From Patescibacteria group bacterium (lineage in GTDB: Bacteria; Patescibacteriota; Minisyncoccia; Phycocordibacterales; Phycocordibacteraceae): DNA of 64,000 nt. Below are positions 1 to 64,000 of the stretch, piece by piece. The notes under the pieces are model-generated. The model saw nothing but the letters and a program-made list of their open reading frames with translations, searched no databases and was not told the origin of the DNA. The stretch lies in NCBI GenBank assembly GCA_018970465.1, contig JAGWWI010000001.1, positions 3,430-67,429 on the forward strand. The letters are read 5' to 3'. The translations under genes were made by a program, and so were the position numbers. Each line of letters begins with the position of its first letter. Positions within the stretch are counted from its first letter, which is position 1.

Positions 1-909
1 AAGCTGCGGCCCGATCCGGCGGGACGGGAAGCGCTTATCTATCGCATGTAGCGCGTCGTCCCAGTCCCCATCGGGGAACTGCTCCATCATCGCGACGACG
101 GCGCCGAGATGCTTGAGGAGATGTGTGCGCCCTTCTTCGGGTGTCAGTCCCTGATGAAGGCGTGTCCTGCGGTTGCCTGTGGCCGTGCGTTCACTCATTT
201 CGTCGAGCGCCTCCAATATGCCCGGCGGCAGCTTCTCGTAAACTATACGGTTGGTGATGTTCGCCACCGCCCACGGGTGGTTCTTCTTGTCCTTCGTGTA
301 GCGCTCCCACGACCACCCTTTAAGGCGATATATCTGGTAGTAGTAGTCCTCGCCGAAGGCCTTGAGCCACGACTGTAGCTCCTTGGCGATGTACCGCGCC
401 ATAAGTCGCTCGTACTCGTCGCGCTCTTTCTGGTAGCCCGTCGCCTCGTCAATAAGAGCGTTGATGCCTACCGTTGCAAAGGCGCCGAGCAAAATACGGC
501 TTTGTTCAGCCACTTTTTGCTGATTTCGGGTCAATTTATGGTCCAAAAGCGCCTTCACCCATATGTCGCAGATCAGTGGTATCACTTCAGCCTTGAGGCC
601 GACGGCCTCGGCGCCATTGAGGGCCGTGTACTCCACTGTCCCAGCCATGATCTCGGGAAGGCGTTCCTCTACATATGGCTGAATGTTTTTCGCCGAGATG
701 AACTCGGGGAGCATGTCAGCGTCTGGGTTCGCCTTCCTCTTCTTCCAGTAAGCGCCACCGCCCTTCACGCCGAGGGCGAGCGCCATACTACGGATCGAGA
801 CGACGCGCTCTTTGTCTTCGAGAACGGCGCACGCAATCTTGAGAGGGCCGAGGTGATCGCCTTGGTGAGTAGCTTTGAGGATTGGGGTCGTGTTCGTCTT
901 TCTTGCCAT
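1..909 (-). CDS. Hypothetical protein, possibly a phage-associated P63C-like domain protein. The 3' end runs off the window edge.
   Basis: Reverse-complement translation from the ATG at 909..907 is open all the way to position 1. It reads MARKTNTTPILKATHQGDHLGPLKIACAVLEDKERVVSIRSMALALGVKGG...GWSWERYTKDKKNHPWAVANITNRIVYEKLPPGILEALDEM...DDALHAIDKRFPSRRIGPQL. The ORF is absent from the supplied track because it runs off the edge. GC is lower than its surroundings, and the antisense ORFs 109..378 and 502..930 are artefacts of it. The family call is from memory and is weak. Confidence 0.6.
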   Translation of the reverse strand, partial: MARKTNTTPILKATHQGDHLGPLKIACAVLEDKERVVSIRSMALALGVKGGGAYWKKRKANPDADMLPEFISAKNIQPYVEERLPEIMAGTVEYTALNGAEAVGLKAEVIPLICDIWVKALLDHKLTRNQQKVAEQSRILLGAFATVGINALIDEATGYQKERDEYERLMARYIAKELQSWLKAFGEDYYYQIYRLKGWSWERYTKDKKNHPWAVANITNRIVYEKLPPGILEALDEMSERTATGNRRTRLHQGLTPEEGRTHLLKHLGAVVAMMEQFPDGDWDDALHAIDKRFPSRRIGPQL

Positions 910-935
910 AATAAAAGGAACTTAGGGTAATGGCC

Positions 936-967
936 CTAGTGTAGCCGAGGCGTACTTGAAGTCAAGG
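936..967 (-). promoter_or_regulatory. Sigma70-like promoter (TTGACT-16-TACACT on the minus strand) for the edge gene. A 13-nt palindrome GGGGATAATCCCC lies further upstream at about 1003..1015.
   Basis: The minus strand reads cTTGACTtcaagtacgcctcggcTACACTagg, 25-55 nt upstream of the ATG at 909. The region is AT-rich in an otherwise GC-rich window. Confidence 0.35.
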
Positions 968-1093
968 GCAAGTATCGCCGTTTTCTTTACTTACTTGATA
1001 CAAGGGGATAATCCCCAATGAGTTATTCACCTAGTGCCGTCAGGGTCTGCGCCGCGTAACCAGGGCGCCCGGCGCGGGGGTTATCGGGGGAGT

Positions 1094-1294
1094 ATGAAAA
1101 ATCTTACAGACGTCGTGCTTATCGCAGGCTTCTTGGCCGTGGACTTTCTCTTCTTCCACGACATGTTCAAGGCGGGGGAGGCGATTAGCGCGGCGCAGTA
1201 CCTTACCGGCGCCCTGAGCCTCCTCGTGATCGGCCGCTCGCTCCTCTCGCTCGCGGGCGGGCAGCAGGCGCCTGCTGCAGCGGCGCGGGCCTAG
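1094..1294 (+). CDS. Small hypothetical membrane protein (66 aa, 2 predicted TM helices).
   Basis: Internal ATG of track ORF 1034..1294, preceded by GGGGGAG. The product is MKNLTDVVLIAGFLAVDFLFFHDMFKAGEAISAAQYLTGALSLLVIGRSLLSLAG. Confidence 0.4.
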   Translation: MKNLTDVVLIAGFLAVDFLFFHDMFKAGEAISAAQYLTGALSLLVIGRSLLSLAGGQQAPAAAARA

Positions 1295-1329
1295 CCGGCG
1301 CGGCCGCGCCCTCTGCTAGACTGGGGGCG

Positions 1330-2067
1330 ATGGCCGCTATCCTCCACAGGGCAGAAGAGCGCGGGCGGGGCGACTATGGGTGGCTCAAGACGCGCTACTC
1401 GTTCAGCTTCGCGGATTGGTACGAGCCCACGAGGATGGGATTCGGCGCGTTACGGGTGATTAACGACGATACGATCGCGGCTGGGCAAGGCTTCGGGCCC
1501 CACCCGCACAGGGACATGGAGATCGTGACGATCGTCACTCGCGGCACGGTCGCGCACCAAGACAGCGCAGGCAACACAGGCGTCACGAGGGCGGGCGAGG
1601 TGCAGGTGATGAGCGCCGGCACGGGCATCGTCCACGCGGAGGCGAACGCCTCGGCCGAGGAGCCTCTCTCGCTCTTCCAAGTCTGGATCACGCCGCGCGA
1701 GGCGGGCCTCGTGCCGCGCTACGTGCAGCAGGCGTTCGACTTCGACGCGCCGGGCGCGACGCTGCTTGCCGCGCCCACCGTAGCCTCTGGCGAAGGGCGG
1801 GCGGCGCCAAGCGAGGATGGGGGAGCGCTCACTATCAACCAAGACGCGCACATCACCCTCGCGAACGTGGCGGGCGACTTCGCCTACGCGCTTCGCGACC
1901 CAGCGCACGGCGTGTACCTCTTCGTCGTCTCGGGGGCGGTCGAGATCGCGGGCGCCACGCTCCGCGAGCGCGACGCCTTGGGCGTGACGGGCGCGAGAGC
2001 GGTCGAGACGCGCGCGCCGCAGAGCGGCGCGCGCGTACTCATCTTCGAGGTGCCGATGATCGCCTAG
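1330..2067 (+). CDS. Pirin-family cupin protein (YhhW-like).
   Basis: Pirin N-terminal signatures are present: GWLKTRYSFSFADWYEP, GFGALRVINDDTI, and HPHRDMEIVTIVTRG (the metal-binding HxH...E). Length and layout are typical of the family. Confidence 0.9.
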   Translation: MAAILHRAEERGRGDYGWLKTRYSFSFADWYEPTRMGFGALRVINDDTIAAGQGFGPHPHRDMEIVTIVTRGTVAHQDSAGNTGVTRAGEVQVMSAGTGIVHAEANASAEEPLSLFQVWITPREAGLVPRYVQQAFDFDAPGATLLAAPTVASGEGRAAPSEDGGALTINQDAHITLANVAGDFAYALRDPAHGVYLFVVSGAVEIAGATLRERDALGVTGARAVETRAPQSGARVLIFEVPMIA

Positions 2068-2420
2068 AAGTGCGCGAGGAACGCCGCGAGCGTCGGGAGG
2101 TGCGAATGCGCGACCTCTTTGTTCGCCGTGAGGAGGGTCGCGCGGGTGCGTCGGCCGAGCTTCTCCGCGGCGAGCGCCCGGAGCGCCTTGCGATTCGCGG
2201 CGAGCTCGGCGCGGTAGCGTCGCGTGAACTCGGCGAAGCGCTCATCCGGCTTCGCGTGGTACCACTCCCGGAGCTCGCTCGAGGGCGCGAGCTCTTTGGC
2301 CCACCAATCTACCGCGGCGTCCGCCTTCGAGACCCCGCGCGGCCAGAGGCGGTCGGCGAGGATGCGGTACCCGTCGCTCTTCGCAGGGGCGTCGTAGACG
2401 CGCTTGGTCTTCGTAGTCAT
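2064..2420 (-). CDS. DUF488 (YeaO-like) family protein.
   Basis: Residues KRVYDAPAKSDGYRILADRLWPRGVSK...WAKELAPSSELREWYHAKPDERFAEFTRRYRAEL match the conserved DUF488 N-terminus. The gene is convergent with pirin, with a 4-nt overlap. Confidence 0.8.
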   Translation of the reverse strand: MTTKTKRVYDAPAKSDGYRILADRLWPRGVSKADAAVDWWAKELAPSSELREWYHAKPDERFAEFTRRYRAELAANRKALRALAAEKLGRRTRATLLTANKEVAHSHLPTLAAFLAHF

Positions 2421-2462
2421 GCCACTAGTATACGCCGCCTCACGGGCTCCTTATGCTCGTCC

Positions 2463-2468
2463 TGTATA
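2463..2468 (+). promoter_or_regulatory. -10 element TATAAT for the MFS gene (short or leaderless 5' UTR).
   Basis: A perfect TATAAT sits 11 nt upstream of the ATG at 2480 in a GC-rich background. The -35 element is weak. Confidence 0.35.
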
Positions 2469-2479
2469 ATCGCGTAGGT

Positions 2480-3994
2480 ATGCCAAGAGACACGGAGCAC
2501 CAGAACATCATGCTCGTGATGGGCGCCTTGATGCTAGTCCTCCTCCTCGCCGCGCTCGACCAGACGATCGTCTCGACCGCCCTGCCGCGGATCGCGAGCG
2601 ATCTCGACGCCTTGAACGAGCTCTCCTGGGTCGTGACCGCCTACCTCCTCACGACCGCAGTCACGACCCCGCTCTACGGCAAGCTCTCCGACCTCTACGG
2701 GCGGAAGCGAATGCTCTCCGCGGCGGTGATCATCTTCCTCATTGGCTCCGCGCTCTCGGGGCTCTCGCAGGGGATCGTCGAGCTCGTCATCTTCCGCGCC
2801 GTGCAGGGCCTCGGCGCGGGCGGGCTCATCTCGCTCGTCTTCGCAGCGGTCGGGGACGTGGTCGCGCCCCGCGAACGCGGGCGCTACCAGGGCTACTTCG
2901 GCGCGGTCTTCGGCCTCGCCTCGGTCGTGGGCCCCTTATTGGGCGGGGTCGCGACCGACTATTTCTCCTGGCGGTGGATCTTCTACATTAATCTCCCGAT
3001 CGGCATCCTCGCCCTCGTTGCGCTCTATCTCCGGCTCCCCGAGCACCAGTACCACCGCCGACACGCGATCGACTACCTCGGCGCGGCGCTCCTCTCTGCG
3101 GCGGTCGTCGCCGTGCTCCTCGTCGCGGTCTGGGGCGGCGTGACCTACCCCTGGGGCTCGCCCGCAATCCTCCTCCTCGCGCTCGGGGGCGCTGCTGCGG
3201 CAGTCGCGTTCGTCGTGACGGAGGCGCGGGCCCTCGAGCCAATTCTCCCGCTCGGGCTCTTCAAGAATCGCATCTTCGCCGTCTCGACGGCGCTCTCGTT
3301 CGTCACCGGTATCGCGATGTTCGCCGCGCTCGTCTACCTGCCCGAATATCAGCAGGTGGTGCGCGGCTATTCGGCGACGAAGTCCGGGCTCCTGATGCTC
3401 CCCTTGATCCTCGGCCTCGTCGGCGCCTCGATCGGCTCGGGCCGCATCATCTCGAAGACGGGGAAGTATCGCTGGTTCCCCATCATTGGGACAATCTTGA
3501 CCGGCTACGGCCTCTGGCTCCTCTCGCACGTGGGCGTCGCGACGCCGCAGACGACGCTCTCGGTCTGGATGTTCATCACGGGCCTCGGGATCGGCTCCTT
3601 CATGCAGGTCTTGACGCTCTCGGTGCAGAACGCCGTTGACCCGCGCGACCTCGGCACCGCGACCGCCTCGGTCGCGTTCTTCCGCACCATCGGCTCGACC
3701 TTGGGCACCGCGGGCCTCGGCGCCTTGCTCGCGAACCGCGTGCAGGAGTATATCGCCGCGCTCCTCCCGGGCGCTGCGGGGCAGGTGAACGTCTCGGGCG
3801 GCTTCTCGACGATCGCGCGGCTCGACCCGGCGGTCGCGCTCCGCGTCACGGAGGCATTCGCGGCGGCATTCCGCGACCTCTTCCTCTGGACCTTGCCCTT
3901 CGCCCTCGCGGCCTTCGTCATCTCCTTCTTCCTCAAAGAAATGCCCTTGCGCGAACGCTCCGAAGAGTACGCGGCAGGGCAGGGATTTGAATAG
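2480..3994 (+). CDS. MFS transporter of the DHA2 (EmrB/QacA-like, 14-TMS) drug:H+ antiporter family.
   Basis: Residues LDQTIVSTALPRIASDL...LYGKLSDLYGRKRML (the MFS motif A region), with about 14 hydrophobic segments and a length typical of DHA2. The start was chosen at the ATG preceded by AGGT and a perfect TATAAT at 2463..2468. An alternative upstream start lies at 2453. Confidence 0.88.
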   Translation: MPRDTEHQNIMLVMGALMLVLLLAALDQTIVSTALPRIASDLDALNELSWVVTAYLLTTAVTTPLYGKLSDLYGRKRMLSAAVIIFLIGSALSGLSQGIVELVIFRAVQGLGAGGLISLVFAAVGDVVAPRERGRYQGYFGAVFGLASVVGPLLGGVATDYFSWRWIFYINLPIGILALVALYLRLPEHQYHRRHAIDYLGAALLSAAVVAVLLVAVWGGVTYPWGSPAILLLALGGAAAAVAFVVTEARALEPILPLGLFKNRIFAVSTALSFVTGIAMFAALVYLPEYQQVVRGYSATKSGLLMLPLILGLVGASIGSGRIISKTGKYRWFPIIGTILTGYGLWLLSHVGVATPQTTLSVWMFITGLGIGSFMQVLTLSVQNAVDPRDLGTATASVAFFRTIGSTLGTAGLGALLANRVQEYIAALLPGAAGQVNVSGGFSTIARLDPAVALRVTEAFAAAFRDLFLWTLPFALAAFVISFFLKEMPLRERSEEYAAGQGFE

Positions 3995-4002
3995 CGCGCG
4001 AG

Positions 4003-4036
4003 AAGCCCCGGCCATAGAGGCCGGGGCTTATCTTAT
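4003..4036. terminator. Bidirectional intrinsic terminator between convergent genes.
   Basis: Perfect 11-bp stem aagccccggcc / ggccggggctt with a 5-nt loop, followed by atcttat. It lies between the MFS stop (3994) and the minus-strand gene ending at 4045. Confidence 0.7.
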
Positions 4037-4044
4037 AGGCACGA

Positions 4045-4386
4045 TCACGCACGGTGAAACCTTTTGATCGGCCCATCATAGGCGGCCAAGAAGGCTTCCA
4101 TGTCGAACGGCGGCTCCGGCCCTCCAGGCGTACTCTTGTGGTGCCGACAGAGCTTGTAGAGCAGGTCGGCATGGGTGAGGTTGGGGAACAGGTGCTCGAA
4201 GATGTGCATGAAGTTGAGCACGCCGACCATCCACACGGCCATACTAAGCTCTCCTTCGCGGTTATGGCGCTCGTAGTGCGCGCCGACGTGTTCGCGGAAG
4301 TGGGCGATAAGCTGGTCGGCCCCGCGCTGCTCGGCGATCAAGCGGCACCATTCCGCGTGAACAGCTACCGCTCTGTGTTCGTTCAT
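4045..4386 (-). CDS. Hypothetical protein (113 aa, His-rich).
   Basis: Frame-consistent ORF with GC3-rich codon usage. An SD GAAGGGA lies 8 nt upstream, and a TTGCGC-17-TATAAG promoter is on the minus strand at about 4400..4440. No family was recognised. Confidence 0.55.
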   Translation of the reverse strand: MNEHRAVAVHAEWCRLIAEQRGADQLIAHFREHVGAHYERHNREGELSMAVWMVGVLNFMHIFEHLFPNLTHADLLYKLCRHHKSTPGGPEPPFDMEAFLAAYDGPIKRFHRA

Positions 4387-4455
4387 TGATTCGGTCCCTT
4401 CAGTCGGTGATCCTCGACCCTTATACGACAGCGCATACTGGGGCGCAAGCGCAGA

Positions 4456-4485
4456 AACGGGCGGCCCGAAGGCCGCCCGTTTTTC
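4456..4485 (-). terminator. Intrinsic terminator hairpin (aacgggcggcc-cgaa-ggccgcccgtt, T-run on the plus side).
   Basis: 11-bp perfect stem with a 4-nt loop, 35 nt downstream of the minus-strand gene 4520..4720. The T5 run is on the plus side, so it may work bidirectionally. Confidence 0.6.
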
Positions 4486-4519
4486 GAAATTCCGGATCAG
4501 TTCTGCGCGTTCTCTTCGC

Positions 4520-4720
4520 TCATCGAGCTGCGGCCATGACGCTTAGGGCATGCCGGATCCGCCAGATGAAGGTACCGGCTGCGGTCATGGGCGTGCCACA
4601 GGGGCAGAAGTCCCCGTCGCGCCCCGCGTCATAGTGCATATGCGCGCAGAAGAAGGGGCCTTCATCCTCAGCTGTGCTCGCGAGGGCTGTCGTTGACAGC
4701 AGTAGCGCTCGTTGGGTCAT
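4520..4720 (-). CDS. Small hypothetical secreted protein, Cys/His-rich (66 aa), possibly metal-binding.
   Basis: Internal ATG of track ORF 4520..4867 with GGGAGG 6 nt upstream. The product is MTQRALLLSTTALASTAEDEGPFFCAHMHYDAGRDGDFCPCGTPMTAAG..., with a signal-like N-terminus and a CxHxH...CxC pattern. Confidence 0.45.
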   Translation of the reverse strand: MTQRALLLSTTALASTAEDEGPFFCAHMHYDAGRDGDFCPCGTPMTAAGTFIWRIRHALSVMAAAR

Positions 4721-4784
4721 TGTTGGCCTCCCGTTGTTCTGCAATTTGAGTATCATTTGGCGGGCGTGGTGTAAAGCAAGTAGA

Positions 4785-5531
4785 ATGGACCCAATGAGGA
4801 TTGTCTTCTTCGACACCGAGACGACCGGGGGCGCCGAGAAGGATCGGCTCATCCAGCTTGCGGCCAAAGACCGGCGCGCCCTCGCGCCGGTCGTGAATGC
4901 GCTCTACAAGCCGCCCTTGCCGATCTCGATAGAGAGCATGGCGATCCACCACATCACCGAGAAGATGGTCGCCGAGCGGCCGGCCTTCACCGAGGCGCCC
5001 GAATATGCCGAGCTCAAAGCGCTCTTCGAGCATCCGGACACGTTCGCCGTCGCGCACAATGCGGCCTTCGACCTCGCGATGCTCGCGCGGGAGGGGATTC
5101 GCCCGGCGAACGTTATCTGCACCTACAAGGTCGCGCGGGCCCTCGACCCCTCGGAGGTCGTCGAGCGCTACCAGCTCCAGTACCTGCGCTACCTCCTCGG
5201 GCTCGAAGTCGAGGCGGCGGCCCACGACGCCTGGGGCGACGTGCTCGTCCTTGAGGCGGTCTTCGAGCGCCTATTCGCCAAGGTGGTCGAGCGGGAGGGG
5301 AGCGAGGCAGCGGCGATCGAGCGGATGCGCGCCATCTCTGCCGAGCCGGTCCTCTTCACTACGCTCCGCTTCGGCAAGTATAAGGGCAAGAAGATCGCAG
5401 AGGTCGCCCGCGAGGATCGCGGCTACCTCGAATGGCTCCTCCGCGAGAAGCGCAAGGAGCCTGCGGGTGAGGAGGACTGGATCGCGACCCTGGAGCGCGC
5501 GCTTAGCGCGGCGCCCGTTGCGCGCGCCTAA
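4785..5531 (+). CDS. exoX: 3'-5' exonuclease of the DnaQ/DEDDh family with an ExoX-type C-terminal domain (exodeoxyribonuclease X-like).
   Basis: The Exo I motif MRIVFFDTETTG is at the N-terminus. The C-terminal LRFGKYKGKKIAEVAREDRGYLEWLL matches the E. coli ExoX C-terminal FTFGKYRGKAVSDVAERDPGYLRWLF. The start is an internal ATG of track ORF 4674..5531. Confidence 0.8.
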   Translation: MDPMRIVFFDTETTGGAEKDRLIQLAAKDRRALAPVVNALYKPPLPISIESMAIHHITEKMVAERPAFTEAPEYAELKALFEHPDTFAVAHNAAFDLAMLAREGIRPANVICTYKVARALDPSEVVERYQLQYLRYLLGLEVEAAAHDAWGDVLVLEAVFERLFAKVVEREGSEAAAIERMRAISAEPVLFTTLRFGKYKGKKIAEVAREDRGYLEWLLREKRKEPAGEEDWIATLERALSAAPVARA

Positions 5532-5908
5532 TTCGCACTCTCGGCGAGCCGCGGTGCCTGCCGGTACTGCCGCCAGACAAGGCCGAGCGCGAGCACGAAG
5601 AGGATCAACGCGCCGAAGTCGTCGCCCGCCGAAGACGGGTCGTCGAACTCGACGAGGAGCGCGCCGATCTTGGTTGCGAGCGCGAGCGCTACGAGCGCGA
5701 CCGGCGCGATCGAGCGCGCGAATCGGTTGCGGCCTCGGCGGTACCACCAGATCCCGGCGAGGCTGAGGAGGAAGAGGACGCCGTCGTCGATCTTGTCCGG
5801 CACGTCATTCTCGAAGAACACCTCAGGGAGGAAGGCGAAGCCCGAGAGCCCGACGATAGCGACGCCGAGGAGATTCACGCCGCAGTGTACGGATTCAGAG
5901 AGTGTCAT
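5528..5908 (-). CDS. Hypothetical integral membrane protein (about 4 TM helices).
   Basis: Hydrophobic-segment pattern. The gene is convergent with exoX and their stops overlap. Confidence 0.55.
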   Translation of the reverse strand: MTLSESVHCGVNLLGVAIVGLSGFAFLPEVFFENDVPDKIDDGVLFLLSLAGIWWYRRGRNRFARSIAPVALVALALATKIGALLVEFDDPSSAGDDFGALILFVLALGLVWRQYRQAPRLAESAN

Positions 5909-5912
5909 GTGT

Positions 5913-5940
5913 CGTAGAGTATAGCAGTCCTGCTATACTC
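5913..5940. promoter_or_regulatory. Divergent promoter/operator palindrome gtatagcag-tc-ctgctatac in the 39-nt intergenic region.
   Basis: Perfect 9+9 inverted repeat at 5919..5938. It gives a TATACT -10-like hexamer on both strands, each about 10 nt from its ATG (5908 on minus, 5948 on plus). Confidence 0.4.
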
Positions 5941-5947
5941 GCCCCAA

Positions 5948-6805
5948 ATGCCCGTACGCATTCTCGCTCTCATCGCGCTTGCCGCCTTCGCGGGCGGCTA
6001 CGGCGTCGTCCGGCTCGCGCACGGACACGTCCCGGGTGCGCGCGAGGCAGCTGTCGCGCAAGTGCTGCTTGCCGGAGCGCCGGATGTCGTCGCAGAGCCC
6101 GTCGCAACCTCCTCGGAGCCGACCGCGGGGGCGCCGGGGAATGTCCGCGTTCCCATTCTCGTCTATCACATAGTCCGGCCGAGCTACCCCTCCGACTCGG
6201 CGGCGGTGCGCGCGCTCGCGGTGACGCCCGAGACCTTCGACGCCGAGCTCGCGCACCTCGCGAGCGCGGGCTATCGCGTCGTCCCGCTCGCGGCGCTCGA
6301 GTCGAGCCTCGCCTCCTCGACCCCGCTCCCCGCGAAGCCGGTCGTGATCACGCTCGACGACGGCTGGGAGGACCAGTACCAGTACGCGTTCCCGATCCTC
6401 AGGGCGCACGGCGACCCGGCGACCTTCTTCGTCTTCACCAACGCGATCGGGCGCAAAGGGTTCTTCACCTGGAGCGAGCTCAAGGAGATGCTCGCTGTGG
6501 GGATGTCGATCGGCGACCACACGGAGTCGCACCCGTACCTCACGCGCCTCTCGCTCGCGAAGCAGCAGCAGGAGATCCTCGGCGCGCGCGCGATCCTCGA
6601 GCGCGGGCTCGGCGTCTCTATCCGGGAATTCGCGTACCCCTTCGGCCTCCACGACGCGACGACGACCGCGATCCTCTCGGCCGCAGGCTTCGCCGCCGCG
6701 CGCGACGACGGCGGGTCGCCGCTCCAGTCCCTCGCCAAGATCTACACGCTCGGCTCGATGAACGCGCCCACCACGACCGCGGCCTTCGACCGCTGGTTCC
6801 CTTGA
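5948..6805 (+). CDS. Polysaccharide deacetylase (NodB homology domain, CE4 family), membrane-anchored.
   Basis: N-terminal TM segment. NodB motifs are present: VPILVYHIV, ITLDDGWEDQY (the TFDDG-type motif 1), GDHTESHP, and FAYPFG. Confidence 0.9.
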   Translation: MPVRILALIALAAFAGGYGVVRLAHGHVPGAREAAVAQVLLAGAPDVVAEPVATSSEPTAGAPGNVRVPILVYHIVRPSYPSDSAAVRALAVTPETFDAELAHLASAGYRVVPLAALESSLASSTPLPAKPVVITLDDGWEDQYQYAFPILRAHGDPATFFVFTNAIGRKGFFTWSELKEMLAVGMSIGDHTESHPYLTRLSLAKQQQEILGARAILERGLGVSIREFAYPFGLHDATTTAILSAAGFAAARDDGGSPLQSLAKIYTLGSMNAPTTTAAFDRWFP

Positions 6806-6814
6806 CCTGCTATC

Positions 6815-7978
6815 ATGGCCGGGATGAAGCGGCTGCAGACCGAATCCGGGCCCTATTATCTTGCGGTCGCGGGGATGATCGCGCTCGCGGGCGCGGTCTA
6901 TCTCGCGGGCGTCTCGGACGCCTTCGCCACCGTCTACCGGCAGGGCGCCGCGCTCGCGACCTCGACTGCCGCGGCCGCTGCGAGCCCGGCTTGGCCGCTC
7001 GCGCTTGATACGGCTGACTACAACCGCCGGCTCCTCGCTTTGGCGCACATCCCGCTCGCCTCGACGACCCCGGACGCCGCGCGCGCCGCGGCGACCACGA
7101 CGCCGCGGCTCCTCCTCGCGACCTCGAGCGCCTCGACCTCCGTCGCGGTGGCAGGCAAGAAGTGGCCGCATTCGACCGTCTACCCAGAAGGGGGCGCGAT
7201 CTTGCCCTTCCATCGCATCGTCGCCTACTACGGCAACTTCTACTCCAAGCAGATGGGCGTCCTCGGCGAATATCCGCCCGATGTCGTCCTCGCGAAGCTT
7301 GCCTCGACGACCGCGGCCTGGGCCGCCGCCGACCCCGCGACTCCGACTATCCCCGCGATCCAGTACATCGCGGTCGTCGCGCAGGGCTCGGCCACCAAGA
7401 ACGGCAAGTGGATCGCGCGCATGCCGGACGACCAAGTCGACAAAGCGCTTGCGATGGCGAACCAGATCCACGGGCTCCTCTTCCTCGACGTGCAGGTAGG
7501 GCAGTCGAACGTCGAGACCGAGATCCCGATGCTCGAGAAGTACTTGCAGATGCCGAACGTCGAGCTCGCGATCGACCCCGAGTTCTCGATGAAGGACGGC
7601 TCGGCGCCGGGGAGGGAGATCGGCACGATGAATCAGGACGACGTGAACTGGACGGCCCAGTATCTGGCGAAGCTTGTCCGCGACAATAAGCTCCCGCCGA
7701 AGGTGCTCGTGGTGCACCGCTTCACCTACGACATGCTCCGCGGCGCAGCGCTCGTGAAGCCCCTGCCCGAGGTCGAGGTCGTCGTCGACATGGACGGGTG
7801 GGGCGGCCAGGCGAAGAAGATCGGCACCTACACCAACATCGTTGCGCCCGAGCCGATCCAGTTCACCGGCTTGAAGCTCTTCTACCACGCAGACTTGAAG
7901 CCGCCCTCGACCGGCATGCTCAGCATGAAGCAAGTGCTCTCGCTCACCCCTGCGCCGATTTATATCCAGTATCAGTAG
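6815..7978 (+). CDS. Hypothetical secreted or membrane-anchored protein. It may be a glycoside-hydrolase-like partner of the deacetylase, but this is unverified.
   Basis: N-terminal hydrophobic anchor, 387 aa, 10 nt downstream of the deacetylase gene. No motif was recognised with confidence. Confidence 0.6.
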   Translation: MAGMKRLQTESGPYYLAVAGMIALAGAVYLAGVSDAFATVYRQGAALATSTAAAAASPAWPLALDTADYNRRLLALAHIPLASTTPDAARAAATTTPRLLLATSSASTSVAVAGKKWPHSTVYPEGGAILPFHRIVAYYGNFYSKQMGVLGEYPPDVVLAKLASTTAAWAAADPATPTIPAIQYIAVVAQGSATKNGKWIARMPDDQVDKALAMANQIHGLLFLDVQVGQSNVETEIPMLEKYLQMPNVELAIDPEFSMKDGSAPGREIGTMNQDDVNWTAQYLAKLVRDNKLPPKVLVVHRFTYDMLRGAALVKPLPEVEVVVDMDGWGGQAKKIGTYTNIVAPEPIQFTGLKLFYHADLKPPSTGMLSMKQVLSLTPAPIYIQYQ

Positions 7979-8287
7979 CTAGCGCGGCTTCCAGTGCGAG
8001 AGGGGGAGCGCGACGCGCGGGCCGGCGAATTTGACGCCTTCGGCTGCGAGCTTCTCGCGCTTCGCGAGGATGCCGTCGAATGCGTAGCCCACGAGAGCGC
8101 CGCCCGCGCCGACGACGCGGTGGCAGGGGACCTTCTGCGGGTTCGTATTGCGCGACATGAGCATGCCGACGGCGCGGGCGGCCTTCGGATTCCCGGCGAG
8201 GGCTGCCACCTGGCCGTAGGTCGCGACCTTGCCCTTCGGGATCTTGGCGACGGTGTCGTATACGCGCTGCTTGAATGAATCGTCCAT
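7979..8287 (-). CDS. MGMT-family protein (methylated-DNA-protein-cysteine methyltransferase DNA-binding domain, Ogt/YbaZ-like).
   Basis: The active-site motif VPCHRVV is present, and the DNA-binding helix TYGQVAALAGNPKAARAVG is about 100 aa long. Confidence 0.85.
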   Translation of the reverse strand: MDDSFKQRVYDTVAKIPKGKVATYGQVAALAGNPKAARAVGMLMSRNTNPQKVPCHRVVGAGGALVGYAFDGILAKREKLAAEGVKFAGPRVALPLSHWKPR

Positions 8288-8312
8288 GCGTTCATGGTAT
8301 CATCGGCCGCAT

Positions 8313-9008
8313 ATGGACACCAACAAATGGCTCACGCCCGCTGCGGTCGTGCTCGCGGGCCTCTTTATCGGCGGGGCGATCGTCTGGAACAACCAGCACC
8401 CGGCGCAGGCAGGCGCGGGCGCTCCGGGCAGCGGCGCCCCTGCACCCACTGCTAACATTGCGGATGTGAACACCGCCGGCGAGCCCTACATCGGCAACGC
8501 GAACGCGCCCGTCACGATCGCCTTCTGGAGCGACTACCAGTGCCCGTTCTGCAAGCAGTTCGAAGAGCAGACGCTGCCGCAGTTGAAGAAGGGGTATGTC
8601 GATACTGGGAAGGCGAAGGTCGTCTTCCTCGACTTCGCGTTCCTCGGGAATGACTCGATCACGGGCGCGGAGTACGGCCGCGCGGTGTGGAAGCTCTACC
8701 CGAACCAGTACTTCGCCTGGCGCACCGCGATGTTCAACGCGCAGGACCAGGAGGGCGATCAGGGCTTCGGCAATGCCGCGTCGATCGACAAGCTCGACGC
8801 GACCGTCCCGGGCCTCGACGCGGCGAAGATCGCCGCGGACGTCGCCGCGAACAAGGCGACCTACGACGCGGCGATTGCCGCCGACAAGGCCGAGGCGCAG
8901 AAGGAGGGCGTGAACGCGACGCCGTCGTTCGTGATCGGCACGCAGCTCATCGCGGGCGCCGTGCCGCTCGCGCAGTTCCAGACCGCGCTCGCGGCCGTCG
9001 TCAAGTAA
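8313..9008 (+). CDS. DsbA-family thiol:disulfide oxidoreductase (thioredoxin fold), membrane-anchored.
   Basis: CPFC active site within WSDYQCPFCKQF, an N-terminal TM, and C-terminal TPSFVIG (cis-Pro loop region). The start is an internal ATG of track ORF 8229..9008, chosen to avoid overlap with the MGMT gene. Confidence 0.85.
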   Translation: MDTNKWLTPAAVVLAGLFIGGAIVWNNQHPAQAGAGAPGSGAPAPTANIADVNTAGEPYIGNANAPVTIAFWSDYQCPFCKQFEEQTLPQLKKGYVDTGKAKVVFLDFAFLGNDSITGAEYGRAVWKLYPNQYFAWRTAMFNAQDQEGDQGFGNAASIDKLDATVPGLDAAKIAADVAANKATYDAAIAADKAEAQKEGVNATPSFVIGTQLIAGAVPLAQFQTALAAVVK

Positions 9009-9022
9009 GGGCGAAGAAGGGT

Positions 9023-9056
9023 CCCGCGACCGGCTCCGCCGGTCGCGGGTTATCCT
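9023..9056 (+). terminator. Intrinsic terminator after the dsbA-like gene.
   Basis: Perfect 11-bp stem cccgcgaccgg / ccggtcgcggg with loop ctccg, followed by ttatccttatc. Confidence 0.7.
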
Positions 9057-9063
9057 TATCTAT

Positions 9064-9696
9064 ATGAAGAAACCTTCGCTCTCCCGAGCCCTCGCGCTCT
9101 GGGTTCCGTTTGTTGTCGCCTTCTCGGGCGTGTTCCTCTTCGCTGCGTGGGCGGTGCAGCAGAACTATCGCCTCGGGCTCGACGATCCGCAGATCGGCAT
9201 GGCCGAGGACGCCGCGCGCGCCTTGGCAGGCGGCGTTGCGCCCGAGGACGCCGTCGCGGACGGCAGGTCGCCTGTCGACATGGCCGCTTCGCTCGACCCC
9301 TGGCTCGCCGTCTACGACGCCTCCGGCGCGCCCGTCGCGGCGAACGGGCTCCTCGACGGCGCCCTGCCGCAGCTCCCGCCCGGCGTCTTCGACACGAGCG
9401 AGTGGCAACGCATCGTCATCGGCCACCACTTCAACCAGTCGCCTCCCGATGAATTCCGCTTCTCCTGGGAGCCGCGATACCCAGGTGCGCCAGGTGGGGA
9501 AGTGCGGCAGGCCGTCGTGCTCGTCCACTACGAGACGCCGACGGGCGGCGCGGGCTTCGTTGCCGCCGGTCGCAACATGCGCGTCGTCGAGAGCCGCGAG
9601 GCGACGCTTCGCGAGGGCGCCGCCATCCTCTGGGGCGGCACCTCGCTCGCGACCCTCGCGGCAATCATCCTCCTCCTCGCGCTCGGGTGGCTCTAG
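9064..9696 (+). CDS. Hypothetical membrane protein (N- and C-terminal TM helices).
   Basis: Clean ORF between a terminator and the ZIP gene. Hydrophobic termini and no recognisable family. Confidence 0.55.
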   Translation: MKKPSLSRALALWVPFVVAFSGVFLFAAWAVQQNYRLGLDDPQIGMAEDAARALAGGVAPEDAVADGRSPVDMAASLDPWLAVYDASGAPVAANGLLDGALPQLPPGVFDTSEWQRIVIGHHFNQSPPDEFRFSWEPRYPGAPGGEVRQAVVLVHYETPTGGAGFVAAGRNMRVVESREATLREGAAILWGGTSLATLAAIILLLALGWL

Positions 9697-9714
9697 TGCG
9701 GTATCATAGCCGGC

Positions 9715-10434
9715 ATGGTCATCTTCATCGCGCTTGCGGCTGGGCTCGCAACGCTCGCGGGCGGGGCGCTCGCGCTCACATTCCGCGACCACCTACACCT
9801 CATCCTCGGCTTCTCGGCGGGGGCGGTGGCGGGCGTCGCGCTCTTCGACCTCCTGCCCGAGGCGATCGGGCTCGGGGCGAAATATCACGCGGCTTCGGCG
9901 GTAGCGCTCTTCGTCGCGCTCGGATTCTTCGGCTATCTCATCCTCGACCGGCTCATCCTCCTGCATACGCATGACGACGAGGCGCATGCCGAGCACGCGC
10001 ACCCGCGCCGCGGGGCCTTGGGCGCGGCGACGCTCTCGGCGCATAGCTTCCTCGACGGCGTTGCGATCGGCGTGGGCTTCCAGGCCTCGGCGCTGGTGGG
10101 CGCGATCGTCGCGGCGGCGATCTTGACGCACGACTTCTCCGACGGGATCAACACGGTCAATTACATCTTGCGCAACAAGGGCGGCCGCGCGCGCGCCTTC
10201 CGCTGGCTCCTCGCCGACGCCGTGGCGCCCGTCCTTGGCGCGGCATCGACCCTGCTCTTCGCTATTCCCGCCTCCGCGATCGGGCTCGTGCTCGCGGTCT
10301 TCGTCGGCACATTCCTCTATCTCTCGGCCGCAGACCTCATTCCTGAGAGCCACCACCGGCACCCGCGAGCCTTGACTACGCTCATGACGCTTCTTGGCGC
10401 GTTCATCATCTGGGCGGTAGTATCGGTAGCATGA
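9715..10434 (+). CDS. ZIP-family divalent metal (zinc) transporter (ZupT-like).
   Basis: About 8 TM helices. A His-rich cytoplasmic loop HTHDDEAHAEHAHP is present, as are the conserved HSFLDGVAIG and HDFSDG motifs. Confidence 0.88.
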   Translation: MVIFIALAAGLATLAGGALALTFRDHLHLILGFSAGAVAGVALFDLLPEAIGLGAKYHAASAVALFVALGFFGYLILDRLILLHTHDDEAHAEHAHPRRGALGAATLSAHSFLDGVAIGVGFQASALVGAIVAAAILTHDFSDGINTVNYILRNKGGRARAFRWLLADAVAPVLGAASTLLFAIPASAIGLVLAVFVGTFLYLSAADLIPESHHRHPRALTTLMTLLGAFIIWAVVSVA

Positions 10435-11126
10435 ACGACACTACTATCGCGGTGCGAGACGGGAGCGAGATGCGCGCGTACGTCGCGCGCCCGGACGACG
10501 CGCCGGAGAAGGGGATCATCGTGCTCCAAGAAGCCTTCGGCGTCACCGACTATATCCGGCGCATGGCAGACCGCTTCGCCGAGCGCGGATTCCTCGCCGT
10601 CGCGCCCGAGCTCTTCCACCGCACGGCGCCGGCGGGCACCGAGCTCTCCTATACCGACTATCCGAGTGTTGCGCCGCATATGCAGGCCCTAACTCCCGAC
10701 GGGCTCGCGGCGGATCTCAAAGCTTGCTACGACTGGCTCCTCGCAGAGGGTGTCCCGACGGAGAAGGTTGCCGCGATCGGCTTCTGCATGGGCGGGCGGG
10801 CGGCCTTCCTCGCGAACGAGACGCTGCCACTTGCCGCGTCGGTCTCCTTTTATGGCGGCGGCATCGCCGACCAACTGTTGGATAGGGTGAGCGATCTCTC
10901 AGGGCCCCAGCTCCTCTTCTGGGGCGGGGAGGATGCGAACATTCCGCAGGAGAAGACAGATGCGGTTGCCGCCGCGCTCCGCGCGGCGGGTAAGACCTTT
11001 ACCGAAAAGACGTTCCCGGGCGCGGGCCACGCCTTCGCCCGCGACGTGGGCGACCACTACGACCCGGCTGCCGCGGCGGAGGCATGGGCCATGACCGACG
11101 CCTTCCTCGCCGAGCATCTCGGCTAG
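10431..11126 (+). CDS. Dienelactone hydrolase family protein (carboxymethylenebutenolidase-like).
   Basis: Nucleophile motif GFCMGG, and a C-terminal His in GAGHAF. The gene overlaps the ZIP gene by ATGA. Confidence 0.88.
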   Translation: MNDTTIAVRDGSEMRAYVARPDDAPEKGIIVLQEAFGVTDYIRRMADRFAERGFLAVAPELFHRTAPAGTELSYTDYPSVAPHMQALTPDGLAADLKACYDWLLAEGVPTEKVAAIGFCMGGRAAFLANETLPLAASVSFYGGGIADQLLDRVSDLSGPQLLFWGGEDANIPQEKTDAVAAALRAAGKTFTEKTFPGAGHAFARDVGDHYDPAAAAEAWAMTDAFLAEHLG

Positions 11127-11178
11127 GCTGTCCACACGGGCGCTCCGCGCCGCCCTCCCGCTTGATACAATCAAGCGC

Positions 11179-11523
11179 ATGAAACTCATTCTGCACTGGC
11201 TCATCGCCGCCGTCGCGATCGGCATCGCGGCGTACATCCTCCCGGGCGTCTCGGTCACGCTTACGGGCGCGGTCGTCCTCGCGATCGTGCTCGGCGCGCT
11301 GAATATCTTCATCCGCCCGCTCCTCATCGTCCTCACGCTCCCGATCACCTTGCTCACGCTCGGGCTCTTCACGATCGTCATTAACGCGTTCCTCGTTTGG
11401 CTTGCCGCCTTGATCGTGCCGGGCTTCTCGGTCGCGAACTTCTGGTGGGCCGCGCTCTTCGCTATCGTGCTCATGCTCGTCAATTGGGTCTTCCACTCCT
11501 GGATGCGCCGCGACCCTGCGTAG
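11179..11523 (+). CDS. Phage holin family 4 / DUF360 membrane protein.
   Basis: The sequence GALNIFIRPLLIVLTLPITLLTLGLFTIVINAFLVWLAALIVPGFSV matches the conserved core of this family. Three TM helices. Confidence 0.75.
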   Translation: MKLILHWLIAAVAIGIAAYILPGVSVTLTGAVVLAIVLGALNIFIRPLLIVLTLPITLLTLGLFTIVINAFLVWLAALIVPGFSVANFWWAALFAIVLMLVNWVFHSWMRRDPA

Positions 11524-11548
11524 CACTTGTGGTGGGCGCAGTCGAACC

Positions 11549-11779
11549 ATGATCGATCCCGAGCTCGCCGCTAAGCTCGACGAGATAGAGAAGGTCGCTC
11601 GCGCCGCCTACGAGGCGGCCGAGAAGGCGCGTAAATACCTCTTTTGGACCGGTGTCGCGACTATCGTCGTAATCGTCGTGCCGCTGATCGGCCTCGCGTT
11701 CGCGATTCCAGCATTCCTCACTAACTACGGCAATCCGCTCCAGCAGGAGACGAAGACCCTCAATTCGCTCGGCTACTAG
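11549..11779 (+). CDS. Small hypothetical membrane protein (76 aa).
   Basis: Amphipathic N-terminus plus one TM helix. The stop overlaps the dedA stop region. Confidence 0.45.
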   Translation: MIDPELAAKLDEIEKVARAAYEAAEKARKYLFWTGVATIVVIVVPLIGLAFAIPAFLTNYGNPLQQETKTLNSLGY

Positions 11780-12393
11780 AGCGCGCGGCGCCCGCGCACG
11801 ATATTGAGCGCGATAGGGAGGAACGAGACGACAATGATCCCGAGCGAGATCGGGAGTACGTAGTGCTGGATGCCCGGCACTGCCGTGCCGAGGAAGTAGC
11901 CCAAGGACACGACGCCCGCGCCCCAGATAATCCCCCCGAGCATGTTGTAGGAGAGGAATGTCGCGTAGCGCATCCGCGCGACGCCCGCCAAGACGGGCGC
12001 CAGGGTGCGCACGATCGGCACGAAGCGCGCGAGGAGCACGGCGCGCGGGCCGTACGTCGTATAGAAGCGCTCGGTGCGCTCCAAGTACTCGCGCTTGAAG
12101 AGGCGCGAGTCGGGCCGCTTGAAGAGCGCGCTGCCGACCCGCCGGCCGAACCAATAGCCGACCGTATCGCCGAGGATAGCGGCGAGCGCGACGACGGTCG
12201 CGAGCGGGAGATACCGCAAGAGCCCGCTCCCCGCGAGGAGGCCTGCAGCGAAGAGGAGCGAGTCGCCGGGGAGGAATATGCCGATCAGGAGCCCGCTCTC
12301 GGCGAAGACGAGGAGGGCGACGCCCGCGTATCCGCCCGCGCGCACGATCGCGAGGGGGTCCAAGTGCGCGCACGCGAGCAAGAAGTTCTCCAT
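11776..12393 (-). CDS. DedA/VTT-domain family membrane protein.
   Basis: The DedA core GLLIGIFLPGDSLLFAAG ... GRRVGSALFKRP ... RFVPIVRTLAPVLAG matches the family. Confidence 0.88.
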   Translation of the reverse strand: MENFLLACAHLDPLAIVRAGGYAGVALLVFAESGLLIGIFLPGDSLLFAAGLLAGSGLLRYLPLATVVALAAILGDTVGYWFGRRVGSALFKRPDSRLFKREYLERTERFYTTYGPRAVLLARFVPIVRTLAPVLAGVARMRYATFLSYNMLGGIIWGAGVVSLGYFLGTAVPGIQHYVLPISLGIIVVSFLPIALNIVRGRRAL

Positions 12394-12632
12394 GTGGCAC
12401 CCTCTATAACATCGCTTCTTCCTCCCTCGACCTCCCGAACAGCGCCCTCCAGCACTCGAGCATCACGGTCAACGGCACGCTCTTCAATCTCGGCGACTCC
12501 CACAGCATCACCGCCGCCTCCTCGACCCTGCTCGGGGACGCCAACACCTTCTCGGGCGCGAACGCCTTCACGACGGGCCTCACGGTCAACTCTTCGGGAG
12601 CAAATCCGACTATTAATAACACCACGAGCGGC

Positions 12633-15600
12633 GTGGGCGTCATTCTGCGCGGCATAAGCAGCGGCACCACCGGGCAACTGCGCATCGTCCCCAACGGTGG
12701 CGCATGGGCCGATAGCCAAGAAACGACCTATTTCCAAATCACCAACTCATCCAACAACAACGCGTCCTTCCAAGGGGGGACCTATGGCGCTGACACGCAG
12801 CTTAATCGGCTCCAATTCAATGCCTCATCGACGCAGGTTACTGACTACGCATTCGGCTCGACACCGGTCCCCAACTCGGTTTTCGGTGTCGTTTCCTCAA
12901 GTACCGTCAAGACGCTCTTCGCAGTGAAGAATACCGGCGGCTCGCCAAGCGGAGACTATCTGCAAATCTCTTCAAGCGCAGGCGCGGGCGACCTGCTTAA
13001 GGTCACGGGGGCAGGCCTCGTCGGCCTCGGCACCACCTCGCCCTCGACGACCCTCTCTGTCGGAGGAAGCGGATATATCACCGGCGGTCTTGGTGTCGGT
13101 GTCCTCAACACGGCTGCAGGAACCCTCACCACCTCAGGGAACGCGACGATCGGCGGCACGCTCGCGGCTGGCGCCGCCACCACCACCGATCTGGCGATTA
13201 CGCATCTCGCGAATGCGCTTCTTGCGGCGAACGCCGCAGGGTCCGTCGTCGCGACTACTTCGATAGGCGCCAATCTCCTGACAGGCTCTCTCGGTTCCAT
13301 CAACGGCAGCACATTCAACGCTGGTGCTTCGATCACCATCACCGCGGCCTCTTCCACGCTCCTCGCGAATAACAACACCTGGAGCGGCATCAACACGTTC
13401 ACAAACGCCTCTTCGAACTTCGCCGGCACCTGGCAGGGATACAGTCCGTCGGCCTTCGCCACCTTTAGCTATCCGTTCCCGGCGAACGCCACGACCACGC
13501 TTCTGAGCCTGAGCGGAGGGTTTACGGCGTATGCCTCCTCGACCATTGGTAAGGGAGGAGTCAATGGTCTTACTGTCAACGGGAACGCTACTACGACCGG
13601 CACCGCCTACTTTGGCGGGAATGTCGGAATCGCCTCGACCTCGCCGGAGTACCCGCTTTCGGTAGGGAACATTATCGGAATCGATGCGAGCGGAAACATC
13701 CACTTCGCGACGACCACGGAAATCAGTTATCCCGTAAGCCCGGGGAATTCGGCGCTTGATATCGTGGCGCAGAATGATACGTATCACGACAACCTCATCT
13801 CACTCGAAAACGACTCGATCCTTGCGAGCAACGGCCAGTGCGGCAATGATGCGCTCCGGTTCCGTGACAGCGTCGGGCATGTGGAGCGGGGCGCGATAGG
13901 GTATAGCAGCGTCAAGACCGGGTGCACGGCCGGATATAACCCAGACTATCTCTACGCCGAGATAGGGAATATCAACTCCGCAGATCCTGACGACACGAGC
14001 TTCGCCATCATCAACACGCACGGCCCGGGAGCGCTCAACCTTCCCGGGACCTCCTACAAAGTTCTCGACGTGCAGGGCAGCACGGGGAATTTGTCGCTCA
14101 ACGATACCAGCGGGAACTCGCACTTCTATCTCAACGCATCGAACGGTCATATCGGCATCGGAACGACGACGCCCGATGAGGCGCTCGTCGTGAACGACAC
14201 GATACAGGCCGGTAATACGACTCAGAACGGCAACCTCTACTTCGGCGGTTCCACCATCGCGCTCAAGTCGGCGTATTCGTCGAACATTCTAGCGATTTAT
14301 ACCGCCGGCAAAGAAGCCGCTCGATTCGACGGTAATGGGCGATTCGCGGTTGGGACCAGCTCGCCCTTCGCGCAACTTGCGGCATCCTCGACCTCCGTGT
14401 ACCCGACCTTTATTGCTGACCAGCATGGCTCGGCCCCGGTGGCTCTGTTCCTCGGCGGCAACGTCGGCATCGGCACCGCTTCTCCTAATACGAAACTGGA
14501 AGTGGATGGGAATGTAATCTTCAATCCGAACGCCATCGGAGGCGGCGGCCCCAACACCAACTCGGTTAACCTTATCGGCAATACGAATACAACCGCATTC
14601 CGTGCGACCTACAACAGCGTCGGCGCCCTCTTCTTGGGCCATAACTCCTCGAATGCCGTCATCGGTACCGATGGCACCGACCTGGCATTCCGAACCAACA
14701 TCGCGAGCGGCGACCTCACGAGCGGCTCCGAACTCATGCGCATCACCGCAAGCGGCAACGTCGGCATCGGGACGACGAGTCCGAGTTCGATGCTGACCGT
14801 GGGTACTGAAGGGACGACGCAAGCAATCTCCATCTCAGGCAATGCCGCGAGCCTATACACCGGTCGTCCGACCATAGATACCGCGCAGCTGAAGCTCGGT
14901 TCGGTCACTAGTTCGCAAGGCGGCGGCATCGAGTTCCAGGTGTCCTCGGCCAATAACGGCTACGGGTGGAAGATCGCCGCTCCCAACGTGACCAGCGGCA
15001 ACAGCAACCAGAGTCTGCTGTTCCTGGATCGCTCCAATTCTGCGACGTGGTCAGAAAAGATGAGGATCGACGAAAACGGCAACGTCGGCATCGGGACGAC
15101 GAGTCCGGGCTACCCGCTTGATGTTAAGGCGTCGGGCGCAATAGCGGCACGCCTATACGGCAATGCTGGCGCATCGAGCGACAACGTACAAGTGCGATTC
15201 GCGGGCCAAAAGGACGGAGAGTTGTGGGCGCTGGGATCGGATGTTACGGGAGGCGGATCAACGGGAGACTTTGAATTTTATAACTTAGGGAACGCGGGCG
15301 GGTCCATGGGTACGAAGCTGACCATTCTGGGGTCTGGCAACGTCGGTATCGGGACGACGAGTCCGGCCTACAAACTCACTGTCGACAACGCCGGATCGGC
15401 CGGCGGCGTTGCAGGCTTCGAGAATTCCTCGGGCGAGTGCGTCATAAATCCGACATCAAGCTCGATCAACTGCTCGTCCGACCAGCGGCTCAAGACCAAT
15501 TTCGTCTCCATCAGCACTACAACCGCCCTGGCCGATATCGAGGCGCTCTCCCCGACCTATTTCAACTGGAAAACGGAGGCCTCGGGCGCGCCGGAGCACG

Positions 15601-16106
15601 CGGGCTTCATCGCGCAGGAGGTGCAGCCGATCTTACCCGACCTTGTCTCGCAGGGCTCGAACGGCTACTACATGCTGGACTACACGGGCTTCGTGCCGTA
15701 CTTGACCGCGGGGATCCAGGCGCTCGCATACGAGATGCAGGGGCAAAGCGCCGATATAGCCCGTATACAGGGCCTTACGGGCCTCATGGCCACCACGACC
15801 CTCCCCGAGTCGCCCGCCTCGGGCGTCGCGGCCGAGTGCGTCGCGGGCGACACGAAGCTCCGCCGCCGGAGGAAGCGGGCGGACGGGAGCTACGCATACG
15901 ACGAGACCGACATCGCCGATATCGCGCCGGGCGACGAAGTCCTCTCGCTCGACGAGGCGACCGGCTGCGCGGTATACCGCCGCGTGAACGCGCTCCTGCC
16001 GCGCGGCGTGCAGGAGGTATACGAGCTCCGCACCAAGGGCGGCCGCGTGGTCCGAACCACCGCGAACCACCCATACCTTGTCCGCCTTTCCGATATAAGC
16101 GTATGA
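12633..16106 (+). CDS. Giant phage-tail-fibre-like protein: Gly/Thr/Ser-rich beta-helix with (G)NVGIGTTSP fibre repeats, a peptidase-S74 intramolecular-chaperone auto-processing domain, and an intein N-terminal (Hint) segment at the extreme C-terminus. The 5' end is uncertain: the track start is a GTG, and frame 0 is open and coding-like back to about 12394.
   Basis: The motif M/L-R-I-x-x-x-G-N-V-G-I-G-T-T-S-P recurs at least 5 times. S74 chaperone signatures are present: CSSDQRLKTN...HAGFIAQEVQPILPDLV...YMLDYTGFVPYLTAGIQALAYEM. Intein block A (CVAGDTKL) and block B (TANHPYLV) then follow. The stop overlaps the ATG of the next gene (ATGA). Confidence 0.85.
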   Translation: MGVILRGISSGTTGQLRIVPNGGAWADSQETTYFQITNSSNNNASFQGGTYGADTQLNRLQFNASSTQVTDYAFGSTPVPNSVFGVVSSSTVKTLFAVKNTGGSPSGDYLQISSSAGAGDLLKVTGAGLVGLGTTSPSTTLSVGGSGYITGGLGVGVLNTAAGTLTTSGNATIGGTLAAGAATTTDLAITHLANALLAANAAGSVVATTSIGANLLTGSLGSINGSTFNAGASITITAASSTLLANNNTWSGINTFTNASSNFAGTWQGYSPSAFATFSYPFPANATTTLLSLSGGFTAYASSTIGKGGVNGLTVNGNATTTGTAYFGGNVGIASTSPEYPLSVGNIIGIDASGNIHFATTTEISYPVSPGNSALDIVAQNDTYHDNLISLENDSILASNGQCGNDALRFRDSVGHVERGAIGYSSVKTGCTAGYNPDYLYAEIGNINSADPDDTSFAIINTHGPGALNLPGTSYKVLDVQGSTGNLSLNDTSGNSHFYLNASNGHIGIGTTTPDEALVVNDTIQAGNTTQNGNLYFGGSTIALKSAYSSNILAIYTAGKEAARFDGNGRFAVGTSSPFAQLAASSTSVYPTFIADQHGSAPVALFLGGNVGIGTASPNTKLEVDGNVIFNPNAIGGGGPNTNSVNLIGNTNTTAFRATYNSVGALFLGHNSSNAVIGTDGTDLAFRTNIASGDLTSGSELMRITASGNVGIGTTSPSSMLTVGTEGTTQAISISGNAASLYTGRPTIDTAQLKLGSVTSSQGGGIEFQVSSANNGYGWKIAAPNVTSGNSNQSLLFLDRSNSATWSEKMRIDENGNVGIGTTSPGYPLDVKASGAIAARLYGNAGASSDNVQVRFAGQKDGELWALGSDVTGGGSTGDFEFYNLGNAGGSMGTKLTILGSGNVGIGTTSPAYKLTVDNAGSAGGVAGFENSSGECVINPTSSSINCSSDQRLKTNFVSISTTTALADIEALSPTYFNWKTEASGAPEHAGFIAQEVQPILPDLVSQGSNGYYMLDYTGFVPYLTAGIQALAYEMQGQSADIARIQGLTGLMATTTLPESPASGVAAECVAGDTKLRRRRKRADGSYAYDETDIADIAPGDEVLSLDEATGCAVYRRVNALLPRGVQEVYELRTKGGRVVRTTANHPYLVRLSDISV
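15477..15800 (+). other. Peptidase S74 / intramolecular chaperone auto-processing domain (tail-fibre C-terminal chaperone), within the CDS.
   Basis: SDQRLK (containing the presumptive autocleavage Ser) ... GFIAQEV ... LDY ... L.AGIQAL. This is the classical endosialidase / tail-spike chaperone pattern. Confidence 0.75.
15837..16103 (+). other. Intein N-terminal splicing segment (Hint blocks A and B) at the C-terminus of the fibre protein.
   Basis: Cys1 codon at 15837 (…GVAAE|CVAGDTKL). Then ...GDEVLSLDEATG... and block B TTANHPYLV. The segment is about 89 aa and the ORF terminates right after it. Confidence 0.75.
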
Positions 16107-17425
16107 AACATACATTGACCGATGTAAAGAAGCGCGTCACTCCGAGGAATAAATCTGTCGCACAGGTGCGCGGGACGCGGGCGAAAAAGGCGGGAAGTCG
16201 TGAGATTCCAGAGCCGGGAATTCGTGATACGGCTCGCCGCATCGAATCGCGGCGAGCCGACATGTCCGCGCGGATCCGCTGCCCGTATTGCGGCTCCCCG
16301 GAATTCGTGAAGCGCGGCATCCGCAGGAAGAAGCATGAGGCCGTCCAGCTCTATCTCTGCCGCGCGGAGGCCTGCGGCCGCACCTTCACGAGCGAGCGCG
16401 TGAAGGGGAAGCGCTACCCCCTCCGGGTCATCATCGAAGGCATGAGCTACTACAATCTCGGCTGCACGCTCGAGGAGACCTGCCGGCTCTTGAAGAAAAA
16501 GTTCGCCGACGACGCGGGCGTGCTTGCGCCCACGCCCGAGACCCTCGCCGCGTGGGTAGAGCAGTACAAGCCGCTCTGCCGCTACGAGCGCATGCGCCCC
16601 TACGCGGTGAAGCTCTTGCGCCCCGCCGAGACGGTCGAGGTCGTGACCATGGCGCACCGCCAGCTCTATCGCTTCCGCTATCATCGCGCCAAGATGTTCC
16701 TCTCGCTCGAGGAGTTCGGCAACCGGCGCCTCGAACGGCTGAAGCAGTACCTCGACGCGGTGTCGAGCGAGACCCCGCACCAGTACTTCGACGAGGGCGC
16801 GCGCATGAGCGAGGTGAGGAGCCGGTTCGACGCGGCCGACATGATCGTGAAGGGGAAGCACAACTTCGCGAATGACCTCGCCGCGTTCGTCCTGCCCGCA
16901 GTCGAGCGCAACCTCGACCGCCACGAGGCGCTCCAGCGCTTCATGATCGCGAACGACAGCGTGACGGTGGCGACCGAGGTGCCGGTATATATCCGCCGCG
17001 AGGACGTCGAGCACCTCGAGAACGAGCTCAAGTTCAAGATCACGGACGACGGCCGCGTCTCGATGAAGGGGGACAAACAGCCGCGGCAGCTGCCGCAGCT
17101 CCTCACGGGCCATATCGACCTCGTGCAAGTGAGGAACGGCATGGTCCACATCCTCGACTACAAGCCCGGCGCTTCCAAAGAGCGGCCCGTCGAGCAGCTC
17201 ACTTGGTACGCGCTCGCACTCTCCCGGCTCACGGGGCTCCGGCTCTTCGAGTTCAAGTGCGCGTGGTTCGACGATCAGGATTACTACGAGTTCTATCCGC
17301 TCCATGTGGTCAAAAAGCTGCGCCCGGCTTCCGGGAAGAAGCCGCGGCGGCGCTATGTCCACTTCAGGGACGGCACGACGGCCGAGGTGCCGCGCGAGCA
17401 TGCCGCCAAGCCGGTTATCGTATGA
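16103..17425 (+). CDS. Zn-ribbon/HTH (IS1595/InsA-like N-domain) fused to a RecB/Cas4-like PD-(D/E)XK nuclease. A candidate free-standing homing endonuclease inside the split intein.
   Basis: N-terminus RCPYCGSPEFVKRG...YLCRAEACGRTFTSE (CxxC...CxxxxC) followed by an HTH-like YPLRVIIEGMSYYNLGCTLEET. C-terminal motifs are ATEVPVY (E), GHIDLVQVRNGMVHILDYKPG (motif II, D...D.K) and EQLTWYALAL (QxxxY). ATGA overlaps on both sides. Confidence 0.75.
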   Translation: MKHTLTDVKKRVTPRNKSVAQVRGTRAKKAGSREIPEPGIRDTARRIESRRADMSARIRCPYCGSPEFVKRGIRRKKHEAVQLYLCRAEACGRTFTSERVKGKRYPLRVIIEGMSYYNLGCTLEETCRLLKKKFADDAGVLAPTPETLAAWVEQYKPLCRYERMRPYAVKLLRPAETVEVVTMAHRQLYRFRYHRAKMFLSLEEFGNRRLERLKQYLDAVSSETPHQYFDEGARMSEVRSRFDAADMIVKGKHNFANDLAAFVLPAVERNLDRHEALQRFMIANDSVTVATEVPVYIRREDVEHLENELKFKITDDGRVSMKGDKQPRQLPQLLTGHIDLVQVRNGMVHILDYKPGASKERPVEQLTWYALALSRLTGLRLFEFKCAWFDDQDYYEFYPLHVVKKLRPASGKKPRRRYVHFRDGTTAEVPREHAAKPVIV

Positions 17426-17901
17426 TTATGAATTACTACAAGTCCAAGTATGAGCGGCGGCAGTTCGCGCCGAAGAAGCCGGTGAAGACCTTCCGCGACC
17501 TCGATATCTACCAGAAGACGCTCGAGTGCGCGGTCATCGTGATGAAGAACGTGCGCCCGAAGCTGGCTGCGCTCAAGTATCCGTTCCTGGACGGCATGAC
17601 CGATTGCGCCATGAACGTACCGCTTGCGATAGGCGAGGCGCATTCGATCCGCTTCGCGGACTTCGCGAAGGGACTCGGCCACCTGGAGCGCGCCATGAGC
17701 GGCTGCAACAAGATGATCATCTACCTCGAGCATGCGAAGGGGATGCACGGCGCGAAGGCCGATCCCGACAGCATCATCGACGAGCTCGTCGTGCGGTATG
17801 CCGAGAGCCGTACGAAGAGCTTCCGGCTCGAGCAGTCGTGGAAGAAGTGGCGGCAGGCGGACGCCGCGCTTCCCGCCGCTGCCCGCGCCCCGCGCCTATG
17901 A
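17422..17901 (+). CDS. Four-helix-bundle protein (TIGR02436-like; 23S rRNA intervening-sequence protein / DGR Avd family).
   Basis: The sequence FRDLDIYQKTLECAVIV...NVPLAIGEAHS...GLGHLERAMSGCNKMIIYLEHAKGM fits the FRDL..WQKA / NIAEG / GS..E four-helix pattern. About 160 aa, with ATGA overlaps on both sides. Confidence 0.75.
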   Translation: MIMNYYKSKYERRQFAPKKPVKTFRDLDIYQKTLECAVIVMKNVRPKLAALKYPFLDGMTDCAMNVPLAIGEAHSIRFADFAKGLGHLERAMSGCNKMIIYLEHAKGMHGAKADPDSIIDELVVRYAESRTKSFRLEQSWKKWRQADAALPAAARAPRL

Positions 17902-18149
17902 ACATGACCATGCCGCTCAAAAACCTTTCCGGAGATCGCGCGCGCTGGCGCAAGGTATCCGAGCTCGCGCCGGGCATGCTACTTGCCGTCGCCGCTGACG
18001 AGGTCCTCGCGCGCGCGACGGACGGCGTTGAGGACGCCGTGCTCTGGGACGACATCGTCTCGATCGCGTCGGTCGGGCGCGAGGAGGTGTTCGACATTGA
18101 GGTCGCCGGCACGCGCAACTTCGTCGGCAACGGCATCTACGCCCACAAC
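17898..18149 (+). other. Intein C-terminal splicing segment (blocks F and G), within the CDS.
   Basis: Block F VFDIEVAGTRNF, block G NGIYAHN, and a +1 Thr nucleophile. Confidence 0.7.
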
Positions 18150-19292
18150 ACGTATCTGCCGTCCGCCACCACGCTGCTCACGGTGGGCGGCGCGGCGGTG
18201 GACGCGGCCGCGTACATCGTCCCGGATGAGCCGGTCGTCGTCGAGTCCGGTGATGCGACGACGACCTTGAGTGCGCCGTCCGATGCGCTCGCGCCGGGCG
18301 GCGGCGTCGACCTCTATACGCTCGGACTCCACGACCTGGCGGCAGTCAACGCGCTCGCCGCCGAGGTCGACGCCAATGCCTCCACCACCGCTGCTCAGGG
18401 TACGAGTATCGCTACGCTCCGGTCCTCCCTCGCCGCCCTCCAGGGCGTGAACCTCGACCTCGCGGCCGTCGCGTCCTCCACCCTCGACATCGCGAGCACG
18501 ACAACGCCCTTGGACGCCGCGCAGGCGTTCGCGCAAGGGTTCTTCGGGAGCCTCTTTGCGCATATCACGAGCTGGCTCGCGAATAGCGGGAATGGGATAG
18601 GCAACCTCTTCGCCGCCGTGATCCACACAAACGAGCTCTGCGTCAAGGACGCGGCGGGCGCGGACGTCTGCATCACGGGCGACCAGCTCGCCGCGGCGGT
18701 CTCGGGCGCGGGCGCCGCCGCGCTCCCCGGCGTCACGACCGCCGACACGACCGTCACGAGCCAGAGCTCGACTGGCGCCGCGAGCACCGCCTCCTCCACC
18801 CCCTCCACCTCCACCGACGTCACTCCCCCCGTCGTCACCCTCCTCGGCTCCGCAGCGATGAACATCACCCAGGGCGCCGCCTTCACCGACCCTGGTGCGA
18901 CCGCTACAGACGACACCGACGGCGACCTGACCGCCAAGATCGTCGTCTCGGGCGCCGTCGACCCCGCAACCCCCGGCCTCTACACCCTCACCTACTCAGC
19001 GACCGACGCCGCCGGCAATACCGGCACCGCCTCCCGCGTGGTCACCGTCACCGCTGCAGGCTCCTCCACCCCAGACACCACCGCCTCCTCCACGCCTTCT
19101 GCAAGCACGAGCGGATCCGTCGCCTCCTCCAACACCGCCCCGGCCGACACCTCGACCGCTCCTCCGACGACGAGCACCACTGATACGACGACCGCACCCA
19201 CCCCGACCTCCGCAACCACCGATACCACTACGACGAGTGCAGCGGCGACGACCGATACCACCGCGAGCGCCCCGGCCGCAAGCGGCAATTAA
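17898..19292 (+). CDS. Protein beginning with an intein C-terminal splicing segment (blocks F and G, ...GIYAHN|T). It is followed by an extein with a bacterial Ig-like (DUF5011/Big-like) domain and a Thr/Ser/Pro-rich tail.
   Basis: N-terminus ...VLWDDIVSIASVGREEVFDIEVAGTRNFVGNGIYAHN then T(+1)YLPS.... Downstream, PPVVTLLGSAAMNITQGAAFTDPGATATDDTDGDLTAKIVVSGAVDPATPGLYTLTYSATDAAGNTGTASRVVTV is an Ig-like domain pattern. The gene is in the same frame as the fibre gene. The start is an internal ATG of track ORF 17526..19292. Confidence 0.8.
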   Translation: MNMTMPLKNLSGDRARWRKVSELAPGMLLAVAADEVLARATDGVEDAVLWDDIVSIASVGREEVFDIEVAGTRNFVGNGIYAHNTYLPSATTLLTVGGAAVDAAAYIVPDEPVVVESGDATTTLSAPSDALAPGGGVDLYTLGLHDLAAVNALAAEVDANASTTAAQGTSIATLRSSLAALQGVNLDLAAVASSTLDIASTTTPLDAAQAFAQGFFGSLFAHITSWLANSGNGIGNLFAAVIHTNELCVKDAAGADVCITGDQLAAAVSGAGAAALPGVTTADTTVTSQSSTGAASTASSTPSTSTDVTPPVVTLLGSAAMNITQGAAFTDPGATATDDTDGDLTAKIVVSGAVDPATPGLYTLTYSATDAAGNTGTASRVVTVTAAGSSTPDTTASSTPSASTSGSVASSNTAPADTSTAPPTTSTTDTTTAPTPTSATTDTTTTSAAATTDTTASAPAASGN

Positions 19293-19573
19293 CTAGGTTA
19301 TGCGGCGACTCTGCACAGAGGAGAAGTTCCTGGATGGGATTGAAGAAAGAAGCTGGGTTGCTAAAATGGCGATGGTTGGTGACTTGATGGGGGCGGGCGA
19401 GAGTATCCACACCATAGCTCTCGTTTGGGGTCGTGCGGTCGCGTCTTCCAAAAAAATCTGGTGTGTGCGTAGAAGACGCCAGCGGCGCGCACGCCCCTCA
19501 GCGGTTTCGTCCGTTGCCCCGTCAGTTCGTCAACCAGCCTCTGCAAGACCGTCGGTGATCCAGATTTCGCACT

Positions 19574-20116
19574 ATGCTTAGCCGGTACGACATACGAGGC
19601 AGGGTGGGCGTTTTTATCGACGCGGCGAATATTTTTTACTCGCAGCGCACGCTCGGGTGGCGTATCGACTTTGGCAGGCTCGCCGGGTATCTGAAAGGGG
19701 AGATCGATATAAAGGGCATGTACTATTACACCGGCAAAGTCGGCGCGCTCGCAAAGCAAGTATCCTTTCTCCAGAAGCTGCAATCTCTCGGCTACGAGGT
19801 AACTGCGAAAGAGGTGAAGTTCATAAAAACCGGCGGCGGTGCCCAGATCCCCAAGGGCAATCTTGATGTGGAACTCGCGCTCGATGCCTTCAGGCTCAAA
19901 GAGAATTTCGACGTATTTTTGCTGTTCTCGGGTGATTCAGACTTCGCGTATCTCATCGACCTTCTGAAACAGGCAGGGAAGCGCGTGTTCGTCCTCTCGA
20001 CGCGCGGCCATGTCTCGAAGGAACTGCTTGATCGCGCGAAGTATATAGATCTGCGGCGGCTCAGGGCCTTCGCGGAAAAGATCAAGGGGCCGGACGAGCC
20101 GGCCCCTGAGGTCTGA
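19574..20116 (+). CDS. NYN-domain (LabA/DUF88-like) putative RNase.
   Basis: GVFIDAANIFYS (N-terminal Asp), DVELALDAF, and LLFSGDSDFAYLIDLLKQAGKRVFV: the NYN/PIN-like acidic residues in the canonical order. Confidence 0.75.
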   Translation: MLSRYDIRGRVGVFIDAANIFYSQRTLGWRIDFGRLAGYLKGEIDIKGMYYYTGKVGALAKQVSFLQKLQSLGYEVTAKEVKFIKTGGGAQIPKGNLDVELALDAFRLKENFDVFLLFSGDSDFAYLIDLLKQAGKRVFVLSTRGHVSKELLDRAKYIDLRRLRAFAEKIKGPDEPAPEV

Positions 20117-20130
20117 CACAGCCACTATAT

Positions 20131-20586
20131 ATGACCCATTCTAAACGTCAAGTGAATAGCGGCCGGCTCGTGAGGCAGAGCCTCGCGGCGAAGCGTTTCT
20201 CCCTTTTTCTCCCTTTCTTCCTCTTCCTCCCGCTGCTCCCCCTTTCTACCCTTTTCCTTTTCCCCGCCGAAGCGCACGCCTCCGCCTTCACCCGCCCGCC
20301 GAACAATTTGGGCCTCGTCGGCTACTGGAATTTCGACGAAGGCTCGGGCACCGTCGCGCACGACCGCTCGGGGCAGGGCAACAACGGCACGCTCGTCAAT
20401 GCGCCGACGTGGGTGAAAGGGAAGGTGAACGGGGCGCTGTCGTTCAATGGGACGAATCAGTGTGTCGATGCGGGCAATGCCTCGTCGCTCAATGTGAGCG
20501 CCGCCACCGGCATGGCAGCCTGCGCTTGGTTATATCTGAATTCATACAGCTCCAGTACAGCTCTACAAGCTCGGGCATTGATATGA
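20131..20586 (+). pseudogene. Truncated LamG/ConA-like surface-protein gene. It keeps the N-terminal signal/TM and the first about 60% of one LamG domain, and is disrupted downstream by an AT-rich insertion carrying hicBA.
   Basis: It starts MTHSKRQVNSG..., like the intact paralog at 21840. It then reads AHASAFTRPPNNLGLVGYWNFDEGSG...ALSFNGTNQ, diverging at ...LNSY into an AT-rich sequence and a stop. The 5' DNA is nearly identical to the start of the 21840 gene. Confidence 0.6.
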
Positions 20587-20639
20587 GAAAAGTGGAAAGT
20601 AAGAAGTATAAAGAAGAAAGTATGGAGAAAAAAGAATCG

Positions 20640-20843
20640 CTACAAATCCCTCGACGAGAGTCCGCTCTGTTTCAAAATCGATCGCAGCGTGCTCTCGGGC
20701 AGATCTCCCGTGTGCATCGGGACGGTGACGCGCCGCTTGTCGTGCTCCCGATAGTAGATGCGGTGACTGCCTTTTTGCCTTTGGAATATGTATCCTTCCC
20801 GCTCAAGCGCGCGGCACAAAGTGCGGGCCGAAACGCCGGCCAT
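20640..20843 (-). CDS. hicA: HicA-family mRNA interferase toxin (type II TA).
   Basis: The 67-aa product LCRALEREGYIFQRQKGSHRIYYREHDKRRVTVPMHTGDLPESTLRSILKQSGL matches the YcfA/HicA consensus (GSH..., tvPhH...l..gtlrsIlkq). Confidence 0.8.
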   Translation of the reverse strand: MAGVSARTLCRALEREGYIFQRQKGSHRIYYREHDKRRVTVPMHTGDLPESTLRSILKQSGLSSRDL

Positions 20844-20846
20844 ATA

Positions 20847-21080
20847 CTATCGGGCAATTCCCACCTCGATGCTTCCCAGGAGCGTCGTGTCGGCTTCGGG
20901 CGCTTTTTCACCCGCTGCCTCCATGTCTTCCAAATACAGTTCGATCGCCTCGCGCGCCATCGCGCGCGCCTCGTTCATGTCGGCGCCGTAGGTGACGCAG
21001 CCAGGAAGCGCAGGCACCGTAACGGTGTACCCGCCTTGCGGATCGGATTCGAAGACAAGCTGGAAGGTCTGTTTGGTCAT
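20847..21080 (-). CDS. hicB: HicB-family antitoxin (UPF0150 fold).
   Basis: The 77-aa product FQLVFESDPQGGYTVTVPALPGCVTYGADMNEARAMAREAIELYLEDM matches the HicB N-terminal domain pattern (y.v.ie...gGy.a.vP.LpGc.t.G.t.eEa...EAi). It lies immediately upstream of hicA. Confidence 0.75.
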   Translation of the reverse strand: MTKQTFQLVFESDPQGGYTVTVPALPGCVTYGADMNEARAMAREAIELYLEDMEAAGEKAPEADTTLLGSIEVGIAR

Positions 21081-21116
21081 GGCAGCAGTATAGCAAATCG
21101 TGAGGCAGTAGAAAGT

Positions 21117-21371
21117 ATGAAGTATAAAGGGCTCAAGAGAGCGCTGCTTTGCGCGTCTCCCTTTATGCTTGCTACCTTATTCTTGCTTCCTCCGCTCGCG
21201 CACGCGAGCGTCCTCACCCGCCCGGCCAACAATTTGGGCCTCGTGGGGTACTGGCAATTCAACGAAGGCTCGGGCTCGCTCGCGCACGACACCTCTGGTG
21301 CTGGCAACACGGGTACGCTCGTCGGTTCGCCGAGCTGGGTGGCGGGGAAGGTGGGCGGAGCGATAGTATGA
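21117..21371 (+). pseudogene. N-terminal fragment of a LamG-repeat surface protein (signal peptide plus about 55 aa of LamG domain), truncated where the mazF-like gene begins.
   Basis: The product MKYKGLKRALLCASPFMLATLFLLPPLAHASVLTRPANNLGLVGYWQFNEGSGSLAHDTSGAGNTGTLVGSPSWVAGKVGGAIV reaches a stop 1 nt before the MazF-like ATG. Confidence 0.55.
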
Positions 21372-21372
21372 C

Positions 21373-21816
21373 ATGAGTATGCGAAAAGATTTCGATACAT
21401 GGAATGGAGAGAAGAAGCGCATCAACGAGCACGACACGGGCGCACTCTATTTCTACGAGCGTGAGATCTGGTGGTGTTCTCTTGGAGTGAACGTGGGCTT
21501 CGAGCAGGATGGGACGAATGAGCTATTCCAGCGCCCTGTCGTGATACTGAAAAAGTACAATCCGCAGATTTTTCTCGCTCTGCCGCTCTCGACGACATCC
21601 AAGCGCGGAAGCTATTATTGGCCGGTGGGCATCGTGGACGGTGAACAAGCCGTCGCGATACTCTCGCAGTTGCGCCTTTTGGATTCTAAACGACTGACGA
21701 ATCGCATCGGCATACTCGGCAAAAAGGAATTCGATCTTCTCGTCGGGGAAACCGTCGCCGCGAATTTCCCCACCTTAAAAAGTTCTCCCCCGCCGGGAGG
21801 CGGGGGCAAGCCGTGA
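21373..21816 (+). CDS. MazF/PemK/Kid-family toxin-like endoribonuclease with no adjacent antitoxin.
   Basis: The sequence EREIWWCSLGVNVGFEQDGTNELFQRPVVIL...LALPLSTTSKRG...AVAILSQLRLLDSKRLTNRIGIL aligns with the Kid/PemK blocks GEIW.v.l....G.EQ.G.RPvlIv / vP.Ts / R..D..R. Lower GC than the flanks. Confidence 0.7.
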   Translation: MSMRKDFDTWNGEKKRINEHDTGALYFYEREIWWCSLGVNVGFEQDGTNELFQRPVVILKKYNPQIFLALPLSTTSKRGSYYWPVGIVDGEQAVAILSQLRLLDSKRLTNRIGILGKKEFDLLVGETVAANFPTLKSSPPPGGGGKP

Positions 21817-21839
21817 GGCCGTTTGTGACTAGAGTATAT

Positions 21840-24029
21840 ATGACCCATTCTGAACGTCAAGTGAATAGCGGAAAAATCACGAGGCTAAGCCTCCTGAAAC
21901 ACCTCTTTCCCCCCGTTCTTCTCGTTGCCGCCCTTTTCTTGCTGCCTGCTTCGGCGCACGCGAGCGTCCTCACCCGCCCCGCCAACAATCTCGGCCTCGT
22001 CGGCTACTGGCAGTTCAACGAAGGCTCGGGCTCGCTCGCGCATGATGTTTCGGGTAACGGTGTTGCCGGCGTAGTCGTCAATGGCCCCGCCACCTGGACG
22101 ACGGGGAAGTTTGGCAGCGCGCTGTTACTAAGCTCGGCATCCAATCAACAGGTGCAGGCAACCTCGACTAAGGCCGTTCAATTTTCTACGACGCAGTGCG
22201 CGTGGATAAAACTCAATTCATACAATGGCGGCAATTTCGCCGGAGTGGCAGGCACCGGCGCGGGCGGAACAATCCTCACGACAAGATCATCGAATGCGAC
22301 ATTCGGCGCGTCGATACAAATCGCAAATTTTCACTTGTCGGCAAACAAAGCGGTGTTTATCTACAATACAGCCGGCACTGCGGTGGGCGCGGCGGGTAAC
22401 ACGACCATCGCCCTCAATACGTGGTATTTCATATGCGGTACATTTTCATACACCGGCGGCGGCGGAAACTTCGACGGCAATTGGCAAGTCTATGTGAATG
22501 GAGTCGAAGACGATTCGAGCGCGAATAATTACCTTGCGGCTGGCGGCAATCCCAGTTTCCCCATGAACGGCACCACCTGGAACATAGCCGGTATAGATGG
22601 CGCGATCGACGACGTCCGCATCTACAACCGCGCGCTATCGGCGGCGGACGTCCTGAAGCTCTACCAGCTCGGCACGACGCAAGTGAAGGCGACCCTCGGC
22701 ACCGCGCCCATCGTCCTCACCCCCACCGCCGGCATCGGCAGCGGGCTCGTGGGGTACTGGCCATTCAACGAAGGAACGGGCAACACCACCGCCGACATTT
22801 CCGGCAACAAGAACACCGGTACGCTCGTCAATGCGCCGAGCTGGGTGAAGGGGAAGTATGGGAATGCGCTGTCGTTCAATGGGACGAATTATATTTCTCT
22901 GGGAAATGTAGCGGCACTCAGTTTCCCGAGCACCGACTTCGGCATATGCGCATGGGCCTACCCGATCGAGAACAGCAATTACAGGGAGATAGTCAACAAG
23001 GGAGATAGCGGATCTGCCAGCGGTTCGCAGTATGAAGTACTTTTGGATAACTCGGGGAAGTACGCGTTTAATGTCATGGTGGGAGGTGTTGTTGATCGGC
23101 TGGCCGATACAGCGACCGCTTCTTTAAATAAGTGGGCTTACGTATGCGGTGTTCGCCAAGGGGCGCTCAATTCGCTTTATGTAAACGGTATTTTAAGGAA
23201 TTCGGCATCTTTTAGCGGACCGCTGAACACCACATCGAACGGTGTGAGTATAGGAGCCGCGGGCAACGGAAACACAAGCCTTGCTTTTAGGGGCACCATC
23301 GACGAAGTGCGCATCTACAACAGAGCACTTTCATCAAGCGAAGTGAAGCAGCTCTATCTCGACGAGAGCGTGCAGATCGGGCACAGCAACGCGGTCGTCT
23401 CGAACGGCCTCGTGGGCTGGTGGACCATGGACGGCAATAATTTGATCCAGAACGTGAAGGATTCGAGCGGGCAGGGGAATAACGGCTCCCTCGTCGGCTT
23501 CTCCGCCACCTCCTCGGCCGAAGTCGCGGGCAAAATCGGCGGGGCTTTGAAGTTTAATGGGACGAGTCAGTATATTACTGTCCCAGACACCACCGCGTTG
23601 CGGCTGTCGGGTAATTATTCTGTATCGGTTTGGATCAGGCCCGCAGCTCTAAAAGACTACGGAAACGTGCTTTTTAAAGAATCCCTAATAAGCAATACGG
23701 GCTATGGTCTCATCACCTTCGCAAACGGCTCGTGGGGATGGCAGATCGGCAATACGCTAGATATACAAACCTCCGCCGCGTTGCTAAAGAATACTACCTG
23801 GTCTCTTCTCATCGCGACGTATGACGGAACCAACGTACGTCTCTACCAGAACGGATCGCTCCTTTCGACCACCGTGGCTTCGGCAGTGGCGAGCGATGCG
23901 ACGGCTCTCGCCCTCGGCGCTGATACTGGCGACGGGAGATATTTTAACGGCACTATCGACGACGTCCGCGTCTACAACCGCGCCCTTTCGGCGAGCGAGA
24001 TCCAGGCGCTCTATGCGGCGGGGAGGTAA
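21840..24029 (+). CDS. Secreted surface protein with three LamG/ConA-like (Laminin_G_3-type) domains.
   Basis: Signal peptide ...LLPASAHA|SV. Three repeats run from GLVGYW.FNEG.G....D.SGN.N.G.L...P.W..GK.G.AL.FNG to ...IDDVRIYNRALSAAEV/SSEV..LY. The start is an ATG 27 nt inside track ORF 21813..24029, so that it does not overlap the mazF-like stop. Confidence 0.85.
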   Translation: MTHSERQVNSGKITRLSLLKHLFPPVLLVAALFLLPASAHASVLTRPANNLGLVGYWQFNEGSGSLAHDVSGNGVAGVVVNGPATWTTGKFGSALLLSSASNQQVQATSTKAVQFSTTQCAWIKLNSYNGGNFAGVAGTGAGGTILTTRSSNATFGASIQIANFHLSANKAVFIYNTAGTAVGAAGNTTIALNTWYFICGTFSYTGGGGNFDGNWQVYVNGVEDDSSANNYLAAGGNPSFPMNGTTWNIAGIDGAIDDVRIYNRALSAADVLKLYQLGTTQVKATLGTAPIVLTPTAGIGSGLVGYWPFNEGTGNTTADISGNKNTGTLVNAPSWVKGKYGNALSFNGTNYISLGNVAALSFPSTDFGICAWAYPIENSNYREIVNKGDSGSASGSQYEVLLDNSGKYAFNVMVGGVVDRLADTATASLNKWAYVCGVRQGALNSLYVNGILRNSASFSGPLNTTSNGVSIGAAGNGNTSLAFRGTIDEVRIYNRALSSSEVKQLYLDESVQIGHSNAVVSNGLVGWWTMDGNNLIQNVKDSSGQGNNGSLVGFSATSSAEVAGKIGGALKFNGTSQYITVPDTTALRLSGNYSVSVWIRPAALKDYGNVLFKESLISNTGYGLITFANGSWGWQIGNTLDIQTSAALLKNTTWSLLIATYDGTNVRLYQNGSLLSTTVASAVASDATALALGADTGDGRYFNGTIDDVRVYNRALSASEIQALYAAGR

Positions 24030-24044
24030 TATGAAGACTGTCGT

Positions 24045-26867
24045 ATGACGCTCAAGCAATCGCACGCTCCCGAAGGCTACAAGCAGCTGCTCGCATACCA
24101 GAAGGCGGAGCGGCTGCAGGAGGCGTGCGCGGCGTTCACGTCCCGTTTCTCCCATTTTTCCCATTCGCCCCATTTCCGCACCCTGATGGCGCTCGCGGAT
24201 CAGATGGACCGCTCCGCCCGCTCGGTGAAGCAGAACATCGTGGAGGGGTGGAAGAGGAATTCGACGAAGGAATACTACGACTTCCTCGGATTCTCGATCG
24301 GCGCGAACGCGGAGCTGCAGGAGGATTGCGACGACATCATCAAGGGCCGGTATGAAATGGGAGGAAAAGGGTTGAAAAGGGAAGAATGGGAGGAAGGGGA
24401 GAAATGGGATATCGAAAGGGTAGAAAAGCTGCCCTTTTACCCCCTTGATTCCCATTTGCCCCTTTTGATCCAGCTCCGGCTGCGCTGCAAAGAATTGAAT
24501 TTCCTGCTCGACAAACTGCAGAAATCTCTCGCCGAGAAGATGCGCGAGGATCACACCCTTTCCGGCGCCGATCGGTTCAACGCGGCTCGCCGCGCGCAAG
24601 CGGAAGAGGATAAGTGGTTTGCAAAAAGTTTGGAGGAGCAAGGGCTCACGCGGCTCTCCAACGGGCAGGTCGTAACAAAGGGAGAAAAGGGTAACAAAGG
24701 GGAGAAAGGAAGCGTCCGCCTTTCCCTTTTTCTCCTATTTTCCCCCTTCCTCCTTTTTTCCTTTTTGCTGCTTCCCGCGCCCGCAGAGGCCGCGCTCACC
24801 CGCCCGCCCAACAACCTCGGCCTCGTCGGCTACTGGCCTTTCGACGAAGGCAGCGGCTCGACTGCGTACGACCGAAGCGGCTTCGGCAACAACGGGACGC
24901 TCGTGAATTCGCCCGCGTGGACGGTGGGGAAGCTGGGCGGGGCACTGAGCTTCAATGGGACGAATCAATACACCACGACGGGAACCACGAGTTTCCCCAC
25001 AGGTTCGTCCGCGCGATCCGTCTTCGCTTGGATTTATGTAGCGGGTTCTACGGGCAACGAGCAAGACGTGTTCTCGTACGGAAACGGCGGAACCACCGTT
25101 CAAGCTTCCAATTTCGGCATGCAAGCTTCGGGGCTCAAGCTCTTTTTTTCGTCTTGGGGATCGGGAAGCGCAACTTTTAACAGCAGTCTTTCCGTGACTA
25201 CTGGCACGTGGCATTTCGTCGGGTATACCCTCACGAGCTCCGGCACCGCCACGCTCTATTTGGATGGAACCTCCGCTCAAGCTACGGGCATGAGCGTTGG
25301 TACGGTCATACCGGCGGTATCGGACGCATCCGTCATAGGATCTGGGCCGAATGGCCAGGAATCTGGCAGATACTTCGACGGTAAGATAGACGACGTCCGC
25401 ATCTACAACCGTGCGCTCTCCGCCGCAGACGTGGCCCGCCTCTACCAGCTCGGCACCGCGGTCGCGGGGCCAACGAAGATCACGAGCCCCACCACCTTCC
25501 TCACCAACGGCCTCGTCGGCTACTGGACTTTCGACGGCAAGAATATGGTCAACAACGTCGCCGACAGCTCCGGCAACGGCAATAACGGCTCGCTCGTCGG
25601 CTTCACCTCGACCACGACCGCCGAGACGCTCGGCAAGATCGGCCAGGCGCTGAATTTTAATGGGACGAATCAGTATGTGCTCGTGCCTGACGCACCAAGT
25701 ATCCGTCTCTCGAACAAGTTCAGCATTTCTTTTTGGTTCAAGACAGCGAACCTTGCTCAAACCAATACCTATATCATGTCGCGCAACAACTCCACGGGCG
25801 GTACTCAAAGTTCCATTATTTTTGGATTCGTGCCGAGTACCATTGAATTCTACGCCTCAGGCTTTAGTGGCTCGGATCCCCGGACCGGTTCTCAAATCAG
25901 CATCTCCGATACCAGATGGCATCAGGTGACCTACACCTACGATGGAACGACGTGGAGTGGCTATCGTGACGGTCAACAGATATTTTCCACCAGCCGCACA
26001 TTTTCGCTCAGTACCGCTTCGCTTGATGGGTGGTACATCGGCTCGGCCAATACATTTGCAAATTTTATCAAGGCGTCACTCGACGACGTCCGCATCTACA
26101 ACCGCGCGCTCTCGGCGAGCGAGGTGCAGGAGCTCTACAACGCCACCGGCGGCGCGCCCACCATTACGCCCGCGGCCGTCGCGGCTGCGGGCCCCGCGCC
26201 CGGGAACCTCGTCGGCTACTGGACATTCAACAACAAGGACATGAACTGGCAGACCGGCATCGCGCTCGACAAGAGCGGCCAAGGCAACAACGGCACGCTC
26301 ATCAACATGAGCACGACGACTTCGCCGGTGGAAGGCAAGGTGGGGCAGGCGCTCAAGTTCAACGGGACGAGTCAGTATGTCAAAGTTTCGAATGGCACGA
26401 TAGTGAAAACGCTTCCCAACTCGTCAATCTCAGCGTGGATAAAAGTCGCGGGAACAGTCGGATCGACCGCTCAAACTATTTACAGTGAAAATGAGCCCCT
26501 GGGAGTCGATTACGGTCTTCTTGTTGAAGGCAGCGGCAACAACGGTTGCGGCGCCAGTACCGCGGGCAGGGCTTCTTTTTATATGGCCAACGGTTCTGAC
26601 CACAACGCCTGCACGACGACGCGTGTCGACGACGGGAAATGGCATTATTTGGTTGCGACGTACTCTGGTGGTTCTGCGATGAACATATACCTCGACGGAG
26701 TATTGAGCGGCTCTGGCACGGGTAGTGCAGCTGCGAGTGCTGCGGCCTCCTACGTCGGCAGGTCCGGGCAGGGAGTCTATTTCAACGGCACCATCGACGA
26801 CGTCCGCATCTACAACACCGCGCTCACGGCCGCGCAGGTCTTGCAGCTCTACAACGCGACGAAGTGA
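24045..26867 (+). CDS. Fusion ORF: an N-terminal four-helix-bundle (TIGR02436/Avd-family) domain, a low-complexity linker and TM, then a LamG/ConA-like surface protein with about 4 LamG domains. It may instead be two genes, with the LamG part starting at an internal ATG near 24538.
   Basis: Residues 1-about 150 read LAYQKAERLQEACAAFTSRF...RSARSVKQNIVEGWKRNSTKEYYDFLGFSIGANAELQEDCDD...LIQLRLRCKELNFLLDKL, a four-helix-bundle pattern. Then comes a TM LFLLFSPFLLFSFLLLPAPAEA|ALTRPPNNLGLVGYW and repeated LamG units ending ...IDDVRIYNRALSA.EV. A 5-codon uORF (ATG 24031 ... TGA) overlaps the start as ATGA. Confidence 0.75.
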   Translation: MTLKQSHAPEGYKQLLAYQKAERLQEACAAFTSRFSHFSHSPHFRTLMALADQMDRSARSVKQNIVEGWKRNSTKEYYDFLGFSIGANAELQEDCDDIIKGRYEMGGKGLKREEWEEGEKWDIERVEKLPFYPLDSHLPLLIQLRLRCKELNFLLDKLQKSLAEKMREDHTLSGADRFNAARRAQAEEDKWFAKSLEEQGLTRLSNGQVVTKGEKGNKGEKGSVRLSLFLLFSPFLLFSFLLLPAPAEAALTRPPNNLGLVGYWPFDEGSGSTAYDRSGFGNNGTLVNSPAWTVGKLGGALSFNGTNQYTTTGTTSFPTGSSARSVFAWIYVAGSTGNEQDVFSYGNGGTTVQASNFGMQASGLKLFFSSWGSGSATFNSSLSVTTGTWHFVGYTLTSSGTATLYLDGTSAQATGMSVGTVIPAVSDASVIGSGPNGQESGRYFDGKIDDVRIYNRALSAADVARLYQLGTAVAGPTKITSPTTFLTNGLVGYWTFDGKNMVNNVADSSGNGNNGSLVGFTSTTTAETLGKIGQALNFNGTNQYVLVPDAPSIRLSNKFSISFWFKTANLAQTNTYIMSRNNSTGGTQSSIIFGFVPSTIEFYASGFSGSDPRTGSQISISDTRWHQVTYTYDGTTWSGYRDGQQIFSTSRTFSLSTASLDGWYIGSANTFANFIKASLDDVRIYNRALSASEVQELYNATGGAPTITPAAVAAAGPAPGNLVGYWTFNNKDMNWQTGIALDKSGQGNNGTLINMSTTTSPVEGKVGQALKFNGTSQYVKVSNGTIVKTLPNSSISAWIKVAGTVGSTAQTIYSENEPLGVDYGLLVEGSGNNGCGASTAGRASFYMANGSDHNACTTTRVDDGKWHYLVATYSGGSAMNIYLDGVLSGSGTGSAAASAAASYVGRSGQGVYFNGTIDDVRIYNTALTAAQVLQLYNATK

Positions 26868-26868
26868 T

Positions 26869-27327
26869 ATGGGAAAGGAGTTTGACCGATGGAATGCGGA
26901 GAAAAAGAAAGCGGATCGCGAAGCGCCGCGACTATACACTGTTCGCGAGATGTGGTGGTGTCGGCTGGGCGTCAATGTGGGTACGGAACAGGACGGCAGC
27001 GGGGAGAAGTTTCTCCGGCCGGTTGTCATCCTGCGCGGATTCGCTGCCGACGCTTGTCTGGTCGTCCCGCTCACCACTTCGCAGCGCGGGCATCGCTTGC
27101 GCGTTTCCGTAGGCATTGTCGACGGGAAGCGGACGCTGGCCAACCTTTCGCAGATTCGCGTCGTCGATACTCGACGACTGGTAGAAAAGATAGGCTTCCT
27201 CGATAATGGATATTTTCGAATTGCGAAAAGCCGCTCACAGTCTCGTGTGAGCGGCCCTGCGAACATTCTCCCCTTTGCAGGGGTGAGGCCGAAGCCAACT
27301 ATGGCTCCCATCATAGGAGCGCCATAG
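26869..27327 (+). CDS. MazF/PemK/Kid-family toxin-like protein, paralog of 21373..21816, with no adjacent antitoxin.
   Basis: MGKEFDRWNAEKKKADREAPRLYTVREMWWCRLGVNVGTEQDGSGEKFLRPVVILRG...LVVPLTTSQRG...LANLSQIRVVDTRRLVEKIGFL shows the same block structure as the first copy. Its ATG lies 1 nt after the LamG gene stop. Confidence 0.7.
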   Translation: MGKEFDRWNAEKKKADREAPRLYTVREMWWCRLGVNVGTEQDGSGEKFLRPVVILRGFAADACLVVPLTTSQRGHRLRVSVGIVDGKRTLANLSQIRVVDTRRLVEKIGFLDNGYFRIAKSRSQSRVSGPANILPFAGVRPKPTMAPIIGAP

Positions 27328-27398
27328 TAAAAGTCAAGTGAATATCACCATCCCGGTCCCCGCTACCCGGCGGGCCGGTAGCGTATCATGGAGGGCAT

Positions 27399-27932
27399 AT
27401 GAAGAACTTCCTCTGGTCGCTCGCCATTATCCTTGTCGTCGCCCTCGGCATCTGGGCCGCGCTCCGCTACGGGCGCGGCGGGGCGGTCGACCTCTGGGGC
27501 GCAGGCTCCTCTGCGAGCTCGACGCCCGCGGGCGACGCGGGCACCTACACCGAAGACTCGCTCGGCTTCTCCTTCGCCGTCCCGCCCGGCATGCACACGC
27601 AAAAATTGCTCGACGACAACGGCGAGACGATCCTCGTACAGCCCGCAGGGAGCGACGACGGATTCCAGGTCTACATCACCGCCTATGGCGACGATGCGAG
27701 TTCGATCACCAAAGCGAACATCGAGAAGCAGGCAGGTATGACGGTCGCGAATGATTCGCCGATCACTGTTGCGAATGTCGCACGAGGCCTCGAGTTCACC
27801 TCCACGGGCGACAATCCGCCCACTCTCCAGGCCTGGTTCGTCTACAACGGCAACCTCTACCAGGCGCAGACGTGGGCGAGCGATCCCGCGCTCATGCAGC
27901 AGATCTTGGGCTCGTGGAAGTTCACGCAGTGA
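27399..27932 (+). CDS. Hypothetical secreted or membrane-anchored protein (177 aa).
   Basis: N-terminal TM helix, SD GGAGGG 4 nt upstream, clean ORF. Confidence 0.6.
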   Translation: MKNFLWSLAIILVVALGIWAALRYGRGGAVDLWGAGSSASSTPAGDAGTYTEDSLGFSFAVPPGMHTQKLLDDNGETILVQPAGSDDGFQVYITAYGDDASSITKANIEKQAGMTVANDSPITVANVARGLEFTSTGDNPPTLQAWFVYNGNLYQAQTWASDPALMQQILGSWKFTQ

Positions 27933-27948
27933 CGCGCGCGGCCTGGCG

Positions 27949-28434
27949 CTAGAACTTTGCGAGGCGGCGGGCGTGGCGCGGGAGGCCCGAGAAGGGGGTC
28001 GCGACGAAGATGCGGACGGCCTCGAGCGCTTCTGCATCGGTGAGGAAGCGCGTGCCGAGGGAGAGGATGTTCGCGTCGTTGTGCGCCCGCGCGAGGCGGA
28101 CGAGGTCGTAGCCGTCACCTCCTGCGGTAGTGCCCTCGATCTCGATCGCTCCCGTCGCGCTCCGGGGGCCATAGAAGACGGCGGCGCGCGCGCCTTTGAC
28201 GCGGTTCGCCGCCATCGCCTCGCCCTCGCCCGAGCCGCCGATCGCGACGCCGAGCGCGCCCGGCTCCGCGGCGACGCGCTCGGCGAGCGGGGTGATGAAG
28301 TCCGGATAATCGTCCGCGGGGTCAAGCGCCGTCGCGCCGAGGTCGAGCGCTTCGCGCCCCTCGGCCGCGAGCGCGTCGAGGAGGGAACGCTTCAAGTCGA
28401 AGCCCGCGTGGTCGCTCGCCAAATAGAGGCGCAT
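27949..28434 (-). CDS. rpiB: Ribose-5-phosphate isomerase B (RpiB/LacAB family).
   Basis: MRLYLASDHAGFDLKRSLLDAL...GVAIGGSGEGEAMAANRVKGARAA...ANILSLGTRF matches the conserved RpiB blocks, including the Cys-less LacAB-type active region. Confidence 0.88.
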   Translation of the reverse strand: MRLYLASDHAGFDLKRSLLDALAAEGREALDLGATALDPADDYPDFITPLAERVAAEPGALGVAIGGSGEGEAMAANRVKGARAAVFYGPRSATGAIEIEGTTAGGDGYDLVRLARAHNDANILSLGTRFLTDAEALEAVRIFVATPFSGLPRHARRLAKF

Positions 28435-28435
28435 G

Positions 28436-28675
28436 CTAACGCGGGTGGGCTGCCGTCGAGCTCGCCTCGGCCGACCCGGGCGCCTTCGGGGTCGGCGCGG
28501 GCGACGCGGCGGCAGCGCCGATAACCCCGGCAGGGAAGAAGAGCTTCACGACCGGCCCGGTCGCGAGGATAAGCAGGAGAATGAGGATGATAAGCACGGC
28601 GCCGAAGGTTGCGCGCAGGCTCCGCAGCTCGCGCTCGACCGCGTTCAATTTCTTCAAGACAGGATCCGAATCCAT
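28436..28675 (-). CDS. Small hypothetical membrane protein (79 aa), directly upstream of rpiB.
   Basis: N-terminal amphipathic segment plus one TM helix. Its stop lies 1 nt from the rpiB start. Confidence 0.45.
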   Translation of the reverse strand: MDSDPVLKKLNAVERELRSLRATFGAVLIILILLLILATGPVVKLFFPAGVIGAAAASPAPTPKAPGSAEASSTAAHPR

Positions 28676-28724
28676 TGCTGCCAGTATACCAAGGCCGATA
28701 CGGGTGCGCGGCCGTTTCTCACAG

Positions 28725-29006
28725 CTACGAAGCAGGCGGCGCCCAGCCGGGCGGCGCGCCGGGCGGCGGCGTCACGTGCCCGGTAGGGAGCTTCGCGCTC
28801 CCCGCGAGGGCCGGGATGAGGAGGTAGAGCGCGATCGCACCCGCGACAAGCGCGACGCCGAGGAGCACGTAGCTCGCCTGGCGCTCGTCGGCAATCGCGC
28901 CGCCCGAGAGTTCTACGAGGAGCGCGGCGAAGGAGCGGCGCTCCTCAGCGGCGGCCGCCGCGGGAAGCGTGTCCTGCGAATCGAAGCTGATCTGCTCTTG
29001 ATCCAT
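28725..29006 (-). CDS. Pilin-associated small single-pass membrane protein, family member 1.
   Basis: The product MDQEQISFDSQD...AIADERQASYVLLGVALVAGAIALYLLIP is paralogous to 30592..30873 and 36988..37236, which share an acidic N-terminus, a KDERQA-type motif and one TM. It lies 11 nt downstream of the pilin 1 stop. Confidence 0.55.
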   Translation of the reverse strand: MDQEQISFDSQDTLPAAAAAEERRSFAALLVELSGGAIADERQASYVLLGVALVAGAIALYLLIPALAGSAKLPTGHVTPPPGAPPGWAPPAS

Positions 29007-29017
29007 ATTCGGAAAGA

Positions 29018-29509
29018 TTAATTGCTGAGCCAATACCAATTCGGGCCGCCGTTCCCGCACCCTGCTGAAGAGGGGTTCCCCTGCGCCGCGGGCGGATTAT
29101 TCTCGAGGTTGACCGCGAGCACGTAGTGCTGGCCGCCCGAGAGCTGGCAGTACTCGTAAATATGGCAATTCGGCGTCGAGCCGCAGTTGCCGAGGTCGAT
29201 GTTCTGCGGATCGACCGGCACCTGCGAGATGTAGGTCGAGGCGAGGCCGCCCGTCCAGCACGCGCCCCAGCTGCTCCAGGAGCCCGCCTGGCCGCAGAAC
29301 TGCGGATATGTGTTGTGGTCGCTGTAGTAGAGCTCGAGCGCGGTCTGGATCGATTGCAGGTCGCTCTCGCGCCGGGCGTCGCGGCTCTTCGAGCGCGCGG
29401 TGTTCAAGGAGGCGAGCACGATCGAAGACAGGAGCCCGATGATCGCGATCACGACCAAGAGCTCGATGAGCGTGAAGCCTCGATTATGCTGCGGCAGCCG
29501 CAAGGACAT
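29018..29509 (-). CDS. Type IV pilin-like protein (prepilin-type N-terminal cleavage/methylation domain, GspG/PulG-like), paralog 1.
   Basis: Leader MSLRLPQHNRG|FTLIELLVVIAIIGLLSSIVLASLNTAR..., followed by a Cys-rich C-terminal domain. Its leader overlaps the last codons of gap. Confidence 0.85.
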   Translation of the reverse strand: MSLRLPQHNRGFTLIELLVVIAIIGLLSSIVLASLNTARSKSRDARRESDLQSIQTALELYYSDHNTYPQFCGQAGSWSSWGACWTGGLASTYISQVPVDPQNIDLGNCGSTPNCHIYEYCQLSGGQHYVLAVNLENNPPAAQGNPSSAGCGNGGPNWYWLSN

Positions 29510-30497
29510 GGCGCACGAGGGATTCGGTGTAGCCCATCTCGTTGTCGTACCAGGCGAGGACCTTGACGAGGTTGCCGCCGACGACGCGCGTCATCCCGAG
29601 GTCGGCGATCGAGGCGGTCGCTTCGCCGACGATGTCGGAGGAGACGAGCTCTTCGTCGGAGGCGGCGAAGATGCCCTCCCAGCGCGCCTCCCTGGCCGCG
29701 TCGCGGAGAAAGCCGTTCACCTCCTCGGCAGAGGTGTCGCGCTTCGCGATGAAGGTGATGTCCGCGATCGACCCCGCCGGGACGGGGACGCGGAGCGATA
29801 TGCCGTCGAATTTATCCACGAGCTCGGGATACGCCTTGGTGACCGCGATCGCCGCGCCGGTCGAGGTCGGGACGATGTTCGCGGCGCCCGCGCGGCCCTC
29901 CTTCATATCCTTCTTCGATGGGCCGTCGACGATCGACTGCGAGGCGGTGTAGGCGTGGGTCGTCGAGAGGATGGCCTTCTCGATGCCGAGCTTCTCGTTC
30001 AAGATCGCGATCACGGGAGAGGCGGCGTTCGTGGTGCAGGAGGCGTTCGAGGTGACCGGGCAGGCGGCGAAGCGGTCTTCGTTCACGCCCATGAGGACGG
30101 TCGCGCCGGCGACGCCCTCGTCGCCCTTAGCAGGCGCGCTGATGACGACGCGCCGCGCGCCCGCCGTCACGTGTGCGCCTGCAGCCGCGAACTCGGTGAA
30201 GAAGCCGGTCGATTCGACGACGACGTCGACCGCGAGCTCCTTCCAGGGAAGCGCAGCCGGATCCTTCTCGCTACAGAAGCGCACGACCTGATCGCCCATC
30301 CGCAGATTGCCGCCCTCGATCGCGACCGGGAAGGGCGGGCGCTTGTAGACGGTGTCGTGCGCGAGGAGGTACGCGAGGTTCTCGAGGGAGCCGAGGTCGT
30401 TGACTGCCACGATCTCGACCCCGCGCCCCCACGACCGGCGCGCGAACGCTCTGCCAATCCGCCCGAACCCGTTTATCGCTACGCGTATGTCAGCCAT
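29484..30497 (-). CDS. gap: Glyceraldehyde-3-phosphate dehydrogenase, type I.
   Basis: NAD-binding motif INGFGRIGR, active-site ASCTTNA, and WYDNEMGY at the C-terminus. The start is an internal ATG (MADIRVAINGFGRIGR) of track ORF 29484..30614. Confidence 0.92.
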   Translation of the reverse strand: MADIRVAINGFGRIGRAFARRSWGRGVEIVAVNDLGSLENLAYLLAHDTVYKRPPFPVAIEGGNLRMGDQVVRFCSEKDPAALPWKELAVDVVVESTGFFTEFAAAGAHVTAGARRVVISAPAKGDEGVAGATVLMGVNEDRFAACPVTSNASCTTNAASPVIAILNEKLGIEKAILSTTHAYTASQSIVDGPSKKDMKEGRAGAANIVPTSTGAAIAVTKAYPELVDKFDGISLRVPVPAGSIADITFIAKRDTSAEEVNGFLRDAAREARWEGIFAASDEELVSSDIVGEATASIADLGMTRVVGGNLVKVLAWYDNEMGYTESLVRHVLAAAAA

Positions 30498-30591
30498 ATG
30501 CGCCCATGGTAGCACTGCCGCGAGGCGGTAATCCACACCCGCGAGGGGTGCCTCGGCGGGCGGCCCGGCCCCGATGCTATGCTTACCCTCG

Positions 30592-30873
30592 ATGGATGAA
30601 GGGCGGCAGCTCACGATAGATGAACAAGGGGATGCCTACGCTCGGCCAATGCCGGATACCGCGCCCCGGGGCATCACGGGCCTCGTAATCCGGTGGGGCC
30701 TCGCCAAAGACGCGCGGAGCGCCGGGTACGTACTCCTCGGGACAGCGGTCGGGGTGGCCGTGCTCGCGTTCGTCATGCCGATGGTGATCGGCGGAGGCGG
30801 GCGGAGCGCGGGCGTCCCGCAGTCGGTCATCGATGCGAAGACGCCGTCGACGGGTACCGCGCCCTCCCTCTAG
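30592..30873 (+). CDS. Pilin-associated small single-pass membrane protein, family member 2.
   Basis: The product MDEGRQLTIDEQGDAYARPMPDTAPRGITGLVIRWGLAKDARSAGYVLLGTAVGVAVLAFVMP has its stop 2 nt before the pilin 2 ATG. The alternative start at 30574 would overlap the divergent gap region. Confidence 0.55.
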   Translation: MDEGRQLTIDEQGDAYARPMPDTAPRGITGLVIRWGLAKDARSAGYVLLGTAVGVAVLAFVMPMVIGGGGRSAGVPQSVIDAKTPSTGTAPSL

Positions 30874-30875
30874 CC

Positions 30876-31385
30876 ATGCATCGCTCGCGCGGCTTCACCC
30901 TCATCGAGCTCCTGGTGGTCATCGCCATCATCGGGCTCTTGTCGAGCATCGTGCTCGCCTCGTTGAACACGGCACGGCAGAAAGGTTTCGACGCCCAACG
31001 AGTATCGAACATGCGCGCGATACAAACGGCGCTCGAGCTTTACTACAACGATCACGGTCAGTATCCGCCTGGCAACGGTTCTAATTACGGCTGGGCGAGT
31101 CAATGCCCCGCGTGGGGAGGCGTGACGGCGAGCAACGTCATCCCCGGGCTCACGCCGAGTTATATGGCCTCCTTCCCCACCGACCCGCAGATGAATACGA
31201 GTGCCAGTACCTGCTGCTACCTCTATATCGCCGGCAACGGGGACCAGGATTATAAGCTTCTCCTCCACAACTGCCCAACCTCCTACGCTTGCTATGGCAC
31301 TGGGGAGGCGACGAGCGGTTTCTATGATCCTGTTCGGCCTACCTGGGCCTGCCAAATATCGACTCCTGGCGCGCAGGGTTGGTAA
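30876..31385 (+). CDS. Type IV pilin-like protein, paralog 2.
   Basis: MHRSRG|FTLIELLVVIAIIGLLSSIVLASLNTARQKGFDAQRVSNMRAIQTALELYYNDHGQYP..., with a Cys-rich C-terminus. The N-terminal DNA is about 90% identical to pilin 3. Confidence 0.85.
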   Translation: MHRSRGFTLIELLVVIAIIGLLSSIVLASLNTARQKGFDAQRVSNMRAIQTALELYYNDHGQYPPGNGSNYGWASQCPAWGGVTASNVIPGLTPSYMASFPTDPQMNTSASTCCYLYIAGNGDQDYKLLLHNCPTSYACYGTGEATSGFYDPVRPTWACQISTPGAQGW

Positions 31386-31407
31386 GGTGCGACGCTATAC
31401 TGCGTCC

Positions 31408-33033
31408 ATGAGCGCAATCATTCCCGCTATACTGCCGCGGACGCGCGAGGAGCTTGCGGCGGCGCTTCGGAAGCTTGCGCCGATTGCGGGCGTCACGGTC
31501 GTGCAGATCGACGCGGTCGACGGGCGCTTCGTCGCATCGGCCTCCTGGCCGTATGCGGAGCCCGCGCGTCTCGGAGCAGCGGATCTGGCACGCGAGCTGC
31601 AGGACGTGCTCGCGCCCTATGCAGGGCGCTTTGTAATCGACGCGGACCTCATGGTCGCCGACCAGATCGAGGCGGCGGAGGCGTGGCTTGCCGCGGGCGC
31701 CTCGCGGGTGACGCTCCACATCGAGGCGCTCGGCGAGCCGCTCCGCGCGCTCGCCGCTCTCGAGCACCGGCTTGGCCGCCGGCAGGGCGGGAAGCCCTAC
31801 GAGCTCGGGCTCGCCGCCGGGCTCGGCACCGACCTCGCGCGCCTCGCGTCGCTCATCCCGCACGCGCGGCCCGACTACGTGCAGTTGATGGGCATCCGGA
31901 CCATCGGCCGGCAGCACGAGCCCTTTGACGCGCGCGTCCTCGCGCGCGTCAGGGCGCTCCGCGCGCGCTATCCGCGGCTCGTGATCCAGGTTGACGGCGG
32001 CGTCTCGGCGGAGACGACGCGCGCCTTGATCGACGCGGGCGCCGACCGGCTCGTCGCCGGGCACGCGATCCTCGGCGCCGCCGACTCGGCGGCCGCGTTC
32101 GCCTCGCTCGCTACGATCGCGGCGGGCGACGCGCGGTATGATGAAGCCATGCCGTTGACCGATGGAGATGTGCGAGCGATCGCCGAGAAGGCGAACGAGA
32201 TCCGCGAGACGATCGTCGAGATGCTCGTCGCCGCGGGCTCGGGGCACACTGCGGGCCCGCTTGGCTTGGCGGACATCTTCGCCGCCTTCTACTTCCACAT
32301 CCTCCGCCACGACCCGAAGAACCCGGAGTGGGAGGGGCGCGACCGCCTCATCCTCTCGAACGGCCACACTTGCCCCGTCCGCTACGCGGCGATGGCGCAC
32401 GCGGGGTACTTCCCGGCCGAGGAGTGTCTTACGCTGCGGAAGTTCGGCTCGCGCCTCCAGGGCCACCCCGAGCGCGTGCGGCTCCCCGGGCTCGAGACGA
32501 CCTCCGGCCCCTTAGGCGAAGGGCTCGCGCAGGCCGCGGGTATGGCCCTCGCCTTGCGGATGCAGGGGGAGAGAAACAGAGTGTATTGCGTCGTCTCCGA
32601 CGGCGAGCAGGACGAGGGGAATACCTGGGAGGCAGCCCTCTTCGCCGGGAAATATAAGCTCGGGAACCTCACCGCGATCATGGATCGCAATAACATACAA
32701 ATAGATGGGGTGACGGAAGACGTCATGCCGCTAGAGCCCATCAAGGATAAGTACGAGGCCTTCGGCTGGCACGTCCTCGAATGCTCGGGGCACGACATCC
32801 GCGCGTTCGTCGCGGCGGTCGAGGAGGCGAAGGCGATCTACGAGAAGCCGACGATGATCATCGCTCACACGATCCCCGGCCGCGGCGTCCCCGAGATCGA
32901 GTTCGACTACCGCTGGCATGGCGTCCCGCCTGGCGCAGGTCCCGAGGACGTCTGGAAGAAGGGCGAGCAGGGCGCCGCGATGCTGCGCGAACTCCGCACG
33001 CTCGGAGGCCGTCTCCCGCACGAATATGCTTAG
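31408..33033 (+). CDS. Fusion protein: a ribulose-phosphate 3-epimerase-like TIM barrel (N-terminal, about 235 aa) followed by the transketolase N-terminal (TPP-binding PP) section.
   Basis: The N-terminal half parallels Rpe blocks: IIPAILP..., VQIDAVDGRFV, DADLMV, AGASRVTLHIEA, VQLMGI, IQVDGGV and AGADRLVAGHAILG. The C-terminal half reads GSGHTAGPLGLADIFAAFYFHILRHDPKNPEWEGRDRLILSNGH...GPLGEGL...VSDGEQDEGNTWEA...NLTAIMDRNNIQIDG, a transketolase N-terminal pattern. The ORF is continuous with no stop. Confidence 0.75.
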   Translation: MSAIIPAILPRTREELAAALRKLAPIAGVTVVQIDAVDGRFVASASWPYAEPARLGAADLARELQDVLAPYAGRFVIDADLMVADQIEAAEAWLAAGASRVTLHIEALGEPLRALAALEHRLGRRQGGKPYELGLAAGLGTDLARLASLIPHARPDYVQLMGIRTIGRQHEPFDARVLARVRALRARYPRLVIQVDGGVSAETTRALIDAGADRLVAGHAILGAADSAAAFASLATIAAGDARYDEAMPLTDGDVRAIAEKANEIRETIVEMLVAAGSGHTAGPLGLADIFAAFYFHILRHDPKNPEWEGRDRLILSNGHTCPVRYAAMAHAGYFPAEECLTLRKFGSRLQGHPERVRLPGLETTSGPLGEGLAQAAGMALALRMQGERNRVYCVVSDGEQDEGNTWEAALFAGKYKLGNLTAIMDRNNIQIDGVTEDVMPLEPIKDKYEAFGWHVLECSGHDIRAFVAAVEEAKAIYEKPTMIIAHTIPGRGVPEIEFDYRWHGVPPGAGPEDVWKKGEQGAAMLRELRTLGGRLPHEYA

Positions 33034-34036
33034 CCCCGCTGCGAAGCTCTCGGCGAAGGTCTGCGCCGACGATATCGAAGAGAAGCCGACGCGCGACGGC
33101 TTCGGCGCGGGCGTCGTCTTCGCGGGGAAGAAGGACGAGCGCATCGTCGTCCTCACCGCCGACCTCGCGGAATCGACGCGGGCGGAGTGGTTCGAGAAGG
33201 AATTTCCCGAGCGCTTTGTAGAAATGGGCGTCGCCGAGCAGGCGATGGCCACCGTCGCGAGCGGCATGGCTGCCGTCGGGAAGATCCCGTTCATTACGAG
33301 CTACGCGGCCTTCAACCCGGGCCGCAACTACGAGCAGATCCGCACGACGATCGCCTTGAACGAGGCGAATGTGAAAGTCTGCGGCATGCACGCAGGCGTC
33401 TCGGTCGGCCCTGACGGCGCGACGCATCAGATGCTCGAGGATATCGGGATGATGCGCATGCTCCCCAACATGATCGTCCTCAATCCGGGCGACGCGATCG
33501 AAGCACAGAAGGCCGTCATCGCCGCGGCTAAGCACGCGGGGCCCGTCTATCTGCGCTTCGGCCGCGCGGCGACACCGGTCTTCACTACCGAGGCGACGCC
33601 GTTTACGCTTGGCAAAGCGCTTACGCTCTTCGATCCGGAGGCAGAGAGCAGCGCGCCCGGCACGAAGCCCCGCGTCGCGATCCTCTCGACCGGCGCCTTG
33701 TCCTACGAAGCGCTCCGGGCGGCGAAGGCGCTCGCTGCGGAGGGTATCGCCGCTTCGGTGACCCACTTCGCCACGGTGAAGCCGCTCGATATCGAAGCGC
33801 TCGAGCGCACGGCCCGCCGCGCGGGCGCAGTCGTTACCGTCGAGGAGCACCAGGCCGCGGGCGGATTCGGCTCGGCGGTCGCGGAGCTTCTTGGCGAGCG
33901 CATGCTGCTGCCGATCGCGCGCATCGGGGTGCGCGACCGCTTCGGCGAGTCGGGCGAGCCCGCGGAACTTCTCGCGGCGTTCGGGCTCGACGCCGCTGCG
34001 ATCGCGGCAGCGGCGAAGCGCCTCGTGCTAGGATAG
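33026..34036 (+). CDS. Transketolase C-terminal section (Pyr plus C-terminal domains; split transketolase subunit B).
   Basis: The sequence EFPERFVEMGVAEQAMATVASGMA...FITSYAAFNP...NVKVCGMHAGVSVGPDGATHQMLEDIGMMRMLPNM is the transketolase pyrimidine-binding pattern. It overlaps the upstream gene by 8 nt. Confidence 0.88.
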   Translation: MLSPAAKLSAKVCADDIEEKPTRDGFGAGVVFAGKKDERIVVLTADLAESTRAEWFEKEFPERFVEMGVAEQAMATVASGMAAVGKIPFITSYAAFNPGRNYEQIRTTIALNEANVKVCGMHAGVSVGPDGATHQMLEDIGMMRMLPNMIVLNPGDAIEAQKAVIAAAKHAGPVYLRFGRAATPVFTTEATPFTLGKALTLFDPEAESSAPGTKPRVAILSTGALSYEALRAAKALAAEGIAASVTHFATVKPLDIEALERTARRAGAVVTVEEHQAAGGFGSAVAELLGERMLLPIARIGVRDRFGESGEPAELLAAFGLDAAAIAAAAKRLVLG

Positions 34037-34040
34037 CCGC

Positions 34041-34214
34041 ATGCGTTTAGCGACCTTCAAGCTGAACTCCTACTTCGCCGTGCTCATCATCACGCTCGTC
34101 GGCTCGGGCGCGGCGTTCGTCATCGTGCATGTCGGCACGACCGACGTAAGCAAGGCCGCGCTCGGCAACGAGGCGCAGTTCGCGAAGCTGCAGCAGTCGA
34201 TCCTAAGCAAGTAG
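34041..34214 (+). CDS. Small hypothetical membrane protein (57 aa; below the ORF-track cutoff).
   Basis: ATG with AGGA 8 nt upstream. The GC3-rich codon usage matches the genome. The product is MRLATFKLNSYFAVLIITLVGSGAAFVIVHVGTTDVSKAALGNEAQFAKLQQSILSK. Confidence 0.4.
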   Translation: MRLATFKLNSYFAVLIITLVGSGAAFVIVHVGTTDVSKAALGNEAQFAKLQQSILSK

Positions 34215-35198
34215 TTAGAGCGGCCGCGCGGCGTAGCTCGCAGGAGCCTCGGCGAGGAGCTTCTCGAGGGCGTCGCGCGCGAGGAGGCCTTTCTGCGCGC
34301 CGATCTCCTGCACGACCGCCATCGAGTTCACCGGCCCCCAGAGGAGGGCCTCGGCGAGGGGCTTCCCGAGCGCCAAGGCCGCGACGATGGTCGAGGTGCA
34401 GGCGTCGCCCGCGCCTGTGCGCTCATACGGGGGCTTGGGGTCCGGATACATCGGGACGAACCACGCGCCCGTGCTGTCGGCGGCATAGGCGCCCTTCGGG
34501 CCGTCGGTGACGATCGCGATCTCGGGGCCTAACGCGCGAAGCTTCTCGAGGAGCGTCGCGGGTTCGCTCTCAGCGGGGAGGGCGAGGATGCGCTCGGCCT
34601 CCTCCTTGTTGCAGGCGACGAACGCAGCGGCCCGGTAGAGGGGCGCGAGCTTCTCGACCCCGAGCGCCATCTCGAAGGTGCTCGGCTGGAAAGCGAGCTT
34701 GGTCTCCGGGTGCTTCGCGCACCAGTCGGCGAGCGCGAGGTGGAACTCGAGCGAGCGCCCGGCAGAGGAGAGGTAGATCCATTTGGGCGCGGGAAGGTCC
34801 TCGGGAATCGCGTACGCGAAGTCCTCGTGCCGCACGAGGATAGTGCGCTCCGCCTCGAACCAGAGCACGTAGTCGTGGTTGGTCGCGACGCCCGCATTGA
34901 CGCGCACGAAGCGCGTGTCGACGCGTTCCCGTTCGAAGGTCGCGATGATCTCTTTGCCGTAGTCGTCGCCGCCCACGTTCGAGAGGAAGCCGGTTGCAAG
35001 GCCGAGGCGCGCGGCGGCGACTGCCGCGTTCGCTGCGTTCCCGACGCCCGCGACGCGCACCGAGAACTCGTAGGGGATCTTGTCGCCCCAGTTCATGCTG
35101 ATCGTGCAGTTCTCGTCGTTTAGGTCGCAGTTGACGCGCGCGTCCTTCAAGCGGATGAACTCATCCACCGTCGTGTCGCCTATGGCCAAGAAATCCAT
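34215..35198 (-). CDS. PfkB-family carbohydrate/nucleoside kinase (ribokinase-like).
   Basis: N-terminal Gly-rich motif VAGVGNAANAAV and C-terminal GAGDACTSTIV (the GAGD anion-hole motif). The start is an internal ATG (MDFLAIGDTTVD) of track ORF 34215..35339. Confidence 0.82.
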   Translation of the reverse strand: MDFLAIGDTTVDEFIRLKDARVNCDLNDENCTISMNWGDKIPYEFSVRVAGVGNAANAAVAAARLGLATGFLSNVGGDDYGKEIIATFERERVDTRFVRVNAGVATNHDYVLWFEAERTILVRHEDFAYAIPEDLPAPKWIYLSSAGRSLEFHLALADWCAKHPETKLAFQPSTFEMALGVEKLAPLYRAAAFVACNKEEAERILALPAESEPATLLEKLRALGPEIAIVTDGPKGAYAADSTGAWFVPMYPDPKPPYERTGAGDACTSTIVAALALGKPLAEALLWGPVNSMAVVQEIGAQKGLLARDALEKLLAEAPASYAARPL

Positions 35199-35221
35199 AC
35201 GGTCGAGTGTATCATAGGTAT

Positions 35222-36223
35222 ATGACCGACCTCTTCGCCGCCGCGCGCGCACTCGTCGAGCCCAGCAAGGGCCTCCTCGCCGCCGATGAGAGCACGCCCA
35301 CCGCAGCGAAGCGCCTCGCCGCGTACGGCATCGCCTCATCGCCCGAGCTCCGCCGGCAGTTCCGCGATCTCTTCCTCTCGATGGAGGGCGTCGAGCGCTA
35401 CCTCTCGGGCGTCATCCTCTACGAGGAGACATTCGCGCAGAAGGGGAGCGACGGGAAGCTCTTCCCCGACTCGCTCGAGGCGCGCGGGATCGCGCCGGGG
35501 ATCAAGGTCGACGAAGGGACCGAGCCCTTCCCGGGGAGCGCGGAGGAGCTCATCACCAAGGGCCTCGTCGGCCTCCCCGAGCGGCTCGCGGCTTTCAAGA
35601 AGGGCGGCGCGGTCTTCACCAAGTGGCGAGCCGTGATCCGGATCGAGGGCGACGCCCTGCCTACTGCCGCCGCCGTCCTCGAGAACGCGAAGCGCCTCGC
35701 GAGCTACGCCAAGGAGGCGCAGGTCGCGGGCCTCGTGCCCATCGTCGAGCCCGAGGTCCTCTTGGCGGGGAAGCACTCGCGCGCGCGGTCACAAGCGGTC
35801 ATCCAAGAGACGCTCGCGACGCTCTTCTCGGCGCTCGCGGCGCAAGGGGTCGACCTTGGCGGCCTCCTCCTCAAGACCGCGATGGCCCGTTCGGGCGACG
35901 CCTCGGCGCACAAAGACGCGTCCGAGGAGGTCGCGGCGGCGACTCTCGAAGCGCTCGTTGCGAGTGTTCCGCGGGAGGTGGCGGGCATCGTCTTCCTCTC
36001 GGGCGGCGAGAGCCCCGACGAAGCGACCGCTAACCTCGCGGCGATCACGCGCGAGGCGCGCCGCGTCGAGGCGCCCTGGCCCCTGACCTTCTCCTACGCG
36101 CGCGCCCTGCAGGAGGAGGCCTTGGCGCTCTGGAAGGGCAAGGCCGAGAACGTCGAGGCGGCCCGCGCCGCCTTCCGCGCCCGGCTCGAGAAGGTCCAGG
36201 CCGCGCTTGTCTCCTCCCCATAA
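35222..36223 (+). CDS. Fructose-bisphosphate aldolase, class I.
   Basis: KGLLAADESTPT, Schiff-base region GIKVDEG, and FTKWRAV...LVPIVEPEVLLAGKH: canonical class I FBA motifs. Confidence 0.9.
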   Translation: MTDLFAAARALVEPSKGLLAADESTPTAAKRLAAYGIASSPELRRQFRDLFLSMEGVERYLSGVILYEETFAQKGSDGKLFPDSLEARGIAPGIKVDEGTEPFPGSAEELITKGLVGLPERLAAFKKGGAVFTKWRAVIRIEGDALPTAAAVLENAKRLASYAKEAQVAGLVPIVEPEVLLAGKHSRARSQAVIQETLATLFSALAAQGVDLGGLLLKTAMARSGDASAHKDASEEVAAATLEALVASVPREVAGIVFLSGGESPDEATANLAAITREARRVEAPWPLTFSYARALQEEALALWKGKAENVEAARAAFRARLEKVQAALVSSP

Positions 36224-36234
36224 CCCTGCAAGAT

Positions 36235-36931
36235 GTAGGACATAGTATGTCCTACAATGGAGAGGTCATGGAACTCTGGCACGTGATATATCGGGGCGTT
36301 GACGGCCGAGATATCTTCAAGGACGACCAAGATCGCGCGCGGTTCGTACATGACCTCTACGAATTCAACGACACGGCTCCAGCCGGTGTTTATGTCGGAC
36401 ATACTATGTCCAAAGCTCGGGAGACGATTGTCGAAGTGCATGGGTGGAAACTCATGCCCAACCACGTGCATTTACTTCTTTCGGAATCTCGTGATGACGG
36501 ATTCTCGCTGTTTCTTAAGAAAATGCGCGGATATGCCCGGTACTACAACGAACGCCATAGCCGTCGCGGGATCTTATTCGACAAGATGAAGAAGGTGCAC
36601 ATCGAACGCGAAGCGCATTTCCTGTACATACTCCATTACATCCACCTGAACGGGCTCGACGATCTGCCAGGCGCAGAGCGGTGGCGGGAGCGTGACAAAG
36701 GGGCGATATCCGATGTTGGTGCGGCGCTCGCGCATCTCGGGCAGGATAAATGGAGCAGCTTCCGCGATTATTGCGGCATCGCGAATTTCCCCTCGATACT
36801 CACCACACGCTTGTTCGAAGATCGTCCGAGAGAATACGAGCGCGATCTTGAAGACTTTCTGCAAAATCGGACTGACCCTGGGCTGGCGGCTTACGATCTC
36901 GAATAAACGTAGGACATAGTATGTCCTACGT
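36235..36931 (+). mobile_element. Minimal IS200/IS605- or RAYT-like element: one HUH Y1 transposase gene bracketed by two identical hairpin palindromes GTAGGACATAGTATGTCCTAC.
   Basis: Left palindrome at 36235..36255; right palindrome at 36909..36929 (extended to ACGT...ACGT at 36907..36931). The tnpA ATG lies inside the left hairpin. The element sits in an intergenic slot between fba and a pilin pair. Confidence 0.65.
36247..36906 (+). CDS. tnpA: HUH single-tyrosine (Y1) transposase, REP-associated tyrosine transposase (TnpA_REP) / IS200-like.
   Basis: ELWHVIYRGVDGRDIFKDDQDRARFV, an HUH motif LMPNHVHLLL, and a catalytic-Tyr region RGYARYYNERHSRRGILF. Confidence 0.75.
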   Translation: MSYNGEVMELWHVIYRGVDGRDIFKDDQDRARFVHDLYEFNDTAPAGVYVGHTMSKARETIVEVHGWKLMPNHVHLLLSESRDDGFSLFLKKMRGYARYYNERHSRRGILFDKMKKVHIEREAHFLYILHYIHLNGLDDLPGAERWRERDKGAISDVGAALAHLGQDKWSSFRDYCGIANFPSILTTRLFEDRPREYERDLEDFLQNRTDPGLAAYDLE

Positions 36932-36987
36932 TCCAGGGCTGTGGATAGCGTGGGTGCGCGCGGCGCGGGAGTGTACGCTTAGCGCAT

Positions 36988-37236
36988 ATGGCGGACATGC
37001 AGTTCGAGGAGCCCTCCTACGGCGCGCCGGTCGTCGATGCGGGGCCGAAGGGCCTTGCGGGGCTCCTTATCAGGTGGGGCGTCGCGAAGGACGAGCGTCA
37101 AGCGCAAGTCGCGCTCCTCGTCATCTTGGTCGTTGCGCTCATCGGGGCGGCTAGCCTCTTCCTCTTCGGCGGGGCGGCTGGCTCGTCGCGGCCGCCGGTC
37201 CCGAATATCGACGGCACGCCGAGGACCGGCCCATGA
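36988..37236 (+). CDS. Pilin-associated small single-pass membrane protein, family member 3.
   Basis: The product MADMQFEEPSYGAPVVDAGPKGLAGLLIRWGVAKDERQAQVALLVILVVALIGAASLFLF overlaps the pilin 3 start as ATGA. Confidence 0.55.
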   Translation: MADMQFEEPSYGAPVVDAGPKGLAGLLIRWGVAKDERQAQVALLVILVVALIGAASLFLFGGAAGSSRPPVPNIDGTPRTGP

Positions 37237-37691
37237 ATTCGCCTGCTCGCGGCTTCACCTTGATCGAGCTCCTGGTCGTCATCGCGATCATCGGGCTCCT
37301 CTCCGCGATCGTGCTCGCCTCCTTGAACACCGCGCGCACGCGCGGGCAGGACGCGGCGCGCGAGTCGGACGTAAAGTCCCTCGAGACCGCGATGGAGCTC
37401 TACTACAACGACAACGGCGGCTACCCGACCTCGAACGGCAGCGGAAACGGCGACGTGCTCCTCTCTGACGCGACTTTGGTCGGGAAGCTGGTCCCCAAGT
37501 ACATCGCAAGCATGCCAGCTCTTCTCATCGCTGACGGCGACCACTATTACGGCGCGGGCGCGACCTCGGGCGTCGAGACGACCGGCTATGACATGTACAT
37601 TTACGTCGGTGCATCAAACTCCTACTGCCGCGCCGGCACGCTCCCCACTTGGACGGGTGACTGGGGCACTCCGACGGTCTGCAACTTCTAG
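37233..37691 (+). CDS. Type IV pilin-like protein, paralog 3.
   Basis: The product MNSPARG|FTLIELLVVIAIIGLLSAIVLASLNTARTRGQDAARESDVKSLETAMELYYNDNGGYP... has a C-terminal CRAG...TVCNF Cys pair. Confidence 0.85.
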   Translation: MNSPARGFTLIELLVVIAIIGLLSAIVLASLNTARTRGQDAARESDVKSLETAMELYYNDNGGYPTSNGSGNGDVLLSDATLVGKLVPKYIASMPALLIADGDHYYGAGATSGVETTGYDMYIYVGASNSYCRAGTLPTWTGDWGTPTVCNF

Positions 37692-37729
37692 TTGCCTCCC
37701 GGCCGCGGGCGGGGTATAGTGCGCCCGTT

Positions 37730-38371
37730 ATGCCGAATCTCCCGGTAGCAGCGCGCGATAGCGCCCACACGTCCCCGAAGGCGCTCCGCCGCGCGGGGAA
37801 GGTCCCGGCCGTCGTCTACGGCGCCACACAGGCGTCGACCCCGATCGCCGTCGACCTCGCCGCCTTCGCCAAAGTCCTCGCCGAGGCGGGGGAGTCGTCG
37901 ATCGTGACGCTCGAGGGCCTCGGCGCCCCGGTGCCGACCTTGATCCACGAGGTCGACCTCGACCCGGTGACGCGCACGCCCCGGCACGTCGACTTCTATG
38001 CGGTGACGCGCGGGCAGAAGGTGGAGGTCGCGATCCCGCTCGAGTTCGTCGGGGAGTCCCCGGCGGTCAAGGCCGGCGCGAACCTGGTCAAGGTCATGCA
38101 CGAGCTCACCGTCGAGGCCGACCCGATGGCGCTGCCGCACGAGCTCACCTTCGACGTTTCCGCGCTCGCGGAAGTGGGCCAGCAAGTGCGCGCGGGCGAC
38201 GTGCTCCTCCCCGCGGGCGTCACGCTCGCGGTCGACGCGGACGAGATCGTCGCCCTTATCCAGGAGGTCGCCGAAGAGCCCGAGGAGGAGGCGGCGCCCG
38301 TCGACCTCTCGACGATCGAGGTGGAGCAGAAGGGCAAGGAGGAGCCCGCGGAGGGCGAAGCGGCGGAGTAA
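37730..38371 (+). CDS. rplY: 50S ribosomal protein L25 (Ctc/general-stress form with an acidic C-terminal extension).
   Basis: RAGKVPAVVYG...HVDFYAV and an acidic tail EEPEEEAAPVD...EGEAAE, typical of long-form L25/Ctc. Confidence 0.85.
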   Translation: MPNLPVAARDSAHTSPKALRRAGKVPAVVYGATQASTPIAVDLAAFAKVLAEAGESSIVTLEGLGAPVPTLIHEVDLDPVTRTPRHVDFYAVTRGQKVEVAIPLEFVGESPAVKAGANLVKVMHELTVEADPMALPHELTFDVSALAEVGQQVRAGDVLLPAGVTLAVDADEIVALIQEVAEEPEEEAAPVDLSTIEVEQKGKEEPAEGEAAE

Positions 38372-38375
38372 GGGC

Positions 38376-39740
38376 GTGCTCGGGCGTGGTACACTCTACG
38401 CCGTGAACCGGCGTTTTTTTGTTGCAGCGTTCGCTCTGGCTGTTCTCTCTGGCGCGGGCCTCGCGGCGCTCCACGCGCCCGCCACGCGCGCCCAGGAGCT
38501 CACGGACGCCGAACGCGCGCAGCTGCAGGCTGAGTATAATCAGCTGCAGCAGGAAATCGCCGCGCAGCAGCAGATCATTGCCCAAACGCAGGGGCAGGAG
38601 CGCACGCTGAAGGGCGACGTGACCTCGCTCACCGCAGCGATCACCGCCGCGCAGAAGCAGATCGACGCCAAGAACATCCAGCTCCGGCAGCTCGCCTCGG
38701 AGATCGCGACGAAGACCGAGACGATCAGCAATCTCGAATCGCATATCGACGCGGGGAAAGAGTCGCTCGCCTCGATGCTCCGGCAGGAGGCGCAGCTCGA
38801 GGACGCCTCGCCGGTCGCGATCGCCTTCGGCGCCGAGAGCATCTCGGAGTTCTTCTCGGACGTGGACTCCTTCGCCTCGATCGAGAACGCCCTCCACGTC
38901 GTCTTCAACGACCTTGAGGCGAGCCAGGCGCAGGCCGCCAACGAGCGCGACGCCCTCGCCTCGACGCAGAACCAGGTCACGGACGCCAAGTACGCGGTGC
39001 AGGAAACCAAGGCGCAGATCGCGACCAATAAGACCGAGAAGCAGCAGCTCCTCGCCGCCGCCTCCGCGAGCGAGGCCGAGCAGCAGAAGGTCCTCGCGGC
39101 GAACCAGGCTAAGGCCGCCGCGATCCGCGCCGCGCTCTTCCCGCTCCGGGACGCGGCGGCGATCCCCTTCGGCACGGCGCTCCAGTACGCACAGGCGGCG
39201 CAGCGGGCGACCGGCGTCGACCCGGCTCTCGTCCTCGCCATCCTCACGCAGGAGTCGAATCTCGGCGCGAACGTGGGGCAGTGCTATCTCGCAAACGATC
39301 AGACCGGCGCGGGGGTAGGGAAGAATAGCGGCACCGCGTTCGCGAAGGTCATGAACCCGAATCGCGACGTGCCTATCTTCCTCGCGATGGCGAACGCGAT
39401 CGGTTTCGATCCGCACCACCAGGTCGTCTCCTGCCCGATCGCGGGCGCAGGCGGCTGGGGCGGCGCGATGGGCCCCGCGCAGTTCATCCCCTCGACCTGG
39501 AAGCTCTACATGGGCGTCTCGGCGAACCCTTGGGACCCGAGCGTCGCGATCCGCGCGATGTCGACCTACCTCGCCGACCTCGGCGCGGGCGCGGGCGGCT
39601 ACACGGCGCTCCACACCGCCGCGGCGAAGTACTACGCCGGCGGCGCCTGGGCCTCCGCCGGCCAGGCCTACGCCAACCAGGTGATGGCGAAGGTCTCCGC
39701 CATCCAGCAGAACATCACGTTCTTGGCGCAGAATTCTTAG
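38376..39740 (+). CDS. Secreted coiled-coil protein with a C-terminal lytic transglycosylase (SLT/MltB-like) domain.
   Basis: N-terminal TM, about 230 aa of Q/A/E-rich coiled coil, then LAILTQESNLG (catalytic Glu-Ser), GQCYL, and GAMGPAQFIPSTWKLY (the G..QF.PSTW motif). Confidence 0.7.
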   Translation: MLGRGTLYAVNRRFFVAAFALAVLSGAGLAALHAPATRAQELTDAERAQLQAEYNQLQQEIAAQQQIIAQTQGQERTLKGDVTSLTAAITAAQKQIDAKNIQLRQLASEIATKTETISNLESHIDAGKESLASMLRQEAQLEDASPVAIAFGAESISEFFSDVDSFASIENALHVVFNDLEASQAQAANERDALASTQNQVTDAKYAVQETKAQIATNKTEKQQLLAAASASEAEQQKVLAANQAKAAAIRAALFPLRDAAAIPFGTALQYAQAAQRATGVDPALVLAILTQESNLGANVGQCYLANDQTGAGVGKNSGTAFAKVMNPNRDVPIFLAMANAIGFDPHHQVVSCPIAGAGGWGGAMGPAQFIPSTWKLYMGVSANPWDPSVAIRAMSTYLADLGAGAGGYTALHTAAAKYYAGGAWASAGQAYANQVMAKVSAIQQNITFLAQNS

Positions 39741-39744
39741 GGCC

Positions 39745-40419
39745 ATGTTTCGGCGTAGCACTAAGCCGGCCATCGCCCCTCAGAACCGAGTTGTTCTCAT
39801 TGCGGGCGGGAGCGGCGAATTGGGGCAACTGTTGTCTGCAACAAAGCCGGATGGCGTCACGCTCGTCAACATCTCGCGTCAGCGAGACCTTGAGGGCGAA
39901 GGAGTCATCAACTACCACTTTGACCTTACGCGTGCGCCTGAGAAGTCTTTCGCACAGATTTCCTCGATTGTACCGAGAGTCGATGTCTTTGTCTACGCGG
40001 CATATTCGCGCGCATTTTCTACGTTTGAGCGCCTCGAGCGAGGAGCTTTCCTTAAGGAGTACGAGCTTGACGTTTTCGCGGCGGCTGCGTGGACACGCGC
40101 GTGCGCAGATCGCTTCTGGTTACGAACAGGGTCAAGAGATAACTCGGCGCATGCACGTAAAGCAATCTGGATCTCGAGCGTCGCTGCCTTCGCCAAGACA
40201 GCGCGGCCTGAGCTTGCGTCCTATAGCGCAGCTAAGGCTGCGCTGAATGCGCTCGGACCGTACGCGCATGACTACCTATTTGAAACTAGCGGCATACCGC
40301 TGGCCATCCTTGCGCCCGGTTCACTCTCTGATCCGCACATTCGCACCCAGACCGCGGCGCGCTTCTGGGAGCTCGTTAATGAGCCGCTCGATCGTTTCGT
40401 CCTTGAGCGACTATCTTGA
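39745..40419 (+). CDS. Short-chain dehydrogenase/reductase (SDR) family protein.
   Basis: Cofactor motif VVLIAGGSGELG and catalytic YSAAKAAL (YxxxK). Confidence 0.75.
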   Translation: MFRRSTKPAIAPQNRVVLIAGGSGELGQLLSATKPDGVTLVNISRQRDLEGEGVINYHFDLTRAPEKSFAQISSIVPRVDVFVYAAYSRAFSTFERLERGAFLKEYELDVFAAAAWTRACADRFWLRTGSRDNSAHARKAIWISSVAAFAKTARPELASYSAAKAALNALGPYAHDYLFETSGIPLAILAPGSLSDPHIRTQTAARFWELVNEPLDRFVLERLS

Positions 40420-40440
40420 CCATCCAGTATACTGACCGGG

Positions 40441-41256
40441 ATGCTCGAAGGCCTGAGGGCTTTAAAGGATACGCTTGACAAACGGCGCCTCGCGCTTGCC
40501 GAAGCTATGTCTCTTGACGACTTTCTGACCCCCCAGCCGTATACAGTCGAACGCGAGCCTTTCCCCCATGTGGTCGCCGATGATTTCTTTAAGCCAGAGC
40601 AGGCCGAACGCCTCAACCGTTTCTTCTACACTCGGCTTGCCGACGGGTGCGCAGATACGCTCGACTACTCCCGCTTCCACGCGTTCAGGAATCCGGGCGC
40701 AGGGGCGCAATCGATCGACTACGACGGCTACGTATATATGCCGCGCCCAGAGGAGGACGCGAGCGTGCGCGTTCTATTCAGCCTCGCGTGGAATTTGTTC
40801 TTTTCCGATCTCTTTGCGCAGCCGACGGGGTTCGCTACTACCGTCGCCTTCCACCATCATCCGGCCGGCGATCACACCGGCTTCGTCCACGATGATCACG
40901 CAGTCAAAGCCTTCTCTTCGCGCAACCGTCTTGCGAACGGCGTGGTGCCCTCGATCGCATCGCAGTCGGCTCCGGGGGACGCGGCGGGGTCTTTCAGCGG
41001 CATGCGCAGCATCGCTGTGTTGTATTTCTTCGGGGGTGGGTGGAAAGAGGGCGATGGGGGAGAGACGGGCCTCTATGCCGACCAGAATGCGCCGCCCGCC
41101 AAGCGAGTCGCGCCTTTGCCTAACCGCTTGCTCGCGTTCCAGATATCTCCGCGCTCGCTCCACGCATTTCAGGCGAATAAGACGCCGCGCGACTCCTTCG
41201 TGCAGTGGTTCCATACGGATCCGCGTTGGGCTCGCCGGCGCTATCGGCGCTCGTAG
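40441..41256 (+). CDS. 2OG-Fe(II) oxygenase-superfamily (cupin) protein.
   Basis: HHHPAGDHTGFVHDDH (an HxD facial-triad-like cluster) and a downstream His in SLHAFQ. About 270 aa. The family call is inferential. Confidence 0.55.
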   Translation: MLEGLRALKDTLDKRRLALAEAMSLDDFLTPQPYTVEREPFPHVVADDFFKPEQAERLNRFFYTRLADGCADTLDYSRFHAFRNPGAGAQSIDYDGYVYMPRPEEDASVRVLFSLAWNLFFSDLFAQPTGFATTVAFHHHPAGDHTGFVHDDHAVKAFSSRNRLANGVVPSIASQSAPGDAAGSFSGMRSIAVLYFFGGGWKEGDGGETGLYADQNAPPAKRVAPLPNRLLAFQISPRSLHAFQANKTPRDSFVQWFHTDPRWARRRYRRS

Positions 41257-41310
41257 AGCTGTGGATTGTGCGTTGCGCGCATACGGCCTTCGTCGGCTAT
41301 ACTGAGCATC

Positions 41311-41544
41311 ATGTCACTCCCCGTCATCCAAAAGAAGGCTACCTATGTCGCTCTTGGTCTCGCGTCCGCGCTTCTTGGCATAATCCTGGTCCCTTTCAGC
41401 ATAAACGGCTCAGCGTCGACGGCGAAGGCCGACATGACTGCCGGTCCATCACCGAGTGGCCCCACCGGATCAGAAGCTGCCGGAGGTCCGGCGCCGTGCA
41501 ATAGCGACACTGGCACTGAATGCGCTGGTACAGGCGTACAATAA
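41311..41544 (+). CDS. Small hypothetical secreted or membrane protein (77 aa).
   Basis: Internal ATG of track ORF 41266..41544 with TATACT 8 nt upstream. Signal-like N-terminus and a Cys pair near the C-terminus. Confidence 0.4.
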   Translation: MSLPVIQKKATYVALGLASALLGIILVPFSINGSASTAKADMTAGPSPSGPTGSEAAGGPAPCNSDTGTECAGTGVQ

Positions 41545-41559
41545 CTCTCGCGGATCCCC

Positions 41560-42645
41560 ATGCTTTCAAAGAAGGCGTCGGTAGTGCTAGGAGTAACGGC
41601 GATTGTCCTCGTCGGATTGCTTGGAGGCGCGTGGTGGTATGTGCATAAATTTCATACCCCCGCCGCGTCCACTGCAATACAAGACACGACCCTTGCCACG
41701 CTTGCACCGCTTGCGCAACAGGCTAACGTGCTTCTCGCACAGGGTAAGCCAGATCAGGCTGCGGCACTCTTCAAGAATCTCGATCGTTCCCGCCTCGACC
41801 CGCTTCAGCTCGCCTTTGTCGATACGGCGCTCGCCTCGATAACCTACGTGACAGACCGGCACGCCGCGGCTTCGCTTTACGCCGCTATAGGGAGCAGTAC
41901 TGCCTATCCAGCCGTCAGCCGGGCATATGCCTTCGTCGAATTTGCGCGGGACTATTACAATCAAAGCGACCTGTCGCTCGCGGATCCGTTCTTCACGGCA
42001 GGCGAACGTGCGCAGTATCCCACTGTATACACTCGGTATATCGCTCTCCTCAAGCGGAGTTACCTCATATACCCATTTAGTCTCGCGGCATCAGAGATCG
42101 CGAGCAGCGAGATACAGTCGCTCGTCGATCAGTACGGTGCCGCCACAACGACCTCGAGTGAAAAGACACAACTCGCCGCGGCAGCGCTGACTATCGCGAG
42201 CCCGTATATCGCGGCATTCAACAAGTCGATCACCGACATAACGCCGCCGCGGGCAAGCAGCATCCTGCTACCCACCTCCTACCTCTCTAAGGCGGTACTG
42301 CTCAGCAATCTGACGTATATGAAAGCGCCGGTACAGGAGACGCCGGACGCGAGCTTCCTTTCGGCGATAAGCTATGCGCAGAGCCTTGGGATGATAAGGG
42401 CGGAGGGAGGGGCGAGATTCTTTTATGCAGCGTATCTCTCGGGGGAGCCGGGGAAAGCGAGTGATGTTTTACAGCAACTCTCTGACATTGCATCCGATAC
42501 GTCACAAAAGGCCGAGGTACAAGCGTATCTAACTGCACACCCCACAGCTTTCACAACCGGGCGGATATTCGAGAACTTGGCGGCACTTGCAAAGAAAGAC
42601 GTTAAGATAGCGGCGGCGCTGAAAGGTCTCGGCGCCAAGATTTGA
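41560..42645 (+). CDS. Hypothetical membrane-anchored (N-terminal TM) extracytoplasmic protein, 361 aa.
   Basis: Clean ORF with an N-terminal TM helix and an Ala/Ser-rich ectodomain. Followed by a strong terminator. Confidence 0.65.
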   Translation: MLSKKASVVLGVTAIVLVGLLGGAWWYVHKFHTPAASTAIQDTTLATLAPLAQQANVLLAQGKPDQAAALFKNLDRSRLDPLQLAFVDTALASITYVTDRHAAASLYAAIGSSTAYPAVSRAYAFVEFARDYYNQSDLSLADPFFTAGERAQYPTVYTRYIALLKRSYLIYPFSLAASEIASSEIQSLVDQYGAATTTSSEKTQLAAAALTIASPYIAAFNKSITDITPPRASSILLPTSYLSKAVLLSNLTYMKAPVQETPDASFLSAISYAQSLGMIRAEGGARFFYAAYLSGEPGKASDVLQQLSDIASDTSQKAEVQAYLTAHPTAFTTGRIFENLAALAKKDVKIAAALKGLGAKI

Positions 42646-42662
42646 GCAGGTACTGAAATAGG

Positions 42663-42691
42663 AAGCCCCCGGATCAAGGATCCGGGGGCTT
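42663..42691. terminator. Bidirectional intrinsic terminator between convergent genes.
   Basis: Perfect 13-bp stem aagcccccggatc / gatccgggggctt with a 3-nt loop. Confidence 0.75.
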
Positions 42692-42714
42692 CTTGGGCGT
42701 CGGAGGTGCGACAG

Positions 42715-43278
42715 TTACGCGATGCCACCGGTTTCGACCGGGACCTTCGCGATCGGCCCGTTGGCGTTCATCCAAGCGGGCCACCCGCCACGGTACCAGT
42801 AGACGTTCTGGTATCCGAGTTTCAGGGCCCGCAGGGCCGCATTGTAGGAAAGCCAGCAATGCGGGCCGCCGCAGTAAAACACCACGGGCCGGTAGCGGTT
42901 GTTGCTCGTCGCTTCGCCCAGCATCTGGGCAAAGCGCTGGTCATACGCGGTGCCGTAGAGGCCGGCTTCCGGCCACCAATGGCCGCCCTGCACCACCATT
43001 CCGAAGTGGAAGGTCGTATTGGTGCGGACGTCGACAACGAGAGGCGGCTTGCTCGAGGAGAGCATCTCCCCGAGCTGGCTCGTCACGATAACGGCCCGGA
43101 TTCCGGGGATGGTCAGAGGCGTTGCCGCCTCGTAGTCGCCCGTACGGAGTTGGGACGTCGGCGGGACGCCGAAGTCCTCGGTCTCCGCCCGGGAGTTGCT
43201 CAAAGCCAGGCCCGCAATGGCGGGAACAGCAAAGAGCAGCAGCAGGGTAGCAGCTAGAACGCCTTTCATTGCACGCAT
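42715..43278 (-). CDS. Secreted rhodanese-like domain protein (sulfurtransferase fold; the YCGG-PHCW active-site region is atypical).
   Basis: Signal peptide ...AVPAIAGLA. Rhodanese-fold blocks LVVDVRT...F..GH...A and VVFYCGGPHCWLS (Cys loop). The start is the M5 ATG of the track ORF. Confidence 0.6.
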   Translation of the reverse strand: MRAMKGVLAATLLLLFAVPAIAGLALSNSRAETEDFGVPPTSQLRTGDYEAATPLTIPGIRAVIVTSQLGEMLSSSKPPLVVDVRTNTTFHFGMVVQGGHWWPEAGLYGTAYDQRFAQMLGEATSNNRYRPVVFYCGGPHCWLSYNAALRALKLGYQNVYWYRGGWPAWMNANGPIAKVPVETGGIA

Positions 43279-43436
43279 AGCTTCCTCCATAGAACTGCAG
43301 CCTAAGGGACCAGGCCGCTCCTAGCTCATCTTTTAGCACACTATTGAAATAATTGCAAGCCCCCTGTGGACAACTTGCGCGGGCCCTCTGGGTATGGCAT
43401 TCTCCTGCCAGGTCCAAACTGAACAGGAGACATGCC

Positions 43437-43721
43437 ATGAGAGGCATCAGTTTAGCGGCAGCAGCCCTGGTCTGCGGCTTCACAGCCGCAATTGCTGGGC
43501 AGCCGAGCGTCGTCGAGCTCCAGGGGTACCTGGCTCCTGGCACGCTCGTATGCAGCCAGACGCGCTGCTTCCGTACGGCGCAGGAGGCATCGGTTGCTTT
43601 CTTCGCCTTCGACGGGCGCGTTAGCCCGCAGGTGTGGTTCGCCCGGCCAGCGCGGGTGGGTCGGGACTTCCAGTGCGTCCCGCTCTATCTTGGCAATGAG
43701 ACACGGTCCGCGACGAGCTGA
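43437..43721 (+). CDS. Small hypothetical secreted protein (94 aa; signal peptide, 3 Cys).
   Basis: SD CAGGAGA 6 nt upstream of the in-frame ATG. The product is MRGISLAAAALVCGFTAAIAGQP.... Confidence 0.5.
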   Translation: MRGISLAAAALVCGFTAAIAGQPSVVELQGYLAPGTLVCSQTRCFRTAQEASVAFFAFDGRVSPQVWFARPARVGRDFQCVPLYLGNETRSATS

Positions 43722-43816
43722 ACATCGTCACCCAACAACTCCGGAAGCCCGCCTCGCGCGGGCCTCCACATTTTAGCTCAAGGGCCGCGTATCGCGAATG
43801 CTATAGTTGCGCGTAT

Positions 43817-44512
43817 ATGCATGCGGTGCGCGGCTGGATGCTCTTTGTGACAGCTTTCCTCTTTGCTGTGGTAGCTGCTTGCATCGTTCTGACGCTTTCT
43901 TTCGGGTGGATCGGGCGTTCGTCTGCGTCGATCGCCGCCACGTTGCCGCCGCAGCTTGTTGTGACGGGAACCGACCACTCCCGCGGAAGCGCGGCGGCAC
44001 CAGTAACGCTCATAGAATACGCCGATACGGAGTGCGAATTTTGTAAGCGGCTCGAGCCTGTGCTCGATACGCTGTATACTTGGTATGGCCCGACCGGGCA
44101 GGTGCGCTTCGTCTACCGCTATTTCCCGCTTGGCCTATGGAGCGACTCGACGCCGGAGGCGGAGGCGCTTGAGTGCGCTGCGCGTGCTGGAGGCGATACG
44201 GCCTTCTTCGCGTATCTCGACGCTCTTTTTACTGCGACCGCCTCGAATAACGGCCTCGATCTCGCGCGCCTGCCCTCATTGGCAAGCAGCGTTGGCCTAA
44301 ACGCCGGTGCCTTTGCTAAGTGCCAGGCTTCGGCAGGGGAGCTATCGCCGGCTATCGAACGGGACGTCGCTAGCGGCAAGGCGCTCGGCGTCTCCCAGGC
44401 CCCGGCACTCTTTATTGTTGCGGCGGGTGGGCACGTAACAAGGATTGTGGGGAGCAGGAGCTTGCCGGTCCTCGACTCGGTCATCAAGGCCGCGCTCGCT
44501 CCTGCGCCATGA
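43817..44512 (+). CDS. DsbA-family thiol:disulfide oxidoreductase, second copy.
   Basis: N-terminal TM, active-site CEFC in YADTECEFCKRL, and thioredoxin-fold spacing. Confidence 0.8.
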   Translation: MHAVRGWMLFVTAFLFAVVAACIVLTLSFGWIGRSSASIAATLPPQLVVTGTDHSRGSAAAPVTLIEYADTECEFCKRLEPVLDTLYTWYGPTGQVRFVYRYFPLGLWSDSTPEAEALECAARAGGDTAFFAYLDALFTATASNNGLDLARLPSLASSVGLNAGAFAKCQASAGELSPAIERDVASGKALGVSQAPALFIVAAGGHVTRIVGSRSLPVLDSVIKAALAPAP

Positions 44513-45039
44513 TCCGTCTCGGCCGCATCGGGTCAGTGCCTATACACGCGCGCGACGCCAGCGTCGGTGGCGTGGTCGCTATTTTATCTATCCTGTGCGT
44601 TGCGTATATGCCGAATGTGGATGCGCTCCGGCTCGTACTCATGTCCGGCTTGCCGGTGAGCGCCAAGGCCGTAGCTTTTGTACATCCCGCGTTTGGTATC
44701 CGAGCCCAATACGGCGTCGTTCAAATGTGGTTCATAATCTTGAACGCGCTTCTTCTGGGCGTCAATGCTGCATTGATTTCGAGTTTTATCGCCGCTCGAT
44801 TCTTCGTCCCTGGCAGGCAGATCGCCTCAAGTTTTGGGGCATTCGTCGCGGCGACAGTCGGTCTCGGCTGCGCGTCTTGCGGGGCAGCGCTCGGCTCATT
44901 CTTGGTTGCTTTATTCGGGAGCGGTTCGTCGGTACTCGTGCCGGATATCGGGTTGTTGCTTAACATGTGCGCCTCTCTCGCATATGTCGGATCAATCGCG
45001 CTTATCATCGCGCAGATGCGCAAGCCGGCCGTGTGTTAG
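44509..45039 (+). CDS. Integral membrane protein with a CxxC motif. It is translationally coupled to the dsbA-like gene, and may be a DsbB/VKOR-like redox partner.
   Basis: ATGA overlap with the DsbA-like gene. About 5 TM helices, and GLGCASCGAALG in a loop. Confidence 0.5.
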   Translation: MIRLGRIGSVPIHARDASVGGVVAILSILCVAYMPNVDALRLVLMSGLPVSAKAVAFVHPAFGIRAQYGVVQMWFIILNALLLGVNAALISSFIAARFFVPGRQIASSFGAFVAATVGLGCASCGAALGSFLVALFGSGSSVLVPDIGLLLNMCASLAYVGSIALIIAQMRKPAVC

Positions 45040-45043
45040 ATGT

Positions 45044-45859
45044 ATGCTGAAGCCTATGCGGATCCGCAAGAAGGGAATAGCGCTAGCGCTTGTTTGTGGT
45101 ATGTTCGCGATCTCTCTCGGCGCATACCCTTTCTGGTCTGCCGTTCCTGCTCGCTTCGCCTGGGCGCACGGCTACCACGCCGCCGCCTATTATTTGAACC
45201 ACACGGATGCGAATCTTGCGCTCGAAGAAGGACATTATTACTTTGGCGTTGGCGCGTACGATCTTGGAAAGGCGGCAGGAGCGTTCAAGCTCGCGCTCCG
45301 GCTCGACCCCGCTGCGCTCCTTGCGCATTATGAGCTTGGCCGCATCTACTACGTCGAGGGCAACCTCGCCGCGGCCTATCGGGAAATGAATGCGGAGCTC
45401 ACTGCGAATCCGGGCGACTTCCGCGCCTTTTATGAGCGCGGACTCATAGATGCCAGCCAAGGCGACCTCTCAAGTGCCGAAGCGGACTTCAAAATCTTTA
45501 TCCCGCATGCGCCTGCGGAGTGGGGTGGCTACAACGATCTGGCGTTCGTGCTTGCACAAGAAGGCAGGTATGCCGAATCGGAGGCTGTGGCCAGGGAGGG
45601 AATGCAGAAGGTCCCCGGTGGCGCAGATATCCCCTGGTTGTGGAATTCTCTCGGCCTTGCGCAGCTGAATGCGCTACAGTACGAGGGAGCGCGGGCATCC
45701 TTCGAGCAGGCACTCGCGCTCGCCAATCACCTCACGACCGCAGAGTGGCAGCGTGCCTATTCAGCTAATGACCCCACCGCCGCCAAGCAAAGCATAGCCA
45801 ATTTTCAAAACGCGATACGAGCTAATCTCTCCATGGCACAAGCAGGCAGCACTCCATGA
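45044..45859 (+). CDS. Tetratricopeptide-repeat (TPR) protein with an N-terminal membrane anchor.
   Basis: Repeated W/L-G-Y-A-F-P helical-pair pattern (AAAYREMNAELTANPGDFRAFYERGLIDASQGDLSSAEADF..., YNDLAFVLAQEGRYAESEAV..., WNSLGLAQLNALQYEGARASFEQAL). Confidence 0.7.
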   Translation: MLKPMRIRKKGIALALVCGMFAISLGAYPFWSAVPARFAWAHGYHAAAYYLNHTDANLALEEGHYYFGVGAYDLGKAAGAFKLALRLDPAALLAHYELGRIYYVEGNLAAAYREMNAELTANPGDFRAFYERGLIDASQGDLSSAEADFKIFIPHAPAEWGGYNDLAFVLAQEGRYAESEAVAREGMQKVPGGADIPWLWNSLGLAQLNALQYEGARASFEQALALANHLTTAEWQRAYSANDPTAAKQSIANFQNAIRANLSMAQAGSTP

Positions 45860-45863
45860 TCAC

Positions 45864-47948
45864 ATGATTACGCACCGCGCTCATTTCGCGCACCAACTAG
45901 TTAGATTTTCGAAGAGATACCCCGTATCCCTATCGGCGGCTGGTATCGCCGTACTCGTGCTAGTCGGAAGCCTTGTTTTTACTGGACGTGCTCCCGCACG
46001 CGCACCTCTCACGCTCGCTCCCACCCGGGTCGGCCTCGGCGAGGGCGTCCCCGCCTGCTATAGCAGCACCGGACCAACTTGCGACGGCAGCGGCAATACG
46101 GCTATACCATTTAACTGGGATGAGTGCGGCGGACAGTCGTTCAATGTCGAAGTCGATTTCTATCACTACGACAACAACACTTTCGGCAGCGCGATATTTC
46201 AGCAAACCGAGCCATGTTCGGGAGGTTTTAATCTCATTCAACCCACTACTCCCGGGCAGCAATATATCGCGACAGTAAGCTATCCGGCGGGCCAGCCGGG
46301 GAGTCAGGTGTGCCCGGTAGGGCGCTCGGCCGCCTGCCTTGACTCCTACGTGTTCAGCGCGCCGAACCCCGCGTGCCCCGCGTCCGCGCCGCCGAGCTGT
46401 TCGATGTCCTTCAGCCCCTCGACGACGGGAGTGAACGAGAACAGCACATTCTCCTGGTCGACCGCGAACGCCACTTACTTTACGACCGACGTGTATGGAA
46501 ATCTTCCACTCTCAGGCTCCTTCGCGGGTGCCCACAGCGGCCAAACCCTCACGATCCACGGCACGGTGACTGGCGCCGGCGGGTCGAGCACCTGTAGCGC
46601 GACACTCACGGTTGTGCCGCCTGCGGCCATTTCCGGCACCATCACCGCGACCTCCTGTACCATCCCGGCTGGGCAAGGGAGCTGCGGCATAGCCGACAGC
46701 TGGGCCGCGCAGAACACGCAGTACACCGACGGGCAGCCTCTGACCCAGGTCAATGTCTACCAGAACGGCAGTCTCTACGGCGGCGCAGCGCAGCAGGGCT
46801 ACAACTGGACCAATACGCGCTCGAACAGCGGCTCCTATACCTTCACCCTCCCGCCCGGCACCTACGATATGGCGCTCTACGGCTATAGCGGCTCGACCGC
46901 CGTCGAGCTCGACGACAAGACCGCGACTGCCGCCTGTGCCGCCGGCACCAACTGGGACCCAGGAAGCAGCACCTGCAAGGCGCAACAACAAGTGCCGAAT
47001 GGCGGGAACGTCACCGGGAACTTCGAATCGGCCAATTGCTCCGCGCTCACTGGATGGGCGTTCGACGGCAACAGTTCGAGCGCCTCGATCGACGTACAGG
47101 TTTATACGCAGGGCAGCTGCGGCGTCGGCTGCAGCTGCATCGGGGCCTGCAACTACATCGGCCAATATTCGACTGACGTCTACCGTGGCGACGTCAACAG
47201 CGCCTTCGGCATTAGCGGCAACCACGGCTTCTCGATCCCGCTCCCGGACGCGTTCAAGGATGGGGGGACGTATCAGGTGAACGTCTACGGCGTCGCCGCC
47301 GATAACTCGGGCAGGCGCTCGATCGGTAACGATCCGCTCACGGTAAGCGGCTGCACCGTGCCGCCGACCGTATCGCTCACGGCCGATGGACAGAGCTCTC
47401 TCGCGCTCACCTCGCCGGGCCAGAATTACACGCTCGCGTGGAGCTCGGCCCACGCGACCTCCTGCACCATGACCGACAACCGGACCGACGGCTACCCGGA
47501 CGACGCGCCCTGGAACGCCGGCCTCTCGGGCTCCGCGCAGTCCGGCCTCCTCGGGAGCTACACCTATACGTGCACCGGCCCGGGCGGGAGCGCATCGGCG
47601 ACGGCAACGATAACCGGGAGCAGCAACTCTCCGAACGGCGGCGGAGGCGGCAATAGCTGCGGCGCGCCCTCGGCGACCATTAGCGCGACGCCGAGCCGCA
47701 TCTCGGGCTCCTCGGGCCAGGCGCAGATCTCCTGGAGCGGCTCCGGCGTCTCGAGCTCCTGCGTGGTCACGGCGAACGGCGCAACTATCAAGACGGATAC
47801 GGCCTCGAGCTGCGCTGTGGCGCCTGACCAGCTCACGGAGACCGTGAGCCAGCAGACCAAGTACTGCATCTCCTGCGACGGCGCGACCTCGGGCGACGGC
47901 TACAAGTGCGTCCTCGTGAACGTCGGCAACCAGTTCATCCACTTCTAG
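45864..47948 (+). CDS. Large secreted Cys/Gly/Ser/Thr-rich repeat protein, paralogous in part to 62927..>64000.
   Basis: N-terminal TM/signal. About 50 Cys. A domain [75 protein letters not shown] is shared with the edge gene, as is a C-terminal ...[24 protein letters not shown] block. Confidence 0.7.
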
Positions 47949-47992
47949 CTCCCGTTTGCGCCGCGCCTTCGCGCGTGGTATCCTCCGGCCTA

Positions 47993-48241
47993 ATGAAGAA
48001 GGACATCCATCCGGCAGGCTACCGCCCGGTCGTCTTCGAAGATCTCGCCTCCGGCGAGCGCTTCGTGATCGGCTCCACGATCCGCGCCGCCGAGACGGTC
48101 ACCGAGGGCGGCGTCGAATACCCGAAGGTCGCGGTCGAAATCTCTTCCAAGAGCCACCCCTTCTACACGGGCGAGGACCGCGTCCTCGACAAGGCCGGCC
48201 GCGTCGAGAAGTTCAAGGCGCGCGCCGCTAAGAAGAAGTAA
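47993..48241 (+). CDS. rpmE: 50S ribosomal protein L31.
   Basis: [32 protein letters not shown]...[13 protein letters not shown]: the L31 signature (DIHP, SHPFYTG). This is the non-Zn-ribbon (B-type-like) form. Confidence 0.9.
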
Positions 48242-48302
48242 ACAGTAGACAGAAACCAGTACACAGGACAGTGCCAATGAGCAGCTGTCTGCTGTAGACT
48301 GT

Positions 48303-49271
<969 letters not shown>

Positions 49272-49313
49272 CGGCTTGCCGAGCGCGGCCCGCTAAGGTA
49301 CAGTACGCCAATC

Positions 49314-50012
49314 ATGGCAGCAGCCACCGGAGCAGACGTCGAGCGCCTCTTCAACGCGGGGGCGCATTTCGCGCAGGCCAAGAGCCGCCGCCACCCCTCG
49401 ATGAAGCCCTACCTCGCGGGCGCCAAGGGCCGCCAGGGGATCATCGACCTCGCGCAGACCGAGGCGCAGCTCGAGGCCGCGAAGGGCGCGCTCGCGACCC
49501 TCGCGCGGGAGGGGAAGACCGCGCTCTTCGTCGGCGGCAAGACGGAGATCGCGGGCGAAGTGTCCGCTATCGCGAAGCGCCTCGGCGCTCCGTACGTCGC
49601 CGGCCGCTGGCTCGGCGGCACGATCAGTAATTGGCCCGAGATCAAGAAGCGCGTCGACCGACTCGCGACCCTCGCCGAGGAGCGCGCCTCGGGCGCCGCG
49701 AGCCGCGCCGGCCGGACGAAGCTCGAGCTCGTCCTCCTCGAGCGCGAGGAGAAGCGGCTCGCCGAGCGCCTCGGCGGCCTCGTCTCGCTCGCGAAGCGCC
49801 CCGACGCGCTCGTCGTCGTCGACACGCGCCACGAGAAGCACGCGGTCAAGGAGGCGAAGGACGCGGGCATCCCGATCGTCGCCATCATGAGCTCGGACTG
49901 CAATATCGCCGACGCGGCGTATCCGATCGTCGCGAACGACGCCTCCCGCGAGACGGTGCGCCTCATCCTCGGCGAGCTCGCCGCCGCCTTCGAGGAGGGC
50001 CGGCGCGGCTAG
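49314..50012 (+). CDS. rpsB: 30S ribosomal protein S2.
   Basis: LFNAGAHFAQAKSRRHPSMKPYLAGAKGRQGIIDLAQT: the conserved S2 N-terminus. Followed by tsf. Confidence 0.9.
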   Translation: MAAATGADVERLFNAGAHFAQAKSRRHPSMKPYLAGAKGRQGIIDLAQTEAQLEAAKGALATLAREGKTALFVGGKTEIAGEVSAIAKRLGAPYVAGRWLGGTISNWPEIKKRVDRLATLAEERASGAASRAGRTKLELVLLEREEKRLAERLGGLVSLAKRPDALVVVDTRHEKHAVKEAKDAGIPIVAIMSSDCNIADAAYPIVANDASRETVRLILGELAAAFEEGRRG

Positions 50013-50133
50013 TCGGCCTCGACAGGAGCGGCGATTTTGCGCTCCTTCGGTTCCGGTCACCAGTCGCAGCAAAACCGCCGCTCCTGCCTCGGCTCTCGCC
50101 CCCAGATTTTAGTGGTACAATAGATTTCGTCAC

Positions 50134-50715
50134 ATGGAACTCACGACCGATCTCATAAAAGAATTGCGCGATAAGACCGGCGTCTCGGTCATGCAGTGCA
50201 AGAAGGCTCTGGAGGAGGCGGGCGGCGACCTCGCGCAGGCCGAGGTCATCCTCCGCAAGCGTTCTGCCGCCTCGGCGGAGAAGAAGGCCGATCGGGTCCT
50301 CGCCGCCGGCGTGATCGGCACCTACGTCCACGACGGCGCCATCGGCGCGATGGTCGTCCTCTCCTCGGAGACGGACTTCGTCGCGAAGAATCCGGAGTTC
50401 GCTGTCCTTGCGCGCGAAGTCGCGATGCAGGTGGCGGCGACCGCGCCCCTCTATGCGCGTACGGAGGACATCCCGGAGGATAAGCGCGAAGCGGCGCTCG
50501 CCGTCTTCGCCAAGGAGGTCGAGGGGAAGCCGGAGGCGATGAAGGAGCAGATCCTCGCGGGCAAGATGGCGAGCTTCTTCCGCGACCAGGTGCTCCTCGA
50601 GAGCCCGTATATCAAGGACGAAGCGAAGACGGTGCGCGACCTCTTGAACGAAGCGACGCAGAAGTTCGGCGAGCGGGTCGAAGTCTCGGCCTTCTCCCGA
50701 CTCTCCGTCCGCTAA
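50134..50715 (+). CDS. tsf: Elongation factor Ts (short form).
   Basis: N-terminal UBA-like region LIKELRDKTGVSVMQCKKALEEAGGDLAQAEVILRK, and the EF-Ts core DFVAKNPEF. Confidence 0.9.
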   Translation: MELTTDLIKELRDKTGVSVMQCKKALEEAGGDLAQAEVILRKRSAASAEKKADRVLAAGVIGTYVHDGAIGAMVVLSSETDFVAKNPEFAVLAREVAMQVAATAPLYARTEDIPEDKREAALAVFAKEVEGKPEAMKEQILAGKMASFFRDQVLLESPYIKDEAKTVRDLLNEATQKFGERVEVSAFSRLSVR

Positions 50716-50718
50716 GCC

Positions 50719-51120
50719 ATGTACTTCATCGCCTTCGCGCTTCTCCTCCTCGTTGCCTACGGCGCAGTGCTCGTGGTCGAGGCGCGCCGGGGCGCGCGCT
50801 TCTTCGCGCCCTACCGCGAGGCGCTCGACCGAGCTGCTTCGCAGGCGCGATTCGTCGTGCTGCATATCGACTTCGCCTCATTCGCCCGCGAGGAGTCGGC
50901 GCGTGCCGCGCGGTATCTCATGCACGAATCCGCGCACCTCGCGCTGCAGGCCGTGCGCGCGATCGAGCGCTTCCTGACCCGGATCGTGAAGCGCCTCCGG
51001 CTCCACCCGGAGGCGCCCGTCTCGCCCGCGGGCGAATCCGCGCGCCAGTTCGTCCGCGCGCTCTCCGACCTCAAGGTGGAGCTCTCGACATCCCGGCGGG
51101 AGATGCGTGAGGTTCGCTAG
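50719..51120 (+). CDS. Hypothetical membrane-anchored protein (133 aa).
   Basis: N-terminal TM followed by an Arg/Ala-rich helical region. The stop is 1 nt from the tRNA. Confidence 0.45.
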   Translation: MYFIAFALLLLVAYGAVLVVEARRGARFFAPYREALDRAASQARFVVLHIDFASFAREESARAARYLMHESAHLALQAVRAIERFLTRIVKRLRLHPEAPVSPAGESARQFVRALSDLKVELSTSRREMREVR

Positions 51121-51121
51121 C

Positions 51122-51195
51122 GCCGCCTTAGCTCAGCTGGTTAGAGCAGCCGATTTGTAATCGGCAGGTCCTCGGTTCGAATCCGAGAGGCGGCT
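51122..51195 (+). tRNA. tRNA-Thr (anticodon UGU).
   Basis: Cloverleaf: acceptor GCCGCCT/AGGCGGC, D-arm GCTC-AGCTGGTTA-GAGC, anticodon stem GCCGA/TCGGC with loop TTTGTAA, short variable loop AGGTC, T-arm CTCGG-TTCGAAT-CCGAG, discriminator T. CCA is not encoded. Confidence 0.85.
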
Positions 51196-51866
51196 CAAGA
51201 GCCTTTCGAGGTGCTCGTCGCGAGCGCGCTCTTCGGGAAGCGCTTCTCGAGGTCGGCGAGGGTGGTGAAGCCGTAGCTCGCCTTGCCGTTAATCACGATC
51301 GCGGGGAAAGAGGGTTGAATTTTCTCGATCCCGATCAGGGTCGACAGGGCGCCCAAAGAGAGGTGATAGTCGAAGGAGTAGACCCGGAGCGCGGGGTAGG
51401 TATCGCGCAGATACGAGAGCGCGTAGCCGGCCTTGTCGCAGTCGGGGCACTCGCCCGGGGTGTTGCTGTAGAAGTAGAGCACGGTGACCGGCTTCTCGTC
51501 GCACTCCTTCGCGAGCTCCTCGGTCGCGAGGTAGTCGCGTATCTCGAGGAGGGAGTACTGCTGCTTGAGGCGGACCACCTGCGCATTCTCCGAGCCGAGC
51601 TGGTTCTCGGTGTAGGCGAGGCGGTTGCCGAGGTCGGTCAATTCGCCCGTGAGGTCGGTCGAGGATGCGGTCGACTCGCAAGGCGCGTTCGCGAGGAGGG
51701 AGAACTGCGTATCGAGGGAGAGCGTGTCAATCGAGAGCTGGTCCTCGATCGCCTGGAGGTCCGCGACGCGCTCTCGGTTGAGGTAGTCGACCGCGTAGAC
51801 GACCGTGCCGACGATGGCGCCGGTGATCGCGAGCGCGATGAGGGCGTTCCGTACGAAGAGCGGCAT
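51195..51866 (-). CDS. Membrane-anchored thioredoxin-like protein (CxxC), hypothetical.
   Basis: N-terminal TM and a coiled-coil-like segment. The C-terminal region VLYFYSNTPGECPDCDKAGYAL has a CPDC motif with thioredoxin-fold-like spacing. Confidence 0.5.
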   Translation of the reverse strand: MPLFVRNALIALAITGAIVGTVVYAVDYLNRERVADLQAIEDQLSIDTLSLDTQFSLLANAPCESTASSTDLTGELTDLGNRLAYTENQLGSENAQVVRLKQQYSLLEIRDYLATEELAKECDEKPVTVLYFYSNTPGECPDCDKAGYALSYLRDTYPALRVYSFDYHLSLGALSTLIGIEKIQPSFPAIVINGKASYGFTTLADLEKRFPKSALATSTSKGS

Positions 51867-51870
51867 ACGC

Positions 51871-53133
51871 TTAGCGCCACGCGCGCTTCTTGCCGAGCGC
51901 GATATCGGCCAGAGAGCGCATCACCCAGAGGGGCGCAATGAAGCCATAGGCGATCAGGTAGGCGAGGAGGCCCTGTACGAGCGAGCCGGGCGTCTCGGAG
52001 ACGCGCTTGCCGATCGCGATCATCGTCAGCGAGCCGATGATGGTCGCGACGCCGAGCAGGATGTAGAGCGAGGAGGGGAGGTAGAACCAGTCGAAGGTGC
52101 GGGAGAGCGCCGAGGCGTGCGGGAGCCAGGCGTAGGAGGCGGGGATGCCGCTCCGGATCTCGATCGCGGCGAAGGCCCGCCGCCCGAGGAGGAAGAGCGC
52201 AAGGAGGAACATCAAGGTGCCGCTCACGTAGGTCGTGAGGTTCAGCGGGAGGACGAGCATGCCGAGGGCGCCGTAGCGGCGATTCCCCACGAGGTCGCGG
52301 TATTCGCCGCCGACGTTCCGCATGAAGCCCGTCGTCCAGCGTACGCGCTGCTTGAGGAGCTTGCGCAAGGTCGGCGGGCCCTTGGTGTAGACCTTGGCGC
52401 GCGGGGCGTTCTCGAGCCAGTAGCCCGCGCGCTGGAGGCGGAGCGCCATCTCGAGGTCTTCGCCCTTGTGCGCCTCGCGGAATCCGCCAAGAGCGACGAT
52501 GATCTCCCGGCGGAAGAAGGAGAACGGGCCCGGCGTCACATAGAGCCCGTTCACCGAAGCGAGCGTGTGCCGGAGCGTGATGCCGAAGATGTACTCGGCG
52601 TTCTGCATGTGCCGCAGCAGATTGTCCGGCTTGTGGACCGACATCGCGGCCGTCACCGCCGCCACCTGCTCGCTCGTGAAGCCGCTCATCACCTCGAGGA
52701 GGGCGCTCGGCTCGACGAAGGAGTCGGCGTCGAGGTACCCGACGATCTCTGCCGAGGTCAGCGCCGTGCCGGCATTCATCGCGGTGTGTTTGCCGCCGTT
52801 CTCTTTGCGGACGATCTGCACCTGCGCATTGTCCGCGAAGCGCGCCATCGCGGCGGGGGTGCCGTCGGTCGAGCCGTCGTCGACGAGGATGATCTCGAGC
52901 TTCTCCTTGGGATACTTGAGCGCGAGGAGCGACTCGACGGTGCCGGCGACCGTCGTCTCTTCGTTCCAGCAGGGGACGACGATCGCGACCGTGGGGAGGC
53001 TCGGGTCCTCGATCGAGGCAGCCTGCCGGGCGCGCGCGGAGCGCGCTGGCTTCGAGAGGAAGGTCACGAGGACGAAGCTCTCGAAGAAGAGCGCGATGAA
53101 GAGGAAGGGGTAGGCGAGGGCCTCCGGATTCAT
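51871..53133 (-). CDS. Family 2 glycosyltransferase (processive beta-glycan/PNAG-type synthase, PgaC/NodC/cellulose-synthase-like).
   Basis: VVPCWNEE, DXD region ILVDDGSTDGT, YLDADS, and the Q(R/Q)xRW motif KQRVRWTTG. Several C-terminal TM helices. Confidence 0.88.
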   Translation of the reverse strand: MNPEALAYPFLFIALFFESFVLVTFLSKPARSARARQAASIEDPSLPTVAIVVPCWNEETTVAGTVESLLALKYPKEKLEIILVDDGSTDGTPAAMARFADNAQVQIVRKENGGKHTAMNAGTALTSAEIVGYLDADSFVEPSALLEVMSGFTSEQVAAVTAAMSVHKPDNLLRHMQNAEYIFGITLRHTLASVNGLYVTPGPFSFFRREIIVALGGFREAHKGEDLEMALRLQRAGYWLENAPRAKVYTKGPPTLRKLLKQRVRWTTGFMRNVGGEYRDLVGNRRYGALGMLVLPLNLTTYVSGTLMFLLALFLLGRRAFAAIEIRSGIPASYAWLPHASALSRTFDWFYLPSSLYILLGVATIIGSLTMIAIGKRVSETPGSLVQGLLAYLIAYGFIAPLWVMRSLADIALGKKRAWR

Positions 53134-53170
53134 GGCGCAGACTATACCATTTTGCTATGCTGAATGCGAC

Positions 53171-53935
53171 ATGAACGAGGCGGCCAAACCGACAGGGCGT
53201 CTGCACCCGATGACGGTCGCGATCCGCGACATTGCCGCCATCTTCGGCCGCATGGGCTTCGGCGTCGCCTATGGCCCTGAGCTCGAGGACGACTGGCACA
53301 ACTTCACCGCGCTCAATGTCCCCGAGGATCACCCCGCGCGCGACATGCAAGACACCTTCTGGACGGACGAGCGGCCGCCCCGGGTGCCGCGTACGCATAT
53401 GACCGCGGTCACCGCGCGCGAGCTCGAGCGTATGGCGCGCGAAGGGCTCGAGGAGCTCCGCATGATCGCGCCGGGCAAGGTCTTCCGCAACGAGGCGACC
53501 GACGTGACGCACGAGGCGCAGTTCTTCCAGCTCGACGGGTTCGCGGTCGGCCCCACGGGCGCGGTGACGCTCGCGCACCTCAAAGACACGCTCGAGCGCT
53601 TCTATCGCGAATATCTCGGGCCGCAGTCGAAGGTGCGCTTCCGGCCCTCCTTCTTCGGCTTCACCGAGCCCTCGGTCGAGGTGGATGCGTGGTACGAGGC
53701 GCCGGGCAAGGAGGGCCGCTGGCTCGAGATGAATGGCGGCGGCATGCTCCACCCGAAGGTGATCGCCGACGCCGGGCTCGACCCGGAGCAGGTTGCCGGG
53801 TTCGCCTTCGGCGGCGGCATCGAGCGGATGATCATGGTGAAGTACGGCATCCCGGACGTGCGGCTCTTCCACAACGGCGATGCGCGGTTCGTCTATGCCT
53901 TCGACGCCCAATCTATGGATGTCGGACGTCCATAA
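53171..53935 (+). CDS. pheS: Phenylalanine--tRNA ligase alpha subunit (short form lacking the N-terminal extension).
   Basis: Class II motifs: FRNEATDVTHEAQFFQLDG (motif 2) and GFAFGGGIERMIMVKYGIPDVRLF (motif 3). The start is an internal ATG of track ORF 53132..53935, avoiding 5' overlap with the divergent GT2 gene. Confidence 0.88.
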   Translation: MNEAAKPTGRLHPMTVAIRDIAAIFGRMGFGVAYGPELEDDWHNFTALNVPEDHPARDMQDTFWTDERPPRVPRTHMTAVTARELERMAREGLEELRMIAPGKVFRNEATDVTHEAQFFQLDGFAVGPTGAVTLAHLKDTLERFYREYLGPQSKVRFRPSFFGFTEPSVEVDAWYEAPGKEGRWLEMNGGGMLHPKVIADAGLDPEQVAGFAFGGGIERMIMVKYGIPDVRLFHNGDARFVYAFDAQSMDVGRP

Positions 53936-53938
53936 TCT

Positions 53939-55750
53939 ATGAAAGCTTCGCGCAAATGGCTGCAGAAATATTTTGACGATGCGCTGCCGGAGGGGCAGGC
54001 ACTCGCCGACGCGTTCACCTTCCACTCGTTCGAGGTGGAGGAGATGGTGGGCGACCTTATCGACCTCAAGGTCTTGCCCGACCGCGCGGGCTACGCGCTC
54101 TCGCATCGCGGCGTCGCCTCGGAGCTCGCAGCCGCACTCGATCGGCCCCTGCGGCACGACCCCTTGCGCGAGCCGCTCCCAAGTCGGGACGTCGTACGTC
54201 CCGACATGCTTGCGGTCGAGATCGAGGAGCCGGAGAAGTGCGCGCGGTACATGGCCGCCCTCGTGAAGGGTGTGAAGGTCGGACCTTCACCAGACTGGCT
54301 TCGTGCGGCGCTCGAGAGTGTCGGCCAGCGCTCGATCAACAACGTCGTCGACGCGACCAACTACGTGATGCTCGACATCGGGCAACCCTTGCACGCGTTT
54401 GACGCGAAGAAACTGGTAGAGAAAGACGGGAAGTATGCGATCGGCGTGCGTGCCGCGAAGGCGGGCGAGCAGATCACGACTCTTACCGGCGACGAATACG
54501 CGCTCACGCCCGAGCGCACGGTCATCGCGGACATGCACGCCGGCCGGGCGCTCGCGATCGCGGGGGTGAAGGGCGGCAAGGCTGCGGAGGTCGATGCGGA
54601 GACGACGGACATCATCGTCGAATCGGCGAACTTCGACGGCACCTCGGTGCGCTGGACGGCGCAGGCGCTCCGACTCCACACCGAGGCCTCCGCGCGCTTC
54701 CAGAATCATCCGTCGCCCGAGCTCGCGGCGTATGGCATGCACGACGTGCTGAAACTGATTGCCGAGGTTGCGGGCGGCGAAGTCGCGGGCGTGGTCGATG
54801 CATACCCCGGCAAGCCCGCGCCGCGACAGGTATCGACCACACTCGCGCGCGTGAGCGGCCTTCTCGGCTCGCGGTTCGCGGCGGCGCAAGTCGAAGACGT
54901 CTGGCGGCGGCTCGCGCTCCCGTATGAGCGCGCGGGCGAAGGCGGCTGGACGATCACGCCGCCCTTCGAGCGCACCGACCTCGTGATCCCGGAGGACCTC
55001 GCCGAGGAGGTCGGGCGCGTGCTGGGCTACGACACAATCGACCCCGTCGAGCTCCCGCCGCCTGCGGGCGAGCCGGATCAGAATCGCTTCAGGGGCATCG
55101 AACGGATGAAGGATCAGCTCGTCGAACAGGGCTTCACCGAGGTCTCGACGCAGTCGTTCGTCAAGAAGGGCGACATCAGGCTCGCGAACCCGCTCGACAA
55201 GACGCGCCCCGTGCTCCGCATCTCGCTCGAAGAGACGCTCGGTGAAGCGCTGAAGAAGGCGAAGCAGTATGCACCTCTCTTCCTCCCGCCAGGCGAGAAG
55301 CCGAGGCTCTTCGAGGTCGGCTCCGTCTTCCCGATGCTTGGCGAATACCTCGAGCTCCGCATGACCGAAGCGGCACGGGAAGGGGTCCCGACGCACGACA
55401 ACCTCACCGTCGCGAAGCTCGAGGACTACGGCGCAGGTTACGACCCGAAGCGGTACGAGCTTTCCGAATATCACCCATTTTCGCAGTATCCCTTCGTCCT
55501 GCGCGACATCGCTGCCTGGAGCCCGGCAGGGCAGGACGCCGATTCGACGATCGCGTTGATCCAAAAAGAAGCGGGCGAACTCCTCCGTCGCATCGACCTC
55601 TTCGATTCTTTCACGAAAGGCGAGCGCACCTCCTACGCCTTCCGCCTCGTGTTCGAATCCATGGACCGCACCCTCACCGACGAAGAGGTGAACGGCGTCA
55701 TGGAGCGCGTCGCAATAGCCCTCGGGGCCAAGGGCTACGAGATCCGCTAA
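53939..55750 (+). CDS. pheT: Phenylalanine--tRNA ligase beta subunit (short, about 600 aa form without the N-terminal tRNA-binding domain).
   Basis: B3/4 region NNVVDATNYVMLDIGQPLHAFDAKKL, B5 region and C-terminal FDX-ACB-like LFDSFTKGERTSYAFRLVFESMDRTLTDEEVN. Directly follows pheS. Confidence 0.88.
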   Translation: MKASRKWLQKYFDDALPEGQALADAFTFHSFEVEEMVGDLIDLKVLPDRAGYALSHRGVASELAAALDRPLRHDPLREPLPSRDVVRPDMLAVEIEEPEKCARYMAALVKGVKVGPSPDWLRAALESVGQRSINNVVDATNYVMLDIGQPLHAFDAKKLVEKDGKYAIGVRAAKAGEQITTLTGDEYALTPERTVIADMHAGRALAIAGVKGGKAAEVDAETTDIIVESANFDGTSVRWTAQALRLHTEASARFQNHPSPELAAYGMHDVLKLIAEVAGGEVAGVVDAYPGKPAPRQVSTTLARVSGLLGSRFAAAQVEDVWRRLALPYERAGEGGWTITPPFERTDLVIPEDLAEEVGRVLGYDTIDPVELPPPAGEPDQNRFRGIERMKDQLVEQGFTEVSTQSFVKKGDIRLANPLDKTRPVLRISLEETLGEALKKAKQYAPLFLPPGEKPRLFEVGSVFPMLGEYLELRMTEAAREGVPTHDNLTVAKLEDYGAGYDPKRYELSEYHPFSQYPFVLRDIAAWSPAGQDADSTIALIQKEAGELLRRIDLFDSFTKGERTSYAFRLVFESMDRTLTDEEVNGVMERVAIALGAKGYEIR

Positions 55751-55767
55751 GTAGGGGCCGCGGCCGC

Positions 55768-56295
55768 CTACCGCTCGGAAAATTCCCAGCGGTCACCCGC
55801 CCGGGCGAGGCGTGCTATAGCGCTGCCTCCCGAGCCCTGCTCGAGGGACTCGATCACGTCCGCGCGCGCGGCGTCGACGCCGGCGAGGATGAGGTGCCAG
55901 TCGGCCTGCCCGGCGAGCGCCGCGGCGGACGCAGGGCTCGCGAGATCCGGGACGACGAGCGCATACGGGTCCTGGCGGATGGCGAGGCGGAGCGCGGCAG
56001 AGAGGGCCTCATCTCCCGCACTCGGGTCAACCGGATACAAGAGCGCGCCCGCGACCGGCTCGCGCTCCGCGGCGTCGAGGATACAGACCGGGACCGCGGC
56101 CGCGTGCAGAGCGCCCTGGCCCGAGCGAGGCCCGACCCGCTCGACGAGCGCGCGGGCGAGCGCGTACATGAGGCTCGTGCGCTCCTCGGGCACCGCGCTC
56201 GTCACGATCACGACCCCGGTGCCGGTGTCGAGGCGGCGGAGCACCGCTCCGGCTGCCTCCGGGCCCATGAATGTCGCGAGCGTTTCGTCCGTCAT
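55768..56295 (-). CDS. Hypothetical protein (175 aa from an internal ATG).
   Basis: Genome-typical codon usage; no recognisable motif. The N-terminal extent is uncertain (track ORF 55768..56346). Confidence 0.4.
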   Translation of the reverse strand: MTDETLATFMGPEAAGAVLRRLDTGTGVVIVTSAVPEERTSLMYALARALVERVGPRSGQGALHAAAVPVCILDAAEREPVAGALLYPVDPSAGDEALSAALRLAIRQDPYALVVPDLASPASAAALAGQADWHLILAGVDAARADVIESLEQGSGGSAIARLARAGDRWEFSER

Positions 56296-56385
56296 GGGGC
56301 CAGCATACCATGGCGGAGCATCGCTCGATCTGTTGCTGACGGACAAGAAACGGAACCGGCGCGCCAGAGGCGCGCCGGGTGCGGG

Positions 56386-56865
56386 CTAGGGCGGAACATG
56401 TGTGGGTGGGACCTGCCGGACGGCCTTGAGAAGCTCGCCGACTTTGCCGGCCCGCTTGGCATCCCAGTCGAACCCGGGCTGACGACCAGCGATGAGCATC
56501 ATCTGCTCGACCTTCACAAAGACCCTGGGGTTCCGCAGGTGTCGGTTCGCCATCGCGATCAGCTGCGGTACGGCTTCTGGCGATGCGTCGAAATCTATGG
56601 CCGCGAGCGTGTCGTTCAGTGCGGAACGAGCGCTCCAAATGAGCTGGATATCCGCCTTGAGTTTGGGGAACGGATATTCCTCTTCGGAGCGGAGCATTTC
56701 GCTCCCCCAGCTCGGTTGAAGATACATATCGTGACTAAACCCGCGGCCGATCCTCACTAGGCGGCCTCTGTATGCGTACGAGTACGATCGCGAGCCGTCG
56801 GCGTGCTTGACGGTGATGATGGCCCGCTTGAGCTGCGGACTTACTTCCGCGATGACCTGCGCCAT
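56386..56865 (-). CDS. Hypothetical protein (159 aa).
   Basis: Clean ORF upstream of the divergent gyrB promoter region; no recognised motif. Confidence 0.4.
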   Translation of the reverse strand: MAQVIAEVSPQLKRAIITVKHADGSRSYSYAYRGRLVRIGRGFSHDMYLQPSWGSEMLRSEEEYPFPKLKADIQLIWSARSALNDTLAAIDFDASPEAVPQLIAMANRHLRNPRVFVKVEQMMLIAGRQPGFDWDAKRAGKVGELLKAVRQVPPTHVPP

Positions 56866-56930
56866 GGCTTTCTCCTGGTTGCGTCTAGAGACAGTATGAC
56901 CCATTTTGCGAGAAATACAACCGTCTCTGC

Positions 56931-56959
56931 TTCAGAATTGCCTCGATCCGTGCTATACT
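56931..56959 (+). promoter_or_regulatory. Sigma70-like promoter for gyrB (TTCAGA-17-TATACT).
   Basis: AT-rich divergent intergenic region. The -10 TATACT is at 56954..56959, 14 nt upstream of the gyrB ATG. Confidence 0.4.
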
Positions 56960-56972
56960 TTTTGTATCGAAT

Positions 56973-59051
56973 ATGGCCAAAGCAGCTGAAAAAGAGCCCA
57001 AGAAAAGCGCCTACGACGCCTCCTCGATCACCGTTCTTGAGGGCCTCGAGCCGGTCCGGAAGCGTCCGGGGATGTACATCGGGACCACGGGCCCCGAGGG
57101 ATTGCATCACCTCATCTGGGAAATTTTCGACAACGCGCGCGACGAGGCGATGGCTGGCCGCTGCGACGATATCGAGGTCGCTCTGCTCCCCGGCGGTTGG
57201 GTGCGCGTCGCCGATAACGGCAACGGCATCCCGGTCGGCATCCACCCCAAGACGAAGGTCTCTGCGCTCGAGACGATCATGACCACGCTCCATGCGGGCG
57301 GCAAGTTCGACAACAATGCGTACAAAGTCTCGGGCGGCCTCCACGGCGTGGGCGCCTCGGTCGTGAACGCCTTGTCGGAGGAGGCGAAGGTCGTCGTCCA
57401 TCAGGACGGCGGCATGCACCTCCAGGAGTACAAGATCGGCGTCCCGAGGGCGAAGGTGAAGAAGATCGGCACGACGAAGGAGCACGGCACGATCGTCCTC
57501 TTCAAGCCTGACGTGACGATCTTCAAGGAGGGGATCGAATGGGAGTGGGGGAAGATCGTCGCGCACCTCCGGCAGCAGGCCTACCTCGTGAAGGCGGTGC
57601 GGATCGCGGTCGTCGACGCGCGGGAGCAGGAGGACGCGTTCGAGACGGAGACCTTGTTCCTCCGCGATATGCAGGTCGAAGCGCCCTCGATGACCTTCTA
57701 TTTCGAAGGCGGGCTCGCTTCGCTTATCGCCTTCTACAACGCGCATCAGGAGCCGGTCCACAAGAATATCTTTTATGTAGACAAAGAGCAGGACGGGGTG
57801 ATGGTCGAAGTGGCGCTCCAGTATGTCGACGACATCACCTCCCGCATCACCGCCTTCGCGAACAATACCTACAACAGCGACGGCGGCACGCACGTGACCG
57901 GATTCAAGACGGCGCTCACGCGTACGCTGAACAGCTACGGCCGCGCGGCGAACCTGCTCAAAGAGAAGGACGAGAACTTCACGGGCGACGATGTGCTCGA
58001 GGGCCTGACGGCGGTCGTCTCGGTGAAGCTGCCCGAGATCCAGTTCGAGGGCCAGACGAAGGCGAAGCTCGGGTCGACGGAGGCGACCGGCGCGGTCGCG
58101 AGCGTATTCGGCGAGGCGTTCAGCGCGTTCCTCGAGGAGCACCCTGACGACGCACGCGCGATCATCAACAAAGTCACCCTCGCCTTGAAGGCGCGCAAGG
58201 CCGCGAAGGCCGCGAAGGATTCCGTGCTGCGCAAGGGGGCGCTCGAGGGTATGACCTTGCCCGGCAAGCTCGCGGACTGCCAGGTCAAGAGCGCGGAGGA
58301 GGCCGAGCTCTTCATCGTCGAGGGCGAGTCGGCCGGCGGCTCCTCGAAGCAGGGCCGCGACCGCCGCACGCAGGCGATCCTCCCGTTGAAGGGCAAGATC
58401 CTGAACGTTGAGCGCGCGCGCATCGACCGAATGCTCGCCTCGGTCGAGATCCGCGCGCTGGTCGTCGCGATGGGTACCGCCATAGGCGACGTCTTCGACC
58501 TCGCCAAACTCCGCTACCACAAGATCATCATCGCGACCGACGCCGACGTCGACGGCGCGCATATCCGCACGCTCCTCCTCACCTTGCTCTATCGCCACTT
58601 CCGCCCCGTGATCGAAGGCGGGTTCGTCTATATCGCGCAGCCGCCCTTGTACAAGATTTCGAAGGGCAAGCAGGTCGCCTACGCCTACTCCGAACCGGAG
58701 AAGGATGCGACCTTGAAGGCGATGGGCGTCGCGCCCGAGGAGATCGCGGAGGTGACGGAGGCCGAAGGCGAAGCCGAAGGTCCCGAGCAGAGCGAGGGAG
58801 AAGAGGAGGCGACCGCCAAGAGCAAGAAGAGCCCCCGCGCGAACGTCCAGCGCTACAAGGGCTTGGGCGAGATGAACCCGACCGAGCTCTGGGAGACGAC
58901 CATGGACCCCGCTCGCCGCGTCTTGAAGCGCGTGCGGATCGAGGACGCCGAGTCGGCTGATCGCATCTTCGACATCCTCATGGGCACCGACGTTGCCTCG
59001 CGCAAGAGCTTTATCCAGTCGAACGCGAAATTGGCGACACTCGACGTATAA
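56973..59051 (+). CDS. gyrB: DNA gyrase subunit B.
   Basis: GHKL ATPase motifs EIFDNARDEA, DNGNGIPVG, GLHGVGASVVNALS. Toprim LFIVEGESAGGS and PLKGKILNVE. C-terminal QRYKGLGEMNP. Confidence 0.92.
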   Translation: MAKAAEKEPKKSAYDASSITVLEGLEPVRKRPGMYIGTTGPEGLHHLIWEIFDNARDEAMAGRCDDIEVALLPGGWVRVADNGNGIPVGIHPKTKVSALETIMTTLHAGGKFDNNAYKVSGGLHGVGASVVNALSEEAKVVVHQDGGMHLQEYKIGVPRAKVKKIGTTKEHGTIVLFKPDVTIFKEGIEWEWGKIVAHLRQQAYLVKAVRIAVVDAREQEDAFETETLFLRDMQVEAPSMTFYFEGGLASLIAFYNAHQEPVHKNIFYVDKEQDGVMVEVALQYVDDITSRITAFANNTYNSDGGTHVTGFKTALTRTLNSYGRAANLLKEKDENFTGDDVLEGLTAVVSVKLPEIQFEGQTKAKLGSTEATGAVASVFGEAFSAFLEEHPDDARAIINKVTLALKARKAAKAAKDSVLRKGALEGMTLPGKLADCQVKSAEEAELFIVEGESAGGSSKQGRDRRTQAILPLKGKILNVERARIDRMLASVEIRALVVAMGTAIGDVFDLAKLRYHKIIIATDADVDGAHIRTLLLTLLYRHFRPVIEGGFVYIAQPPLYKISKGKQVAYAYSEPEKDATLKAMGVAPEEIAEVTEAEGEAEGPEQSEGEEEATAKSKKSPRANVQRYKGLGEMNPTELWETTMDPARRVLKRVRIEDAESADRIFDILMGTDVASRKSFIQSNAKLATLDV

Positions 59052-59057
59052 ACGAGT

Positions 59058-59083
59058 GCGTCGCCGCCCGAAGGCGGCGACGC
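59058..59083. terminator. Bidirectional terminator hairpin between gyrB and the convergent protease gene.
   Basis: Perfect 11-bp stem gcgtcgccgcc / ggcggcgacgc with loop cgaa. Confidence 0.65.
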
Positions 59084-59091
59084 GAGGAATC

Positions 59092-59907
59092 TTACCTCAG
59101 TCTTGAGAGCTGATCCGTAATCTGAGGATGCACTCGCCGGCGAGCGCGGTACAGCTCGCTGGTCGGGATGCATACGGCCACGGACCCTTGGAGACCGGTG
59201 ACATGGCCTGTATTCATCCCGACAAGCCGCGCCTTGTCATCGATGATGGGGCTTCCAGAGTAACCCTCATCGCTCAGCATACGGAGAAGCCAACAGGGAA
59301 GCCATCCTTCGGCCCGGAGCGCCGTGAGGCGCTGGAAGTCTGGTTCAGGGAACTGCTTGATGGGCTCCCCGTTCTTATACAGGGCGCCCCATACGGCCTT
59401 CCGAACATTCGGGTGTTGCGCGCACAGGGTCGAGAGATGGCCGGTATCCGCATCCATGCGGTGCTGAAAACTGTAGAGCGTCTCATTGCGCACCTCCCGA
59501 TCGCGGTCGACGAGTCGCAACCTCGTGAACTGCGTCGCATCTGGGAGCCGAACGAATTGGAACGCCACATCACTTCCCTCGATCGGATCGTAGATGGGCG
59601 AGCCAAGCACCTCTCCGGGTATCGGTTCGGGAGGTGCCGGGAAGTTCACGAATGCGGAGGCACCCACACGCTTGCCCACTTCGAGCGTGTGGCGGCAGGC
59701 GATGAGGAGGGTAATGTTCGATTCGTATATCTCGATCAGGCTGCCCATGCCGAGCGAAATGTCTGTCGGGTTCTCTCTCTCACACCATCGGACCGATGGC
59801 GGACGGCCAGGGCGGCGACCGGCTGTGGCCGCTCGCGGAAGGCAGTTATCTCCGGTGACACCCCTCGAGGGTTCCCAAAGCGTGACGCATTCTGGGTAGA
59901 CAAGCAT
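59092..59907 (-). CDS. Trypsin-like (chymotrypsin-fold) serine peptidase-domain protein with no signal peptide, in a lower-GC island.
   Basis: GYSGSPIIDDKARLVGMNTGHV (GxSGSP catalytic Ser motif), and upstream His in ACRHTLEVGK. A strong SD AAAGGAGAAC lies immediately before the chosen ATG, which is internal to track ORF 59092..59955. Codon usage and GC differ from neighbours. Confidence 0.6.
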   Translation of the reverse strand: MLVYPECVTLWEPSRGVTGDNCLPRAATAGRRPGRPPSVRWCERENPTDISLGMGSLIEIYESNITLLIACRHTLEVGKRVGASAFVNFPAPPEPIPGEVLGSPIYDPIEGSDVAFQFVRLPDATQFTRLRLVDRDREVRNETLYSFQHRMDADTGHLSTLCAQHPNVRKAVWGALYKNGEPIKQFPEPDFQRLTALRAEGWLPCWLLRMLSDEGYSGSPIIDDKARLVGMNTGHVTGLQGSVAVCIPTSELYRARRRVHPQITDQLSRLR

Positions 59908-60018
59908 GTTCTCCTTTCGGAACGGTTCTACTCTGCAAGCACCGTACGACAACAACAGAGCAAAAGCTAGCGCGCCGCGGCCCGGAGGGCCGCGGCGCTT
60001 TTCTCTTATTCTTTGAAA

Positions 60019-60786
60019 TTACTGCACCGTAATCGTCGCCGAGGCGCTATTGTTCGACTCGTTCGACTCCCGGACCTTGTTGTCCGGGTCGGCAGTGACG
60101 GTGATCGCGTTGGTGCCTGTGCGCGGACGGCCCGTCGAGAGCCGGAGGTCGATCATGACCGGCTGATTCGGGTCGAGGGAGGCCATCGTCTCGGTGTCGG
60201 TCAGGTTCGCGTTCGATGCGGCCGGGACGCTCGCCTCGAGGCTCCAGGGGCCGGTCTGGTTGGTGCCGATATTCGTCACGAGGATCTCGGCGGCGAGCTC
60301 GTTCGAGCGGGAGATCGTCGAGGCGGGGACGAAGTTCCCGCTCGAGTCGACGTAGCCCACGTCGACGATCTTCACGATGAGATCGGGGAGGCCGGAGTAG
60401 CTCGCGCTCCCGGAGGGGTTCGGGATCTTGACTGCGCCCGGGACGGGATACGAGGTCGTCACGGTGCGGTAGTAGACGGGCGCTGGGCCGGCAGCCTTCT
60501 GCGGCGTCGAGGACGCAGCCGGGGTCGAGGAGGCCGCGGCGGGCGTCGACGTGGCCTCGGGGAAGGGGAGCGTGGTCGAGGCGGTCGGGACGACCGCGAG
60601 CCGCGAGGCCGGGCCTGGCGCGAAGAGGGAGCCCACGTAGTCGGCGGCCGCGCCGAGGCCGCCCGTGCCCGTCAGGGAGCGGGCGAGCCAGAGCGCGAGC
60701 CAGAGGCCCACGACGACAAGCGCCACGAAGCCGACGACAGCGAGCGCGGTGATGGATGCGTTCTTGGCGGGGGTATCGGGGTTCAT
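60019..60786 (-). CDS. Membrane-anchored CARDB-domain protein.
   Basis: N-terminal TM and a Pro/Ala/Thr linker. CARDB pattern LPDLIVKIVDVGYVDSSGNF...ILVTNIGTNQTGPWSLEASVP...DPDNKVRESNESNNSASATITV. Confidence 0.7.
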   Translation of the reverse strand: MNPDTPAKNASITALAVVGFVALVVVGLWLALWLARSLTGTGGLGAAADYVGSLFAPGPASRLAVVPTASTTLPFPEATSTPAAASSTPAASSTPQKAAGPAPVYYRTVTTSYPVPGAVKIPNPSGSASYSGLPDLIVKIVDVGYVDSSGNFVPASTISRSNELAAEILVTNIGTNQTGPWSLEASVPAASNANLTDTETMASLDPNQPVMIDLRLSTGRPRTGTNAITVTADPDNKVRESNESNNSASATITVQ

Positions 60787-60880
60787 GGGATGCGCTTCTG
60801 TTACCACTTGAGAAGATATCTGTCAAGCCTCGGCGCACTTGACATAAGGCTCTCTATGCTGTACTGATTGGTAAGACGAT

Positions 60881-61549
60881 ATGGGTGTCCTCGTGAACGG
60901 TATCCGCGCCAGTCGGCGCGCCTGGGGCCGGAAGTGGAGCTTCTCGGGGCTTTTCCTCGTGATCTTCGCCCTCATGGTGCTCCTCCTCGCGCGGCTCGAC
61001 CTCCTGCCCGACCCTCCGGCCGCTGCAGCCGATGGCGGAGCGGCGGCCGGGAGCGCCGCAGCGACCATCGCCGCGACCACGACCGCAGTCTCGCCGGCTG
61101 TGCCTGAAGCGCCGGTTAAGATCGAGATCGCGAAGATCGGCCTCTCGGCGACCATCGCCGACCCGGCGACGACCGACACGAACGTCCTCGACGCACTCCT
61201 CCTCAAAGGGGCGGTGCGGTACCCGACGTCGGCCAAGCTGAACGAGGACGGCAACGTGGTCATCTTCGGCCACTCGAGCTATCTGCCGATCGTCAAGAAC
61301 CAGGCGTACAAGACCTTTGACGGGATCCAGAAACTTTCGGCGGGCGACCTCATCACCGTGTATTCATCCGACGCCGCGTACACCTATGCGGTGCGCACCG
61401 TGGCCAAGGAGAAGGCGAGCAACGCGGCGATCCCGCTCGCGGTTGCCGGGCGTGTGCTCACGCTCTCGACCTGCAACTCCTTCGCGACGACGGACGACCG
61501 GTTCGTCGTGACCGCCGACTTTGTTGAAAGCCATCCGATCGGGGAGTAA
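60881..61549 (+). CDS. Sortase-family transpeptidase.
   Basis: N-terminal TM. Catalytic His in VIFGHSSY, TLxTC motif LTLSTCNSF, and a downstream conserved Arg (DRFVVTADF). Confidence 0.82.
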   Translation: MGVLVNGIRASRRAWGRKWSFSGLFLVIFALMVLLLARLDLLPDPPAAAADGGAAAGSAAATIAATTTAVSPAVPEAPVKIEIAKIGLSATIADPATTDTNVLDALLLKGAVRYPTSAKLNEDGNVVIFGHSSYLPIVKNQAYKTFDGIQKLSAGDLITVYSSDAAYTYAVRTVAKEKASNAAIPLAVAGRVLTLSTCNSFATTDDRFVVTADFVESHPIGE

Positions 61550-61691
61550 GCTCCCCGGCAGATGGCTCTCCGCAAGGGGATCTTGATGAAGATCTTCATG
61601 GAAGCCCGGGCCCCTGGTAGGCGCCGGTAAAGCTCGTTTCCTGCAACAATTCAACCCAAACCGCCCCGGACGGGGCTGAAAGGAGGGCGCT

Positions 61692-62822
61692 ATGCGCCTC
61701 CACACGATCCTGGCCGCCATGGTGGCGGCTCTCGGGCTGGCTGGCTGCGCGAGCAGCCCGCCAGTTAGCTACATCTCGCCGGGTTCGGCGGGGCAATACT
61801 CGTCGGTCGCAACGCCAGGCGTGAGTCCGCAAGAGGACCCGCCCAAGCTGGCGTCCCTCGAGCCTTTCCGAGCTTTCGGGCTCGGACAGGGGCACGGTTA
61901 CGCTCGCACTTACCGCAACCGGTCCATCCCGGAGCTTGTGGGATTGCTGCGCAGCCCAGCCGAGTTCTCGCGGCAGATGCGCGTCTCGTGCAGCATCTGG
62001 GTCCGGCAGGTCGCGGAAGCGCACCCGGGTACCCCGTGGGAGAGCTGCGAGGGCGCTGCGGCCGCGCTCGAACGCGGTGGCTATGCCTCCGTCGCCTGCA
62101 CCGACCAGATGCTGGCGCAGAACTGGCTCGCGGTAACCGATGCTGAAGGCCACGCCTTCGGCGTCTGGCACCGGCGCTGCCTCCCGGGCGAGCAATTGCT
62201 CGTGCAGGGCGACCAACTGCTCGCGTCGCTTCTCTGCATCAACCCGGGGGTTCCGGCTGGTGCTCCCCCGGCACCCCCGCCTATGATGCCGGTGGCGACA
62301 GGCGGCTGCCCTGCTGTTGATATCCTCAAAATCAACATCTGGGGACATGAGGCGCTTGCCTTGCCGGGAGTCGAGCGCACAGATGCGAACGAGCAGCTCG
62401 CGAACCGCTTCGATGTGTACAACCGCATCGCGCACGTCTCGTATGACAACGGCGCGCAGTTCCGTCAGGCATACGCCGCGGGTCAGATCGGCCGGAGTCG
62501 CCAGCCGCACATGATGCAACTCTCGTTCATCATGACGAGCCAGGCGCATGGCGGCGCTCCCGACATCCTGCGCGAGCAGATCGTCGGCGTCGTCCCGGTG
62601 ACTGGGCTCTACGAATGGCGAATTCCGGCAGCCGTGCGTCGCGTCTGGGATGCCGAACGCGTTGTGCCGGTCAATAGCGACGTGTCCTCGCCGCCGGCGT
62701 CCGGTCAAACGGGGTATCACGAGCTCAGATTCTTCAACCACTTGCCCGAGAATCCGACCGAGGGCGAGTGGGCGCGGAACCCGGTTCCTGATTGCGTCAT
62801 GAACGAGCACTTCATCGAGTGA
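61692..62822 (+). CDS. Hypothetical lipoprotein (lipobox LAGC), 376 aa, Cys-rich.
   Basis: MRLHTILAAMVAALGLAGCASS... with SD AAAGGAGGG 6 nt upstream. Confidence 0.65.
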   Translation: MRLHTILAAMVAALGLAGCASSPPVSYISPGSAGQYSSVATPGVSPQEDPPKLASLEPFRAFGLGQGHGYARTYRNRSIPELVGLLRSPAEFSRQMRVSCSIWVRQVAEAHPGTPWESCEGAAAALERGGYASVACTDQMLAQNWLAVTDAEGHAFGVWHRRCLPGEQLLVQGDQLLASLLCINPGVPAGAPPAPPPMMPVATGGCPAVDILKINIWGHEALALPGVERTDANEQLANRFDVYNRIAHVSYDNGAQFRQAYAAGQIGRSRQPHMMQLSFIMTSQAHGGAPDILREQIVGVVPVTGLYEWRIPAAVRRVWDAERVVPVNSDVSSPPASGQTGYHELRFFNHLPENPTEGEWARNPVPDCVMNEHFIE

Positions 62823-62926
62823 GCGCGCTCGTTTCGATCTCGGAGGGGCGCTACGCGCCCCGATGAGGTCCCTTTTCGGGCTCGTCTCCTTTCGAGAGGC
62901 GAGTCGGAAATAGGACCATCACCATC

Positions 62927-64000
62927 ATGTCACTCACTTTTAATCGCTATACCATACTAGTTCCCCTTTTCGTCGTTATCGCTTCGGCGACGGTTTTTGC
63001 GGCGCACTTCAACTGGATTTCCTACGGAGTTCACGGTTTTTCCGTGCATATTCTTCATGCCTACGCCGAAGGTGATGGAGGTGGCGGCGATGGAGGTGGC
63101 AGTGATGGTGGTGGCGGAGACGGTGGTGGTAACGATGGGGGCGGTGGCGACAGTGGCGGCACGAGCACGAGCGGCGGGAACAACGGCGGAGGCGGCGAAA
63201 GCACGCCCACGCCGCCTCCGCCTGCGGTGCCCAGCTGCACCATGTCCTTCAGTCCGACGGCGACCGGGGTCAACGAGGACAGCACGTTCTCGTGGTCGAC
63301 CACGGACGCAACTTCCTTTTCTACGGACGTATACGGCGCGCTCGATCTCTCGGGCTCGATCCCGGGCGCTCACAGCGGCCAGACGATCACGGTGAATGGC
63401 ACGGTGACGGGGCCGGGGGGCACCAACTCCTGCAGCGCGACTCTCACGGTGAATCAGCCCCCGGCTCCGCCGCCTCCGTCGGCGACGCCGACCTGCACCA
63501 TGTCCTTCAGCCCCTCGACGGTCGGGGTCAACGAGAACTCGACGCTCACCTGGTCGACCTCGAACGCGACCTCCTTCTCGACCGACATCTACGGCAGCCT
63601 TGCGCTCTCGGGCTCGATCCCGGGCGCTCACAGCGGCCAGACGATCACGGTGAACGGCACCGTCCAGGGCGCAAGCGGCACCGCGACCTGCAGCGCCACG
63701 CTGACGGTGAACCAGCCGCCGCCCGCTACCAATCACCCGGCCGGCGGCTATTTCGATACCGCGACGTGTACCAGCCTCGATGGCTGGGTCGTCGACCCGG
63801 ACGATCCGAACGATCCGGCCAATGTCCGCATATTCGAAGACGGTCCGTCGGCGAGCGGGACGCTGCTTGGCACCTTCCTCACGAGCGTCTTCCGCGGCGA
63901 TGTGACGGAGAGCACGACCGGCATCCCGGGTCTCGTTGCCGGTAATCACGGCTTCTCCGTCCCCACGCCCGCAAGCGCGAAGGATGGCGCTACGCACACC
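62927..64000 (+). CDS. Secreted Gly-rich repeat protein, partial (runs off the window). It carries a tandem duplicated about 85-aa Cys-containing domain paralogous to 45864..47948.
   Basis: ATG at 62927 in frame 2, with no stop to the window end, so it is absent from the ORF track. N-terminal TM, a (GGD/GGG)n run, then two near-identical units C(T)MSFSP(S/T)..GVNE(D/N)ST..WST.(D/N)[44 protein letters not shown]. The C-terminal block ...VFRGDV...NHGFSVP matches the end of the 45864 protein. Confidence 0.75.
   Translation, partial: MSLTFNRYTILVPLFVVIASATVFAAHFNWISYGVHGFSVHILHAYAEGDGGGGDGGGSDGGGGDGGGNDGGGGDSGGTSTSGGNNGGGGESTPTPPPPAVPSCTMSFSPTATGVNEDSTFSWSTTDATSFSTDVYGALDLSGSIPGAHSGQTITVNGTVTGPGGTNSCSATLTVNQPPAPPPPSATPTCTMSFSPSTVGVNENSTLTWSTSNATSFSTDIYGSLALSGSIPGAHSGQTITVNGTVQGASGTATCSATLTVNQPPPATNHPAGGYFDTATCTSLDGWVVDPDDPNDPANVRIFEDGPSASGTLLGTFLTSVFRGDVTESTTGIPGLVAGNHGFSVPTPASAKDGATHT
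63232..63725 (+). repeat. Tandem direct repeat (2 copies, period about 255 nt) inside the edge CDS.
   Basis: Stretches such as ggctcgatcccgggcgctcacagcggccagacgatcacggtgaa(t/c)ggcac and tgcaccatgtccttcag recur with about 255-nt spacing. Confidence 0.7.

Follow-up and report, generated by a model that had tools for sequence, protein, structure and literature searches.

The DNA analysed here (the window, 64 kb) carries a fused rpe-tktN gene, whose product joins an N-terminal barrel of the ribulose-phosphate 3-epimerase (RPE) family to a transketolase N-subunit (TktN) through a short linker (Table 1). The gene is followed by an overlapping tktC. Genes for rpiB, gap, a PfkB-family kinase and a class I aldolase are nearby, as the initial annotation of this DNA had stated, and lie within positions 27949-36223. 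In the window, gap and rpiB lie on the strand opposite to the fusion gene, in divergent orientation; relatives carry both in the same direction as rpe-tktN. The order gap-rpiB-rpe-tktN-tktC...pfkB-fba is common to fused and unfused relatives. A tblastn search with the human and S. pyogenes enzymes and a six-frame HMM search built on both canonical and divergent RPEs detected no second RPE homologue in the 64-kb window.

Table 1. Features of the rpe-tktN locus, in positions of the window
Feature	Positions	Strand	Size and evidence
rpiB (ribose-5-phosphate isomerase B)	27949..28434	-	161 aa
gap (glyceraldehyde-3-phosphate dehydrogenase)	29484..30497	-	337 aa from MADIRVAING
Fused rpe-tktN gene	31408..33033	+	541 aa plus stop; one uninterrupted ORF, stop 33031-33033
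RPE-family (β/α)8 barrel	31408..32127	+	aa 1-240; Pfam, profile, predicted fold
Linker	32128..32148	+	aa 241-247 (GDARYDE), up to ~10 aa; low pLDDT, variable among homologues
Transketolase N-subunit (TPP-binding PP domain)	32149..33030	+	aa 248-541; Pfam, motifs
tktC (transketolase Pyr + C-terminal subunit)	33026..34036	+	336 aa; Transket_pyr PF02779, Transketolase_C PF02780
PfkB-family sugar or sugar-phosphate kinase	34215..35198	-	327 aa from MDFLAIGD
Class I fructose-bisphosphate aldolase (FBA)	35207/35222..36223	+	

The fused gene and its transketolase half

Both Pfam domains scored above their cut-offs within the single ORF, in agreement with the in-frame fusion of an Rpe-like barrel to a transketolase N-subunit that had been proposed for this locus. 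All of the sequence blocks quoted for the Rpe-like order were located within aa 32-222: VQIDAVDG (aa 32-39), IDADLMV (77-83), TLHIEA (102-107), YVQLMGI (157-163), IQVDGGV (193-199) and VAGHAIL (216-222). The start at ATG 31408 was supported by homologues, with fused and unfused relatives all starting at most 1-3 residues away. A longer start at GTG 31201 was rejected because the ORF would then overlap the pilin gene upstream (end at 31385), and because none of the homologues extends upstream.

The 541-aa protein is identical to the NCBI entry 'hypothetical protein KGI78_00665' of Patescibacteria group bacterium, and the same sequence was found under four NCBI accessions on four contigs. The RPE + TktN architecture was also present in 12 homologues with 51-70% identity from JGI, ENA, Logan and NCBI, so that the fused proteins (n = 13; 51-100% identity) come from different samples. 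The rpe-tktN fusion is genuine and not an artefact.

The TktN half was assigned by Pfam (Transketolase_N, PF00456; aa 261-510, E = 2.2e-61), and its motifs were intact, including SGH (278-280), SNGH (317-320), GHPE (352-355), the TPP/Mg motif SDG...N (397-428, SDGEQDEG...DRNN) and WHG (503-505). We take these motif residues to be the equivalents of His26, His66, His100, Asp155, Asn185 and His261 of E. coli TktA. With PF00456, the TPP/Mg motif and the catalytic His motifs, the domain has the features of the N-subunit of a split transketolase, and the adjoining downstream tktC provides the Pyr and C-terminal partner. Homologues supported a tktC start at ATG 33026 rather than at 32918 (the longest ORF, with a 116-nt overlap); the overlap with the fusion gene is therefore 8 nt (ATGCTTAG), and relatives share an overlap of 8 nt between tktN and tktC. 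Both the TPP-binding N-section behind the barrel and the overlapping C-section gene, as initially annotated, were thus upheld.

The barrel domain and its altered metal site

Pfam placed Ribul_P_3_epim (PF00834) at aa 4-221 (E = 2.9e-15; 56.6 bits versus a cut-off of 21.1), and the match spanned profile positions 2-197/198, i.e., the full length. When a family profile of the N-domain was compared with the PDB, full-length matches were obtained only to solved RPEs (E = 8e-35 to 7e-23), and the allulose-6-P 3-epimerase AlsE scored 10 orders of magnitude below the best of these. HisA, HPS, ThiE, IMPDH and KGPDC were rejected as identities of the barrel, their profile matches being confined to the phosphate-binding quarter at the C-terminus (E = 1e-7 or worse). 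The AF2 model of the N-domain (pLDDT 94.2) contained eight β-strands. A Foldseek search of the PDB with this model returned RPEs as the top 36 matches, at a TM-score of ~0.86 (TMt 0.78-0.88), and HPS, KGPDC and ThiE had TM-scores below those of the RPEs. The Rpe identity claimed for the barrel is borne out by the Pfam, profile and fold matches, which are to RPE and not to a non-epimerase family. The domain scored far below the cut-offs of the NCBIfam models for RPE, with 56-60 bits against a cut-off of 212.6 for the equivalog TIGR01163 and 68-72 bits against a cut-off of 165 for the subfamily model NF004076.

The active-site residues were placed by aligning the domain with two solved enzymes, human 3ovp and S. 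pyogenes 2fli; the ligand numbering of these two follows the PDB alignments and general background on the two structures. Asp35 and Asp196 aligned with the catalytic Asp residues (human Asp37/Asp175, S. pyogenes Asp36/Asp176) and were invariant in 115 aligned members of the Paceibacteria RPE subfamily, demonstrating that the acid/base pair is present. The two His metal ligands were absent: Gln33 occupies the position of human His35, and Asp80 that of human His70. Both substitutions were invariant at the aligned positions in the 115 sequences; by motif count, the Gln/Asp pair was recovered in 109 of them, the remainder being mostly motif misses. Among the subfamily-specific residues, Trp47, Pro48 and Gln159 were invariant in the same sequences and are new invariant residues close to the active site, while Tyr49 was conserved in at least 90%. 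His104 of the TLHxE motif was invariant as well, and the phosphate-loop motif PGFGGQ is changed to IGRQHEP in the window's protein. The unease that the initial annotation had expressed about the divergence of the barrel was justified, because both metal-binding His residues of canonical RPE are replaced.

The loss of both His residues is a less ordinary point than the fusion itself. Rpe metal ligands have been reported not to vary between organisms, with His34 of E. coli Rpe named as an iron ligand, and the choice of metal has been reported as set by cell metal pools and not by the protein (2024 study, PMC11127058). The Paceibacteria RPE subfamily, which was found in more than 500 GTDB species among the matches listed, may tentatively be regarded, fused or not, as a natural Ru5P 3-epimerase with its metal site rebuilt from His-Asp-His-Asp to Gln-Asp-Asp-Asp, a suggestion to which we give rather less than an even chance. 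If it is true, the oxygen-rich ligands should disfavour Fe(II)/Zn(II) and favour Mn(II)/Mg(II), or even permit metal-independent catalysis. Canonical Rpe is a prime H2O2 target on account of its Fenton-sensitive iron and an oxidisable His ligand; both would be gone, and the Q/D metal site would be a counter-example to PMC11127058 on invariant ligands and pool-set metal choice. As a natural experiment, the invariant Gln/Asp swap makes it possible to test how metal selectivity and sensitivity to peroxide are determined in a model mononuclear enzyme.

Origin and proposed function of the fusion

The linker had a pLDDT of ~56 in the full-length model, and the pTM of the whole protein was 0.69. Both its length (7 to ~35 aa) and its sequence varied among the fused homologues, and it aligned with the gap that separates the C-terminus of unfused RPE from the start Met of TktN. 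This ancestral start (Met248, MPLTD) is retained in the window's protein but is kept in just 6 of the 13 fused proteins, indicating that it is not required. None of 80 GTDB Paceibacteria species sampled carried the fusion; tktN lay immediately 3' of rpe in 59 of them and was separated from it by one gene in 16, and the usual order of the separate genes was rpiB-rpe-tktN-tktC. A scan of GTDB with the RPE-domain alignment gave at least 600 stretches, of which those listed were all from unfused relatives with no more than 50% identity; it bears on the ancestral state, and not on how large the fused clade is or on its taxonomy. A check for separate genes, as initially proposed, found that rpe and tktN are separate but usually adjacent in Paceibacteria relatives, which points to fusion through read-through of a short spacer. 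The event would have taken place in a single small Paceibacteria lineage, in which translation came to run through the stop codon and a 10-30 nt spacer separating rpe from its operon neighbour tktN; the former intergenic spacer would then be translated as the linker, with the former tktN start Met becoming aa 248.

In a neighbour-joining (NJ) tree of the RPE domain, 12 of the 13 fused Paceibacteria proteins formed an exclusive clade. The fused proteins nested among unfused Paceibacteria RPEs, and other fusions grouped elsewhere. The halves of the window's protein were 70-78% (TktN) and 35-54% (RPE) identical to the closest unfused Paceibacteria proteins. Overall identity to fused representatives of other lineages was 40-47% among the matches listed, two of which are from named DPANN lineages. 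Neither the tree nor the identities supported common descent with archaeal Rpe-TktN fusions; judged from these data, the Paceibacteria fusion is independent of them.

We consider the protein to be bifunctional, with a probability of roughly 0.7: a Ru5P 3-epimerase of a divergent subfamily would be joined by a flexible linker to TktN, which together with TktC would form an active transketolase. RpiB would convert R5P to Ru5P, the N-domain would use the usual pair of Asp residues (Asp35/Asp196) to move protons via an enediolate and so convert Ru5P to Xu5P, and transketolase would then consume Xu5P and R5P. We infer that the fusion protein forms a complex with TktC, which is encoded by its own gene and coupled to the fusion in translation. 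The adjoining genes for the PfkB kinase, the class I aldolase and GAPDH would connect this pathway with lower glycolysis. Family, modelled fold and synteny make it likely that the N-domain is an active epimerase even with its altered metal ligands. The simplest benefit of the fusion would be that both domains are co-expressed at a fixed 1:1 stoichiometry, rather than channelling.

The sequence source is a MAG, and the former start codon of tktN persists in frame at 32149, both of which would suit an assembly or sequencing artefact, or internal initiation at Met248 that mainly yields an ordinary separate TktN. Either is highly improbable. A frameshift or stop between the halves, which by the initial annotation would refute the fusion, was not found: the window's ORF has no in-frame stop between the RPE and TktN domains, and the junction is intact in the four accessions, on four contigs, and in the 12 further homologues. 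The internal Met is replaced by L, S, A or T in 7 of the 13 fused proteins, so that what is conserved is the full fused polypeptide; the artefact explanation in particular is largely refuted. A more serious alternative, though still an unlikely one, is that the barrel is an RPE paralogue that does not epimerise Ru5P, and acts instead on another sugar phosphate, as AlsE does, or that it merely binds a sugar phosphate on transketolase, in a regulatory or otherwise non-catalytic role. The replacement of both His ligands by invariant Gln33 and Asp80, the newly invariant Trp47, Pro48 and Gln159 near the active site and the scores under the NCBIfam cut-offs all fit such a paralogue; given the reported invariance of Rpe ligands (PMC11127058), a true Rpe with other ligands would be unprecedented. 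However, Gln and Asp remain competent metal ligands, and the invariant Asp35/Asp196 pair and His104 argue for retained catalysis. Bona fide RPEs head both the profile and the fold matches, with AlsE far behind. In most of the 80 species the gene also has rpiB on one side and tktN on the other, the very place where a Ru5P to Xu5P step is needed, and the 64-kb window holds no other RPE. An epimerase is therefore the reading we retain for the N-domain.

Whether the fusion is an adaptation for channelling, as the initial annotation suggested, with Xu5P passed from the barrel to the transketolase site without equilibration in bulk, is a separate question, and we regard it as improbable. The two steps are consecutive, and Paceibacteria, DPANN and Thaumarchaeota each came to the same fusion independently; an RpiB-Rpe-TktN triple fusion exists as well. 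Such recurrence suggests a recurrent selective benefit. It is equally explained, however, by conserved adjacency and very short spacers, which ease stop-codon loss, and all 80 of the Paceibacteria species sampled do without the fusion. The variable linker is predicted to be disordered, and the model contains no confident interdomain interface. At a pTM of 0.69 the interdomain geometry is not confident, so a shared active-site tunnel is without support. Transketolase also draws its R5P/E4P acceptors from bulk.

Recognising the subfamily as RPE would close the non-oxidative pentose-phosphate branch in reduced Paceibacteria genomes. Because its members fall below the NCBIfam RPE cut-offs, cut-off-based reconstructions could call the Ru5P to Xu5P step missing in Paceibacteria. 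The locus is also a clean, datable instance of gene fusion between operon neighbours, and the same join was made separately in archaea (DPANN sequences; Thaumarchaeota according to the literature), all of them small-genome lineages.

Comparison with known fusions and epimerases

An Rpe-TktN fusion as such is fairly ordinary and already known from archaea. In Thaumarchaeota, the Tkt N-terminus is reported to be fused to Rpe (Padalko et al., 2024, mSystems, PMC11237513, cluster 341.1). Rpe-TktN fusions were also found in the DPANN archaea Woesearchaeota (P0395) and Nanobdellota (P0251), alongside an RpiB-Rpe-TktN triple fusion and PfkB-TktN fusions. The window's protein shares the single-polypeptide RPE to TktN architecture of the Thaumarchaeota/DPANN type, and in the DPANN fusions too the RPE domain comes first and the N-subunit of a split transketolase second. 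At the one DPANN locus examined (L086, P0251), tktC is separate and overlaps at the 3' end, as in the window, and rpiB is upstream. At the second ligand position, the RPE domains of the archaeal fusions still have His (H/H or Q/H); the window's domain is Q/D.

Stand-alone Paceibacteria RPE-like proteins (e.g., P0124, P0128 and P0189) occupy the same operon position as the fused domain and share with it the signature IPAILP, VQIDxVDGRF, WPY, DxDLM, TxHxE, YVQxMGI and QVDGG. They are 225-245 aa long and end in a stop codon and a ~5-60 nt spacer before tktN. At JGI they are annotated as 'ribulose-phosphate 3-epimerase', and at NCBI mostly as 'hypothetical protein'. Canonical RPEs (human 3ovp, S. 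pyogenes 2fli and E. coli Rpe) resemble the window's domain in the (β/α)8 barrel, the catalytic Asp pair, TxHxE, the DGG and G-S/H phosphate-binding turns, two of the three active-site Met residues and the pathway position. The window's domain is 25-29% identical to them and differs in its Gln-Asp-Asp-Asp in place of the His-Asp-His-Asp metal site, in a longer β2-α2 loop with a conserved W-P-Y triad (Trp and Pro invariant), in the IG(R/K)Q(G/H)EP motif that the Paceibacteria subfamily has in place of PGFGGQ, and in being joined to TktN.

The rpe-tktN locus and its palindromic sequences

The longest form of the open reading frame ending at 33033 in the ORF listing started with a GTG at 31201. 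This start was rejected, since it overlaps with the upstream pilin-like gene and the homologues support the ATG (M-S-A-I-I-P-A-I-L-P), the start Met common to all of them, fused and unfused. The tktC start codon sits in the final codons of the fusion gene (cacgaatATGcttag), and the resulting 8-nt overlap was identical in relatives. The neighbours listed in the initial annotation (rpiB, gap, a PfkB kinase and a class I aldolase) were all located in the window. The gap...rpiB segment (27949-30614) is on the minus strand and points away from the fusion gene, whereas gap and rpiB of the relatives at loci L001, L003 and L004 run in the same direction as rpe and directly upstream of it, which indicates a local inversion or rearrangement. 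Pilin-like genes are interspersed around the fusion locus.

Coordinates of features in the window, the fusion protein and related loci
Feature	Position	Strand	Remark
rpiB	27949-28434	-	
Pilin-like gene	29018-29509	-	
gap	29484-30497	-	
Type-IV-pilin-like gene	30693-31385	+	N_methyl motif
Fusion gene rpe-tktN	31408-33033	+	one open frame, ATG start 31408, product 541 aa
tktC	starts ATG 33026	+	Pfam Transket_pyr and Transketolase_C; start supported by homologues
PfkB kinase	34215-35198	-	
Class I aldolase	35207-36223	+	
Hairpin	36233-36257		GTAGGACATAgtATGTCCTAC
ORF, 219 aa	36247-36906	+	weak IS200-like Y1 transposase match, E 0.003
Hairpin	36906-36932		GTAGGACATAgtATGTCCTAC
Pilin-like gene	37233-37691	+	
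SGH	aa 278-280		TktN half
SNGH	aa 317-320		TktN half
GHPE	aa 352-355		TktN half
TPP/Mg motif SDGEQDEG...DRNN	aa 397-429		TktN half
WHG	aa 503-505		TktN half
In-frame tktN hairpin, L001	11147-11187		
In-frame tktN hairpin, L026	1864-1906		
In-frame tktN hairpin, L049	5232-5274		

Perfect hairpins 41-43 nt long, with arms of 20-21 nt and a 1-nt loop, were observed as in-frame inserts in tktN of relatives, at the loop ALRMD-[ins]-RVYC, where both strands encode one and the same peptide (DVVRPTSDVGRTTS). The arms differ in sequence between species, with the palindromy still perfect. One related protein (P0012) carries a hairpin at aa ~30-50, a second copy within the RPE domain; the window's own fusion gene is without an in-frame hairpin. 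These inserts are reminiscent of REP-like or Rickettsia-palindromic-element-like elements within coding sequences. The 219-aa ORF downstream of the aldolase, with its flanking hairpins, looks like a REP-associated tyrosine transposase (RAYT) with REP hairpins. The motif ACGTAGGACATA gave six matches at up to two mismatches against 1.6 expected, and the core GTAGGAC is common to the window hairpin and the in-frame tktN hairpins of relatives.

Fusion of rpe to tktN and its origin

Pfam assigned aa 4-221 to Ribul_P_3_epim (E 2.9e-15; 56.6 bits against a gathering threshold of 21.1; profile positions 2-197 of 198) and aa 261-510 to Transketolase_N (E 2.2e-61). The two NCBIfam assignments agreed, with the RPE models scoring 56-72 bits, well under their equivalog cut-offs of 165-212. 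The identical 541-aa protein, named 'hypothetical protein KGI78_00665' by NCBI, was found under four accessions on four contigs of Patescibacteria group bacterium MAGs, and 12 more proteins with 51-70% identity from NCBI, JGI, ENA and Logan assemblies carry both Pfam domains and align over all 541 aa. The in-frame fusion is therefore real, as the initial annotation proposed.

In the multiple alignment, the interdomain segment differed in length and sequence among the fused proteins and matched exactly what separates the C-terminal end of a stand-alone RPE-like protein from the start Met of a stand-alone TktN protein (M-[AP]-L-T-D). This Met is retained in the window protein (Met248, ATG at 32149) and in five other fused proteins; the remaining seven have L, S, A or T there. 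Conservation thus concerns the full-length polypeptide rather than internal initiation at Met248.

Relatives with separate rpe and tktN genes were also found. The unfused loci run gap-rpiB-rpe-tktN-tktC, pfkB and fba following slightly beyond, and only 10-20 nt lie between rpe and tktN (L003 and L004). In P0006, a fused relative, the gene order is unchanged except that rpe and tktN form one gene. When GTDB species representatives were scanned with the RPE-domain alignment, at least 533 relatives came up. In the best 80 of these, all Paceibacteria-type Patescibacteria, tktN was fused to rpe at no locus, directly downstream at 59, downstream after about one intervening gene at 16, on the other strand at one and not in the fetched range at four. 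When the RPE domains were placed in a neighbour-joining tree, one clade held 12 of the 13 fused proteins and no unfused member; the thirteenth (P0014) fell just outside, grouping with three unfused sequences. From gene order, short spacers, the scan and the tree, the fusion is a derived state of one small lineage, reached when the very short spacer separating two operon neighbours was read through.

The epimerase barrel and its active site

The identity of the N-terminal barrel was the main doubt of the initial annotation, and other ribulose-phosphate-binding barrels were considered. A single-sequence search of the PDB returned RPEs only (Toxoplasma 4nu7 at E 3e-16). The profile of 115 members of the Paceibacteria RPE subfamily matched 14 solved RPEs or AlsE over the full length (E 8e-35 to 7e-23); HisA, HPS, ThiE and IMPDH matched over the last 40-100 residues only, where the phosphate-binding turns lie, with E-values no better than 1e-7, and were rejected. 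The AlphaFold2 model of the barrel (pLDDT 94.2, pTM 0.91) has eight β-strands, and its top 36 Foldseek matches in the PDB were RPEs (target-normalised TM 0.78-0.88, 20-29% identity). The barrel is an RPE-family domain and fits no other family.

Alignment to human (3ovp) and S. pyogenes (2fli) RPE, concordant between HMMER and MAFFT, placed the catalytic Asp pair at Asp35 (VQIDAVDG) and Asp196 (IQVDGG). His104 of TLHIE and two of the three active-site Met residues are also kept. Both His metal ligands are changed (His35 to Gln33, His70 to Asp80), the second-ligand motif reading D-A-D-L-M-V against the canonical D-x-H-L-M-V. Gln33, Asp35, Asp80, His104 and Asp196 were invariant in the 115 subfamily members, as were three residues specific to the subfamily: Trp47 and Pro48, which lie in a lengthened β2-α2 loop, and Gln159, which precedes the conserved β6 Met by two positions. 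The other Rpe-TktN fusions found in the databases had either H/H or Q/H as the ligand pair, and Q/D was confined to the Paceibacteria subfamily. The DPANN-type fusions (P0243, P0249-P0251, P0395, P0396) carry Gln at the first (QIDxMDG) and His at the second (EAHLM). The His-to-Gln change thus extends beyond Paceibacteria, with His-to-Asp the Paceibacteria-specific step.

Rpe is a model mononuclear metalloenzyme, so the change matters. A 2024 PNAS study (PMC11127058) reports that it requires a divalent metal for intermediate stabilisation, that H2O2 oxidises the iron ligand His-34, and that its metal ligands are invariant between organisms. Because Gln and Asp can still ligate metal, the RPE domain is probably active with an altered metal preference. 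If it is an active Rpe, the subfamily would break naturally with that invariance. The lineage-wide loss of both His ligands, rather than the fusion, is the more surprising feature.

Proposed pathway and comparison with other fusions

The hallmark motifs of the PP domain are all present in the TktN half; we take them to correspond to His26, His66, His100, Asp155, Asn185 and His261 of E. coli TktA. This half shares 70-78% identity with unfused Paceibacteria TktN proteins, and nothing casts doubt on its assembly with TktC into a normal split transketolase. The interpretation of both halves in the initial annotation was thus supported. Most likely, RpiB would convert R5P to Ru5P and the fused barrel Ru5P to Xu5P, which would be consumed by the TktN/TktC transketolase, with the adjacent PfkB kinase, class I aldolase and GAPDH leading onward to lower glycolysis. 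Channelling of Xu5P, as had been proposed, is speculative: the full-length model has confident domains, but its linker reaches a pLDDT of about 56 and its pTM is 0.69 overall, and no fixed geometry between the domains is predicted. Fixed stoichiometry and co-expression, easily gained across a 10-30 nt spacer, are a simpler account than channelling.

Fusion of the Tkt N-terminus to Rpe has been described in Thaumarchaeota (Padalko et al., PMC11237513). An exhaustive HMMER search, run with the fusion protein against 1.84 billion cluster representatives, gave Rpe-TktN fusions from other lineages (P0243, P0249, P0250, P0251, P0269, P0257), an RpiB-Rpe-TktN triple fusion of 728 aa (P0266) and PfkB-TktN fusions of 586-613 aa (P0274, P0279), the last two types from uncultured lineages. 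The PfkB-TktN fusions point to a role in the same pathway for the PfkB kinase beside tkt in the window; this kinase might be a ribokinase, or a sedoheptulose-7-P/fructose-6-P kinase replacing transaldolase or PFK. Named Woesearchaeota and Nanobdellota proteins were among the relatives of P0249, and P0251 lies in an archaeal locus with the order rpiB, rpe-tktN, tktC, STT3. The window fusion arose independently of those in other lineages: both of its halves are nearest to unfused Paceibacteria proteins, and the archaeal fusions group elsewhere. The Rpe-TktN fusion type is already known, and the window holds a newly found, separately evolved case of it.

What the first reader, a model, noticed from the sequence alone, without database searches (positions are those of the whole stretch)
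36235..36931. HUH Y1 transposase flanked by two identical 21-25 nt hairpin palindromes, with start codons embedded in the hairpins
GTAGGACATAGTATGTCCTAC occurs at 36235..36255 and again at 36909..36929, extended there to ACGTAGGACATAGTATGTCCTACGT. The pair brackets a 219-aa protein with an HUH motif (NHVHLLL) and a Tyr region (GYARYYNERH), typical of REP-associated tyrosine transposases / IS200. The ATG of tnpA lies inside the left hairpin. The right hairpin contains the same ATG-TCC-TAC, starting a spurious ORF at 36921. The element sits exactly between fba and a pilin pair. REP/RAYT systems usually have many REP copies genome-wide, and I could only see these two in the window.
Basis: partly seen in the sequence, partly recalled or inferred. 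Interest (0 to 1): 0.5.

Follow-up and report, generated by a model that had tools for sequence, protein, structure and literature searches.

The report
Resident RAYT-type nuclease gene with palindromes
This is a long-resident, vertically inherited REP-associated tyrosine "transposase" (RAYT) gene of a Patescibacteria genome, bracketed by its own palindromic REP hairpins and carrying a decayed third copy inside its reading frame: a known kind of system, not previously described in this bacterial group in the literature I could search.

Summary
The 21-nt palindrome occurs exactly at 36235-36255 and 36909-36929, with none expected by chance. It brackets a protein with the HUH/Y1 fold whose best structural match is E. 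coli TnpAREP bound to a REP.

Three details are wrong or were missed.
- The conserved start is ATG 36268 (MELWHV, 212 aa), not the ATG inside the hairpin.
- The catalytic Tyr is in HYIHLNG, not GYARYYNERH.
- A third, degenerate copy lies inside the ORF at 36394-36414.

In 53 of 56 related loci that could be assessed on both sides, the gene carries a lineage-specific GTNG...CNAC palindrome upstream, in frame in a disordered loop, and downstream. The three copies are usually identical over 21/21 bases.

The gene is not a recent insertion. It sits between fba and rplY in at least 40 relatives and diverges like its neighbours. In the window's clade the cassette is inverted in place.

Cognate palindromes are dispersed at low density in relatives, including doublets inserted in frame into tktN and pheT. 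One doublet is present or absent between strains that are 99.3% identical.

Verdict: a REPtron (RAYT plus "double-foot" REPs with an intragenic REP). This architecture is already described for RAYT subclass 2.4; here it is a new member in Patescibacteria.

The parts
36234..36256 (.). Left REP: 'double-foot' palindrome TGTAGGACATA-G-TATGTCCTACA (GTAG...CTAC feet). It starts 11 nt after the fba stop and ends 11 nt before the true start codon.
   Evidence: Exact repeat and shuffle control; 11-nt arms; ssDNA hairpin -9.0 kcal/mol, z -6.1. An equivalent upstream palindrome is present in nearly all related loci.
36259..36265 (+). Shine-Dalgarno-like GGAGAGG for the true start codon
   Evidence: Read from the sequence. 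The position fits the conserved MEL start.
36268..36906 (+). RAYT-like Y1/HUH nuclease gene (212 aa).
   Evidence: Identical 212-aa protein P0001 called 'transposase [Patescibacteria]'. N-terminus conserved as MEL(Y/W)HV. AlphaFold model pLDDT 80. Best PDB fold match is 4ER8 TnpAREP, E 3.8e-5.
36394..36414 (.). Internal, in-frame, degenerate REP copy (core GGACATACTATGTCC at 36397-36411). It encodes V-G-H-T-M-S-K in the disordered loop between helix A and strand 2.
   Evidence: 18/21 match to the flanking copies, with the loop inverted. Weak hairpin, -4.3 kcal/mol. The encoded residues 47-57 have pLDDT below 50. The homologous position holds a full palindrome in 61 of 73 related loci, with strong covariation.
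36463..36471 (+). HUH motif (H-V-H in NHVHLLL)
   Evidence: H73 and H75 (219-aa numbering) are invariant in 33 homologues. They align to HMH of E. coli RayT.
36637..36654 (+). Tyrosine motif Y-I-H-L-N-G. The catalytic Tyr is Y131 in 219-aa numbering, Y124 in 212-aa numbering.
   Evidence: Y131 and N135 are invariant. They align to the Y and N of DYIYINP in E. coli RayT. The motif lies in the predicted helix 122-139 that follows strand 4.
36906..36932 (.). Right REP: AACGTAGGACATA-G-TATGTCCTACGTT. It overlaps the last base of the TAA stop codon.
   Evidence: ssDNA hairpin -11.9 kcal/mol, z -7.6. Downstream palindromes abut or overlap the stop codon in most related loci.

Best explanation
The locus is a REPtron: a single-copy, chromosomally fixed gene for a REP-associated tyrosine nuclease (RAYT/TnpAREP class of Y1 HUH enzymes) together with its cognate palindromic REP hairpins.

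Shown:
- The protein has the Y1/HUH fold, and the two His, the Tyr and the Asn of the Y-x-x-x-N motif are invariant.
- Across the family each gene carries a lineage-specific palindrome with GTNG...CNAC feet at three fixed places: about 40 nt upstream of the start, in frame in a disordered loop before the HUH strand, and at the stop codon.
- The three copies co-vary within a lineage and differ between lineages.
- The gene has stayed between fba and rplY while diverging at the same rate as those genes.
- In the window's clade, the segment bounded by the two palindromes is inverted in place.

Inferred, by analogy with E. coli TnpAREP and IS608/ISDra2 TnpA:
- The enzyme binds the hairpin that the palindrome forms in single-stranded DNA, for example at the replication fork. 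Because the palindrome has a foot on both arms, either strand offers the same substrate.
- It cleaves and rejoins at the foot through Tyr131 with HUH-bound metal.
- In this way it mobilises REP singlets and doublets in trans, while the gene itself does not move.
- The three local copies are kept alike by gene conversion or re-copying.
- The intragenic copy is tolerated because it encodes a surface loop. It may damp expression of the nuclease (speculative).

In this particular genome the internal copy has decayed to 18/21 bases and no cognate copy lies elsewhere in the 64 kb. The system may therefore be quiescent here.
For: Protein:
- Fold: 4ER8 (TnpAREP bound to a REP) is the top Foldseek hit, ahead of ISDra2 and IS608 TnpA.
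- Motifs: H73, H75, Y131 and N135 are invariant and align to E. coli RayT HMH and YIYINP.
- REP_Tyr_transpos is the best NCBIfam match.

Architecture:
- 61 of 73 loci have a clear internal palindrome.
- 53 of 56 assessable loci have all three copies, and in 37 of them the copies are identical at 21/21 bases.
- Covariation inside the ORF: 93.6% of cells are paired against 30-44% in the slid controls. Eleven of 13 pairs change on both sides, and G-U pairs are almost absent.
- The encoded peptide varies (VGHTMSK, VGRTTSY, VGLTKSY, SGSRKPR) while the palindrome persists.

Residency:
- fba and rplY flank the gene in at least 40 loci.
- RAYT identity between the window, L001 and L002 is 64/66/70%, against fba 67/68/70% and pfkB 63/66/65%.
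- There is one copy in the window and no phage homologues.

REP dispersal and mobility in relatives:
- The window's own 19-mer occurs at two intergenic sites in Patescibacteria MAG REEB49.
- Cognate copies and inverted doublets occur in the flanks of related loci.
- A doublet in tktN is present in L024 but absent in L025 and L026, which are 99.3% identical up to the insertion point.

Precedent: double-foot REPs and in-frame REPs inside tnpAREP genes are described for subclass 2.4 (PMC6006769).
Against: - No cognate REP lies outside the gene in the 64-kb window. The source genome was not in the genome collection, so the genome-wide count is unknown.
- The protein scores below the curated cut-offs of Pfam Y1_Tnp (18 against 23 bits) and NCBIfam REP_Tyr_transpos (30 against 80 bits).
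- The class-2 signature Y---NP reads Y---NG in this protein.
- The profile comparison with E. coli RayT aligned only the HUH region. The Tyr assignment therefore rests on a MAFFT alignment, the invariance of the residue and the predicted helix.
- The window's internal copy is degenerate and folds weakly.
- No biochemical activity has been tested for any member of this family.
Confidence: 0.8

Rival explanations
1. An autonomous IS200-like insertion sequence. On this reading the two hairpins are the left-end and right-end structures, and the whole 0.7-kb unit excises and re-inserts as single-stranded DNA.
For: - The size is about 700 bp, with a Y1/HUH protein between two subterminal hairpins.
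- GC is about 17 points below the neighbouring DNA.
- There are weak IS200 model matches.
Against: - The gene occupies the same fba-rplY locus in at least 40 relatives and diverges like its neighbours.
- There is one copy in 64 kb. Second copies on related contigs are 26-50% identical paralogues with their own palindromes, not duplicates.
- The Tyr motif is Y---N(G/S/P), not the IS200 motif Y---Q (PMC6006769).
- The two ends are the same palindrome rather than distinct left and right ends.
- Low GC is a property of the whole family: the gene is below its flanks in 46 of 46 loci. It is therefore not a mark of recent arrival.
Confidence: 0.03
2. The palindromes act only as RNA or transcriptional elements of this operon, for example mRNA stabilisers, an attenuator or a translational brake. 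On this reading they have no enzymatic relationship to the encoded protein.
For: - The left hairpin lies immediately 5' of the ribosome-binding site and the right one sits at the stop codon.
- In many relatives a TATACT/TATAAT box follows the upstream palindrome.
- REPs are known to affect mRNA fate (PMC3733652).
Against: - The three copies share sequence, not just structure (37 loci at 21/21 bases).
- Pair changes are almost all strict Watson-Crick with very few G-U pairs, and stem mismatches show no wobble bias.
- Loop orientation is random.
- The same palindromes occur at unrelated sites and as inverted doublets inside other genes.
- There is no T-tract, no terminator match and no Rfam match.
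Confidence: 0.07
3. A domesticated DNA-binding regulator that has lost nuclease function and uses the palindromes as double-stranded operators.
For: - The locus is fixed and the gene evolves at a housekeeping-like rate.
- The palindromes overlap the likely promoter region in many relatives.
Against: - The HUH histidines and the Tyr are invariant in all 33 aligned homologues, which argues that catalysis is retained.
- Perfect palindromes of 25-37 bp with variable loops are atypical for operators.
- The REP doublet polymorphism between near-identical strains indicates ongoing DNA transactions.
Confidence: 0.05

Closest known systems
RAYT subclass 2.4 (Bertels group 4) REPtrons, described by Quentin, Siguier, Chandler and Fichant 2018 (PMC6006769)
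   Same: - 'Double-foot' REPs with 5' GT[AG]G and 3' C[TC]AC.
- REPs flank the gene.
- REP copies are also inserted in frame inside the tnpAREP gene, in a peripheral loop.
- Low gene copy number.
   Different: [quoted passage not shown] Here the REP lies N-terminal to HUH, in the loop between helix A and strand 2, at one fixed position across the family.
- The motifs here are NH[VFY]H, LFQG/LFD and Y[IVL]HLN[GSAP].
- The host group is Patescibacteria rather than Cyanobacteria or Bacteroidetes.
RAYT subclass 2.1 (Bertels group 1; the TIRYTs of Di Nocera et al.)
   Same: This is the closest match by motifs and length. It has NHVH/NH[YF]H, an FQ variant of the W motif, Y[IV]HLNP, a C-terminal tail with a conserved SS motif, and a length of about 220-240 aa.
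   Different: Subclass 2.1 was reported to have no associated REPs; some members have terminal inverted repeats instead. The family here has canonical REP-like palindromes at three positions. I compared motifs only, not the authors' HMMs.
E. coli RayT (TnpAREP, yafM) and its REPtron; structure 4ER8
   Same: - Best structural match.
- The HUH and Tyr helix align.
- The gene is single-copy and bracketed by cognate REPs with a GTAG foot.
   Different: - Only about 18% sequence identity.
- E. coli REPs are imperfect, single-foot hairpins present in hundreds of copies. Here they are near-perfect palindromes at low density, roughly one cognate copy per 85 kb of relatives' flanks.
- E. coli RayT has no intragenic REP.
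IS200/IS605 TnpA (IS608, ISDra2)
   Same: The Y1/HUH fold and recognition of hairpins in ssDNA.
   Different: - The Y---Q motif.
- Distinct left and right ends.
- Multi-copy and mobile.

None of these three holds here.
Rickettsia palindromic elements (RPEs) and REPs inserted in genes (PMC3733652)
   Same: Palindromic repeats inserted in frame into functional genes, including tRNA synthetase genes. Here they occur in pheT (window and L058), tktN and lnt of relatives.
   Different: Here the inserted palindromes are cognate to an identifiable RAYT-type gene on the same contig.

Membership tests
Y1 HUH endonuclease superfamily (TnpAY1) | HUH motif on a beta strand of the RRM-like core fold | tested here: met
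   NHVHLLL with H73 and H75 invariant. The motif lies on predicted strand 73-80. The fold matches 4ER8, 2XO6 and 2VJV.
Y1 HUH endonuclease superfamily (TnpAY1) | Single catalytic Tyr on the helix that follows strand 4 | tested here: met
   Y131 is invariant, lies in helix 122-139 and aligns with the Tyr of E. coli RayT DYIYINP. hhalign did not reach this region.
Y1 HUH endonuclease superfamily (TnpAY1) | Passes the curated Pfam Y1_Tnp threshold | tested here: not met
   18.1 bits against a gathering score of 23. This is a divergent member; one homologue, P0077, carries a precomputed PF01797 hit.
RAYT / TnpAREP (class 2 of Quentin et al. 2018) | Class-2 tyrosine signature Y-x-x-x-N-P | tested here: inconclusive
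   Y and N are invariant, but the last position is G, S, A or P across the family and G in the window (YIHLNG) (definition).
RAYT / TnpAREP (class 2 of Quentin et al. 2018) | Gene flanked by cognate REP hairpins with a GT[AG]G foot (a REPtron) | tested here: met
   GTAG...CTAC palindromes lie on both sides in the window. The same arrangement is seen in 53 of 56 related loci. Feet across the family are mostly GTAG, GTTG, GTGG or (G)TCG, i.e. GTNG.
RAYT / TnpAREP (class 2 of Quentin et al. 2018) | Cognate REPs dispersed genome-wide | tested here: inconclusive
   None lies outside the gene in this 64-kb window, and the source genome was absent from the genome collection. In relatives there are about 6 cognate copies in 0.5 Mb of flanks. 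Two copies of the window's 19-mer occur in MAG REEB49.
RAYT / TnpAREP (class 2 of Quentin et al. 2018) | Low copy number and vertical inheritance | tested here: met
   One copy in the window. The fba-rplY locus is conserved and divergence equals that of the neighbouring genes.
RAYT / TnpAREP (class 2 of Quentin et al. 2018) | Passes the NCBIfam REP_Tyr_transpos cut-off | tested here: not met
   29.7 bits against 80. It is the best-scoring NCBIfam model, but the score is far below the equivalog cut-off.
RAYT / TnpAREP (class 2 of Quentin et al. 2018) | Cleaves REP ssDNA at the foot of the hairpin | not testable with these tools
   Needs biochemistry.
RAYT subclass 2.4 | Double-foot REPs plus an in-frame REP inside the gene | tested here: met
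   definition.
RAYT subclass 2.4 | Motifs NH[IFV]H / WQ / YIxNNP, with the insertion between HuH and Y | tested here: not met
   The family has LFQG/LFD and Y[IVL]HLN[GSAP], and the REP lies before HUH (residues 47-57 against HUH at 73-75).
IS200/IS605 insertion sequence | Y-x-x-x-Q tyrosine motif | tested here: not met
   The motif is YIHLNG (definition).
IS200/IS605 insertion sequence | Multiple near-identical copies per genome and variable insertion sites between relatives | tested here: not met
   Single copy, a fixed locus and divergent paralogues only.

The most novel reading that the evidence does not exclude
In Patescibacteria (Parcubacteria-type lineages) RAYT-type nucleases are conserved core genes, not relics. 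One sits at a fixed fba-rplY locus, and several paralogues per roughly 1-Mb genome each have a private palindrome. Their activity continually rewrites palindromes at permissive sites, including inside their own reading frame and inside essential genes such as pheT, tktN and lnt. On this reading the intragenic copy is a maintained cis-element (self-regulation or a template for copy correction) rather than a tolerated insertion, and the palindrome-bounded cassette can invert.
Probability: 0.2. Interest if true: 0.65.

Novelty: new member of a known kind. Interest (0 to 1): 0.4.

Why it matters
RAYTs are a long-standing puzzle. They are single-copy, vertically inherited 'transposases' whose benefit to the host is unknown.

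This work shows a large, uncurated RAYT-like family: more than 1,200 close homologues, and 856 clusters (at 50% identity) at E<=1e-10. Where sources name an organism, the homologues come almost entirely from Patescibacteria. Members sit at a conserved chromosomal position and often have further paralogues nearby, which argues for a host-level function. It also extends REP/REPIN biology to the Candidate Phyla Radiation.

The family gives an unusually clean comparative data set: three co-varying copies per gene, one of them coding. This can be used to study how REP specificity and REP sequence co-evolve. It also shows that palindromes insert in frame into essential genes of these reduced genomes. 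For annotation, it corrects the start codon and gives a rule for recognising these loci.

Tried and rejected
1. Genome-wide count of the palindrome. The single genome-contig scan did not contain the source genome; it returned three hits in two other MAGs. The count for this genome remains open.
2. Profile comparison with E. coli RayT aligned only the HUH region. I fell back on MAFFT plus the structure model.
3. HMM and phmmer searches against PDB sequences gave only marginal ISDra2 hits.
4. I first thought the palindromes at conserved positions in pheT and tktN were being replaced in situ. The tktN survey shows that most lineages, including the window, are empty at that site, and that close strains differ by presence or absence. 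Recurrent insertion at a permissive hot spot fits better.
5. G:T wobble bias, tested as a sign of RNA-level selection: none found.
6. The sigma-70 promoter and intrinsic terminator scan found nothing at the hairpins.
7. The Rfam scan found nothing.
8. Phage and plasmid collections gave no phage hits and only 28-31% identical plasmid 'transposases'.
9. I considered whether the palindrome centre falling on the second codon base matters for orientation flips. It holds in 48 of 61 loci, but flips never change length, so it only explains the mirror-like peptides.
10. PHROGs gave only a marginal transposase hit.

Full report
**Observation.** The 21-mer GTAGGACATAGTATGTCCTAC is present exactly at 36235-36255 and 36909-36929, and no match is expected in shuffled sequence. 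The full palindromes are 36234-36256 and 36906-36932. As single-stranded DNA they fold at -9.0 and -11.9 kcal/mol, with z-scores of -6.1 and -7.6. Between them lies an ORF of 219 aa counted from the first ATG. GC drops from about 70% to about 52% over exactly this stretch. It matches at 18/21 bases, and its 15-nt core is the exact reverse complement of the flanking core. It folds only weakly, at -4.3 kcal/mol.

**The protein.** Curated models barely see it. Pfam Y1_Tnp gives 18 bits against a cut-off of 23, and NCBIfam REP_Tyr_transpos gives 30 bits against 80. It nevertheless has more than 1,200 close homologues of about 220 aa. Where a source names an organism it is nearly always Patescibacteria or Parcubacteria; most carry no name, and a few are called 'transposase' or 'RayT'. 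A search of 1.84 billion cluster representatives finds 856 clusters at E<=1e-10.

- An alignment of 33 homologues shows that the conserved N-terminus is M-E-L-(Y/W)-H-V. The true start is therefore ATG 36268, preceded by GGAGAGG at 36259-36265, not the ATG inside the hairpin. NCBI's own call is the 212-aa form.
- H73 and H75 (NHVHLLL), Y96/Y99, Y127/Y131 and N135 are invariant.
- An AlphaFold model (pLDDT 80) has the Y1 topology. Its best PDB match is 4ER8, E. coli TnpAREP bound to a REP hairpin (E 3.8e-5), ahead of ISDra2 and IS608 TnpA.
- In a MAFFT alignment with E. coli RayT, HMH aligns with HVH and DYIYINP aligns with HYIHLNG. The catalytic Tyr is therefore Y131 on helix 122-139.
- hhalign confirmed only the HUH part.

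**Architecture across the family.** I fetched contigs for close homologues and 80 further loci from metagenomes. In every close relative the gene has its own palindrome upstream, a copy of that same palindrome inside the ORF at the same codon position, and usually a third copy at the stop codon.

- Of 73 non-redundant loci, 61 have a clear internal palindrome and the rest have remnants.
- Of 56 loci that could be assessed on both sides, 53 have all three copies.
- In 37 of those the 21-nt cores are identical in all three copies, while cores differ between lineages by about 6 of 21 bases.
- Loop orientation is random among the four possible combinations (14/14/14/11), including true inversions of 3-nt loops.
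- On an alignment of 51 internal copies, 93.6% of cells pair, against 30-44% when partners are slid. Eleven of 13 pairs show changes on both sides, and G-U pairs are almost absent. This is the pattern expected of a DNA palindrome rather than an RNA helix.
- The encoded peptide changes freely (VGHTMSK, VGRTTSY, VGLTKSY, SGSRKPR), and residues 47-57 are the one low-confidence loop of the model.
- Most palindromes begin GTAG, GTGG, GTTG or GTCG and end with the complement. This is the 'double-foot' form of the canonical GT[AG]G REP.

**Not an insertion.** L001 and L002 are collinear with the window over tkt-pfkB-fba-gene.

- The gene's protein identity among the three relatives is 64/66/70%. That matches fba (67/68/70%), pfkB (63/66/65%) and L25 (60%).
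- In at least 40 of the metagenome loci the gene also lies between rplY and fba.
- In those loci the gene points against fba and rplY. In the window, L001, L002-L004 and L091 it points with them, while tktN-tktC-pfkB-fba...rplY remain collinear. The palindrome-bounded cassette has therefore inverted in place in the window's clade.
- The gene is 4-22 GC points below its flanks in 46 of 46 loci. The low GC the eye picks up is a family property, not evidence of recent arrival.
- Only one family member is present in the window.
- There are no phage homologues and only distant plasmid ones.

**REP behaviour.** The source genome was not in the genome collection. The window's 19-mer was found at two intergenic sites of another Patescibacteria MAG (REEB49) and once in a third MAG.

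- In about 0.5 Mb of flanks of related loci there are about six further cognate copies, several as inverted doublets (REPIN-like). There are also many palindromes of sister types.
- Some contigs carry paralogues (26-50% identity) within 10 kb. Most that I examined have a private palindrome upstream, inside and downstream of the gene; one has two internal copies that encode the same peptide.
- Dispersed copies often sit in frame inside real genes: pheT (window 54183-54205 and L058, both just before the B3_4 domain), lnt, a PIF1-like helicase, and one loop of tktN in five lineages.
- The tktN doublet is present in L024 and absent in L025 and L026, which are 99.3% identical up to the insertion point. 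This is a recent gain or loss.

**Comparison with what is known.** Quentin et al. 2018 describe REPtrons, double-foot REPs and in-frame REPs inside tnpAREP genes for RAYT subclass 2.4. [quoted passage not shown] By motifs and length the present family is nearer their subclass 2.1 (NH[VYF]H, FQ, Y[IV]HLNP, SS tail), which was reported to lack REPs. Bertels et al. 2017 report only about 12-14 genome-wide occurrences of flanking 16-mers for groups 1 and 4, similar to the low density seen here. Di Nocera et al. 2013 document REPs inside genes, including tRNA synthetase genes. Text searches found no paper that links RAYTs or REPINs with Patescibacteria or the Candidate Phyla Radiation.

**Verdict.** This is a REPtron: a fixed, vertically inherited RAYT-type nuclease gene with cognate double-foot REPs, one of them intragenic. 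It is an ordinary kind of system, in a lineage and protein subfamily where I found no published description. In this genome the internal copy is decaying and no dispersed cognate copy is visible in 64 kb.

- Shown: fold, motifs, three-copy architecture, covariation, synteny, inversion, and REP polymorphism in relatives.
- Inferred: hairpin binding and cleavage in ssDNA, mobilisation of REPs in trans, homogenisation of the three copies, and any regulatory role of the internal copy.

Noticed in passing
window 54183-54205: A perfect 10-bp-stem palindrome, GTCGGGACGTcgtACGTCCCGAC (-12.5 kcal/mol, z -5.4), lies in frame inside pheT (encoding S-R-D-V-V-R-P-D), just before the B3_4 domain. It is the REP type that is cognate to the RAYT genes of other lineages (L024, L029), not to this window's gene. 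L058 has its own cognate REP at the same pheT position.
   Followed up: partly
window 53914-53934: An imperfect palindrome, TATGGATGTCgGACGTCCATA, spans the last codons and stop of pheS and ends 4 nt before the pheT start. It is of the same general type as the RAYT-associated palindromes of L070 and L073.
   Followed up: no
window 36234-36932 compared with L010-L089: The RAYT cassette is inverted relative to fba and rplY in the window, L001, L002-L004 and L091, compared with about 40 other loci where the surrounding genes are collinear. The inversion end points coincide with the flanking palindromes.
   Followed up: partly
window 36268-36906 and 45 related loci: The gene is lower in GC than its flanks in 46 of 46 loci, by 10 points on average. 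In the window GC3 is 0.62 against 0.91 for fba. This holds despite long vertical residence and is unexplained.
   Followed up: partly
L024 14148-14203; L086, L016, L074, L034 (tktN); window 32137-33030: One loop of transketolase-N (RMD..RVYC) carries in-frame REP doublets or singlets of different sequence types in five lineages. It is empty in most lineages, including the window. L024 (filled) and L025/L026 (empty) are 99.3% identical up to the site.
   Followed up: yes
L017 (reverse strand 8088-8711), L024 836-1348 and 17190-17738, L027 17267-17821, L047 7364-7999, L058 17577-18221, L086 1678-2082: Second and third paralogues (26-50% identity) lie within 10 kb of the fba-rplY copy, most with a private palindrome (none was found for the L058 copy). 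The L017 paralogue has two internal copies, both encoding LGGETAK. GGACATC(C/G)GATGTCC, which recurs in several unrelated contigs, flanks the L047 paralogue.
   Followed up: partly
L027 ~16902, L034 ~17052, L045 ~17675, L072 ~1380, L089 ~363: A different recurrent 21-nt palindrome, TGTG(A/G)ANGTC-N-GACNT(T/C)CACA, appears once per locus, at a similar distance from the gene in three of the contigs. It may be a transcription-factor operator.
   Followed up: no
many related loci, about 5-10 nt 3' of the upstream palindrome (e.g. L034, L039, L046): A TATACT/TATAAT-like box directly follows the upstream palindrome (GGGT-TATACT). This suggests that the promoter overlaps the REP. The window has no such box: only 11 nt, containing the ribosome-binding site, separate the hairpin from the ATG.
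   Followed up: no
L091 (GCA_028865925.1, contig JAGWJC010000029.1): A second public assembly carries the same locus at 99.99% identity to window 35974-44530. Its contig begins inside fba.
   Followed up: yes
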